64,000 nucleotides of DNA from positions 1 through 64,000 of the forward strand of contig JAUPSS010000001.1 of the NCBI GenBank assembly GCA_040285825.1. Reading direction: 5' to 3'. The DNA is from Eukaryota sp. TZLM1-RC (taxonomy: Eukaryota > Protista > Metamonada: BaSk clade). The position numbers and the translations under genes were made by a program. Position 1 is the first letter of the stretch. Every line of letters begins with the position of its first letter. Below the pieces are notes generated by a model. The model had not been told where the DNA came from and did no database searches. It saw nothing but the letters and a program-made list of their open reading frames with translations. Of this stretch, positions 1 through 64,000 are shown piece after piece.

Positions 1-3000
1 AAGGTCTTCTTGAAGATTTTGCACCACCAGATTGTAATAAACAACCATTGGTCAATATACGAAACTAGGAACTTCATATGAGCCTCAGTAAATCGTATCA
101 AAAACGATACTCTTACACTTACAGCAATTGTTTTATTAGTTTACAACATTCAATTGTATACTTTTTGATTTTTTTACTTTTTACAATTTAATGTTTAAAA
201 AATTAATACACTCAATTAATTCAAATATATACAAAAATCATTTGAAAATGTAATCATGAGTTTGTACTGATCAAGTAACACATAGCCAACATTACTAACA
301 CACAATTTCACACAAAGTTTGATCACAAGTTGATCACATCTAGTACATAAAGACTACATGCAACTCATCTAATCATACCAATGACCATTCAACCAATCAT
401 ACCAATGACTAATCAAATGACCATAGCACGGACTTTAACACCACAATTGTTATATTAATTGTCCCAAAAATGGACTTTAAAGATTTGACCAATGATTGTA
501 ATAAACAACCATTGGTCAATATACGAAACTAGGAACTTCATATGAGCTCTCAGTAAATCGTATCAAAAACGATACTCTTACACTTACAGCAATTGTTTTA
601 TTAGTTTACAACATTCAATTGTATACTTTTTGATTTTTTTACTTTTTACAATTTGAATGTTTAAAAAAATTAATACACTCAATTAATTCAAATATATACA
701 AAAATCATTTGAAAAATGTAATCATGAGTTTGTACTGATCAAGTAACACATAGCCAACATTACTAACACACAATTTCACACAAAGTTTGATCACAAGTTG
801 ATCACATCTAGTACATAAAGACTACATGCAACTCATCTAATCATACCAATGACCATTCAACCAATCATACCAATGACTAATCAAATGACCATAGCACGGA
901 CTTTAACACCACAATTGTTATATTAATTGTCCCAAAATGGACTTGAAGATTTGACCAATGATTGTAATAAACAACCATTGGTCAATATACGAAACTAGGA
1001 ACTTCATATGAGCCTCAGTAAATCGTATCAAAAAACGATACTCTTACACTTACAGCAATTGTTTTATTAGTTTACAACATTCAATTGTATACTTTTTGAT
1101 TTTTTTACTTTTTTTACAATTGAATGTTTAAAAATTAATACACTCAATTAATTCAAATATATACAAAAATCATTTGAAAATGTAATCATGAGTTTGTACT
1201 GATCAAGTAACACATAGCCAACATTACTAACACACAATTTCACACAAAGTTTGATCACAAGTTGATCACATCTAGTACATAAAGACTACATGCAACTCAT
1301 CTAATCATACCAATGACCATTCAACCAATCATACCAATGACTAATCAAATGACCATAGCACGGACTTTAACACCACAATTGTTATATTAATTGTCCCAAA
1401 ATGGACTTTTAAAGATTTGACCAATGATTGTAATAAACAACCATTGGTCAATATACGAAACTAGGAACTTCATATGAGCTCTCAGTAAATCGTATCAAAA
1501 ACGATACTCTTACACTTACAGCAATTGTTTTATTAGTTTACAACATTCAATTGTATACTTTTTGATTTTTACTTTTTTTACAATTGAATGTTTAAAAATT
1601 AATACACTCAATTAATTCAAATATATACAAAAATCATTTGAAATGTAATCATGAGTTTGTACTGATCAAGTAACACATAGCCAACATTACTAACACACAA
1701 TTTCACACAAAGTTTGATCACAAGTTGATCACATCTAGTACATAAAGACTACATGCAACTCATCTAATCATACCAATGACCATTCAACCAATCATACCAA
1801 TGACTAATCAAATGACCATAGCACGGACTTTAACACCACAATTGTTATATTAATTGTCCCAAAATGGACTTTTAAAGATTTGACCAATGATTGTAATAAA
1901 CAACCATTGGTCAATATACGAAACTAGGAACTTCATATGAGCTCTCAGTAAATCGTATCAAAAACGATACTCTTACACTTACAGCAATTGTTTTATTAGT
2001 TTACAACATTCAATTGTATACTTTTTGATTTTACTTTTTTTACAATTGAATGTTTAAAATTAATACACTCAATTAATTCAAATATATACAAAATCATTTG
2101 AAAAATGTAATCATGAGTTTGTACTGATCAAGTAACACATAGCCAACATTACTAACACACAATTTCACACAAAGTTTGATCACAAGTTGATCACATCTAG
2201 TACATAAAGACTACATGCAACTCATCTAATCATACCAATGACCATTCAACCAATCATACCAATGACTAATCAAATGACCATAGCACGGACTTTAACACCA
2301 CAATTGTTATATTAATTGTCCCAAAATGGACTTTAAAGATTTGACCAATGATTGTAATAAAACAACCATTGGTCAATATACGAAACTAGGAACTTCATAT
2401 GAGCTCTCAGTAAATCGTATCAAAACGATACTCTTACACTTACAGCAATTGTTTTATTAGTTTACAACATTCAATTGTATACTTTTGATTTTACTTTTTT
2501 ACAATTGAATGTTTAAAAAAATTAATACACTCAATTAATTCAAATATATACAAAAATCATTTGAAAATGTAATCATGAGTTTGTACTGATCAAGTAACAC
2601 ATAGCCAACATTACTAACACACAATTTCACACAAAGTTTGATCACAAGTTGATCACATCTAGTACATAAAGACTACATGCAACTCATCTAATCATACCAA
2701 TGACCATTCAACCAATCATACCAATGACTAATCAAATGACCATAGCACGGACTTTAACACCACAATTGTTATATTAATTGTCCCAAAATGGACTTTAAAG
2801 ATTTGACCAATGATTGTAATAAACAACCATTGGTCAATATACGAAACTAGGAACTTCATATGAGCTCTCAGTAAATCGTATCAAAAACGATACTCTTACA
2901 CTTACAGCAATTGTTTTATTAGTTTACAACATTCAATTGTATACTTTTTGATTTTTTTACTTTTTTTACAATTTAATGTTTAAAAATTAATACACTCAAT

Positions 3001-3305
3001 TAATTCAAATATATACAAAATCATTTGAAAATGTAATCATGAGTTTGTACTGATCAAGCAACACATAGCCAACATTACTAACACACAATTTCACACAAAG
3101 TTTGATCACAAGTTGATCACATCTAGTACATAAAGACTACATGCAACTCATCTAATCATACCAATGACCATTCAACCAATCATACCAATGACTAATCAAA
3201 TGACCATAGCACGGACTTTTAACACCACAATTGTTATATTAATTGTCCCAAAATGGACTTTAAAGATTTGACCAATGATTGTAATAAACAACCATTGGTC
3301 AATAT
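1..3305 (-). repeat. Tandem repeat A, ~463-bp unit, ~7 copies (rDNA 3' spacer)
   Basis: Anchor ccattggtcaatatacg recurs at 45, 509, 975, 1441, 1904, 2366, 2827, 3292; units differ mostly in homopolymer length. Confidence 0.97.
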
Positions 3306-3706
3306 ACGAAACTAGGAACTTCATATGAGCCTCAGTAAATCGTATCAAAAACGATACTCTTACACTTACAGCAATGAGTTCCGTATCTTGGTCGTCTGCC
3401 AAGGTTTCATGATCCTGCGAATCTTCATAGTTTCAATGATCAATGAATAGTACTTAGACTAAACATCAATCCCACTGATGAGATATTGGGACTGTGTAAA
3501 CACAATCCTAATCTTTATCGATTAAATTTGCAGGTCAATATATCATCCTTTCTAGGTTGGATACTAGCTTAGAGGCGTTCAGCTATAATCCAACGCATGT
3601 TAGCTTCACACCAATATCTTTTCAGATAAGCGTAAATACCAATTATGCGAAACAACGGTTCCTCTCGTACTGGGTTGCTTTACTATTAGGATGACAATTA
3701 TTCAGT
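3306..3706 (-). rRNA. 28S rRNA 3'-terminal fragment (~400 nt, includes sarcin-ricin loop)
   Basis: Matches 17346-17746; reverse complement has AGTACGAGAGGAACC and GCTGAACGCCTCTAAG. The 3' end is estimated by analogy to yeast 25S. Confidence 0.95.
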
Positions 3707-3758
3707 TTATTAAAGAAAGAAATGTTCAATCACAATGAAGAAACTATATCTAAAGCGA

Positions 3759-6700
3759 TCAATCATCACTAAGATCACAAATGGCAAGTCGGGCATACAC
3801 TTTGCTCATTTTAAAGCATGATCTTGTAAATGACAGCGATATTTTTTTCCCATAAGAGCCTATCTCCTTTTTACGCAAAAAATTTACAAAACTTCGTTCG
3901 ATGCCTCCAGAAGGAAATGCGATTAGTGGAACCAAAGGAACATGGTGAGAATATTTACCAATTTTCGACATTCTACGGCGTTCAATCAGTGTATTGAGAG
4001 GGGTAGAATATCCACCGACTAAAGTGAGGTCATAACACTCGCTGCCATCGGGACGAATAAGGTCAACTCTGCCGTTACCTACGTTCTGTTCTTTGAGTAA
4101 GCCTGTCAGTTGCGATATCAATTCAACCACATCATCATGTCTTCTAATTCGCATAGATGATAGTTGTTCGCAATTGGCTGAATGATACTGAGAATTGGAT
4201 TCATGTTTACAAAAGGGACAGTGATGTACAAATTCAGAACAGAGGAGGCGGGTTCTTAAGAAATACTTGAGCAATGAATCGTCAACAAGTTCCTCAGATG
4301 GATTGATAAATAAAAGTGATTGAGACAGTGGTTTGCAATTGATTAGAACGTCGTTTTCATATTTAATTGGGATGGGTGCTATGGCTGGGTCAGTTACCGG
4401 CGACCTAAATGAAGCGAGTACAGCAGGCTTGGATCTAAAGTCCCTAGTCAAAGAATTCAGAGTCTCCAAAAAGTGGTTTTGAGTTAAGAGAGCTTGAAGT
4501 TTTGATAAGTTGGGGGAGTTGGTAGCTGTACCAAGTTCATGAAATAATGATTCAGCGCACATAAGATCTAAATCATCAAGTGGCAATGAAGAGTGGAAGA
4601 GGTTTAAAGTCCTATTGCTGGTGATGTAGGAGGCTGCGAAGCACAAATGAGCTATTTCCCCATAATTTGTGAGACCGAGTCCTCCAAATCTGGCTGACGG
4701 GAGAGAAATCAACTGAGGAAACATAGGAACAACCCCAAGTGCCGAAGAAACAAAAGAAACTATTTGATGAAAACAACTAATGAGGGGATTCTTGCTGACT
4801 GCTGGGCGATGAACACGTGCATGAAAGGACAGTTTGGTGTTGATGCAGTGTCTCACAAGAAGCAATTGCTCTTGTAACGTCAGCGATTCGAGACATTTCA
4901 ACAGAGAACTAGTTATTGGTGGGAGTGAGCTTGAAAGATCATCTTCGGCGTTTGGGCCAAAATGTGCACCAAGCACCTCGAAATTGTCATTGCTAGAGAC
5001 AACAGCAGTTTTGTCAAGATTGACTTCAAGACCAATGTCTTGGATAAAGCTTGAAACAGTCCCAACAATAGCATCAGTTTCATGGTCGTTGCAAAGAACA
5101 AAAAGGTCATCTAAATACAAATAAAAATGACAGGATGGGTGCAGGGTACTGAGCTGTGTTGTAAACGGGACAAGGGCAGTTGAAAACAGCAAGGGACCGA
5201 GGGGATCGCCTTGTCGAACACCACGTTCTGAGAAAATAACTGAGTTTCTAAAATGTAATGTGGAAGGGCTCAGATAGCTAGCTTTAAAGAATGGGAACAG
5301 CAAAGGACAATATTCAGCAACAGCTTGGGCAAGCTGACAACGATCGACCTCATTGAATGCATTGCGCACATCAAACTTGATCAGTTTTTCGAAAGATAGG
5401 CCTAGATTACTACGAATTGAATGGACAATAGCTTCACCACCACCAGGGACTTTCACGCCATATTGATTTGAATTGATCAAATAGTCAACATTTACTTTAG
5501 ATAACGCAAGGCCGGCAGCAATGCGGTAAAATAGTTCTCCAACTGCCAAGGGTCGCACTCCATTACTTTTCTTTGGGATGGCGAGCAATCTACTGGAAGT
5601 GAGAACACGTCTGAGGGGCTCACTTATTTTGCCACTGAGCAGGCCGTTTGCTATATACTGTACACATGACACCAAGTGGTCATCAATACACTGTTTCAAA
5701 AGTTTGGCATGCCAGTGGGAGGGGCCACCTTCCGTCATAGGGGAATTAAGGATTGCGTCAGCTACGGAAGAGGAGTCGTGGTAGGAGTAGTGTTCAGTTA
5801 GCATATTGTTATATTGACAAAAGTTTGGATCAGCTGGATGGAGGTGTTGCAATTGCTCTAGCATGGAGTTATTAGTTATGTTTGCTGTTGGTGGTTCTCT
5901 TGATAGCAGATTCATAGCGCGACTCAGTTCGTTGTCGTGAATAAGTTCTTTGACTCTCTTTATATTGACTCGATTGCTAAATGTATGTGGTCTGATGGGG
6001 GTTGTGTTACAAAAAGAAGGAAGAAGTATCTTCACATTGACCAATATTAAATTTGTGAACCCTGTGTTGGAATCGGAAAAAGTTTAAAAAGTGATGAGCC
6101 TTTGTCCAGCTTTTAGGCAAACTACCGGTAGCACTAGAAGATATCTACATTTTTGTTCCATTGGCAGGGAAGAATGGGTGACCAACTTGACTGCAGAGCG
6201 GAATGAGGGACGATCACTGAGCCGCTTGTAAGTGAAGCTTGCAATTTCATTGCTCAGTTGAATAAATAGAGAATCGGAAATACATGGCATATCCAGAGTC
6301 GGTGACTCATGACGTTTGAAATGGTTGTCAAAACCAACCGATGAGAACACCTTCAGGCAAACGGGGCAGCGAACCAGATTATTAATGTGTAATGTGTCAG
6401 TGTCTATAGAAGAGTGATGCTTATCAATATGGCAGCATAAGGTTCTTGCTTTGGAGAAGAAACTGGGACAGATAGGACAATTGTGTGATTTTTCTAAATT
6501 GAACGAGTCAAGGGGAGCACTATCAGCGATGTGTTCACAGTGGTCAGGTGGTAATGAACAAAGTGGTATAGGGCCTTCAAGAACATGATAACGTGTTCTT
6601 AAATACTTCAGCAGTGAACATTCAGAGCCATTAGCGCCACGTTTTGCTAAAACATCAGCAACATTATTATTGGTATTGTCAGAATGTGCCAACACTTTTT

Positions 6701-8301
6701 TAAAGGAGAAGGAGAATAGTCTAAAACGAGAACTATTTATGAGATCCTTTATTTGGCTGCGGATTCTTTTGACAGTAGGATTCTTTAGGGATGCTTTTAG
6801 GTTAAGAGAATCAACAACAAGGCTACTGTCAGAAAAAAATGATAATGTGTTTGTGGACAGTGAGAGAGCAACACTAAGGATTTAATGGTCATCAAAACAG
6901 CTTCAAACTCAGCTGCGTTATGGGTGTTGTACCGTGATGGGCCATAAATTTCGAATCGCTTATCCTTGAAAGTATAAAAGCCACCAAAGCCAGATTTATT
7001 ACTTTTCTTGAGAAAAGATCCATCTGTGTAAATCTCCAAGGGATTCACATTAACATCCATATCAGAGGAAGCATTCGATTCAAGCATGTGGCCACTGTCA
7101 TCAGGAAGTATGATTGGATTAGATTCATCACCATCATCATTGGCATCAAAAGAGACAATAGGAGAACTATCAAGGTCAGAAGGACAAACAGGTGGATGTG
7201 AAATATCTCGAACAGGTTCAGTCACAAGAGGGCCCTGTTGATACCCAAACCCAAGACCATAACGTTGGCTTGGGTTAACCGGTTGATGGTACAATTGAAT
7301 AGGAGAGTCCTCAGAAGGAAGAAGAGGACTCTCTGAATTATTGACAGATTCACTGAGAAAAATGCACAACCTTTCTTAGTTTATATGCATCCCGATGCCT
7401 TCTACAGAAATGATGTCAGAGCAGCTACATCTTGTGTATCCATTGGCTTTTAAGACATCAAGGCTGACATCAGGATGCATTTTCATCAAATGCCTTGTCA
7501 ACCCAGACCGCTTAGAGAACGGTTCAGTTCTGGGGCAGAGCGAGACAAAAGCAGCAGAACTTTCTCTCTACGATTTTGACAAACACCTGAAATTTTGTTC
7601 TAAATTTTCGACATTAGCAGAGAGGGGATCATCACAAAGGGACACAGGGCAAAAACCCCCCTTCCCACCACAGTGGTTATTTGTAGCGAGCCGAAGCTCA
7701 CTACGAGAATCGATCACGTCATTGCTGACGTGATCGCTGGTATTAGCACCTCTCAATGGAGAGGCACTAGACAATGTGCGTGTGGGGATTCGAACTCAGG
7801 ACCGCAACCTCTGAGTCAAAGGTCTTATCCACTAGACCAGGTGAGCGCTGATACCTGTCGCTGGTAACTATCATATGGAGTTGCAAGGTGAGAACTATCT
7901 TGGTCTGAAATAATCGTTTGAGGAAAGAATTCAGAAGCGTCTAAAACAGAGATTGAGGCAAAGTATTTTTCAGTGTGTGAGGAAGCGTCAGTGGAAAGTT
8001 GACCAGAGGAAGTGGGTGGGTCATTAGAGGTAAGCTGTGAAATGGAGAAAGAGTACTTATCTTCCGCATATAAATGTGGAGTTTGGTCATAGGAAGAAGC
8101 CAACACTAGATTTCGGTCAGATTCATCAGAATCTGCCACGGACAGCTCTATAGCACTAGGGCTATTCTGCTCGATGCCGCTGACATCGGCAGTCATGTTG
8201 GACTCTTCTAGACCTTCCAAAAGAGAAGAGAATTCTGAAGGAGATAAAGAAGGTTGAGACTTTGAGGGCTTAAAAAACCCCGTAAGAGATGTCTGTCTCA
8301 T
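3759..8301 (-). CDS. Family A polyprotein (~1500 aa, several frameshifts): PIP box - Zn fingers - RNase H - Zn fingers - RT - CCHC/RLE
   Basis: ORF pieces join by homology to element C: MRQTSLTGFF; IYTDGS..AAEFEA..FSDS..NNVADVLAK; CPIC..H..H; RPLAVGELFYR, FDVRNAFN, QGDPLGP, YLDD; CPFC..H..C, RHD, RVDL, YDLT, KIGKY. Confidence 0.88.
7776..7846 (-). other. tRNA-derived cassette (A box and B box) inside the element A ORF
   Basis: Minus strand GCTCACC-TGGTCTAGTGG-ATAAGAC...GAGTTCGAATCCC; D stem GTCT/AGAC intact; anticodon loop, T stem and acceptor stem degenerate. Confidence 0.7.
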
Positions 8302-8345
8302 ACAATGGCGGTGGAACAGGAGATAGACGTGAGTTGCAGGGGAAA

Positions 8346-11300
8346 AACCATTGGTCAATATACGAAACTAGGAACTTCATATGAGCCTCAGTAAATCGTA
8401 TCAAAACGATACTCTTACACTTACAGCAATTGTTTTATTAGTTTACAACATTCAATTGTATACTTTTTGATTTTTTTACTTTTTACAATTTGAATGTTTA
8501 AAAATTAATACACTCAATTAATTCAAATATATACAAAAATCATTTGAAAAATGTAATCATGAGTTTGTACTGATCAAGTAACACATAGCCAACATTACTA
8601 ACACACAATTTCACACAAAGTTTGATCACAAGTTGATCACATCTAGTACATAAAGACTACATGCAACTCATCTAATCATACCAATGACCATTCAACCAAT
8701 CATACCAATGACTAATCAAATGACCATAGCACGGACTTTTAACACCACAATTGTTATATTAATTGTCCCAAAATGGACTTTAAAGATTTGACCAATGATT
8801 GTAATAAACAACCATTGGTCAATATACGAAACTAGGAACTTCATATGAGCCTCAGTAAATCGTATCAAAAACGATACTCTTACACTTACAGCAATTGTTT
8901 TATTAGTTTACAACATTCAATTGTATACTTTTTGATTTTTTACTTTTTTTACAATTTAATGTTTAAAAATTAATACACTCAATTAATTCAAATATATACA
9001 AAAATCATTTGAAAATGTAATCATGAGTTTGTACTGATCAAGTAACACATAGCCAACATTACTAACACACAATTTCACACAAAGTTTGATCACAAGTTGA
9101 TCACATCTAGTACATAAAGACTACATGCAACTCATCTAATCATACCAATGACCATTCAACCAATCATACCAATGACTAATCAAATGACCATAGCACGGAC
9201 TTTAACACCACAATTGTTATATTAATTGTCCCAAAATGGACTTTTAAAGATTTGACCAATGATTGTAATAAACAACCATTGGTCAATATACGAAACTAGG
9301 AACTTCATATGAGCCTCAGTAAATCGTATCAAAAACGATACTCTTACACTTACAGCAATTGTTTTATTAGTTTACAACATTCAATTGTATACTTTTTGAT
9401 TTTTTTACTTTTTTTTACAATTTGAATGTTTAAAAATTAATACACTCAATTAATTCAAATATATACAAAAATCATTTGAAAAATGTAATCATGAGTTTGT
9501 ACTGATCAAGCAACACATAGCCAACATTACTAACACACAATTTCACACAAAGTTTGATCACAAGTTGATCACATCTAGTACATAAAGACTACATGCAACT
9601 CATCTAATCATACCAATGACCATTCAACCAATCATACCAATGACTAATCAAATGACCATAGCACGGACTTTAACACCACAATTGTTATATTAATTGTCCC
9701 AAAATGGACTTTAAAGATTTGACCAATGATTGTAATAAACAACCATTGGTCAATATACGAAACTAGGAACTTCATATGAGCCTCAGTAAATCGTATCAAA
9801 AACGATACTCTTACACTTACAGCAATTGTTTTATTAGTTTACAACATTCAATTGTATACTTTTTGATTTTTTACTTTTTTTTACAATTTAATGTTTAAAA
9901 ATTAATACACTCAATTAATTCAAATATATACAAAATCAATTGAAAATGTAATCATGAGTTTGTACTGATCAAGTAACACATAGCCAACATTACTAACACA
10001 CAATTTCACACAAAGTTGATCACATCTAGTACATAAAGACTACATGCAACTCATCTAATCATACCAATGACCATTCAACCAATCATACCAATGACTAATC
10101 AAATGACCATAGCACGGACTTTAACACCACAATTGTTATATTAATTGTCCCAAAATGGACTTTAAAGATTTGACCAATGATTGTAATAAACAACCATTGG
10201 TCAATATACGAAACTAGGAACTTCATATGAGCCTCAGTAAATCGTATCAAAAACGATACTCTTACACTTACAGCAATTGTTTTATTAGTTTACAACATTC
10301 AATTGTATACTTTTTGATTTTTTACTTTTTTTACAATTTAATGTTTAAAATTAATACACTCAATTAATTCAAATATATACAAAAATCATTTGAAAAATGT
10401 AATCATGAGTTTGTACTGATCAAGTAACACATAGCCAACATTACTAACACACAATTTCACACAAAGTTTGATCACAAGTTGATCACATCTAGTACATAAA
10501 GACTACATGCAACTCATCTAATCATACCAATGACCATTCAACCAATCATACCAATGACTAATCAAATGACCATAGCACGGACTTTAACACCACAATTGTT
10601 ATATTAATTGTCCCAAAATGGACTTTTAAAGATTTGACCAATGATTGTAATAAACAACCATTGGTCAATATACGAAACTAGGAACTTCATATGAGCCTCA
10701 GTAAATCGTATCAAAAACGATACTCTTACACTTACAGCAATTGTTTTATTAGTTTACAACATTCAATTGTATACTTTTTGATTTTTTTACTTTTTTTACA
10801 ATTTAATGTTTAAAAATTAATACACTCAATTAATTCAAATATATACAAAATCATTTGAAAATGTAATCATGAGTTTGTACTGATCAAGTAACACATAGCC
10901 AACATTACTAACACACAATTTCACACAAAGTTTGATCACAAGTTGATCACATCTAGTACATAAAGACTACATGCAACTCATCTAATCATACCAATGACCA
11001 TTCAACCAATCATACCAATGACTAATCAAATGACCATAGCAACTTTAACACCACAATTGTTATATTAATTGTCCCAAAATGGACTTTAAAGATTTGACCA
11101 ATGATTGTAATAAACAACCATTGGTCAATATACGAAACTAGGAACTTCATATGAGCCTCAGTAAATCGTATCAAAACGATACTCTTACACTTACAGCAAT
11201 GGTTTTTATTAGTTTGCAACATTCAATTGTATACTTTTTGATTTTTACTATTTTTTACAATTTAATGTTTAAAAATTAATAAACTCAATTAATTCAAATA

Positions 11301-11594
11301 TATACAAAAATCAATTGAAAATGTAATCATGAGTTTGTACTGATCAAGTAACACATAGCCAACATTACTCACACACAATTTCACACAAAGTTTGATCACA
11401 AGTTGATCACATCTAGTACATAAGGACTACATGCAACTCACCTCATCACACCAATGACCATTCAACCAATCATACCAATGACTACTCAAATGACCATAGC
11501 ACGGACTTTAACACCACAATTGTTATATTAATTGTCCCAAAATGGACTTTAAAGATTTGACCAATGATTGTAATAAACAACCATTGGTCAATAT
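8346..11594 (-). repeat. Tandem repeat A, ~7 copies
   Basis: Same ~463-bp unit; the unit near 10015 lacks one copy of the tgatcaca direct repeat. Confidence 0.97.
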
Positions 11595-11995
11595 ACGAAA
11601 CTAGGAACTTCATATGAGCCTCAGTAAATCGTATCAAAAACGATACTCTTACACTTACAGCAATGAGTTCCGTATCTTGGTCGTCTACCAAGGTTTCATG
11701 ATCCTGCGAATCTTCATAGTTTCAATGATCAATGAATAGTACTTAGACTAAACATCAATCCCACTGATGAGATATTGGGACTGTGTAAACACAATCCTAA
11801 TCTTTATCGATTAAATTTGTAGGTCAATATATCATCCTTTCTAGGTTGGATACTAGCTTAGAGGCGTTCAGCTATAATCCAACACATGTTAGCTTCACAC
11901 CAATATCTTTTCAGATAAGCGTAAATACCAATTATGCGAAACAACGGTTCCTCTCGTACTGGGTTGCTTTACTATTAGGATGACAATTATTCAGT
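11595..11995 (-). rRNA. 28S rRNA 3'-terminal fragment
   Basis: As 3306-3706 with three transitions (~11687, 11820, 11884). Confidence 0.95.
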
Positions 11996-14900
11996 TTATT
12001 AAAGAAAGAAATGTTCAATCACAATGAAGAAACTATAACTAAAGCGATCAATCATCACTAAGATCACGAATGGCAAGTCGGGCATACACTTTGCTCATTT
12101 TAAAGCATGATCTTATAAATGACAGCGATATTTTTTTCCCATAAGAGCCTATCTCTTTTTTACGCAAAAAATTTACAAAACTTCGTTCGATGCCTCCAGA
12201 AGGAAATGCGATTAGTGGAACCAAAGGAACATGGTGAGAATATTTACCAATTTTCGACATTCTACGGCGTTCAATCAGTGTATTGAGAGGGGTAGAATAA
12301 CCACCGACCAAAGTGAGGTCATAACACTCGCTGCCATCGGGACGAATAAGGTCAACTCTGCCGTTACCTACGTTCTGTTCTTTGAGTAAGCCTGTCAGTT
12401 GCGATATCAATTCAACCACATCATCATGTCTTCTAATTCGCATAGATGATAGTTGTTCGCAATTGGCTGAATGATACTGAGAATTGGATTCATGTTTACA
12501 AAAGGGACAGTGATTTACAAATTCAGAACAGAGGAGGCGGGTTCTTAAGAAATACTTGAGCAATGAATCGTCAACAAGTTCCTCAGATGGATTGATAAAT
12601 AAAAGTGATTGAGACAGTGGTTTGCAATTGATTAGAACGTCGTTTTCATATTTGATTGGGATGGGTGCTATGGCTGGGTCAGTTACCGGCGACCTAAATG
12701 AAGCGAGTACAGCAGGCTTGGATCTAAAGTCCCTAGTCAAAGAATTCAGAGTCTCCAAAAAGTGGTTTTGAGTTAAGAGAGCTTGAAGTTTTGATAAGTT
12801 GGGGGAGTTGGTAGCTGTACCAAGTTCATGAAATAATGATTCAGCGCACATGAGATCTAAATCATCAAGTGGCAATGAAGAGTGGAAGAGGTTTAAAGTC
12901 CTATTGCTGGTGATGTAGGAGGCTGCGAAGCACAAATGAGCTATTTCCCCATAATTTGTGAGACCGAGTCCTCCAAATCTGGCTGACGGGAGAGAAATCA
13001 ACTGAGGAAACATAGGAACAACCCCAAGTGCCGAAGAAACAAAAAGAAACTATTTGATGAAACAACTAATGAGGGATTCTTGCTGACTGCTGGGCGATGA
13101 ACACGTGCATGAAAGGACAGTTTGGTGTTGATGCAGTGTCTCACAAGAAGCAATTGCTCTTGTAACGTCAGCGATTCGAGACATTTCAACAGAGAACTAG
13201 TTATTGGTGGGAGTGAGCTTGAAAGATCATCTTCGGCGTTTGGGCCAAAATGTGCACCAAGCACCTCGAAATTGTCATTGCTAGAGACAACAGCAGTTTT
13301 GTCAAGATTGACTTCAAGACCAATGTCTTGGATAAAGCTTGAAACAGTCCCAACAATAGCATCAGTTTCATGGTCGTTGCAAAGAACAAAAAGGTCATCT
13401 AAATACAAATAAAAATGACAGGATGGGTGCAGGGTACTGAGCTGTGTTGCAAACGGGACAAGGGCAGTTGAAAACAGCAAGGGACCGAGGGGATCGCCTT
13501 GTCGAACACCACGTTCTGAGAAAATAACTGAGTTTCTAAAATGTAATGTGGAAGGGCTCAGATAGCTAGCTTTAAAGAATGGGAACAGCAAAGGACAATA
13601 TTCAGCAACAGCTTGGGCAAGCTGACAACGGTCGACCTCATTGAATGCATTGCGCACATCAAACTTGATCAGTTTTTCGAAAGATAGGCCTAGATTACTA
13701 CGAATTGAATGGACAATAGCTTCACCACCACCAGGGACTTTCACGCCATATTGATTTGAATTGATCAAATAGTCAACATTTACTTTAGATAGCGCAAGGC
13801 CGGCAGCAATGCGGTAAAATAGTTCTCCAACTGCCAAAGGCCGCACTCCATTACTTTTCTTTGGGATGGCGAGCAATCTACTGGAAGTGAGAACACGTCT
13901 GAGGGGCTCACTTATTTTGCCACTGAGCAGGCCGTTTGCTATATACTGTACACATGACACCAAGTGGTCATCAATACACTGTTTCAAAAGTTTGGCATGC
14001 CAGTGGGAGGGGCCACCTTCCGTCATAGGGGAATTAAGGATTGCGTCAGCTACGGAAGAGGAGTCGTGGTAGGAGTAGTGTTCAGTTAGCATATTGTTAT
14101 ATTGACAAAAGTTTGGATCAGCTGGATGGAGGTGTTGCAATTGCTCTAGCATGGAGTTATTAGTTATGTTTGCTGTTGGTGGTTCTCTTGATAGCAGATT
14201 CATAGCGCGACTCAGTTCGTTGTCGTGAATAAGTTCTTTGACTCTCTTTATATTGACTCGATTGCTAAATGTATGTGGTCTGATGGGGGTTGTGTTACAA
14301 AAGAAGGAAGAAGTATCTTCACATTGACCAATATTAAATTTGTGAACCCTGTGTTGGAATCGGAAAAGTTTAAAAAGTGATGAGCCTTTGTCCAGCTTTA
14401 GGCAAACTACCGGTAGCACTAGAAGATATCTACATTTTTGTTCCATTGGCAGGGAAGAATGGGTGACCAACTTGACTGCAGAGCGGAATGAGGGACGATC
14501 ACTGAGCCGTTTGTAAGTGAAGCTTGCAATTTCATTGCTCAGCTGAATAAATAAAGAATCAGAAATACAGGGCATATCTAGAGTCGGTGACTCATGACGT
14601 TTGAAATGGTTGTCAAAACCAACCGATGAGAATACCTTCAAGCAAACTGGGCAGCGAACCAGATTATTAATGTGTAATGTGTCAGTGTCTATAGAGGAGT
14701 GGTGCATATCAATATGGCAGCATAAGGATCTTGCTTTGGAAAAGAAACTGGGACAGATAGGACAATTGTGTGATTTTTCTAAAATGGACGAGTCAAGGGG
14801 AGCACTATCAGCAATCTGTTCACAGTGGTCAGGTGGTAATGAACAAAGTGGTATAGGGCCTTCAAGAACATGATAACGTGTTCTTAAATACTTCAGCAGT

Positions 14901-15039
14901 GAACATTCAGAGCCATTAGCGCCACGTTTTGCTAAAACATCAGCAACATTATTATTAGTGTTGTCAGAATGTGCCAACACTTTTTTAAAGGAGAAGGAGA
15001 ATAGTCTAAAACGAGAACTATTTATGAGATCCTTTATTT
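11996..15039 (-). mobile_element. Family A copy A2, 5'-truncated within the RNase H domain
   Basis: Same 3' junction as A1 and near-identical to 3707-6754; homology ends at cctttattt and joins repeat A; ORFs 12998-15049 and 12048-13013 are split by homopolymer frameshifts. Confidence 0.93.
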
Positions 15040-15042
15040 CCT

Positions 15043-17345
15043 TCAACATTCAATTGTATACTTTTTGATTTTTTACTATTTTTACAATTTAATGTTTAAA
15101 AATTAATAAACTCAATTAATTCAAATATATACAATTCAATTGTATACTTTTTGATTTTTACTTTTTTACATTTAATGACATTAATAACTCCAATTAATTC
15201 AAATATATACAAAATCAATTGAAAATGTAATCATGAGTTTGTACTGATCAAGTAACACATAGCCAACATTACTCACACACAATTTCACACAAAGTTTGAT
15301 CACAAGTTGATCACATCTAGTACATAAGGACTACATGCAACTCATCTAATCATACCAATGACCATTCAACCAATCATACCAATGACTACTCAAATGACCA
15401 TAGCACGGACTTTAACACCACAATTGTTATATTAATTGTCCCAAAATGGACTTTAAAGATTTGACCAATGATTGTAATAAACAACCATTGGTCAATATAC
15501 GAAACTAGGAACTTCATATGAGCCTCAGTAAATCGTATCAAAAACAATACTCTTACACTTACAGCAATTGTTTTATTAGTTTACAACATTCAATTGTATA
15601 CTTTTTGATTTTTTACTATTTTTACAATTTAATGTTTAAAAATTAATAAACTCAATTAATTCAAATATATACAAAATCAATTGAAAATGTAATCATGAGT
15701 TTGTACTGATCAAGTAACACATAGCCAACATTACTCACACACAATTTCACACAAAGTTTGATCACAAGTTGATCACATCTAGTACATAAAGACTACATGC
15801 AACTCATCTAATCATACCAATGACCATTCAACCAATCATACCAATGACTACTCAAATGACCATAGCAAGGACTTTAACACCACAATTGTTATATTAATTG
15901 TCCCAAAATGGACTTTAAAGATTTGACCAATGATTGTAATAAACAACCATTGGTCAATATACGAAACTAGGAACTTCATATGAGCCTCAGTAAATCGTAT
16001 CAAAACGATACTCTTACACTTACAGCAATTGTTTTATTAGTTTACAACATTCAATTGTATACTTTTTGATTTTTTACTTTTTTACAATTTAATGTTTAAA
16101 AATTAATACACTCAATTAATTCAAATATATACAAAAATCATTTGAAAATGTAATCATGAGTTTGTACTGATCAAGTAACACATAGCCAACATTACTAACA
16201 CACAATTTCACACAAAGTTTGATCACAAGTTGATCACATCTAGTACATAAAGACTACATGCAACTCATCTAATCATACCAATGACCATTCAACCAATCAT
16301 ACCAATGACTAATCAAATGACCATAGCACGGACTTTAACACCACAATTGTTATATTAATTGTCCCAAAATGGACTTTAAAGATTTGACCAATGATTGTAA
16401 TAAACAACCATTGGTCAATATACGAAACTAGGAACTTCATATGAGCCTCAGTAAATCGTATCAAAAACGATACTCTTACACTTACAGCAATTGTTTTATT
16501 AGTTTACAACATTCAATTGTATACTTTTTGATTTTTTACTGTTTTTACAATTTAATGTTTAAAAATTAATACACTCAATTAATTCAAATATATACAAAAT
16601 CATTTGAAAATGTAATCATGAGTTTGTACTGATCAAGTAACACATAGCCAACATTACTCACACACAATTTCACACAAAGTTTGATCACAAGTTGATCACA
16701 TCTAGTACATAAAGACTACATGCAACTCATCTAATCATACCAATGACCATTCAACCAATCATACCAATGACTACTCAAATGACCATAGCACGGACTTTAA
16801 CACCACAATTGTTATATTAATTGTCCCAAAATGGACTTTAAAGATTTGACCAATGATTGTAATAAACAACCATTGGTCAATATACGAAACTAGGAACTTC
16901 ATATGAGCCTCAGTAAATCGTATCAAAAACGATACTCTTACACTTACAGCAATTGTTTTATTAGTTTACAACATTCAATTGTATACTTTTTGATTTTTTA
17001 CTGTTTTTACAATTTAATGTTTAAAAATTAATACACTCAATTAATTCAAATATATACAAAATCATTTGAAAATGTAATCATGAGTTTGTACTGATCAAGT
17101 AACACATAGCCAACATTACTAACACACAATTTCACACAAAGTTTGATCACAAGTTGATCACATCTAGTACATAAAGACTACATGCAACTCATCTAATCAT
17201 ACCAATGACCATTCAACCAATCATACCAATGACTAATCAAATGACCATAGCACGGACTTTAACACCACAATTGTTATATTAATTGTCCCAAAATGGACTT
17301 TAAAGATTTGACCAATGATTGTAATAAACAACCATTGGTCAATAT
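15043..17345 (-). repeat. Tandem repeat A, ~5 copies
   Basis: Same unit, with a short internal duplication near 15130-15200. Confidence 0.96.
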
Positions 17346-17742
17346 ACGAAACTAGGAACTTCATATGAGCCTCAGTAAATCGTATCAAAAACGATACTCT
17401 TACACTTACAGCAATGAGTTCCGTATCTTGGTCGTCTGCCAAGGTTTCATGATCCTGCGAATCTTCATAGTTTCAATGATCAATGAATAGTACTTAGACT
17501 AAACATCAATCCCACTGATGAGATATTGGGACTGTGTAAACACAATCCTAATCTTTATCGATTAAATTTGCAGGTCAATATATCATCCTTTCTAGGTTGG
17601 ATACTAGCTTAGAGGCGTTCAGCTATAATCCAACGCATGTTAGCTTCACACCAATATCTTTTCAGATAAGCGTAAATACCAATTATGCGAAACAACGGTT
17701 CCTCTCGTACTGGGTTGCTTTACTATTAGGATGACAATTATT

Positions 17743-17798
<56 letters not shown>

Positions 17799-17900
17799 TT
17801 AATGGGTGAACAATCCAACGCTTTGAGAATTCTGCTTCTCAATGATAGGAAGAGCCGACATCGAAGAATCAAAAAGCAACGTCGCTATGAACGCTTGGCT

Positions 17901-17943
<43 letters not shown>

Positions 17944-18303
17944 AGCTAAAAGTTTCTTATAGTTAAAGGATCGTTAGGCCACAATTTCTTGGTTTGTATT
18001 CATACTGAAAATCAAAAATCAAGTGAGCTTTTACCCTTATGTTCTACATGAGATTTCTGTTCTCATTGAGCTCACCTTAGGACACCTCCGTTATTATTTT
18101 GGAGATGTGCCGCCCCAGCCAAACTCCCCATCTGACAATGTCCTTAAATCCGATCGTATCCGAAGACACTTAAATCTTGAAACAGGAAACCTGTTTCGGA
18201 TTAATTAAGTTAGCAAACCAATGTCAAGAGTCAGGGTGTTTCATTGGCGTAGATAAATCTACTCCCCTGTACGCTACACCTCCTGAATCGGTTCACAATA
18301 TCA

Positions 18304-18341
<38 letters not shown>

Positions 18342-18347
18342 GAATTA

Positions 18348-18383
<36 letters not shown>

Positions 18384-18405
18384 GGTAGGTAGGGACAGTG
18401 GGAAC

Positions 18406-18438
<33 letters not shown>

Positions 18439-18439
18439 G

Positions 18440-18484
<45 letters not shown>

Positions 18485-19394
18485 TGTTTACCCGTGCTTG
18501 ATTGAATCTCTTCACAATGACATTCAGAGCACTGAGCAGAAATCACTTTCTGTCAACACCGTTTCCGGCCATCAGAAAGCTTTGTTTCGATTAAACAGTC
18601 GGGTTCCCTTTGTCCGTTACAGTTCTAGGTTGACCTTTAATTGCATAAAAGTAATCCCAATGGATCAACACCTCGCATCAACGCAATTGTTGCCAATCAC
18701 ATCAACGCTCAGTGCGTCACCACTAGGGCTCTTACACAAGGCCCCTAGAGCCAATCCTTATCCCGAAGTTACGGATCTATTTTGCCGACTTCCCTTACCT
18801 ACGTTCTTCTATAGACCAGAGGCTACACACCTTGGAGACCTGATGCGGTTATCGGTACGGACAACAATGAAGTGATTACTCCTCTAGATTTTCAAGGGCC
18901 GTTGAGAATACACCGGACATTACAAAAACGTAATGCTCTTCCTATCTTATATCCACTTCTCCTGTTAAACAGATTCCATGGACAATAGACAGTTAATAAG
19001 AAAAGATAACTCTTCCCAGGATCCTCCCCGACATCTCTAGATTCGATTGTGTTACCACGAACACCCACTGTTGGTGCAGGAATATTAACCTGCTTCCCTT
19101 TCGACAGGACGGAGCTATAAAAGCCCCCTCTCAAAGAGTTAACCTGTGCCTTAGGACCGACTAACCCATGGCAGAATACCTTTACCATGGAACCCTACTC
19201 CACTTCGGTCAACAAGATTCCAACTTGTTTATTTGCTACTACCACCAAGATCTGCACTAGAGGCTGCTCCAGTCCATTTCACAATGAACCTTCTACGCAA
19301 CCCCCACGACGTTCTACACATTAACTCATAAAATGAATTAATGGACATGTATAGGTGGCACACTTTAGCGCCATCAATTTTCAGGGCTAGTTGA

Positions 19395-19428
<34 letters not shown>

Positions 19429-20269
19429 ATTCCGACTTCCATGGCCACCGTCCTGCTGTCAATATCAACCAACACCTTTTCTGGGGTCTAAATGAGTGCA
19501 CACTTAGGCACCTTAACATGTCTTTTGGAGCATCCCACATCGCCAGTTCTGCTTACCAAAAATGGCCCACTTAGAGCTATTATTCAATTGCAACGATCAC
19601 TTAAGTATCATCACAAATCTTGCCCATTTAAAGTTTGAGAATAGGCTAAGGACATTGCGTCCCTAGTACCTCTAATCATTAGCTTTACCGGACAAAACTA
19701 AAACAAGCTCCAGCTATCCTGGGGGAAACTTCGAACGTAACCAGCTACTAGCCGCTTCGATGAGTCTTTCGCCCCTATACCCAAATTTGACGAGTGATTT
19801 GCACGTCAACATCGCTACGGACTTCCACCAGAGTTTCCCCTGGCTTCATCCTATTCAGGCATAGTTCAGCGGCTTTCGGGTCGTATCCATTCTGCTCATA
19901 CTCAGATCCCTTTGCAAGGACTGGTTGAGGGTGCAGTCGAAACTTCCCCTCATAAAATTACTTTCATTTCGCCTTCAGGTTTTTACACCCTACGACTTGC
20001 AGAAGAGATACACTCCTTGGTCCGTGTTTCAAGACGGGACAATTGAACCTTTTATGTTGGAGTCTCGGTAAAACCGTATTCCTGATTCTTAAAAAGAACA
20101 ATTTATGAGGCTATAACACTACAATAAACCGAAGTTCATTATAGCTACCTTCCCCACAATCACTCAATTTTCAAAATCACTCCAACGCAAGACAGCCGAA
20201 GCTATCAATATCAAGTTCCAATCGCTTATCCTTTCAGTGATTTCAGGTACTTTTAACTCTCTCTTCAGA

Positions 20270-20300
<31 letters not shown>

Positions 20301-20652
20301 GAACTATCGGTCTCCTTTTTATATTTAGCTTTATGGGAAACTTACCCCACATTTAACGCTGCATTCCCAAACAGCGCGACTCTCGGAAAATCAGTAGTGA
20401 ATCAATTACTTCGATGTCATTTACAGGATTTTCACCTTCCATGATACCCTTTTCCAAAGGACTTATACATCGAGAACCGAATACTGGTTTCCATAGACTA
20501 CAACTCTTCACAATCTAAAGATCATAAAGATTCAGTCTTGAGCTTTTTCCTGTTCGCTCGCCGCTACTAAGGAAATCATAGTTATTTTCTTTTCCTCCCC
20601 TTATTGATATGCTTAAGTCCAGGGGGTGATCTTACTTGAAATCAGGTCGAAA
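17346..20652 (-). rRNA. 28S (LSU) rRNA, complete and uninserted
   Basis: Reverse complement starts GACCTGATTTCAAGTAAGATCACCCCCTGGACTTAAGCATATCAATAAG; contains CCCGTCTTGAAACACGGACCAAGGAG, TCTCTTAAGGTAGCCAAATGCC, GGTTTAGACCGTCGTGAGACAGGTTAG; ends approximate. Confidence 0.97.
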
Positions 20653-20807
20653 TGATGTCTAAAAGACAATATATGAAAGAGATGAGTCGTCAATTAATGT
20701 AAAAGTTGCCTTCAACAATAAATGTTGACAAAAGTCAATCATATATTTGATTATTTAAGAAAAGAAGTAACCTTCAATTCCAATTATCCGAAATGGAAAA
20801 ATAAAAG

Positions 20808-20970
20808 ACGACGCTGATTCAAGTATAGTTCAATAAAGCCGAAGCTCTAAAGAACTACCATTTGCGTTCAAAGTTTCGATGATTCACAGATTCTGCAATT
20901 CACATTACGTATCGCAATTCGCTGCGTTCTTCATCGATAAAGGAGCCGAGACATCCATCACTGAAAGTTG
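20808..20970 (-). rRNA. 5.8S rRNA (ITS2 ~155 nt on the left, ITS1 ~97 nt on the right)
   Basis: Reverse complement CGATGAAGAACGCAGCGAATTGCGATACGTAATGTGAATTGCAGAAT...GTGAATCATCGAAACTTTGAACGCA. Confidence 0.96.
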
Positions 20971-21067
20971 GATGTTTCATAGAAACTATGAGTTTTATAA
21001 TAAAAAGGGTTGGTTCGGTATTAGGTTTCAGTTACAGTGAAACTTGTCAAGCCAAGCTCACAAACGA

Positions 21068-21207
21068 CAATGATCCATCCGCAGGTTCACCTACGGATAC
21101 CTTGTTACGACTTCTCCTTCCTCTAGATGCAAAGATTCACTGAATTTTCCCAACAAGTCTTGCTTTGCAGCTTAACCCATTGAGTCCAAACATTTCACCT
21201 CAACATC

Positions 21208-21253
<46 letters not shown>

Positions 21254-21648
21254 TTCAGCGCATGCTGATGACATGCACTTACAAGTTATTCCTCGTTCAA
21301 GACCCATAATTGCAAGGATCTATCCCAGTCAAGATAGGTATTCACAAGATTACCCAAACCTTTCGGTTAAGGACAAACTCGTTGTACCTACCATTGTAGC
21401 GCGCGTGCGGCCCAGAACATCTAAGGGCATCACAGACCTGTTATTGCCTAAACCTTCCTCTATGTAAAACCACAGCAGTCTCGCTAAGAAGTTCAAACTA
21501 TCCGAAAATAGAATAAAACTAGTTAGCAATTTAGATCTCGTTCGTTATCGGAATTAACCAGACAAATCACTCCACCAACTAAGAACGGCCATGCGCCACT
21601 AACCGTAAGATCATGAAAGAGCTATCAATCTGTCAATCCTTATCACGT
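21068..21648 (-). rRNA. 18S rRNA, 3' ~580 nt only
   Basis: Reverse complement has AAGGATTGACAGATTGATAGCTCTTTC, GTCCCTGCCCTTTGTACACACCGCCCGTCG, GTCGTAACAAGGTATCCGTAGGTGAACCTGCGGATGGATCATT; the 5' two-thirds is absent from the window. Confidence 0.96.
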
Positions 21649-24600
21649 TAATTTATTTCACTACAAAAGTACAAAAGCTATGAGCTACAAAACTATAATT
21701 TATCTCTACTTACTACTTAGACGAAAATTGAGCAGTTATCAACATAAGGTGAATGGACTATAAATGGCAATTTCTACCCTCAATCTTGCACCCCTGGTGG
21801 AGGCACAACCTGAGACAGGACGTCGACATTGTTTTCTGCCGATCCTTTGAAATTGGAGAGTTTGCTAAGTTCAGAAAAATAACGTTTTTCCGCCCTTGCA
21901 GAACCTCTGATAATGGCCACCGATAATTTGGGAACAATATGAGATATCTCTAAAGTTCTCAGTCTATCGAGGTATTTCCCATGGATCCCACCAGAAACAT
22001 AGGATATCAGGATCTCCATTAAATCCACTTCACCCTCTTCAATGAGTTTTTTATGTTGAAACTTCTTACGCTTCACTGTCGATGCGACATGAGACGCAAG
22101 GGTTCCTTCACCACCACCAACGACTGTAAGGTCGTAGGCAGTTCTAGATGATTCATCAATTAAGTCAGGCCTACTGGCTTGAGACCATCTATTGAACTCA
22201 CTCTTTGGCTCGATCCTAAATCCACTTGCCCTCCCAGTTATTTGTACAAGTGAATCGTGGCGCGCTATTACTTCTCTAGAAGTTTTGCAATTGACAAAAT
22301 GGCTAGCCGTTATGTCTTTCGCTCCACAGCTAGGGTAACCACACTTGGATCGAGGCTTGCTATGCATGAGTCTTCTTCTTACTCCGCTCATCATAGCATG
22401 ATCGTCTAGTGTCAAATCTCTTTCAGTTGGAACAACTGTTAACCACCTGTGACACTCAGGCGTTAATTGCAGCTCAACCTCATGTCTGAGAGTTCTAGGT
22501 ATCGCTGAAACATTGCTGGCTTTGCACTCTTCTGGAAAAAGAACCATTTCTGAAGACATTGCTGGCTTTTTGAAATAGTCCGTACATTCTTCGAAGAGTT
22601 GCTTCGCGAAATCTAAGTGGTAGAGACGTGTCTCTAGTTTTTGCATTCCTCTTAGATCAGCAATGCTAAGTTCTAGGAATGAACTCACATGTTTGGGGTC
22701 AACGAAACTACCTAACAAATAATCTAAACGAGATATTGTTGATTCTGTATACAGGTCCATAATTTTATTTTTATACCTATTTACCACAACAATACTACTT
22801 GCTAGACTACTTGCATTGGCAAGAACGCTAACCTTACTCCAATCGGTCATTCCGAGGCCGCCCCAGTTCATTGGCAAGGAGACCAACCCATCAAAGAGAA
22901 CTTCCGTCTTGAACCAATTTCTTATGCAATTACAGACCAATTCATGAAACTTTTCCAAAAGTGAATTCGCCAGGTCAGGGGTCCAAGCGCGAGCAAGGAA
23001 TCCTAGTTTGGGTTGAATACACATTCTTAAAAGTAACAAGCGATATTGCAAAGGAAGTATCTCTAAGCTTACTAGACTCTTTTCTAGCTCTTTGACTTTT
23101 AAGTCACTTTGTTTTGGGGATAGGGAACCGATAGGACATCCTAAGACGTCAAAGGTTGGGTTGTTCGATAGTTGAACTATCTCGCATTTTTCGCGGTTGA
23201 CTTTGCATCCAACAGGGGCACTTAGTTCCGAGAACAAGTCAAGGAACATATTACATTGTTCTTCGCTAGTGCAGAGAACTGCAATATCATCCAGATAACC
23301 TAGAGACACGGCATCTGGGAATTCAGAACCCATTTTGGACATGATATCATCTATGCCTACGGCAAAGAGATACGGACCTAGTGGGTCTCCCTGTTTCACA
23401 CCACACGTTGATTCAATGCTTCCTTCCGAATGGAAAAGCTTAGAGCTTCTTCCGTAAATTCTTAAGAACGAAGGTACCATTTCTGGTGCTAAGTTCTTCA
23501 AATTTTTCAGAATTTCACATCGATGAATACTATTGAAAGCATTCGCTATATCAATTTTCAACAAATGAGAAAATCGATCTGTGGTGGTAGATTGTCTTAC
23601 AGAATGAATAATGGCTTCAGCTCCACAAGGGATCTTAACACCAAATTGTCCATTCATCGCCAATCTTTCCGGGTCAACCTTACGGAGTATAGCCTTGGCG
23701 TATATCCGGTAGAACAGTTCTCCGACGGCAATTGGTCTTACACTATGACCGTCGTTTTTGGGGATGGGTACTAGACGAGAATTTAAAAGGACTTCAACAA
23801 GAACCTCTTGACTTTCGTCTTGAGGACCATTATGAAGCACCTTCGAGATATACCAAAGCATATCATCGAAGTAGGCTCCCGAAGGAACCAACTTCTTCGT
23901 CCACATTGTGGGACCACCGGAAGAAGAAGTGCACATTGTTCTAAGAACGCCGGTTACATCTTCAATAGATAAATCGATCTTAGGCGAACCTGGATCGATA
24001 TCAGCAACTTCTCCAGATGGATGCAATTTTTGAAGTTGCGCGGTGATCTGCTCTTTGGTTAATTGAAATGGCGTAACATCGCGTTCGAGTAAAGCCATCG
24101 CCTTACTACATGAACCATCTCTAACCAACTCCATCGCCCTCCTTGACTGCTCTTTCGCGATTCCCTCTTCAGTTCTATTTTTTCTTTTAAGATTATCAGG
24201 CCTTAAAAGATTAACCACCTCGTTGCATGTTATTTCGTCCTGATTATTACGATTGATAAGATCAATAAGACGATTAAGCTGGGTGAAACAATTTCCCTTT
24301 CTACCATATAGAAAAACATAAGGGGAAATCAATAAATACATCCATTTTTGAGTCATCGTGGCATCACTATTAGCAATGCTTCCAATAACTCCTCTCCAAG
24401 TACCCTTGGACCGAAGTCTAGCGTACCTGGTGGATGCAATTTCATGGTAGAGTACTCTAAACAATTCCGCACTAAGTACAGGCAGTTCTTTGTACTCTAG
24501 ACCAGCTTCAGGCATGCATACCTTCTTATGATTTGTTAGCCCAGTCGAAGTGAAAACACCTCTACAGGAAGGGCACACACCGTATCCCTTTGCTGCTAAC

Positions 24601-26544
24601 TCATCATCCGTGACCCCCGGATGAAACCTCGCCAAATGCTCTAAGAGCTTATTGTTATTAGGAAAAGTCCAGTCACAACTGGTAACTGGACAAACTTTTT
24701 TAACTTTTCCCTTACAATACTTTTTATGGATGTTAATTGATTTGGGTTGATCTTTCACCACTGTTCTGCATTTACCGCAGCGGTGGAATCCATTCGCTTT
24801 ATATTGAGAATCAGGGATGTCCCCGTGCTCTACACTCAGGTGATTGTGTAGGCTTTTAATTGTATTGAATGTGAACTCACATTCTTCGACGAAACACGTG
24901 GTCAGCTTAATAGTTCCTTGTGATCGTCTTCCTATTGGTTTCTCTAGGCTTGGACTTGGAGAGTGATCTCTAGTTTCGGCCGCCAATAGGTCCCTGATAT
25001 CTCGCGGGGGTCTTGAGGGGTTAGAACTGGTTTGACTGGTTTGTTTTTCTTTGCCTGGAAGGACAAACTCTAAACCTTCTTTTAATTTTGATTGTGGTTG
25101 TTGAGTGCAATCCTCGACACTCATTGCTCTAATTGGAACATATGTAAAATTAGGTGACTTATCACCTACAATGCTGTTTTTTGCAAAACGCAGAGCCATT
25201 TTCATTCGTTCCTTTGTTAATTTATTCGCAGCACTGGAGACACCTTTTACTTTCTCCAATGTTAATACATAGGGTAACCCTTCCCTTTTAGAGCATATTT
25301 TATTAATAACAGGTCTCAGCTGTGTTACATTCACTGTTGACCTACCCATAATTCTCTCGAAGGCCCAGTCGCAATCGGTGATAATCACTGCAGATTGCAT
25401 ATCCCGAGGACGTACCTCAGGTTTTTCAATTAGGAGCATTGCTGCCAGCAAAGCATGGCTTTCTGCACCTAGACCGGTTGTAACGCCTTCACAAGGTCCG
25501 TAGTAATCTAAATAATGGTCCCCGTTATAATACATAACGATTCCCATTCCCGTCCTTGTATTTGACTTGGGTATGCTTCTAAATGCACCACTTGCGTAGA
25601 TCATTAGAGCATTTTGAGGATTGGGGATTCTATGTTTAGGCCCTGTACTCTCCGAATCCTTAAAAGAGACAGTGCCACTGTGTGCTGGTTTTAAACCTGA
25701 TTTTAGGTGTTTCTTTGCTGTTGATACACCTCGCTGATGAGTGTTTCTTGCTGTTGATACAGCTAGCTGGTGGGTGTTTTTTGCTGTTGATACACCTAAC
25801 TTAGGTGTTTTACTCGTTGATGTGACACCTTGTCTAGGTTTTCCCGCTGTTGAATGTCTTTTTGACCTTTTCTTAATGCAATCAATTTCAATGTGAGAGC
25901 CAGAGTTTAAATTTTCGTTACCAATAAAGGTAGGCTTGTGCCCCTCCCTATCCTCCGAAGAGGAATCGGGAGAGCGAGAACGTAAACTGCTAGAAGGACC
26001 TGACATATCATGAATTTTTGAAAGAAGAAAAAGAAAAATATATTTATAACCACTCGGTATTCAGTGATTGTTGTATTTTTTTTTTGTTTGTATTTATTTC
26101 TCACCTAAGGTTAGTTTTTTTGTTCGGTCCCCTTCCCAATTAGCTTACGAAGGTTTCCTCATGAGAAGTCGACAGTGTCATACTCATAATACCTGCTCTA
26201 AGTAAAACACTGTTGATCCTAGTTTGCCTTATATGAATATAAGTCATTCTTGAATCACTTACCCTCCTCGAAGACTAAATAAAGGAATTCTTTGTCCCAG
26301 GAAAATTTTCAAAGAAAAAACCCCCAACAATGGAATCCATTGATGAGGGTTGTGACAAATCTAATGTTGAAAAATGTTTGTTAAGTCCTATGTCCCAAAT
26401 GCTACACGGGAATACCCTACGCCCACTAATAGTATATGAACCCCCTCCGACAAGGTAATATACTAAAGTGTTGAAATGGAATAGGTAAACAAGACTATGT
26501 CTGAACACCGAATTTGTAAATCTTCCCCGGAAACGGAGGGGTTT
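21649..26544 (-). mobile_element. 18S-inserted CRE-clade non-LTR retrotransposon, family B, full-length (~4.9 kb)
   Basis: 18S homology stops at tatcacgt|taatttatt; ~130-nt 3' UTR, intact ORF, ~540-nt 5' UTR joined to repeat B. Confidence 0.92.
21780..26006 (-). CDS. Family B polyprotein, 1408 aa, intact: degenerate RNase H - four Zn fingers - RT - CCHC/RLE
   Basis: IYASGA..AESHA..ITDCD; two (C2H2+C2HC) pairs; RPIAVGELFYR, IDIANAFN, QGDPLGP, YLDD; CGYPSC..HFVNC, RHD, RPDL, YDLT. Confidence 0.95.
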   Translation of the reverse strand: MSGPSSSLRSRSPDSSSEDREGHKPTFIGNENLNSGSHIEIDCIKKRSKRHSTAGKPRQGVTSTSKTPKLGVSTAKNTHQLAVSTARNTHQRGVSTAKKHLKSGLKPAHSGTVSFKDSESTGPKHRIPNPQNALMIYASGAFRSIPKSNTRTGMGIVMYYNGDHYLDYYGPCEGVTTGLGAESHALLAAMLLIEKPEVRPRDMQSAVIITDCDWAFERIMGRSTVNVTQLRPVINKICSKREGLPYVLTLEKVKGVSSAANKLTKERMKMALRFAKNSIVGDKSPNFTYVPIRAMSVEDCTQQPQSKLKEGLEFVLPGKEKQTSQTSSNPSRPPRDIRDLLAAETRDHSPSPSLEKPIGRRSQGTIKLTTCFVEECEFTFNTIKSLHNHLSVEHGDIPDSQYKANGFHRCGKCRTVVKDQPKSINIHKKYCKGKVKKVCPVTSCDWTFPNNNKLLEHLARFHPGVTDDELAAKGYGVCPSCRGVFTSTGLTNHKKVCMPEAGLEYKELPVLSAELFRVLYHEIASTRYARLRSKGTWRGVIGSIANSDATMTQKWMYLLISPYVFLYGRKGNCFTQLNRLIDLINRNNQDEITCNEVVNLLRPDNLKRKNRTEEGIAKEQSRRAMELVRDGSCSKAMALLERDVTPFQLTKEQITAQLQKLHPSGEVADIDPGSPKIDLSIEDVTGVLRTMCTSSSGGPTMWTKKLVPSGAYFDDMLWYISKVLHNGPQDESQEVLVEVLLNSRLVPIPKNDGHSVRPIAVGELFYRIYAKAILRKVDPERLAMNGQFGVKIPCGAEAIIHSVRQSTTTDRFSHLLKIDIANAFNSIHRCEILKNLKNLAPEMVPSFLRIYGRSSKLFHSEGSIESTCGVKQGDPLGPYLFAVGIDDIMSKMGSEFPDAVSLGYLDDIAVLCTSEEQCNMFLDLFSELSAPVGCKVNREKCEIVQLSNNPTFDVLGCPIGSLSPKQSDLKVKELEKSLVSLEILPLQYRLLLLRMCIQPKLGFLARAWTPDLANSLLEKFHELVCNCIRNWFKTEVLFDGLVSLPMNWGGLGMTDWSKVSVLANASSLASSIVVVNRYKNKIMDLYTESTISRLDYLLGSFVDPKHVSSFLELSIADLRGMQKLETRLYHLDFAKQLFEECTDYFKKPAMSSEMVLFPEECKASNVSAIPRTLRHEVELQLTPECHRWLTVVPTERDLTLDDHAMMSGVRRRLMHSKPRSKCGYPSCGAKDITASHFVNCKTSREVIARHDSLVQITGRASGFRIEPKSEFNRWSQASRPDLIDESSRTAYDLTVVGGGEGTLASHVASTVKRKKFQHKKLIEEGEVDLMEILISYVSGGIHGKYLDRLRTLEISHIVPKLSVAIIRGSARAEKRYFSELSKLSNFKGSAENNVDVLSQVVPPPGVQD

Positions 26545-29500
26545 ACACCAAAAATGTGATCAAGAACACATGTTGTATTTATAAACTTGAAAACTTCTCT
26601 TGTAAAATGCGCCATTCGTTTCCATTTTTTCAAAGGCAAGATAACCATGTATAAATTGTTGCAAATGTTGTAAAAAGATTATCAACAAAGGAATTCAAAT
26701 CAAATGAATGACATGAACATTGGTTTTTAATGATGTATAAAGCTTTTAAATTTTGAAAAGATACTGACCTAATCAAAAGAATGATAATCGTGCAGAAAAT
26801 AGCGTTACCGTTGCCATATACAAACGATCACCTTTTGATTCAAATCAAACAAACGATATCTGTTTCTAGAATACATTCAAAATGAAAGTGAAATTGTAAA
26901 TTTTTTTGGAATTTATTTTTTTGTTTCTGTGAAATAACAAAAAGTAAAATAATTTTCTTTATCAATGTAAAAAGTTCATGCAACAATGTTTTTCTACACC
27001 AAAAATGTGATCAAGAACACATGCTGTATTTATAAACTTGAAAACTTCTCTTGTAAAATGCGCCATTCGTTTCCCATTTTTTTCAAAGGCAAGATAACCA
27101 TGTATAAATTGTCGCAAATGTTGTAAAAAGATTATCAACAAAGGAATTCAAATCAAATGAATGACATGAACATTGGTTTTAATGATGTATAAAGCTCATA
27201 AATTTTGAAAAGATACTGACCTAATCAAAAGAATGATAATCGTGCAGAAAATAGCGTTACCGTTGCCTTTTACAAACGATCACCTTTTGATTCAAGTCAA
27301 AAAAATGATATCTGTTTTTAGAATACATTCAAAATGAAAGTGAAACTGTAAATTTTTTAAAAATTTATTTTTTTGTTTCTGTCAAATAACAAAAGTAAAA
27401 TAATTTTCTTTATATAAAATATTTATTTTTATTCCACAACAAATATGAAATACACAATTAAAACTCCACATCCTCAAAACCTGCCTCCCCTACATCAAAA
27501 CAATTAATCGCTAAAGATTCAGAAAATTTCCCAAAAGAAGATAGTGAATCAGAAATTAGTGTTACCATTCCCTTAAAAATAGAAAATACAATCCTGTTTT
27601 TCCAGTAAACACGATTGAAAATTCTTCCAGTTCTTTCCTTTACAACTACAACAAAATCCTCAAGGAAAGCCATAGCAGCCTTACCTAGAGATCCAAGCAA
27701 AGAAAAAAACAAATGGACATAAATTATATTGGGCATGAGAATTTTCATTAACCGAGGAAATGGGTTTCGCATATTTAGCAATTTTATATTTTTCGCCTGC
27801 AAGAAGAGGATTATTTACATCCGAGTTAATGAAATGTTCGTTAGAGGAATTACAAGGGTCAATAGACATGGCGTCCAAAATAGTAAAACTACCATTTAAA
27901 CCAGGAACAACTAGATCACCTCTAGTCAGACCCATAGAAGCTCTGTTGTAACGCGTACTATCAATATTGGGATCATCAAGAATTAATTTTGATAACAGCG
28001 GTTCTAAAAAGGAATCTACACGATATGATTTGCACATTACATAAATTTGGTCCCTGACGTTATTATGCACTTTGCTTCTAAACGTAATGAAATGTTTACA
28101 GTTCAAAAAGATGAGTAAACAAAAGAGGTTTACCACATTTACAAGTTAAATGATTGGGCAAATTGTTTGACACAAAAACAACGAAAACGCAAGTTTAGAA
28201 GCCATTCATTGTCTTTTAACAAAAGTCCATAAACAGAGGGAACTTGAGTTACTAAAAGCAGCAGCAGAACTATCACGAATATCCTTTAAAAAATTACCTT
28301 TAATTTAATTTTTCTTTATCAATGTAAAAGTTCACGCAACAATGTTTTTTTACACCAAAAATGTGATCAAAAACCAGTGGTGCTATTCATAAATTGAAAA
28401 CTTCTCCTGTAAATTGCGCCATTCGTTTCGATTTTTTCAAAGGCAAGATAACCATGTATAAATTGTCGCAAATGTTGTAAAAAGATTATCAACAAAGGAA
28501 TTCAAATCAAATGAATGACATGAACATTGGTTTTAATGATGTATAAAGCTCTTAAATTTTGAAAAGATACTGACCTAATCAAAAGAATGATAATCGTGCA
28601 GAAAATAGCGTTACCGTTGCCATATACAAACGATCACCTTTTGATTCAAATCAAACAAACGATATCTGTTTCTAGAATACATTCAAAATGAAAGTGAAAT
28701 TGTAAATTTTTTTGGAATTTATTTTTTTGTTTCTGTGAAATAACAAAAGTAAAATAATTTTCTTTATCAATGTAAAAGTTCATGCAACAATGTTTTTCTA
28801 CACCAAAAATGTGATCAAGAACACATGCTGTATCTATAAACTTGAAAACTTCTCTTGTAAAATGCGCCATTCGTTTCCATTTTTTCAAAGGCAAGATAAC
28901 CATGTATAAATTGTCGCAAATGTTGTAAAAAGATTATCAACAAAGGAATTCAAATCAAATGAATGACATGAACATTGGTTTTAATGATGTATAAAGCTCT
29001 TAAATTTTGAAAAAGATACTGACCTAATCAAAAGAATGATAATCGTGCAGAAAATAGCGTTACCGTTGCCATATACAAACGATCACCTTTTGATTCAAAT
29101 CAAACAAACGATATCTGTTTCTAGAATACATTCAAAATGAAAGTGAAATTGTAAATTTTTTGGAATTTATTTTTTTGTTTCTGTGAAATAACAAAAGTAA
29201 AATAATTTTCTTTATCAATGTAAAAGTTCATGCAACAATGTTTTCTACACCAAAATGTGATCAAGAACACATGCTGTATCTATAAACTTGAAAACTTCTC
29301 TTGTAAAATGCGCCATTCGTTTCCATTTTTTCAAAGGCAAGATAACCATGTATAAATTGTCGCAAATGTTGTAAAAAGATTATCAACAAAGGAATTCAAA
29401 TCAAATGAATGACATGAACATTGGTTTTAATGATGTATAAAGCTCAAAATTTTGAAAGAAATACTAATCTAATCAAAAAAATGATAATCGTACAGAAGTT

Positions 29501-30833
29501 AGCGTAACCGTTGCCATATACGAACACATGCAGAAAACAGAAAAGCAAAACCAAAATTAATTGCATTATGGGTTGGTAAAATTCCAATGTCAAAATTGGA
29601 AAATCTGAAGTTTGAAACCTCCAACCTGAGCAACCTTCTGCGGTTTTTTTCATTTCCGTACTCCGACTTTGGGATGCGTCTGTAACTTCAAACACATTAT
29701 ACTCTTAGTGCCATGATTCTTCGGGGCAGAAGGGTAGACATCACAATTGCCATCAGTGCAGCAGCCTTGCCTAGCGCATTTTGGATTTCTATTCCGTAAA
29801 TCTTGTACCTATCGGTTATTGTAAGTGTTTCGTTTGACTCAATCACTCTTTTGATCTCAATTGTTCATGGATTGGCTTGATGTCTTCACCGTTGTACTTT
29901 CTTCTTGATGAAGACTCTATCGTAATAAAGTTTTCCTGGACAGTATTCTTTTCAGTACATACATCATCTTTTCTGCCAACACTATTGTTTTCAAGATTGC
30001 CATTGAAACAGAATACATAAATCATTTCTTCATGTATCAAACCTGCCTTGTATCACTTGTGCATAAGCATGTTTCCACAGAAAGTGTGAAAACACAATAA
30101 CATTCAACAGCGTTTTAAACACTCATATGGATATTACAATTCAAAGATTTATTGTCAAGTGTGGAGTCTTTTTGTCATATAAGAAATGGGGATTTCAAAT
30201 GAAAACTATGCCAAATTGTTTTAGCTTTTTGGTGCAGTATTTTTGATCAATAGAGCATCTGATTTCGTGTACTGATTTTGCAATAAAAGTGTTTGTTGAA
30301 TTTATGAAATTTTGAATTTATTTTTTATTTATGTTTAATAAAAAAGAAAAACTTCTTTATCAATGTAAAAGTTCACGCAACAATGTTTTTTACACCAAAA
30401 ATGTGATCAAGAACACATGCTGTATTTATAAACTTGAAAACTTCTCTTGTAAAATGCGCCATTCGTTTCCATTTTTCAAAGGCAAGATAACCATGTATAA
30501 ATTGTCGCAAATGTTGTAAAAAGATTATCAACAAAGGAATTCAAATCAAATGAATGACATGAACATTGGTTTTAATGATGTATAAAGCTCTTAAATTTTG
30601 AAAAAGATACTGACCTAATCAAAAGAATGATAATCGTGCAGAAAATAGCGTTACCGTTGCCATATACAAACGATCACCTTTTGATTCAAATCAAACAAAC
30701 GATATCTGTTTCTAGAATACATTCAAAATGAAAGTGAAACTGTAAATTTTTTTTGGAATTTATTTTTTTGTTTCTGTCAAATAACAAAAGTAAAATAATT
30801 TTCTTTATCAATGTAAAAGTTCATGCAACAATG
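26545..30833. repeat. Tandem repeat B, ~449-bp unit, interrupted by element D and an ~800-bp non-repeat block (~29525-30335)
   Basis: Anchor acaccaaaaatgtgatcaa at 26545, 26996, 28352, 28800, 29247, 30392. Confidence 0.95.
27414..28305 (-). mobile_element. 5'-truncated CRE-like element (family D), RLE domain only, with ~13-bp target-site duplication
   Basis: CKCG..HLLNC, KVHN, RGDL, LDAMS, EKYKIAKY; taattttctttat flanks both sides (27401-27413 and 28306-28319). Confidence 0.85.
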
Positions 30834-30836
30834 TAT

Positions 30837-32454
30837 TACAACATTACTCACACACAATTTCACACAAAGTTTGATCACAAGTTGATCACATCTAGTACAT
30901 AAGGACTACATGCAACTCACCAAATCACACCAATGACCATTCAACCAATCAAACCAATGACTACTCAAATGACCATAGCACGGACTTTAACACCACAATT
31001 GTTATATTAATTGTCCCAAAATGGACTTTAAAGATTTGACCAATGATTGTAATAAACAACCATTGGTCAATATACGAAACTAGGAACTTCATATGAGCCT
31101 CAGTAAATCGTATCAAAAACGATACTCTTACACTTACAGCAATTGTTTTATTAGTTTACAACATTCAATTGTATACTTTTTGATTTTTTACTTTTTTACA
31201 ATTTAATGTTTAAAAATTAATACACTCAATTAATTCAAATATATACAAAATCATTTGAAAATGTAATCATGAGTTTGTACTGATCAAGTAACACATAGCC
31301 AACATTACTCACACACAATTTCACACAAAGTTTGATCACAAGTTGATCACATCTAGTACATAAGGACTACATGCAACTCATCTAATCATACCAATGACCA
31401 TTCAACCAATCATACCAATGACTAATCAAATGACCATAGCACGGACTTTAACACCACAATTGTTATATTAATTGTCCCAAAATGGACTTTAAAGATTTGA
31501 CCAATGATTGTAATAAACAACCATTGGTCAATATACGAAACTAGGAACTTCATATGAGCCTCAGTAAATCGTATCAAAAACGATACTCTTACACTTACAG
31601 CAATTGTTTTATTAGTTTACAACATTCAATTGTATACTTTTGATTTTTTACTTTTTTACAATTTAATGTTTAAAAATTAATACACTCAATTAATTCAAAT
31701 ATATACAAAATCATTTGAAAATGTAATCATGAGTTTGTACTGATCAAGTAACACATAGCCAACATTACTCACACACAATTTCACACAAAGTTTGATCACA
31801 AGTTGATCACATCTAGTACATAAAGACTACATGCAACTCATCTAATCACACCAATGACCATTCAACCAATCAAACCAATGACTACTCAAATGACCATAGC
31901 ACGGACTTTAACACCACAATTGTTATATTAATTGTCCCAAAATGGACTTTAAAGATTTGACCAATGATTGTAATAAACAACCATTGGTCAATATACGAAA
32001 CTAGGAACTTCATATGAGCCTCAGTAAATCGTATCAAAAACGATACTCTTACACTTACAGCAATTGTTTTATTAGTTTACAACATTCAATTGTATACTTT
32101 TGATTTTTTACTTTTTTACAATTTAATGTTTAAAAATTAATACACTCAATTAATTCAAATATATACAAAATCATTTGAAAATGTAATCATGAGTTTGTAC
32201 TGATCAAGTAACACATAGCCAACATTACTAACACACAATTTCACACAAAGTTTGATCACAAGTTGATCACATCTAGTACATAAAGACTACATGCAACTCA
32301 TCTAATCATACCAATGACCATTCAACCAATCATACCAATGACTAATCAAATGACCATAGCACGGACTTTAACACCACAATTGTTATATTAATTGTCCCAA
32401 AATGGACTTTAAAGATTTGACCAATGATTGTAATAAACAACCATTGGTCAATAT
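30837..32454 (-). repeat. Tandem repeat A, ~3.5 copies
   Basis: Same ~463-bp unit. Confidence 0.96.
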
Positions 32455-32855
32455 ACGAAACTAGGAACTTCATATGAGCCTCAGTAAATCGTATCAAAAA
32501 CGATACTCTTACACTTACAGCAATGAGTTCCGTATCTTGGTCGTCTGCCAAGGTTTCATGATCCTGCGAATCTTCATAGTTTCAATGATCAATGAATAGT
32601 ACTTAGACTAAACATCAATCCCACTGATGAGATATTGGGACTGTGTAAACACAATCCTAATCTTTATCGATTAAATTTGCAGGTCAATATATCATCCTTT
32701 CTAGGTTGGATACTAGCTTAGAGGCGTTCAGCTATAATCCAACGCATGTTAGCTTCACACCAATATCTTTTCAGATAAGCGTAAATACCAATTATGCGAA
32801 ACAACGGTTCCTCTCGTACTGGGTTGCTTTACTATTAGGATGACAATTATTCAGT
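32455..32855 (-). rRNA. 28S rRNA 3'-terminal fragment
   Basis: Matches 17346-17746. Confidence 0.95.
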
Positions 32856-32889
32856 TTATTAAATCACAGATGCTGCTTATTGCTACGAA

Positions 32890-35800
32890 TTATACTATCT
32901 GGGTGAGCATTCGATGGTAAACACAGTTCATCATATATCCCTTTCTGATTATTTCCATTGCAACCCATTTACCCAGATTTTTAAGTTCGTATTTTCTTAG
33001 AAATTGAATGAATGAAGCGTCTAGTCCACCAGATGGATAAAAAACCAAAGGAGTAACATTGTCCACCCATCCACTGTATTTCTCTATCTTCTCATTCTTG
33101 CTTCTTCCGATGGCTTCTTCAATGCACGAGTGGTACCCACCTACCATTGTTAAATCGTAACCATGAGTTTCGTTTGTATTTAGCAAATCAATTCTTCCTG
33201 TAAAAAGCTTTTGTTCTGTTTGAAGACCTGTTTTCTCAGCAATTGTTTTGAGAATAGAATCATGTTTGTCAATCCTCATTCTAGAAAATTGCTCACAGTT
33301 GGCTGAATGGTATAAGGAGTCTGCACAGTGACCACATAATGCGCAATGGTGTGTTTGATGTCTGTGCATCAAAAGTCGGCATTTCAGTATATATCTCATT
33401 AGATGATCTGGCAAAGTAAAGTCTGCTGTTACAGGTAATGAAGTCAGTATAGTTCCAGCTAGGGGTTTACAATTGAGGGTGTAATCGTTAACTTTTGTTG
33501 TTGAGGAAATCTCACTATGCGTGTCTGGGGTCCTTAGTTGGACAAGAAACTCCTTTTGTGCCTTCTTGTAAAATTGGTTTGTGAGAAGGGATTGAAGTCT
33601 CTTGCCGTTATTGAACTCAGAAATTTCTGTTTTGACAAAAGTTGTGGATAACAGTACGTCATATTGGTCCAACAACTTGTCCAATTTCATGGAATTCATG
33701 GTTATGTTTGCTGATGCTACAGAGGCGTGATAACATAAATCAGCAATTTCGCAGTAATTTTTGAGCCCTAGGCCTCCAAAACTAGCTACTGGAAATGAAA
33801 CTAGTTCTTTGTATTTGGGTAATTGACCTAAAGTGTTCGTAATGAATTCAACTAAAAGATCGTGGCATGCTGCGAGAGCTTTAGTGGACGTTGTCGGTTT
33901 ATGAGTCCTAGCCGTAAACGAGAGTCGAGTGTTCAAGCAAGTTCTTATCAATAGTAGTTGATTTTGGATAGTTAGTTCAGAGATGTTGTTTATGCAGTTT
34001 CTAAATTCGTTTGGGCTTGAATTGTACAGCATTTCTTCTGCTCCAGGACCGACAAAACTACCTAACACAGTAAAAGTGTCTTCATTTGATAACGTGGATG
34101 TCTTATTAGTATTAACAGTGAGGTCAAGCAATTGAAGCGAATCGGTCATTTCTTCTATAATTTGCTGAGAACTTTGTACATTTGTGAGGACAAAGATATC
34201 ATCAAGATAAGCAAGAAATATAGAATCCGGAAAAAGTGTTTGAAGAATGTTGATTGGTTCAACTAATGATGTAGCAAATAACAAAGGACCAAGTGGGTCA
34301 CCTTGCTTGACTCCTTTTCAGAAATTACTTCATCTTCTCCATAAAACAGACTTGATGGGGACAAGTAGCTAGTCTTGTAGAATGGCACTAAACGAGGGCA
34401 ATATTTTTCTAAAGCGCTCAACAATTTTCCTCGATTCAATTCATTGAACGCATTTGCTATGTCAAATTTGATACACCTTTCGAATTTGGATCCTAGGTTT
34501 TGTCTAATGGCGTGAATAATACATTCGGCTCCGCCTGATACTTTGACTCCAAATTGGTTGCTTGAACTTAAATACTCTGTATTGCATTTGTTCAGAATGA
34601 TTCTGGCGATGACTCTATAAAAAAGCTCTCCAATGGCGATGGGACGTAATTTGTTACTGGTTTTTGGCAATGCGATTAAACGGCTTGAGGTCACAGCAAA
34701 TTTCAGGCATTCACTTACTGTACCATTATAGAAAGAGTTGGCCAAAAAATGAATACATCTTATTATATTGTTATTCAGGCATTCTTTCAATAGTTTACCA
34801 TGCCAGTGAAATACTCCACCCTCTGAAGCTGGCATTTCTAAAATTGCGTCTTCCACTTCTTGAACAGACAATGTCATGGAATTAGTAAGAACTTCAGGTG
34901 GAGACTCATAATTTTGTAAGTTGTCATCTTTGGGATGTAATCGATCAAGTTCTTTTTTCACTTCAGATTGGCTAAGAGATAATTGTGCATTGGTTCGTGT
35001 CACCATATTCATGGCTCTCGACAGTTCATTGTCCCTTATTAGTTCTTGAACTCTCTTCTTGTTTATTCCACCAGGGTTTTTCAAGGTATGCTTTGGAGCT
35101 ACATGTGAAAGCATGGAGTCAATCACTTGTGATGAGTCCGATCCTGTGTTAATCGATTGGATATTCGACATGAATTGAATCAAATTTACGATGCAAGAAC
35201 CGTTGTTGATCTTCAGGCAAACTAGTGGGAGCAGCAATAGATAACGGCACTTTTGTTCTTGCGAAATTGTAACATTATTTGAGATATAATCAATGGCATA
35301 TCTCCAAGACACTTTGCTTTTAAGCCTTGTGTAATTCAGCGATCCGAAACGTCGGGTGAGCTCAACCATTGTGTTACTTGATATTTCTGGAACCAGTTGT
35401 TCCTGGGGGCCTTGATGCTGGGAATTCCAATGAATATCAAACCCCCTTGTTGTAAATATCTGTTGGCAGCATGGGCATTTACAGAATTGATGAAGTAACA
35501 GTTCATCTTGCGTGAGAGAGGGGTGATTATCTTTGAGGTGAGAGCAAAGGTCCCGTGATCTTTCAAAATTATCATCGCAAAATGGACATACATTTTTACA
35601 ACAATTGTCAGTAACGTTTTCAACTGGTGGAAAGGTCATGGGCTTCATAGTGGCTATCGGTTCGGGTGGTCTTTGTTGGCTTAACTTTGAGGGGGTAAGT
35701 AGTTTCATGTTTTCACTTGTGTTTCCTTCTGCCCCCAGTTTGGCCAGCTTGTCCGCCATTTGATTCCCGTGAAGACCCACATGAGCAGCAATTTTTTCAA

Positions 35801-37466
35801 AATTAAAAGTAAATTTGTTCAGCTTCCACCCACTCATCAAGGATTTAATAGTGGTCAGTAAATACTTCAGCTTCTTTTGCCTTATAACTGCCTTTTTGTT
35901 TAAAGCGCGAACCAAAAGATTAGAATCAGAATATATCACAATTTCTTGGGGACAATTTTCCAGTAAAAGTAGTGAACAGAGAGCAACTCTTACAGCTTCA
36001 AACTCTCCATAATTGTGAGTGTTTTGATGTAAAGGCCCATAAAATGAGTAAGTTTCGCTATTATATACATAATAGACTCCAAAACCACATTTACCCTTTG
36101 TTTTCAGGAAAGAACCATCTGTGTAAATCTTTAAAGGACTAGCATTAGTATCGGCATTCATAGTTGTATTCAAAGCAGTTGTTTCTTCAGGTACAATGCA
36201 GACGGGAGAATCAGGAGCATTGTCTATAGTTTCCATGGGGCGTTCAGAAAGAGCGAGATTGTGAGCTGTGGTAGGAGGGTGAGTGGAGTCATCACAATCA
36301 AAAGAATGTGTGGAAGGGTCAGTCATATTAGAAATAGTATCATTATCAGGAGTCATTGAAGAAGGAACAGAATGTAAATTATCTGAATCAGGATTAGTTG
36401 CAAGAGGGCCCTGTTGATACCCAAACCCAAGACCATAACGTTGGCTTGGGTTAATCGGTTGATGGTACAATTGAATAGGAGAGTCCTCAGAAGGAAGAGG
36501 AGGACTCTCTGAATTATTGACAGATTCACTGAGAGAAAATGCACAACCTTTCTTAGTTATATGCATCCCGATGCCTTCTACAGAAATGATGTCAGAGCAG
36601 CTACATCTTGTGTACCCATTGCCTTTTAAGACATCAAGGCTGACATCAGGATGCATTTTCATCAAATGCCTTGTCAACCCAGACCGCTTAGAGAACGGTT
36701 CAGTTCTGGGGCAGAGCGAGACAAAGCAGCAGAACTTTCTTTCTCTACGATTTTGACAAACACCTGAAATTTGGTCTAAATTTTGGAGATCAGCAGAGAG
36801 AGGATCATCACAAAGGGACACAGGGCAAAAACCCCCCTTCCCACCACAGTGGTTATTTGTAGCGAGCCGAAGCTCACTACGAGAATCGATCACGTCATTG
36901 CTGACGTGATCGCTGGAATTAGCACCTCTCAATGGAGAGGCACTAGACAATGTGCGTGTGGTGGGATTCGAACTCAGGACCGCAACCTCTGAGTCAAAGG
37001 TCTTATCCACTAGACCAGGTGAGCGCTGATAACTATCATATGGAGTTGCAAGGTGAGAACTATCTGGATCAGAGTGCGCTGTTTGAAGAGAGAATTCAGT
37101 AGCGTCTGAAACGGAGATTGGAGAAATGTGATTGAAAGAATCTGAGGAAGGGTCAGTGCAAAGTTGATCGGAGGAAGTGGGTGGGTCATCAGAGGTAAGT
37201 TGTGAAATGGAGAAAGAGGACTTATCTTCCGTATATAAAGGTGGAGTTTGGTCATAGGAAGAAGCCAACACTAGATTTCGGCCAGATTCATGAGAATCTG
37301 CCACGGACAGCTCTATAGCACTAGGGCTATTCTGCTCGATGCCGCTGACATCGGCAGTCATGTTGGACTCTTCTAGACCTTCCAAAAGAGAAGAGAATTC
37401 TGAAGGAGATAAAGAAGGTTGAGACTTTGAGGGCATAAAAAACCCTGTAAGAGATGTCTGCCTCAT
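32890..37466 (-). CDS. Family C polyprotein (~1525 aa; one frameshift near 34315): PIP box - ZnF pair - RNase H - ZnF pair - RT - CCHC/RLE
   Basis: 1067-aa and 464-aa ORFs join at SEK/GVKQGDPLGP across a short homopolymer; IYTDGS, GEFEA, YSDS, HVGLHGNQMADKLAK; YLDD; CALC..H..C, KHD, RIDL, YDLT, KIEKY. Confidence 0.92.
36952..37024 (-). other. tRNA-derived cassette (A box and B box) in frame within the element C ORF
   Basis: Same cassette as 7776-7846; translated as RSPGLVDKTFDSEVAVLSSNPTTRT. Confidence 0.7.
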
Positions 37467-37532
37467 ACAAAGGCGGTGGGAACAGGGAGATAGGACGTGA
37501 GTTGCAGGGAAAAAAAAAAAAAAAAAAAAATC

Positions 37533-40044
37533 GTTGCGCGGTGATCTGCTCTTTGGTTAATTGAAATGGCGTAACATCGCGTTCGAGTAAAGCCATCGCC
37601 TTACTACATGAACCATCTCTAACCAACTCCATCGCCCTCCTTGACTGCTCTTTCGCGATTCCCTCTTCAGTTCTATTTTTTCTTTTAAGATTATCAGGCC
37701 TTAAAAGATTAACCACCTCGTTGCATGTTATTTCGTCCTGATTATTACGATTGATAAGATCAATAAGACGATTAAGCTGGGTGAAACAATTTCCCTTTCT
37801 ACCATATAGAAAAACATAAGGGGAAATCAATAAATACATCCATTTTTGAGTCATCGTGGCATCACTATTAGCAATGCTTCCAATAACTCCTCTCCAAGTA
37901 CCCTTGGACCGAAGTCTAGCGTACCTGGTGGATGCAATTTCATGGTAGAGTACTCTAAACAATTCCGCACTAAGTACAGGCAGTTCTTTGTACTCTAGAC
38001 CAGCTTCAGGCATGCATACCTTCTTATGATTTGTTAGCCCAGTCGAAGTGAAAACACCTCTACAGGAAGGGCACACACCGTATCCCTTTGCTGCTAACTC
38101 ATCATCCGTGACCCCCGGATGAAACCTCGCCAAATGCTCTAAGAGCTTATTGTTATTAGGAAAAGTCCAGTCACAACTGGTAACTGGACAAACTTTTTAA
38201 CTTTTCCCTTACAATACTTTTTATGGATGTTAATTGATTTGGGTTGATCTTTCACCACTGTTCTGCATTTACCGCAGCGGTGGAATCCATTCGCTTTATA
38301 TTGAGAATCAGGGATGTCCCCGTGCTCTACACTCAGGTGATTGTGTAGGCTTTTAATTGTATTGAATGTGAACTCACATTCTTCGACGAAACACGTGGTC
38401 AGCTTAATAGTTCCTTGTGATCGTCTTCCTATTGGTTTCTCTAGGCTTGGACTTGGAGAGTGATCTCTAGTTTCGGCCGCCAATAGGTCCCTGATATCTC
38501 GCGGGGGGTCTTGAGGGGTTAGAACTGGTTTGACTGGTTTGTTTTTCTTTGCCTGGAAGGACAAACTCTAAACCTTCTTTTAATTTTGATTGTGGTTGTT
38601 GAGTGCAATCCTCGACACTCATTGCTCTAATTGGAACATATGTAAAATTAGGTGACTTATCACCTACAATGCTGTTTTTTGCAAAACGCAGAGCCATTTT
38701 CATTCGTTCCTTTGTTAATTTATTCGCAGCACTGGAGACACCTTTTACTTTCTCCAATGTTAATACATAGGGTAACCCTTCCCTTTTAGAGCATATTTTA
38801 TTAATAACAGGTCTCAGCTGTGTTACATTCACTGTTGACCTACCCATAATTCTCTCGAAGGCCCAGTCGCAATCGGTGATAATCACTGCAGATTGCATAT
38901 CCCGAGGACGTACCTCAGGTTTTTCAATTAGGAGCATTGCTGCCAGCAAAGCATGGCTTTCTGCACCTAGACCGGTTGTAACGCCTTCACAAGGTCCGTA
39001 GTAATCTAAATAATGGTCCCCGTTATAATACATAACGATTCCCATTCCCGTCCTTGTATTTGACTTGGGTATGCTTCTAAATGCACCACTTGCGTAGATC
39101 ATTAGAGCATTTTTGAGGATTGGGGATTCTATGTTTAGGCCCTGTACTCTCCGAATCCTTAAAAGAGACAGTGCCACTGTGTGCTGGTTTTAAACCTGAT
39201 TTTAGGTGTTTCTTTGCTGTTGATACACCTCGCTGATGAGTGTTTCTTGCTGTTGATACAGCTAGCTGGTGGGTGTTTTTTTGCTGTTGATACACCTAAC
39301 TTAGGTGTTTTACTCGTTGATGTGACACCTTGTCTAGGTTTTCCCGCTGTTGAATGTCTTTTTGACCTTTTCTTAATGCAATCAATTTCAATGTGAGAGC
39401 CAGAGTTTAAATTTTCGTTACCAATAAAAGGTAGGCTTGTGCCCTCCCTATCCTCCGAAGAGGAATCGGGAGAGCGAGAACGTAAACTGCTAGAAGGACC
39501 TGACATATCATGAATTTTTTTGAAAGAAGAAAAAGAAAAATATATTTATAACCACTCGGTATTCAGTGATTGTTGTATTTTTTTTTGTTTGTATTTATTT
39601 CTCACCTAAGGTTAGTTTTTTTTGTTCGGTCCCCTTCCCAATTAGCTTACGAAGGTTTCCTCATGAGAAGTCGACAGTGTCATACTCATAATACCTGCTC
39701 TAAGTAAAACACTGTTGATCCTAGTTTGCCTTATATGAATATAAGTCATTCTTGAATCACTTACCCTCCTCGAAGACTAAATAAAGGAATTCTTTGTCCC
39801 AGGAAAATTTTCAAGAAAAAACCCCCAACAATGGAATCCATTGATGAGGGTTGTGACAAATCTAATGTTGAAAAATGTTTGTTAAGTCCTATGTCCCAAA
39901 TGCTACACGGGAATACCCTACGCCCACTAATAGTATATGAACCCCTCCGACAAGGTAATATACTAAAGTGTTGAAATGGAATAGGTAAACAAGACTATGT
40001 CTGAACACCGAATTTGTAAATCTTCCCCGGAAACGGAGGGGTTT
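37533..40044 (-). mobile_element. Family B copy B2: 5' half only, broken just before the RT core
   Basis: Near-identical to 24035-26544 apart from homopolymer indels; joined to element C through A21-TC (37510-37532). Confidence 0.93.
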
Positions 40045-43000
40045 ACACCAAAAATGTGATCAAGAACACATGTTGTATTTATAAACTTGAAAACTTCTCT
40101 TGTAAAATGCGCCATTCGTTTCCATTTTTTCAAAGGCAAGATAACCATGTATAAATTGTTGCAAATGTTGTAAAAAGATTATCAACAAAGGAATTCAAAT
40201 CAAATGAATGACATGAACATTGGTTTTTAATGATGTATAAAGCTTTTAAATTTTGAAAAGATACTGACCTAATCAAAAGAATGATAATCGTGCAGAAAAT
40301 AGCGTTACCGTTGCCATATACAAACGATCACCTTTTTGATTCAAATCAAACAAACGATATCTGTTTCTAGAATACATTCAAAATGAAAGTGAAATTGTAA
40401 ATTTTTTTGGAATTTATTTTTTTGTTTCTGTGAAATAACAAAAGTAAAATAATTTTTCTTTATCAATGTAAAAGTTCATGCAACAATGTTTTTCTACACC
40501 AAAAATGTGATCAAGAACACATGCTGTATTTATAAACTTGAAAACTTCTCTTGTAAAATGCGCCATTCGTTTCCCATTTTTTTCAAAGGCAAGATAACCA
40601 TGTATAAATTGTCGCAAATGTTGTAAAAAGATTATCAACAAAGGAATTCAAATCAAATGAATGACATGAACATTGGTTTTAATGATGTATAAAGCTCATA
40701 AATTTTGAAAAAGATACTGACCTAATCAAAAGAATGATAATCGTGCAGAAAATAGCGTTACCGTTGCCTTTTACAAACGATCACCTTTTGATTCAAGTCA
40801 AAAAAATGATATCTGTTTTTAGAATACATTCAAAATGAAAGTGAAACTGTAAATTTTTTAAAAATTTATTTTTTTGTTTCTGTCAAATAACAAAAGTAAA
40901 ATAATTTTCTTTATATAAAATATTTATTTTTATTCCACAACAAATATGAAATACACAATTAAAACTCCACATCCTCAAAACCTGCCTCCCTACATCAAAA
41001 CAATTAATCGCTAAAGATTCAGAAAATTTCCCAAAAGAAGATAGTGAATCAGAAATTAGTGTTACCATTCCCTTAAAAATAGAAAATACAATCCTGTTTT
41101 TCCAGTAAACACGATTGAAAATTCTTCCAGTTCTTTCCTTTACAACTACAACAAAATCCTCAAGGAAAGCCATAGCAGCCTTACCTAGAGATCCAAGCAA
41201 AGAAAAAAACAAATGGACATAAATTATATTGGGCATGAGAATTTTCATTAACCGAGGAAATGGGTTTCGCATATTTAGCAATTTTATATTTTTCGCCTGC
41301 AAGAAGAGGATTATTTACATCCGAGTTAATGAAATGTTCGTTAGAGGAATTACAAGGGTCAATAGACATGGCGTCCAAAATAGTAAAACTACCATTTAAA
41401 CCAGGAACAACTAGATCACCTCTAGTCAGACCCATAGAAGCTCTGTTGTAACGCGTACTATCAATATTGGGATCATCAAGAATTAATTTTGATAACAGCG
41501 GTTCTAAAAAGGAATCTACACGATATGATTTGCACATTACATAAATTTGGTCCCTGACGTTATTATGCACTTTGCTTCTAAACGTAATGAAATGTTTACA
41601 GTTCAAAAGATGAGTAAACAAAAGAGGTTTACCACATTTACAAGTTAAATGATTGGGCAAATTGTTTGGCCACAAAAAACAACGAAAACGCAAGTTTAGA
41701 AGCCATTCATTGTCTTTTAACAAAAGTCCATAAACAGAGGGAACTTGAGTTACTAAAGCAGCAGCAGAACTATCACGAATATCCTTTAAAAAATTACCTT
41801 TAATTTAATTTTCTTTATCAATGTAAAAGTTCACGCAACAATGTTTTTTTACACCAAAAATGTGATCAAAAACCAGTGGTGCTATTCATAAATTGAAAAC
41901 TTCTCCTGTAAATTGCGCCATTCGTTTCGATTTTTTCAAAGGCAAGATAACCATGTATAAATTGTCGCAAATGTTGTAAAAAGATTATCAACAAAGGAAT
42001 TCAAATCAAATGAATGACATGAACATTGGTTTTAATGATGTATAAAGCTCTTAAATTTTGAAAAAGATACTGACCTAATCAAAAGAATGATAATCGTGCA
42101 GAAAATAGCGTTACCGTTGCCATATACAAACGATCACCTTTTGATTCAAATCAAACAAACGATATCTGTTTCTAGAATACATTCAAAATGAAAGTGAAAT
42201 TGTAAATTTTTTTGGAATTTATTTTTTTGTTTCTGTGAAATAACAAAAGTAAAATAATTTTCTTTATCAATGTAAAAGTTCATGCAACAATGTTTTCTAC
42301 ACCAAAAATGTGATCAAGAACACATGCTGTATCTATAAACTTGAAAACTTCTCTTGTAAAATGCGCCATTCGTTTCCATTTTTTCAAAGGCAAGATAACC
42401 ATGTATAAATTGTCGCAAATGTTGTAAAAAGATTATCAACAAAGGAATTCAAATCAAATGAATGACATGAACATTGGTTTTAATGATGTATAAAGCTCTT
42501 AAATTTTGAAAAGATACTGACCTAATCAAAAGAATGATAATCGTGCAGAAAATAGCGTTACCGTTGCCATATACAAACGATCACCTTTTGATTCAAATCA
42601 AACAAACGATATCTGTTTCTAGAATACATTCAAAATGAAAGTGAAATTGTAAATTTTTTTGGAATTTATTTTTTTGTTTCTGTGAAATAACAAAAGTAAA
42701 ATAATTTTCTTTATCAATGTAAAAGTTCATGCAACAATGTTTTTCTACACCAAAAATGTGATCAAGAACACATGCTGTATCTATAAACTTGAAAACTTCT
42801 CTTGTAAAATGCGCCATTCGTTTCCATTGTTTCAAAGGCAAGATAACCATGTATAAATTGTCGCAAATGTTGTAAAAAGATTATCAACAAAGGAATTCAA
42901 ATCAAATGAATGACATGAACATTGGTTTTAATGATGTATAAAGCTCAAAATTTTGAAAGAAATACTAATCTAATCAAAAAAATGATAATCGTACAGAAGT

Positions 43001-44879
43001 TAGCGTAACCGTTGCCATATACGAACACATGCAGAAAACAGAAAAGCAAAACCAAAATTAATTGCATTATGGGTTGGTAAAATTCCAATGTCAAAATTGG
43101 AAAATCTGAAGTTTGAAACCTCCAACCTGAGCTACCTTCTGCGGTTTTTCTCATTTCCGTACTCCGACTTTGGGATGCGTCTGTAACTTCAAACACATTA
43201 TACTCTTAGTGCCATGATTCTTGGGGGCAGAAGGGTAGACATCACAATTGCCATCAGTGCAGCAGCCTTGCCTAGCGCATTTTGGCTTTCTATTCCGTAA
43301 ATCTTGTACCTATCGGTTATTGTAAGTGTTTCGTTTGACTCAATCACTGTTTTGATCTCAATTGTTCATGGATTGGCTTGATGTCTTCACCGTTGTACTT
43401 TCTTCTTGATGAAGACTCTATCATAATAAAGTTTTTCTGGACAGTATTCTTTTCAGTACATACATCATCTTTTCTGCCAACACTATTGTTTTCAAGATTG
43501 CCATTGAAACAGAATACATAAATCATTTCTTCATGTATCAAACCTGCCTTGTATCACTTGTGCATAAGCATGTTTTCACAGAAAGTGTGAAAACACAATA
43601 ACATTCAACAGCGTTTGAAACACTCATATGGATATTACAATTCAAAGATTTATTGTCAAGTGTGGAGTCTTTTTGTCATATATGAAATGGGGATTTCAAA
43701 TGAAAACTATGACAAATTGTTTTAGCTTTTTGGTGCAGTATTTTTGATCAATAGAGCATCTAGTTTTGTGTACTGATTTTGCAATAAAAGTGTTTGTTGA
43801 ATTTATGAAATTTTAAACTTATTTTTATTTATGTTTAATAAAAAAAGAAAAATTTCTTTATCAATGTAAAAGTTCACGCAACAATGTTTTTTACACCAAA
43901 AATGTGATCAAGAACACATGTTGTATTTATAAACTTGAAAACTTCTCTTGTAAAATGCGCCATTCGTTTCGATTATTTCAAAGGCAAGATAACCATGTAT
44001 AAATTGTCGCAAATGTTGTAAAAAGATTATCAACAAAGGAATATAAATCAAATGAATGACATGAACATTGGTTTTAATGATGTATAAAGCTCATAAATTT
44101 TGAAAAAGATTCTGATCTAATCAAAAGAATGATAATCGTGCAGAAAATAGCGTTACCGTTGCCATATACAAACGATCACCTTTTGATTCAAGTCAAACAA
44201 ACGATATCTGTTTCTAGAATACATTCAAAATGAAAGTGAAACTGTAAATTTTTAAAAATTTATTTTTTGTTTCTGTCAAATAACAAAAGTAAAATAATTT
44301 TTCTTTATCAATGTAAAAGTTCACGAAACAATGTTTTTCTACACCAAAAATGTGAACAAGAACACATGCTGTATCTATAAACTTGAAAACTTCTCATGTA
44401 AAATGCGCCATTCGTTTCCATTTTTCAAAGGCAAAAACCATGTATAAATTGTCGCAAATGTTGTAAAAAGATTATCAACAAAGGAATATAAATCAAATGA
44501 ATGACATGAACATTGGTTTTAATGATGTATAAAGCTCATAAATTTTGAAAAAGATACTGACCTAATCAAAAGAATGATAATCGTGCAGAAAAGAGCGTTA
44601 CCGTTGCCATATACAAACGATCACCTTTTGATTCAAATTAAACAAACGATATCTGTTTCTAGAATACATTCAAAATGAAAGTGAAACTGTAAATTTTTTT
44701 GGACTTTATTTTTTTGTTTCTGTCAAATAACAAAGAAAACTAATTTTCTTTATCAATGTAAAAGTTCACGCAACAATGTTTTTCTACACCAAAAATGTGA
44801 TCAAAAACAAGTGGTGCTATTCATAAATTGAAAACTTCTCCTGTAAATTGCGCCATTCGTTTCGATTTTTTTAAAGGCA
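40045..44879. repeat. Tandem repeat B array, second copy, with the same interruptions
   Basis: Collinear with 26545-30833 at an offset of ~13.5 kb, plus about one extra unit. Confidence 0.95.
40915..41805 (-). mobile_element. Family D fragment, duplicated copy
   Basis: Near-identical to 27414-28305; TSD taattttctttat at 40902-40914 and 41806-41818. Confidence 0.85.
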
Positions 44880-47800
44880 GAACTTCATATGAGCCTCAGT
44901 AAATCGTATCAAAAACGATACTCTTACACTTACAGCAATTGTTTTATTAGTTTACAACATTCAATTGTATACTTTTTGATTTTTACTTTTTACAATTTAA
45001 TGTTTAAAAATTAATACACTCAATTAATTCAAATATATACAAAATCATTTGAAAATGTAATCATGAGTTTGTACTGATCAAGTAACACATAGCCAACATT
45101 ACTAACACACAATTTCACACAAAGTTTGATCACAAGTTGATCACATCTAGTACATAAAGACTACATGCAACTCATCTAATCATACCAATGACCATTCAAC
45201 CAATCATACCAATGACTAATCAAATGACCATAGCACGGACTTTTAACACCACAATTTTTATATTAATTGTCCCAAAATGGACTTTAAAGATTTGACCAAT
45301 GATTGTAATAAACAACCATTGGTCAATATATGAAACTAGGAACTTCATATGAGCCTCAGTAAATCGTATCAAAAACGATACTCTTACACTTACAGCAATT
45401 GTTTTATTAGTTTACAACATTCAATTGTATACTTTTTGATTTTTTACTTTTTTTACAATTTAATGTTTAAAAATTAATACACTCAATTAATTCAAATATA
45501 TACAAAATCATTTGAAAATGTAATCATGAGTTTGTACTGATCAAGTAACACATAGCCAACATTACTCACACAATTTTCACACAAAGTTTGATCACAAGTT
45601 GATCACATCTAGTACATAAGGACTACATGCAACTCACCAAATCACACCAATGACCATTCAACCAATCAAAACCAATGACTACTCAAATGACCATAGCACG
45701 GACTTTAACACCACAATTGTTATATTAATTGTCCCAAAATGGACTTTTAAAGATTTGACCAATGATTGTAATAAACAACCATTGGTCAATATACGAAACT
45801 AGGAACTTCATATGAGCCTCAGTAAATCGTATCAAAAACGATACTCTTACACTTACAGCAATTGTTTTATTAGTTTACAACATTCAATTGTATACTTTTT
45901 GATTTTTTACTTTTTACAATTTAATGTTTAAAAAATTAATACACTCAATTAATTCAAATATATACAAAAATCATTTGAAAAATGTAATCATGAGTTTGTA
46001 CTGATCAAGTAACACATAGCCAACATTACTCACACACAATTTCACACAAAGTTTGATCACAAGTTGATCACATCTAGTACATAAAGACTACATGCAACTC
46101 ACCAAATCACACCAATGACCATTCAACCAATCAAACCAATGACTACTCAAATGACCATAGCACGGACTTTAACACCACAATTGTTATATTAATTGTCCCA
46201 AAATGGACTTTAAAGATTTGACCAATGATTGTAATAAACAACCATTGGTCAATATACGAAACTAGGAACTTCATATGAGCCTCAGTAAATCGTATCAAAA
46301 ACGATACTCTTACACTTACAGCAATTGTTTTATTAGTTTACAACATTCAATTGTATACTTTTTGATTTTTTACTTTTTTTACAATTTAATGTTTAAAAAA
46401 TTAATACACTCAATTAATTCAAATATATACAAAATCATTTGAAAATGTAATCATGAGTTTGTACTGATCAAGTAACACATAGCCAACATTACTAACACAC
46501 AATTTCACACAAAGTTTGATCACAAGTTGATCACATCTAGTACATAAAGACTACATGCAACTCATCTAATCATACCAATGACCATTCAACCAATCATACC
46601 AATGACTAATCAAATGACCATAGCACGGACTTTAACACCACAATTGTTATATTAATTGTCCCAAAATGGACTTTAAAGATTTGACCAATGATTGTAATAA
46701 ACAACCATTGGTCAATATACGAAACTAGGAACTTCATATGAGCCTCAGTAAATCGTATCAAAAACGATACTCTTACACTTACAGCAATTGTTTTATTAGT
46801 TTACAACATTCAATTGTATACTTTTTGATTTTTACTTTTTACAATTTAATGTTTAAAAATTAATACACTCAATTAATTCAAATATATACAAAATCATTTG
46901 AAAATGTAATCATGAGTTTGTACTGATCAAGTAACACATAGCCAACATTACTAACACACAATTTCACACAAAGTTTGATCACAAGTTGATCACATCTAGT
47001 ACATAAAGACTACATGCAACTCATCTAATCATACCAATGACCATTCAACCAATCATACCAATGACTAATCAAATGACCATAGCACGGACTTTAACACCAC
47101 AATTTTATATTAATTGTCCCAAATGGACTTTAAGATTTGACCAATGATTGTAATAAACAACCATTGGTCAATATACGAAACTAGGAACTTCATATGAGCC
47201 TCAGTAAATCGTATCAAAACGATACTCTTACACTTACAGCAATTGTTTTTATTAGTTTACAACATTCAATTGTATACTTTTTGATTTTTTACTTTTTACA
47301 ATTTAATGTTTAAAAATTAATACACTCAATTAATTCAAATATATACAAAATCATTTGAAAATGTAATCATGAGTTTGTACTGATCAAGTAACACATAGCC
47401 AACATTACTAACACACAATTTCACACAAAGTTTGATCACAAGTTGATCACATCTAGTACATAAAGACTACATGCAACTCACCAAATCAAACCAATGACCA
47501 TTCAACCAATCAAACCAATGACTACTCAAAATGACCATAGCACGGACTTTAACACCACAATTGTTATATTAATTGTCCCAAAATGGACTTTAAGATTTGA
47601 CCAATGATTGTAATAAACAACCATTGGTCAATATACGAAACTAGGAACTTCATATGAGCCTCAGTAAATCGTATCAAAAACGATACTCTTACACTTACAG
47701 CAATTGTTTTATTAGTTTACAACATTCAATTGTATACTTTTTGATTTTCTACTTTTTTTACAATTTAATGTTTAAAAATTAATACACTCAATTAATTCAA

Positions 47801-48597
47801 ATATATACAAAATCATTTGAAAATGTAATCATGAGCTTGTACTGATCAAGTAACACATAGCCAACATTACTAACACACAATTTCACACAAAGTTTGATCA
47901 CAAGTTGATCACATCTAGTACATAAAGACTACATGCAACTCACCAAATCATACCAATGACCATTCAACCAATCATACCAATGACTAATCAAATGACCATA
48001 GCACGGACTTTAACACCACAATTGTTATATTAATTGTCCCAAAATGGACTTTAAAGATTTGACCAATGATTGTAATAAACAACCATTGGTCAATATACGA
48101 AACTAGGAACTTCATATGAGCCTCAGTAAATCGTATCAAAAACGATACTCTTACACTTACAGCAATTGTTTTATTAGTTTACAACATTCAATTGTATACT
48201 TTTTGATTTTTTACTTTTTTTACAATTTAATGTTTAAAAATTAATACACTCAATTAATTCAAATATATACAAAATCATTTGAAAATGTAATCATGAGTTT
48301 GTACTGATCAAGTAACACATAGCCAACATTACTAACACACAATTTCACACAAAGTTTGATCACAAGTTGATCACATCTAGTACATAAAGACTACATGCAA
48401 CTCATCTAATCATACCAATGACCATTCAACCAATCATACCAATGACTAATCAAATGACCATAGCACGGACTTTAACACCACAATTGTTATATTAATTGTC
48501 CCAGAATTGACTTTAAAGATTTGACCAATGATTGTAATAAACAACCATTGGTCAATATACGAAACTAGGAACTTCATATGAGCCTCAGTAAATCGTA
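44880..48597 (-). repeat. Tandem repeat A, ~8 copies, with no adjoining 28S gene
   Basis: Same ~463-bp unit. Confidence 0.96.
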
Positions 48598-50190
48598 AAT
48601 GTTTCAACAAAGTAATTTGCTTAGATATTTCAAATGCTTTTAACACTTTAAGTCGGAATCATTTATATAAGTTGTTCTTTGATCAGTCTTCCAATTTGGT
48701 TAATTTTTTTAAATGTTCATATGGGAAACAATGAAATTTAATTATATAAAATCAGATTATTCCATCAAACACTGGTGTAAAGCAAGGTGTTCTAATTTCA
48801 TCTTTTCTATATACACTTGGTACTATTCACGTATTATCCAGGTGTCGAAGTTAAAAGTTATTTAGATGATACTTATATTCTTTGTCAAAAAAAGTCAATA
48901 TTCAGTTGTTATTAAATGAATTAGTATTAATTTTCAAGCAAATTGGTTTAAAATAAAATTTGACAAAACCGATGTGTTTTCAGTTGAAGATGAGTTCATG
49001 TGTTTGGGATCTCCAATCTGTTATACTGAGTTTGAATCCTCCTTTATAATTCAAAGAGTTCAAGAAGAATTGATTCCCAGTTTATTGTTTTTTAAATTCA
49101 TTACCACTATAAAATCAATTTTTAATATTTAGACATTGTGTTAATTCAATTTTGCTGTACTGGGCCCGAACATTTCCCTATGAATCCATTTCAATGGGTC
49201 TTCATCTTTGGGTTTCAGAATTTGTTACTTATTTTAATTTATTAGGAGTTGAAGAATCAAAAAATCTTTATTTAATCTATTTGCCACATCCTATGGGTAG
49301 ATTAGGTTTTCTTCATCTGGGTCAAGTTGCACTGATTTGATATTCAGTTCCTTTATACTTGACTGTACGCGAACTTGATTCAACCCTCGTTCATTCAAAG
49401 TGACCAGTCCAGAGTTTTACTATCACCTTTATCACCTTCGTTTGCTGTTCTTGACTTTATTTGAAACAGACGAATCAAAATTTACCGACGACAAATCACT
49501 CATTTATTTAATAAAGAAAAATGTAATCTTTTCAAGGAAAAACTATCAGAATGTGAACGACTACAACTTATTTCAAATTGTGACAGTCAATCAACTCTTT
49601 TTGAAAGTTTTGCCAATTTCTCGAAATTTCACGTTCTCAGATGATTGCTTCAAATACTTAATAAATGTGAGATTGCTTCAAGGAGAACAATTTGTGATAT
49701 GTCCTTTGTGTGGTTAAGGCGACTTGGGCGTAGATCACTTGTTTCAATGTGAAAAGGTTTCACTGATGGTTACACAGAAACACGACGACATTCAAATAAT
49801 TTTATTAACGAATTAAATAATTTTGAATCTGGGAAGGCATTTAAATTTGTTTTCAATAAACAGTTACGTGTTGATAACTTTCAAACGTCAACTAAGATTG
49901 CTTTTGATGTTACCATAGTTGGAGGTTATGGAAATAATTGGAGTGATGCGTTTTCAAAAGCTTATTCTGCTAAAATACCAAAATATTCAATTTTAAAAGA
50001 ATTACATTTTATTAACCAAATTGTTCCTCTGCTATTTAGTGTGCATGGAAGTTTTTACACTAAAACGAAAGTAATTTACGAACAATTTGGATGGAATTAG
50101 ATAGCAGACGAAATTAGTTACATCAGTTTGAAGAATAGTTTTAGGTGCCATAGTGCTACTAACTATATTCTTCACGAAAAAAATCAAATG
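48598..50190 (+). pseudogene. Decayed CRE-clade retrotransposon (family E), RT to RLE, opposite orientation
   Basis: Read by eye: ICLDISNAFN (48610-48645), GVKQG (48775), YLDD (48860), CPLCG..HLFQC..KHDD (49700-49790), FDVTIVGGY (49900-49930); many stops and frameshifts. Confidence 0.8.
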
Positions 50191-50199
50191 AAATGAAAT

Positions 50200-50510
50200 C
50201 TCAGTTTTCAACATTCAATTGAATACTTTTTGATTTTTTGAAATGAGAACATCATTGTTGCTCGGTAGTGCTATTTTAGATTTCAAATAGTTACCCCTGA
50301 ATTGTTTATTAACGTAAATCGCATCAAAAATGATACGTTTGCACTTACAGCAATGGAGCTATTGAGTTTCTAAAATTTAATTGTTTATTTCATCTGGTTC
50401 CTTTTTAAAAAAATTGAATTTTTCAAAACAATCCTCATAAAATAATTAATTGATTCAAATATGGTTAAAATCAATTAAAAATGCAATCATGAATTGCTAC
50501 AACCGTAGTT
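50200..50510 (-). repeat. Diverged remnant of repeat A / 28S tail at the array boundary
   Basis: caacattcaattgaatactttttgatttttt; gtaaatcgcatcaaaaatgatac..cacttacagcaat; tcaattaaaaatgcaatcatga all match repeat A with substitutions. Confidence 0.75.
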
Positions 50511-50621
50511 AGTTTAATAAATAACCAACATCATTGACAGAGAATTTCTTGTGTGGTCAAACCATCTACTTTATTGGAGGGAATTAATGTTTGGTTGAAA
50601 GCAATTCCTTTTTCCTCCTCG

Positions 50622-51115
50622 ATGGTATGTTTCCAACACTTCTTTAGTGACCTTAGGCCACCGTCCTCGCTCCTGACAATTTCCAACATATCCTCCGTGT
50701 CCTTAACACCAATGTTGATGGTCGCAGAAAGGTCGTTGCCGCCATAACTGCCATCAAAGGTGTTGGTCGTCGTTTTGCCACTCTTGCTTGTAAACAAGCC
50801 GATATTGATGTCACCAAGCGCGCTGGTGAGCTTACCAACGATGAAATCGACCGCATTGTTGCCGTAATTCAACACCCCCAAGACCACAAAATTCCTGTCT
50901 GGTTCCTCAATAGAAAGAAGGATCCTGTCGATGGTACCAATTCCCAGCTCTATTCTAATCTTGTTGATTCAAAGTATCGTGAAGATCTTGAGCGACTAAA
51001 GAAAATCAGAGCACACAGAGGTCTCAGACATTTCTGGCAGCTCAGAGTTAGAGGTCAGCATACCAAGACTACTGGACGTCGTGGTAGAACTGTTGGTGTC
51101 TCTAAAAAGAAGTAA
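50622..51115 (+). CDS. RPS18: 40S ribosomal protein S18 (uS13), 153 aa; intron 50625-50656
   Basis: ATG|GTATGT..TTAG|GCC gives [23 protein letters not shown]...IKGVGRRF...KRAGEL...[33 protein letters not shown]; missed by the ORF track. Confidence 0.97.
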
Positions 51116-51253
51116 TACATCACAGATTACAGTTACGTTTTATTTGTAGTTTTGACTATCATATTGTGGGTCTGTTCAATAAATTAGTTGGTTGCTTTTC
51201 TTAATCTCAAGCTTTTCATGTCAACTGCACGAGCGCATATTGTTAAAGATGAT

Positions 51254-52309
51254 TTATTTGATCAAAAGTGACAATATAAAAGGACTAATACTGGAATAAA
51301 ATTGAACAACTTCATAAATTTTCGGATGACTATTCTCAAGGGGTGGACGGTCAGTGAATCCTAAACAATTTAAGTGCAATGCCCCCATAAACAGTTCGTT
51401 GCCAAATGAATCGGGTGGTTGTCCTTCTAAAGGTACAGGTAATTGAAAACCATGAAAAGAATGGCAAAATTCAAGACTCCAACTCATACTAATGGGCCAT
51501 GTTTTGTCCTTATAAATGTTGGTTAACATCCAAAAATAATCTTGGTCACCTCTAGTAACATAGTCAGCCTTTTTTCCTATAAGGTGTTTTGGAGGAAGTC
51601 CATTAGGATACATAGTTGCAAAGGCCATGGACAGTAACTCACCCAAAAAGTCTATCGCACGAATTTCATCAAAGTTGAAAAATAGTGTTCCAGAACACTT
51701 GTACTTTACATGTGGTTCAAAACCGTTTTTAGAGTTTGAGAACTGATACGCCATAGCTAAAGCCCGTCTGTGAGACCTCAATAATGTGCGAAGATTCAGA
51801 AAGTATGGACAAGGATCTGTCGTCACAATCATATCAGTATCAAGATAAAGCCCATGGTTAATATCCCAAAACTTGTCCAACAACAACTTACTATAACCAT
51901 AAGATCCTGAATGGTGATCCAATTCAAGATGTGAAAGACTATTATTGACAAATGTTAGTTCTAATTCCTGAAACTGAAAAGAGAAAGGTTTATGTCTATG
52001 TATGTTGTGCATTTTCAACCTATTGACGTAGTCTGTCAAAAAAGTGTTAGATCCATGACCAGTTATGACATAAAAATTCAATGGACAGGTCGCATGGAGC
52101 AACAAGCTGTTAATTAACCGGGCGGTTTCATCCAGATTTTCAGAATCCACCGAACCAGAAACAAGTAAAACATTCAGTGTGTCATTATCTGCAAACAGTG
52201 GTAAGACAAGACACCATGGAAGTGTGAGGGAAATAATTAAGAATGAGTAAAGGGGGAAAAGTCTGAACACAGTTATTGATGGAAGAAACGTCTTCATAGA
52301 ACACATCAT
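51254..52309 (-). CDS. Glycosyltransferase, GT8-like (GT-A fold), type II membrane protein
   Basis: N-terminal hydrophobic anchor, LINSLL, YSKLLL, LYLDTDMIV (DxD), GDQDYF, LHLNC. Confidence 0.8.
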   Translation of the reverse strand: MMCSMKTFLPSITVFRLFPLYSFLIISLTLPWCLVLPLFADNDTLNVLLVSGSVDSENLDETARLINSLLLHATCPLNFYVITGHGSNTFLTDYVNRLKMHNIHRHKPFSFQFQELELTFVNNSLSHLELDHHSGSYGYSKLLLDKFWDINHGLYLDTDMIVTTDPCPYFLNLRTLLRSHRRALAMAYQFSNSKNGFEPHVKYKCSGTLFFNFDEIRAIDFLGELLSMAFATMYPNGLPPKHLIGKKADYVTRGDQDYFWMLTNIYKDKTWPISMSWSLEFCHSFHGFQLPVPLEGQPPDSFGNELFMGALHLNCLGFTDRPPLENSHPKIYEVVQFYSSISPFILSLLIK

Positions 52310-52436
52310 TAAGGCTAGTTACAATTGAGGAATGATGAAACTAAAAGGGTTTCTGAACCACATAAAGGCATCTTGAATTGAACAATGATAATACGTTGAA
52401 ATGAAATGCATCCCTTTTTCTTTCTTATCAGAAATT

Positions 52437-53054
52437 ATGTCCGATCTTAAGCTCTTTGGCCGCTGGGCATTTGATGAAGCTGATTTTGCAGATGTAGACA
52501 TGGCTCTTCGTGTATGATTATTTCATTCATGTTTACCGCAGGACTACATCAACTTCAAAGGAACTGGTGAGTCACCTCTTGTTTTACCTCATACTGCTGG
52601 TCGCTGGCAGGTTAGAAGATTCCGCAAGGCTCAGTGCCCTGTAGTTGAACGTCTGGTGAACTCTCTCATGATGCATGGACGTAACAATGGTAAGAAGCTC
52701 TTGGCCATGAGGATTGTTAAGCATGCTTTTGAGATCATTAACCTTTCTACTGGCAAAAACCCTCTTCAGGTACTTGTTCAGGCCATTATCAATTCTGGAC
52801 CTCGTGAAGATTCTACCCGTATTGGTACTGCTGGTACCGCTCGCCGTCAGTCAGTTGATGTTTCACCATTGAGACGTGTCAACCAAGCAATTGCTCTCAT
52901 CACCACTGGTGCTCGTGAAGCATCTTTCAGAAACATTAAAACTATTGCTGAGTGTCTTGCCGACGAAGTCATCGCTGCTGCCAAAGGATCAGCTTCTTCC
53001 TATGCTATTCGCAAGAAGGACGACATTGAACGTGTTGCTAAATCCAATCGCTAA
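52437..53054 (+). CDS. RPS5: 40S ribosomal protein S5 (uS7), 195 aa; intron 52512-52541
   Basis: [10 protein letters not shown]...; GTATGA..GCAG 30-nt intron; [52 protein letters not shown]. Confidence 0.97.
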
Positions 53055-53459
53055 TCTCAAAATGTCACATTTGCTAGTGTTCTTATAGTTTATTATTTTT
53101 TGAATTCACAAGTAGAGTGGAATTGGTGATACATAAAATGTTTCAAGAGGTAGCATAGTTTTTTACATTAAAGATACTTTATGTCAAAAATGATTGACTA
53201 TTTTGGGTTGGGCCATGTTATTGGAACAGTATCAATTCATCTCAGATCATATAGAAGTGTTGGGACTTTTCAGATAAACACTGTCCATCAACAATACCTT
53301 TCGTGCATAAATACTGCCAAACACCTCAATTCCTGAATAGTGCATGGAACACAATACATTATTGTTATTGCAGTTGTGACTTGTGATGTTGTAAGCAACA
53401 GTTTGATACAAAAAAACAGATAAACTTGGACTTAAACACAAATTTGATGTAATTCTTTC

Positions 53460-54245
53460 TATTTATTGAACTTCCACACTTAACAAAATAAACTCAGAAC
53501 TGATGGGACGAAATCCGTTGAACCAACAATTCCTCTAAAGAGTTTTGACGTACTTGCTGTCTCGCTAAAGTTTCTCTAATTGGATCAAAAGACCTAGGCA
53601 ATCTATTAGCAATGGTAAATTGAATTCGAAAGCGCCACAAAAAAGATATCAAATCTTTTCATTGTTTTTTCTTGAACCCTTGTTTGGAAATCATTCGAAA
53701 AGGTTCTTGCTTCTACTGATAGTCTTCCGTTTATCGAAAATGGGAAAGCAATAAAACCAAGTGATCTATTTCTATCATTAGCATTAGCTTCTTCGATGTA
53801 TTTGTCATATTTTCTATGTTTTTCCTTAGCTCTAAATTCAAAAGCACTTACAGGATTAAGCTTTCTTCTTTCAACCAAAGTGTCATTTGCAACATTACAG
53901 GAGACAAAGTTATCAACAGCTTCAGAGTTCTCAATCCAATCACAGTATATATCACCTCTGTCATCAAAACCGAAATTATTCAATGACAGTGTTTCTTTCA
54001 GCAGAGGCTCTTTGACACACAGGAAATTCTTGCATTTCATACCATATTAAAAAGAGTGTCTCTAACAGCATCACGTAATGAAGAACGATAAGTTATCAAT
54101 TTCGAACAATTGCGAGCATGGCGCAAAGTGAGCTGAGGTGAATTAGATCAAATACATTTTTCTTTTAATAATAATTGTTTAAGGGCAATATTCAAAAATA
54201 AACTCATTTTGGTTACAAACGCTTCATTATTAGCACAGAATCCAA
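53460..54245 (-). pseudogene. Decayed 3' fragment of a CRE-like element (family F), RLE region
   Basis: Homologous to 57665-58445; KEPLL, RGDIY, KEKHRKYD, FPFSINGRLS. Confidence 0.82.
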
Positions 54246-54470
54246 CAAGATTTGATGTATTGGAAAACAAAAAAACATACTTAGAATTGTGAATTTCTAT
54301 CAAAACGCATCTTCTACGAAAGACTTGACAACGTCAGCGGAAACAACATTTCTGACTCCCTTACACCTACAATTGTCTCGTTGTTAACTAACAATAGTAC
54401 GCTAACCACATTCGCTCTGGGCCTTTCTCCTAAGAACCAACCTAAATAGACAAAAGTTTGAATTCTTAAG

Positions 54471-54810
54471 TTACTTCAAAACTATACATTGTTCTTCAAC
54501 TTTAGCATTCACTACTGGTGATAATGTATTGAGATCAGGTTGTTGCATCGGACTCATAGGTATACCAGCACCTTCAGTACCCTTTCCAACAGTCTTTAAA
54601 CTGTCATCAGTGGGTTCAATAACTTTGTTTTGAGACTGTTGTTTCTTAAACACCTCTGATTTCTCTTTTCCATACAGAATGCCTTCAGCCAACACCAGAA
54701 TATTTGGAGCAGTATTGGTATCTCGATTCCAGAACATTTTGCATTGATTACACTGCCTCAAACCCCATGAAACTGCTTTTCCGACTTTTATAGTATCACG
54801 TAATTGTCTT
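54471..54810 (-). pseudogene. C-terminal remnant of a Fanzor/TnpB-like RuvC nuclease
   Basis: KAVSWGLRQCNQCKMFWNRDTNTAPNILVLAEGILYG matches the Fanzor CxxC..WNRD.NA..NI zinc-finger/RuvC-III signature; upstream domains absent. Confidence 0.72.
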
Positions 54811-56191
54811 GTTTATTTAGATTAGGTTTGTGACCTTGTTTTCCACTGCAAAATGAGTGGTAAATTTATTCAATTAAATTTATTTGAATAAAGGTGTTTT
54901 GTCTCAACACAAACATTATGCCTGAAGGAGGGTTCTCCTCATCCTCCGATACAAACAGTCATGACCATACTCCTTATTCTACCAAACCCCATCACAGTCC
55001 AGAAATTCGTACTATATTCTGACCCAGTCCGACCTAATTCTCATACCAGAAGCCAATTATCCCGTTGAAATTCACCTTTGAAATACCAAGGTAGTGTTCT
55101 TTCCTCTCCCAACTTATTGAAAGAACCCAATAGATACAACAAACTTCATCCAAGGGACTCGAGTCCCCTCTCTCATCTGTCAGAACTTAATTCACATCCC
55201 CCTTCTCCATATTCTCCTACATCTCAATCAGCTTCTCCACCTGCTCTCCTTTCAGCTCTATTGCCTCCAAATCCTTCTCCCCACCACCCTAAGTCCAAGT
55301 TATTTAAAAAAACCTCTATTGGCACCAAATCAACGGTCTCCTTAGCAACAGTTTCTTCACTTACATTATTTACACTATCCTCTTTTGCGTGTGTTTTTCC
55401 TCAAATATTAATAATGTTTTTTTAAACCTTTTTTTGGTACTCCTCAATTCCTTTGTTTGAAACTGTGATGTTGTTCTTTTGTTTTTCTTCTTGTATTGTA
55501 GGTTTTATTAATATAGAACATTTTTCCTATTAACAATCAATGTAAAATACTGAGCTTGCAACACTTTTCAGCCCCCGCATACGGTGTTTCTATAGATTTT
55601 GTAAATTCAGAAAACCAACAGAAAGGTTTGTTTCTGAAGTTACCTCTATGCTGGAGAAACTACAAACTCCACCAAGCTACAGTTGAAGTTCATCTTATGG
55701 ACAGTTAAACTCAATTTTGCAATATCCACTCTTTTTGTGGCTCGTTTTGTATCAAACAAACAGTCAAATTTATTGTTTAAAATCACTATGCAGTGGTTTT
55801 GCTTGTTTTTTATTCTGTCTTTTGTGATAAATTTTCTTAAATGGACTTTTTAATCAAATAGGATTATGTCATCTCAATAAAACAAACAATCAGTATTTAT
55901 TCTATCAAATAGAGAACAAGTGCATGAATAGTCACAACAAATGTGTGTGATTGAATTGTGTACTGTTGGTGTTAAATTCTACATCTCAACAACCCTAATT
56001 GACAAAATATTTTCTAGAACCACGTTTGTTGTTGAGGAGAACCATGATCCACAAAAAATCCTTTGGATAGCCACCATTAGCAGTAGCCACCTGATAGCTG
56101 TCTAGGGGCGAAAAGATTGATAAAAGATAATATTTTACAATTATGTGCACAATTCTGTGACTATAGAAGAAATTTTTCTACAAGTTTTTCT

Positions 56192-57175
56192 ATGTTGACA
56201 TATTCTTCTTACAGCATATATGCTGTAACAGGCTCTTCTAATCCTGCACTGTCTCATGCCGTTTCTTCCTATCTCAACATCCCCGTCCATCAAATTACAA
56301 GTACGTTTGCTGATAATGAGATTACTGCACAGTTCCCCGAATCCATCAGAGGCAAAGATGTCTTTATCATCAACTCGATATGCCCACCAGATGTAAATAA
56401 AAGTCTCATGGAAGTTCTCATCATGATTGATTCTGCCAAGCGAGCTTCTGCTAAGAGGGTCACTGCAATGATTCCCTATTTTGGTTACGCTCGCCAGGAT
56501 AGAAAGTCTTTGGCTAGAGTCCCTATTACTGCTAAACTAATTGTTGACTTGCTCATAGCATCAGGAGTTGATCGGGTGTGTACCCTTGAACTTCATTCGC
56601 CCCAAATTCAAGGTTTTTTCCCTGCGCGCCATCCATTAGATCTCCTTTATAGTTGCAATATCTTTGCTACTTGGGTCAACGAAAGAAAGGACTCTTTCGC
56701 CAACTTGGTCATTGTAAGTCCTGATATTGGTGGTGTTTCAAGAGCGAGAGAAGTAGCCAAGTTGCTTGACTGCTCAATCGCATTGATTGATAAGAGGAGA
56801 CCAGAACCTAATGTAGCAGAAGTAATGAATGTTATTGGTGAGGTGAAGGATAGGTGCTGTGTTTTGCTTGATGATATAGTCGATACTGCCGGCACACTAT
56901 GTAAAGCGGCCGAAGCTTTGGTTAACCAAGGGTGTGATGCTGTCTTAGCCTTGGTTTGCCATCCAGTGTTGAGTGAGTTGGCTCCTGAAAGAGTAAAGAA
57001 TTCGTCACTGACTAAGCTAGTTGTAACTAATTCGATTCCTGTTTCTCAATCAGTCATTGAACGCTCTGGTAATAAGATTGAAATAGTTTGTTGTGCAGAT
57101 CGGATTGCCAAAGCTATTGAGGTCATTCATTACGAAGCGTCCATGTCTAGTAACTTGGAAAAACATAGTATTTAA
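56192..57175 (+). CDS. prs: Ribose-phosphate pyrophosphokinase (class I PRPP synthetase), ~327 aa, intronless
   Basis: FADNEI, ESIRGKDVF, PYFGYARQDRK, VSPDIGGV.RA, DKRR, LLDDIVDTAGTL; first ATG at 56192 (the track start at 56117 is non-ATG). Confidence 0.95.
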   Translation: MLTYSSYSIYAVTGSSNPALSHAVSSYLNIPVHQITSTFADNEITAQFPESIRGKDVFIINSICPPDVNKSLMEVLIMIDSAKRASAKRVTAMIPYFGYARQDRKSLARVPITAKLIVDLLIASGVDRVCTLELHSPQIQGFFPARHPLDLLYSCNIFATWVNERKDSFANLVIVSPDIGGVSRAREVAKLLDCSIALIDKRRPEPNVAEVMNVIGEVKDRCCVLLDDIVDTAGTLCKAAEALVNQGCDAVLALVCHPVLSELAPERVKNSSLTKLVVTNSIPVSQSVIERSGNKIEIVCCADRIAKAIEVIHYEASMSSNLEKHSI

Positions 57176-57664
57176 GTTTGTATTCATTTTTTAGATTCAC
57201 TTTTGGATAACAACTTTAAATCCATTTTCAATGAAAAAGATTTTTTGACAAGTTTCTTGTGAGGACTTGATTCCTCTTTTTGTGAGCCTCAACACACAAA
57301 ATAGCGAATAATTTCACAAATATCACAAATTTAAATGTTCAAATACGCCTTGCTTTTTTAATTGTATTCGAGTACTTTTTCTCTCTCTCTCATGATGCAA
57401 CAGATTAAGTGGAAGACTTTGGATGATTCAGTACATCTGCAGTTAATCTTTATTGGTATTTACTATGTCTGGAAATCAATTTTAAATTCAATTGTAAGCT
57501 TTGATTAGAAATGCTGCTTAAACAAGCAAGTGATAGGTGATTATGAAAATGATCAAAACTGAAAATGTAGTCCAAAAGGGCACCAAATCTGTCATTTGGC
57601 AGAAATACATGTTTTTTTTTCTCAAATATATTTTTTACACAAACTTATTTTTTTATAAAATCAA

Positions 57665-59490
57665 TATTTATTGAATTTGCACACTTAATTAAATCAACTC
57701 ATAACTAATGGGGCGACTATCATTGAACCAAGATTTCCTCTACAAAATCTTGATCTGCTTGCTGTCTAGCTAAAGCTTCTCTAATTCGATTGAAAAACCG
57801 AGGTGATCTATTAATAATGGCAAATTGAATCCGTGAACGCCGTAAAAAATTATCAAATCTTTTCATTGTTTTTTCTTGAACCATTTTTTGGAAGTCATTC
57901 ACAAAAGTTTCTGCTTCTACTGATAGTCTTCCGTTTATCGAAAATGGGAAAGCAATAAAAACTAGTGGTGTATTTCTACCAGCATTGGCCTCTTCGATAT
58001 TTTTGTCATATTTGTTTTGTTTTTCTTTAGCTTTAAATTCAATAGCACTTACAGGATTAAGTTTTCTTCTGTGAAGCAAAGTGTCACTTGCAACATTACA
58101 TGAGACAAACTCAACAACAGCTTCAGAGTTATCAATCCAATCACAGTAAACATCACCTCTATCATCAGAACCAAAATTATTCAGAGAAAGTGTTTCCTTC
58201 AGCAGGGGCTCTTTGATAAACGATATTCTTGCAGTTTGTGCCATATTGAAAACAGTGTCTCCAACAGCATCATGTAATGAAGAACGATAAGTTATCAATT
58301 TAGAGCAATTCAGAGCATGGCGCAAAGCGAGTTGAGGTGAATTCGAACAAATACATTGTTCTATTGATATCAATTGATTAATGGGAATATTCAAATATAA
58401 CCTCATTTTTGTTACAAATCCTTCATTAGTGGCACACAATCCAAATCTTCGTGGTACAATGGTTACGAAAAGTGAAGAATCTGATGACTGGTTTTCACAA
58501 ACACCCTGTTCCAATAACAACGAATGAAGATCTTGATTTAAAACAGCCGAGCTGCATATTTTAATATAAAGATCTTTTTCATACATTCCAGTCAATTGTT
58601 TCTGTAATGTTCGAAGAGTGTACTTCAAATTTAAAACATCTTTTTCCGGAATAATGCCATTGAATGATTGGGGAAAACATCGGCCCCATTTTTCTACATC
58701 AATTTTTGAAATTTCTTCATTTAATGCAAAAACAGTGGAACTTTGTGTTGTCATCAATAAATCTTCCCAATCTGCAAATGTTTCGGAAAACTCAAAGATT
58801 GGATTTCTACATCCTCCAACAAAAGCACACGAGGTAAGAATAGAAGCCTTCGTCCACCCTAAACCGCCATAATGTGGACTAAGGTAAGCATGATCTGGAA
58901 TTTGGAACATTTTACATCCCAGTAATTGAGACAGAACTTTTGCACGTAATTCATTAAACTTCTGAGCCAAAGGTCTAGTTACGAGAGGATCTGTAGATCG
59001 AAATATATGATTAAAATTGGAACTAAAACACAGTCTTATAATGGTAAATTTGATGTGTTTTTGTATACCTAAATTTATAACTTGGTCAATTTTGTTCAGA
59101 AATTGAGTTCAACTTTTCAAACAATTTTTTGGTAATTTGATCATTATTTCCTAAAAACGAACCCAAATGACGAATAGCATCAATTGAATATAATTTGGCT
59201 TGAATTTCAATATCATCAACTATTGTGGAAACTGGAGAATTCGATAACAAAACACATTTAAGTAAATTAAGTCGGAGACCAATTTTGGTAAATAATTCTT
59301 TAAAACATACAGTTGCTTGTTTCACAATATTTAATTCACCAATTAGCACAACATCATCCATATATGCAATCATTTTTAGCGAAGAAAACATCTCTTGAAT
59401 TTGCAGTAAAATAGGATGAATGGCCAAACAAAACAAAAGAGGTCCTAACGGATCTCCTTGCTTTACACCACTGGATGAACTCAAAATGCT
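57665..59490 (-). mobile_element. 5'-truncated CRE-like element (family F), RT C-terminal half plus RLE
   Basis: GVKQGDPLGPLLFC, AYMDD, GGLG, CIC..HALNC, LHD, RGDV, KEKQNKY; frameshift near 59085. Confidence 0.88.
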
Positions 59491-61386
59491 ATCACAAATT
59501 TATCCAATACAACATGAACTTTGCTTCACTTTTATTACTGAAATAAGTACAACAAGGGTAAACGACAACACATCTAGTCAGTATCTTCATCCTGGTCAGA
59601 GATTTCCTTTTTATCAGTAGATCGGTCTGCAAGTTCTATCCAGTCCACAGTGTAAATATAATGAAATAAACGTTTAAAAAATAAAAATAAATAAATAAAA
59701 AATAAAATAAAAATAATTAAAGCACAATTCAAAAATCCTGGAATGTAGCACCCAATTGATTAACTAGATCAAAAGAAGTAAGGGAAGAATAGAAAGGTAA
59801 CAGAAATGCAGTATTACGTCCGTGTATACCTGGCTTTAAAAGAATTTGTATGACGTAATGCTGCTGAAAAGTCGCAATTTCTCAATATTTACCAAGAAAC
59901 AACCGAATAGGGTGGTGAAATTTTTTGAACAAAATAAAAGGATATTCAACATATTTCTATATTTATTTCCAGAAACAGGGCATTGGTGATTTCAGAAAGA
60001 ATTGAAAATCTACCAGAAGAATTACAACAATCAAAAAACAATAGTATTTTGAATAAGGAACATCCGAATCGCATTTGGTCAAATCTAATTACTGATGTTG
60101 AGTCTATTCTTCCTACATTTTGTCAAATTTACCAGAAAAAAAATCGTTGGCGAAAATATCATCACTATTGAAGAGTTCAAAATCAAGAAGTACATGCCTC
60201 CTTTAACGGATTCAAAATATTATACTAGAAAATTATCAATGTTTAAGTGTTCTTCCTCCACATCAATTTATGACAGACTTGCTGAAATATTACTGAATTT
60301 TCTTGAATGATCTTGGAAAATTAATGGAAAAGGGATGATTAAAGCATTTTAACATTCGGTATGGTTAAATTTAATTGTTTTCACCATTTTGAAACAATTC
60401 AAACTATGGTTTCCACAGCATTTTTGTTGTTGTCTGTAGCTGTGTTACACGACAATAGAGGTTAGTTTTGATGGTGTTAATGATTGTTTTGAACTTCAAA
60501 AGTTAAAGTTATGGTTTTTTGTTTTCAACTAGGTGTGGTTCTCACTTTGGTTGCATCTATATTGGTGAAATTATTTCTTTCACCAACTGTTTCTTTCACC
60601 AACTCAATTAACTATATTTTTGTCTTAGATGGGTCTTACATTTCAAATTTCAGCATTATGTTTGAGTAACAGGACTCAATTTCAAACCATAAACAATTCA
60701 AGTAGAAAATGTATACGTTTAGTCTATTTTTTAGATGTGGTTGAATCAATTGTCCTTTATTTACAATTTTATTCAAGACAATAATTTGAAATTATCGAAG
60801 CAGCTGAAGCGTGAAGCTGGTATGTACCAGTCAGATCCTAGAATTATTAACATTACTGTGTTAATTTTGAAAGATGAGTATTAGATTCTATTCATTGAAC
60901 AGGTAAATCTTCCTCAATCTTCACCTTACTTATAAAATCCTCCTTCACCACACCACGTCTTTCACCAACACTATACTTTTTACCAACACTTGAACGAACA
61001 CTATAATAAAACATGAATCCATTATATTTTATTTTGGGTTATTAGTTATGTAGCGAGTATTAGTATTTTTAGTTACAATTTAAATCATCTATGATACTAC
61101 CGTCACTAATATTATATTATAATATTATATACATATTTTTCACTAGTATTTACACAAATTATCATCATCCACGCTCATTCAAAACAGTGAAAGTTCAGAA
61201 ATAGGTTATTAATCAAAAAATATTTTTTTCTCAAGAGTCCGAACCTGAATTCAAGTGGATAGGTTTCACTCATAGCAGCGTGGATGCCTTCAGATTTATC
61301 ATCGTATCATGTTACATTTGCTGATGACGTCTTCCGTGACTATGGAAGTTGAGTTGTGGGTGTAGGGGGTATGGTTTCTAATGATC

Positions 61387-64000
61387 CTAAATATTGACGT
61401 GAACGTTTATTGACAGAAGAGCCTCTGCCTCTGCCGCGAGTGCCTCTTCGACTACGGAAATTAGAACCTCTAGATCCTCTTTTCTGGCGAGCCTGTTGCT
61501 CTCTCCACTTCTTGCTGCGTTGGCAATCCTTGCTGGGACACCTTTCAGTTGGATGACCGACCTGTTTGCAGAAGTTACACTGGACCTTAGACTCGGACTG
61601 AGTGGAAGACGGTTGAGTAGAGCCTCCTTCTCGCCTTTGTTGTTTTGGGCGCCTGCTAGAGCCAGAACTTGTTGGTTTGGGAATAGCAGGGGGAGAAGGT
61701 ACCGTCTGTCTGCGATGGTTCTCAGTCTGAAACGAGATTCTTTTTTGATACAGGAAGTCAACATAATTGATCTGCTCCTGAAAAAATCTAGCATTACAAA
61801 AGTTCTCGTATTCTATTTGAAGAACACTGAAAAATTCTCCTAAGGTGTGGCCATATGAATAGTAATGGGAGGGATTGGACCAGATCCTGAGGAGTCTGTC
61901 CCTGATAACGGTGATACCGATGCCCTCAATAACGAGAGAAGCAATTTCCCATTCGGGAAGTCGGTCGACGGGGTTTCCATGGAAGTGATGTGTCTCATTT
62001 GTTAAGTCAGATTACGAACATCTCGGATAGCGGTGGAACGCGTTAAGATTCTGCCAATGTTGATCATAAAGTCAATCCATCTGTTACCATAATCTCTCTC
62101 TGTCCAGTCCATGTTTACTGCATGAAGTGCATCCAGGGCTTGATCCAGTCTACTGAATTGGGTTCTCCTTAGGATCTGTTTCCAAATATTGCGTTCGTCT
62201 CTGCTGGTTGGGACCATAGCAGAGGATATTGAAAGGCCAGTGCCTTGATACCTTAAAGCGTTGAGAGCTTCAGGTGTTACACATTAAGCTAAACCTCTGG
62301 GATGAATGTGCATGGCGGATCTGAAAAAATCCCATTCATGAACTGGTTCGCTGTTGAACCGTTGTTCAGATGCCAATTCTGCTGATCTAGCTAATTCAAG
62401 TTCTTCGCGAAGTCTGGCAACTTCGCTAGCCAAAGCAACTGGGGCAGGGTCCTCAACTCGAGCCTCGTCGACAATTCTACCCGTGCGACTCCAGAGAATG
62501 AATTTGTTAACAAACTTTAGGAGTTTTTCAACGTCTCTTAAGTCTGCTGCGTCGAGAGTAGGACGTTTAGGGCGGTCCTTACGTCTATTGTCCCTATCTC
62601 TTGATCCCACCATGCAAGATGAAATGAGGTTACTATCATAAGTACCCGAGAAAGTAGAGCGAGAAGAATTTACCGTGGAAGGTGTTGGTTAAACCGTGGG
62701 CTGTGAACTTGTTGAACTAGTGGTTGGATGTGTGGGTGGAACCATTGATTGTTCCATGGACTGCGTAGGTGCTGAAGTTTGTTGCATTGGTACTAGCACA
62801 GTTGGAATTGAGTCTGGAGTTGGGAACTCATCACTGACGTCTACTACAACATTCTCTTCAGTTTGTTCCATGAAAGAATTGTGCGAGGGCTGCGTTGAGG
62901 GTTCTGTAGAAGTTTCCATAGGTTGTTTTGCGGAAAAAGCAACTTCGCTTTGGTGAGGTTCAGGAGAAGGTTCATTTTCTTCAATCTGAGCGGGAAACTG
63001 ATATGAAGAGATTGCTGGTTGAATCAAGCGTGTCTTTTCAATGCGACCTTCTACCATGACCCATTTTAACATCCGGGATTCTATGCAACCAGGGAAAACA
63101 ATGACGAGCTGGAGAACTCTTTGGAGATTACCAGATCTTCTGTGGTCAGGACCACAATATGAAGCTATATGGTCAGGACGTCTGTCGTAAAGAAAGAGTC
63201 TTTCACCATATGGTTTACCGAAACCACCACCCTGTTCTATAATCTCTGTCGACAAGGATATCGAGAGATGCATTGTACCCAGGGCTGAACCGAGAGTAGG
63301 GACAAGGGTTATAGGCATTTATGAAGAAGTTATCTTCATCTCCAGCGAAGCGTCTGAGCACTCCCTCTCGTGTTGTTCTCATGAACCTTACTCCGGGTCT
63401 GGGGTCATGAGTAGGTTCAGAATCATGTCTAGTGTTCTTTGGAGTAATTCTTTCATTGGAGAGGCATGGACCTATCCTTGGTGTGATCCATAATCCTAGT
63501 CCATTTTCGACTCTAGGACCGAAGAAAAGAAGACGCCCATTGCTCATCTCCGTAGGAGGGATGGCTTAGGGGTCTTCAGGAATTATTTGGGAATCCCTAT
63601 ATCGGGCATAAGGATTGTGCTGACGGGAAGCGTCGTGATTATGAACACTAGAGCTAGCGTGGGAGCTAGGGTTGATAGGTGTCCGTTTGGAAGAGGATGG
63701 TCCTCTCCTTGGAGGCTGAATCGGCCGGTCAAGTCTTCTTTTGAAATCCCACATCCATTCTTCGAAATGATGGCGGTCTAGATATCGTTTAGAAACCTCA
63801 CCAGTTTCTCTATCTATTTCAGGAGATTGAGCCATGGACGGAACCGAGGGTTAATTCGTAGATGAAGATTCCATGGGAGGTTCTTCATAATCAACCAGAT
63901 CTGAGAAGATCTGCTCATATCTCTTCCTTTGTTCTTCAGACAGATATGAAAGAAGATTTGGGGTGAAAAGAGCGGGATCATTAGCATGAGGTGGCAAGAC
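61387..64000 (-). pseudogene. Long decayed ORF of unknown origin (possibly gag-like or viral), runs off the window
   Basis: ORFs starting 63318, 62613, 62217 and 61794 share one frame; 63835 and 63547 share another; GC is higher than the flanks; no diagnostic motif recognised. Confidence 0.45.

Follow-up and report, generated by a model that had tools for sequence, protein, structure and literature searches.

Site-specific retrotransposon junctions at one nucleotide of the 28S rRNA gene in the metamonad Skoliomonas litria

The window, meaning the whole stretch of 64,000 nt that was analysed, covered an edge of an rDNA array whose rRNA genes read along the minus strand. Skoliomonas litria is a free-living protist belonging to the metamonads. 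Isolate TZLM1-RC, from which the sequence derives, is its type isolate (PMC11603281). The published genome consists of 16 contigs with 35.8% GC and 55% repeats, was assembled from 41x Nanopore reads and polished afterwards, and was described without mention of retrotransposons or rDNA (PMC11316075). Rfam matches in the window comprised one complete 28S gene, one 5.8S gene, and 18S as a 3' part only, the first ~1170 nt of 18S being absent across the whole 64 kb. Self-comparison showed the last 401 nt of 28S (17346-17746) to be repeated three more times. The 28S features were as follows (elements A1, A2 and C are listed further below):

17346..20649, minus strand: complete 28S rRNA gene, 3304 nt (Rfam LSU_rRNA_eukarya 1-3401, 3038 bits), with the R2 site at 18454/18453 unoccupied
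17735..17760, minus strand: unoccupied target site of the one intact 28S gene, with the junction at 17747/17746, after 28S nt 2903
3306..3706, minus strand: the 3'-terminal 401 nt of 28S, on the downstream side of A1 and without differences from the intact gene
11595..11995, minus strand: 28S 3' tail downstream of A2, with three transitions relative to the other copies
32455..32855, minus strand: 28S 3' tail on the downstream side of C, without differences from the intact gene

Each extra tail was preceded by spacer repeats of ~462 bp and followed by non-rDNA sequence. The only differences of the A2-flanking tail (11595-11995) from the other three copies were C>T, G>A and C>T. A segmental duplication of 6.8 kb at 99% identity (37533-44334 = 24035-30834) contained the 5' part of element B and a second kind of spacer repeat of ~450 bp. 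Beyond the last spacer repeats (48600-64000) the window carried single-copy genes, among them a GT8-like glycosyltransferase (51254-52309) and a ribose-phosphate pyrophosphokinase (56117-57175), so that the window covers a boundary of the rDNA array.

Read in rRNA sense, the intact gene ran ...TTTTACCCT^ACTGAATAATTG at 17747/17746 (^ marks the junction), or, with a longer upstream context, ...GTTAGTTTTACCCT^ACTGAATAATTG. The 3' junctions of A1 and A2 both read ...CTTTAATAA^ACTGAATAATTG, and that of C ...GATTTAATAA^ACTGAATAATTG. On the plus strand, the antisense of the rRNA, ...gacaattattcagt was followed by agggtaaaac in the intact gene (17746/17747) and by ttattaaa at the three occupied sites (3706/3707 in A1, 11995/11996 in A2, 32855/32856 in C). 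In a four-way alignment with the empty site, A1, A2 and C shared the junction nucleotide and the element end TTTAATAA; the exact common junction and common end given in a preliminary description of this DNA were thus confirmed to the same base in all copies. The junction followed nt 2903 of the 3304-nt 28S, 707 nt 3' of the R2 cut (AAGGTAGC^CAAATGCC; site empty in the window) and 36 nt 5' of the sarcin-ricin motif AGTACGAGAGGAAC, in agreement with the earlier estimates of ~710 and ~40 nt. Three junctions would fall by chance on one of ~3300 positions with odds of roughly 1e-7. The downstream half-site occurred four times in the 64-kb window (three of the four occupied) and the upstream half-site once. 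The site is a genuine, precise, site-specific retrotransposon target in a protist 28S gene.

The elements in the window, all on the minus strand, were:

3707..8347, minus strand: A1, family A at full length (4641 nt), frameshifted; 3' end ...TTTAATAA at 3706/3707; 5' end TTTTTCCCCTGCAAC joined to a spacer repeat, not to 28S
11996..15044, minus strand: A2, 5'-truncated copy of family A, 3049 nt, 98.7% identical to A1; 3' junction at 11995/11996; 5' end at a spacer repeat in another phase
21695..26545, minus strand: B, related family with an intact ORF of 1408 aa (21780-26006); 3' end abutting 18S rDNA
32856..37515, minus strand: C, family C at full length (4660 nt), its RT interrupted by one frameshift; 3' junction at 32855/32856; 5' end joined to the interior of a B element via a T run
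36372..37515, minus strand: 5' module of C (5' UTR and N-terminal ORF with one zinc-finger pair), 92.6% identical to A1 7196-8347

The ends of the elements were not repeated (no LTRs), and each family had a single long ORF. A1 and C started with TTTTT(C/T)CCCTGCAACTCACG, and their 5' UTR was about 46-49 nt long. Within window 21076-26545, the 3' end of B joined 18S at about position 1172 of the Rfam model. The frameshifts in the A and C copies of the window may reflect decay or Nanopore assembly error. No Rfam ribozyme family reached its gathering score in the window, a search that diverged ribozymes can escape.

The order of domains in A and C was RNase H, zinc fingers, RT, CCHC and RLE. Pfam matches in the element ORFs included RVT_1 (E 1e-21 to 3e-24), RNase_H and C2H2, and no ORF of A, B or C matched the APE endonuclease family Exo_endo_phos. 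The RNase H domain of C occupied aa 445-579, N-terminal to the RT (from aa 934), scored higher with PF00075 (67.8 bits) than with PF13456 (30.5 bits), and kept the H of H..N..AD; in the ORFs of A and B, remnants of RNase H preceded the zinc fingers. In an alignment of 10 sequences, the C-terminal 190 residues contained invariant C-C-H-C, H/D, D, D and K columns. An AlphaFold model of the C-terminal region (pLDDT 79.6) matched the C-terminal zinc-knuckle and endonuclease domains of R2Tg (TM 0.74, E 2e-6) and R2Bm (TM 0.61; E of both matches within 2e-6 to 1e-4). Solved R2 proteins were also the best sequence matches in the PDB, weakly and in the RT domain only (E 2e-16). By these domains and the modelled fold, A and C are RLE-type non-LTR retrotransposons with a predicted PD-(D/E)XK endonuclease.

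Families A and C were 40-48% identical in the RT-RLE region (A and the 18S-associated B, 32%). Their 3' UTRs (52 nt in A, 34 nt in C) were unrelated and had only the last 8 nt (TTTAATAA) in common. Both the claim that more than one family uses this precise target and the claim of at least two insertion events were upheld by this divergence. The notion of two different families needed qualification: it holds for RT-RLE and the 3' UTRs, whereas the first 1150 nt (5' UTR and N-terminal region) of A and C were 92.6% identical, the remainder being highly diverged, and both belong to one clade. Such a pattern of identity suggests that the two lineages recently exchanged the 5' module, by recombination or template switching. 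In these two copies the shared module had a pN/pS of 1.02 and many indels, and therefore gives no evidence of function.

Four public runs were compared with 3307-8400; they are stored as contigs, so their depths are not copy counts. An Illumina-derived contig (X1) spanned 28S into A (3685-6224). Another X1 contig, of depth 127 and covering window 3357-3714, connected the tail across the junction with the shared TTATTAAA, showed no branch towards the empty form, and stopped at the point of divergence between A and C; in X2, a contig with a loose end at 3714 continued into C-specific sequence. The equivalent tail contig of X2 stopped at 3706, and the 5' junction of A2 was present in X2 as a loose end. 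Inserted tails may outnumber intact genes, a ratio that contigs cannot show. Repetitive rDNA arrays are hard to assemble and the S. litria genome comes from 41x Nanopore reads with subsequent polishing (PMC11316075), which would leave room for the junctions being artefacts of long-read assembly. However, the 28S-A, 28S-C and A2 5' junctions recurred in these independent contigs and are therefore not assembly artefacts, and junctions recurred as well on other contigs and in another assembly, which makes this explanation hardly credible.

The further loci were a second S. litria contig (L001), S. litria JAUPSS010000004.1 (L002), and a contig of a second Skoliomonas assembly, GCA_040285855.1 (L003). 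L001 carried a 5'-truncated copy of C with an ORF of 1155 aa and the junction TAATAA^ACTGAAT as in the window. The second assembly carried family E, ~50% identical to A, which ended ...CTATAAAA^ACTGATTGTTAG; Rfam LSU positions 3005-3399 followed directly, the junction being at the same ^ACTGA nucleotide. In a tree with 36 metagenomic relatives (proteins) as the outgroup, A, C and E formed one clade (SH-aLRT 99), to which B was sister; a Skoliomonas-specific clade (SH-aLRT 97) comprised all of these and family D, a partial one. Because A, C and E form one clade, site specificity was inherited and did not converge among the families. Searched with a profile, 1.8 billion proteins yielded 21,904 matches, of which four were close, all from two NCBI assemblies (S. 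litria and GCA_040285855.1), followed by a large cloud of metagenomic RTs; the cluster members of the relatives were only unnamed or 'hypothetical' proteins. There was no rRNA on three metagenomic contigs of relatives (L005-L007), and a metagenome scan returned one distant locus (L008), without rDNA. Families A, C and E constitute a small clade of undescribed RLE elements. The reading preferred here, and held with good confidence, is that of a Skoliomonas-specific RLE-type (R2-like) lineage, with A and C in S. litria and E in the second species, that has a fixed 28S target.

Two side observations concern other members of this wider group. On L005 (4868-14248), distant relatives with an ORF of 1410 aa were arranged head to tail with a period of 5148 bp and no rRNA, and may represent another target-specific or tandem-inserting lineage. 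On L002 (14150-14904), a 28S copy broke at ...GAGACAGGTT^, 11 nt 5' of the A/C site, into antisense family D, a fourth RLE family whose endonuclease region shared 23-28% identity with those of A, B and C. At this locus the upstream 28S was kept, and again only the rDNA beside the 3' end of the element survived.

Upstream 28S was absent from the 5' end of every copy (A1, A2, C, the L001 copy of C, and E on L003). A1 and A2 met spacer repeats in different phases, the L001 copy of C abutted spacer repeats, and on L003 there was no LSU upstream of E. The 5' end of C was linked by GA and a run of ~20 T (37516-37535) to the interior of a B element (equivalent to 24035); the GA and the T run may be untemplated or variable 5' nucleotides. 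Since no copy retained upstream 28S, the copies show no target duplication or deletion that would mark second-strand cleavage. No complete insertion in an intact 28S gene was seen among the copies examined.

On L003, the unit with E lay within a 10.9-kb tandem repeat. Two 5S rRNA genes (2306-2425 and 13250-13369) were 10.9 kb apart with 99% identical flanks, so that E and its 28S tail sit in a tandem unit that also carries 5S. Block amplification of this kind, together with the 6.8-kb duplication in the window, means that a count of junctions overstates the number of insertion events. The three hits at one nucleotide claimed in the preliminary description therefore stand as three junctions and, as events, as an upper bound: A1 and A2 were 98.7% alike, and array duplication plus deletion could account for one of them. 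Their different 5' ends favour two events, and one event followed by a deletion may also be the case.

Both the amplification of units as blocks (10.9 kb on L003; 37533-44334 = 24035-30834 in the window) and the lack of any copy with an independent 5' target junction are compatible with one ancient insertion that was copied by unequal crossing-over and diverged in place to A, C and E, the tails staying identical to the functional gene through concerted evolution. This history is improbable. The RT-RLE regions have diverged by 50-60%, yet the catalytic motifs are invariant and the ORFs long, and three coding-competent families would not be expected to survive divergence in place. Moreover, near-identical copies of one family occurred at different loci with different 5' truncations. 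The different 5' ends of near-identical copies (A1 and A2; C of the window and of L001) and the survival of long ORFs (1155 aa in the L001 copy of C, 1408 aa in B) point to recent activity.

The main rival to a fixed target in the 28S gene is recognition of the downstream half alone, whereby elements would re-insert beside tails already occupied, stacking upon or replacing the residents, and intact 28S would be targeted rarely or never. Re-entry of this kind would account for the absence of upstream 28S. It would also fit the half-site counts of the window (three of four downstream halves occupied, one upstream half), the 5' end of C inside another element, and the X1 contig of depth 127 that ran from the tail into TTATTAAA and had no branch leading to the empty form, a depth that is nevertheless no count. 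On the other hand, the sequence downstream of the junction differs between the two species beyond ACTGA (ACTGAATAATTG vs ACTGATTGTTAG) and the upstream half is invariant, and the window contains no head-to-tail stacks of A or C. Re-entry at tails only is accordingly considered unlikely, at a level that still places it first among the alternatives.

A fragile point of the rDNA that captures various retroelements without a sequence-specific endonuclease would be in keeping with this 28S stretch being a known niche of mobile elements, and with the antisense D that joins 11 nt upstream on L002. Capture at breaks yields scattered junctions, however, and the junctions of three families in two species had single-nucleotide precision and constant orientation, with an apparently intact RLE encoded by all three families; a fragile point is thus very improbable.

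For the preferred Skoliomonas-specific lineage with a fixed 28S target, nick position and target-primed reverse transcription are proposed by analogy with R2, and the 5' resolution is a proposal as well. The element protein, with its RNase H, C2H2 zinc fingers, RT, CCHC knuckle and PD-(D/E)XK endonuclease, would nick the antisense strand opposite T2903/A2904. The freed 3'-OH (...ATTCAGT-3' on the plus strand of the window) would prime reverse transcription at the extreme end of the RNA (...UUUAAUAA, no poly(A)), and the nucleotide-exact 3' junction in every copy would be the product of this nick and end priming. Priming by microhomology through AATAA, present in the element end and in the downstream target, was considered and rejected, the motif lying 4 nt inside the primer end and being absent in the second species. 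At the 5' end, the cDNA may be joined to a distant break with deletion of the upstream unit, or later recombination in the array may remove the upstream part. What is left would be dead units of element, 28S tail and spacer, accumulating at this edge of the rDNA array.

The Skoliomonas elements resembled R2 in having a single ORF with N-terminal zinc fingers, RT, CCHC knuckle and C-terminal RLE, a nucleotide-exact 3' rDNA junction without poly(A), and several diverged lineages at a single site within a genome. They differed from R2 in a site 707 nt further downstream, an RNase H N-terminal to the RT, a distantly similar RT, a metamonad protist as host, and an upstream target retained in no copy. 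R8 (18S) and R9 (28S) are retargeted R2 relatives of animals, and to our knowledge rDNA-specific RLE retrotransposons have almost only animals as hosts. As of 2016, R2 had not been found outside animals (PMC5035012).

The conserved 28S core houses further site-specific elements, namely R4 (nematodes), R1 (arthropods), Pokey (Daphnia) and planarian LIN9/24/26. The R1 site lies 74 nt 3' of the R2 site (PMC2048585), and the Pokey site, which adjoins the R2 site, is separated from the R4 and R1 sites by about 28 and 75 bp, respectively (PMC3849761). Identity of the Skoliomonas site with the R1, R4 or Pokey sites was rejected (roughly 630-680 nt away), as was identity with the R2 site (707 nt away, and empty) and with the LIN9/24/26 site (about window 17927, ~180 nt upstream, antisense). 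The Skoliomonas site lay 633 nt 3' of the R1-equivalent position (R2 + 74). Mosquito RT1/RT2 sit some 630 bp 3' of R1 and duplicate 17 bp of their target. The title of Besansky et al. from 1992 reportedly places two Anopheles gambiae families (RT1/RT2) at 'identical positions'. The 28S of A. gambiae has the same upstream half, ...GTTAGTTTTACCCTACTGGTG (primer, PMC2034484). By this distance, the Skoliomonas site likely coincides with theirs within a few to about 20 nt, and is probably not new as a position. Like A and C, RT1/RT2 are two distinct families at one identical 28S position. Unlike the Skoliomonas elements, which are of RLE type with a single ORF, end in TTTAATAA without an A tail and have no 5' target junction, RT1/RT2 (R1 clade) are of APE type with two ORFs, polyadenylated, and flanked by clean 17-bp duplications.

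Utopia, an oomycete element of the NeSL clade, has an RNase H upstream of RT, a feature described as unique among RLE elements; its RNase H is of archaeal type (R for the conserved H) and its target is the U2 snRNA gene (PMC4640811). The Skoliomonas elements share the placement of RNase H upstream of RT, and differ in a PF00075 type with the H kept and in a 28S target, so that the domain was probably acquired independently, in parallel. In Giardia, which belongs to a sister lineage (Fornicata) of Skoliomonas, the RLE-type elements Genie, GilM and GilT are in some cases site-specific or lie beside truncated rDNA at chromosome ends.

The preliminary description had also proposed the conserved site as a safe harbour. 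Conservation holds for the upstream half (...GGTTAGTTTTACCCT), which is universal, and not for the downstream half, which varies beyond ACTG(A/G) even within the genus and differs between the two Skoliomonas species; in addition, upstream rDNA was lost in all copies. The variable downstream half and the consistent loss of upstream rDNA make the site weak for clean transgene insertion. For gene-insertion use the message is one of caution and not of promise: the 3' junction is precise, and clean full integration was not seen in the copies examined.

If the site is that of mosquito RT, two types of endonuclease would have converged on one position of the rRNA gene. Tentatively, and with less than even confidence, RLE elements of a metamonad and the APE elements RT1/RT2 of mosquitoes may have come by convergence to target the same few nucleotides, which lie between the peptidyl-transferase centre and the sarcin-ricin loop. 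The protist lineage would be one-sided in that it combines a precise 3' junction with a constant loss of kilobases of upstream rDNA, yielding arrays of element plus 28S tail and not interrupted genes. The coexistence of A, C and E at an inherited site resembles that of coexisting R2 lineages in animals. This protist radiation within the rDNA, in which A, C and E occupy a single 28S nucleotide, B lies in 18S and D sits 11 nt off in antisense orientation, is a natural series for how RLE elements change target.
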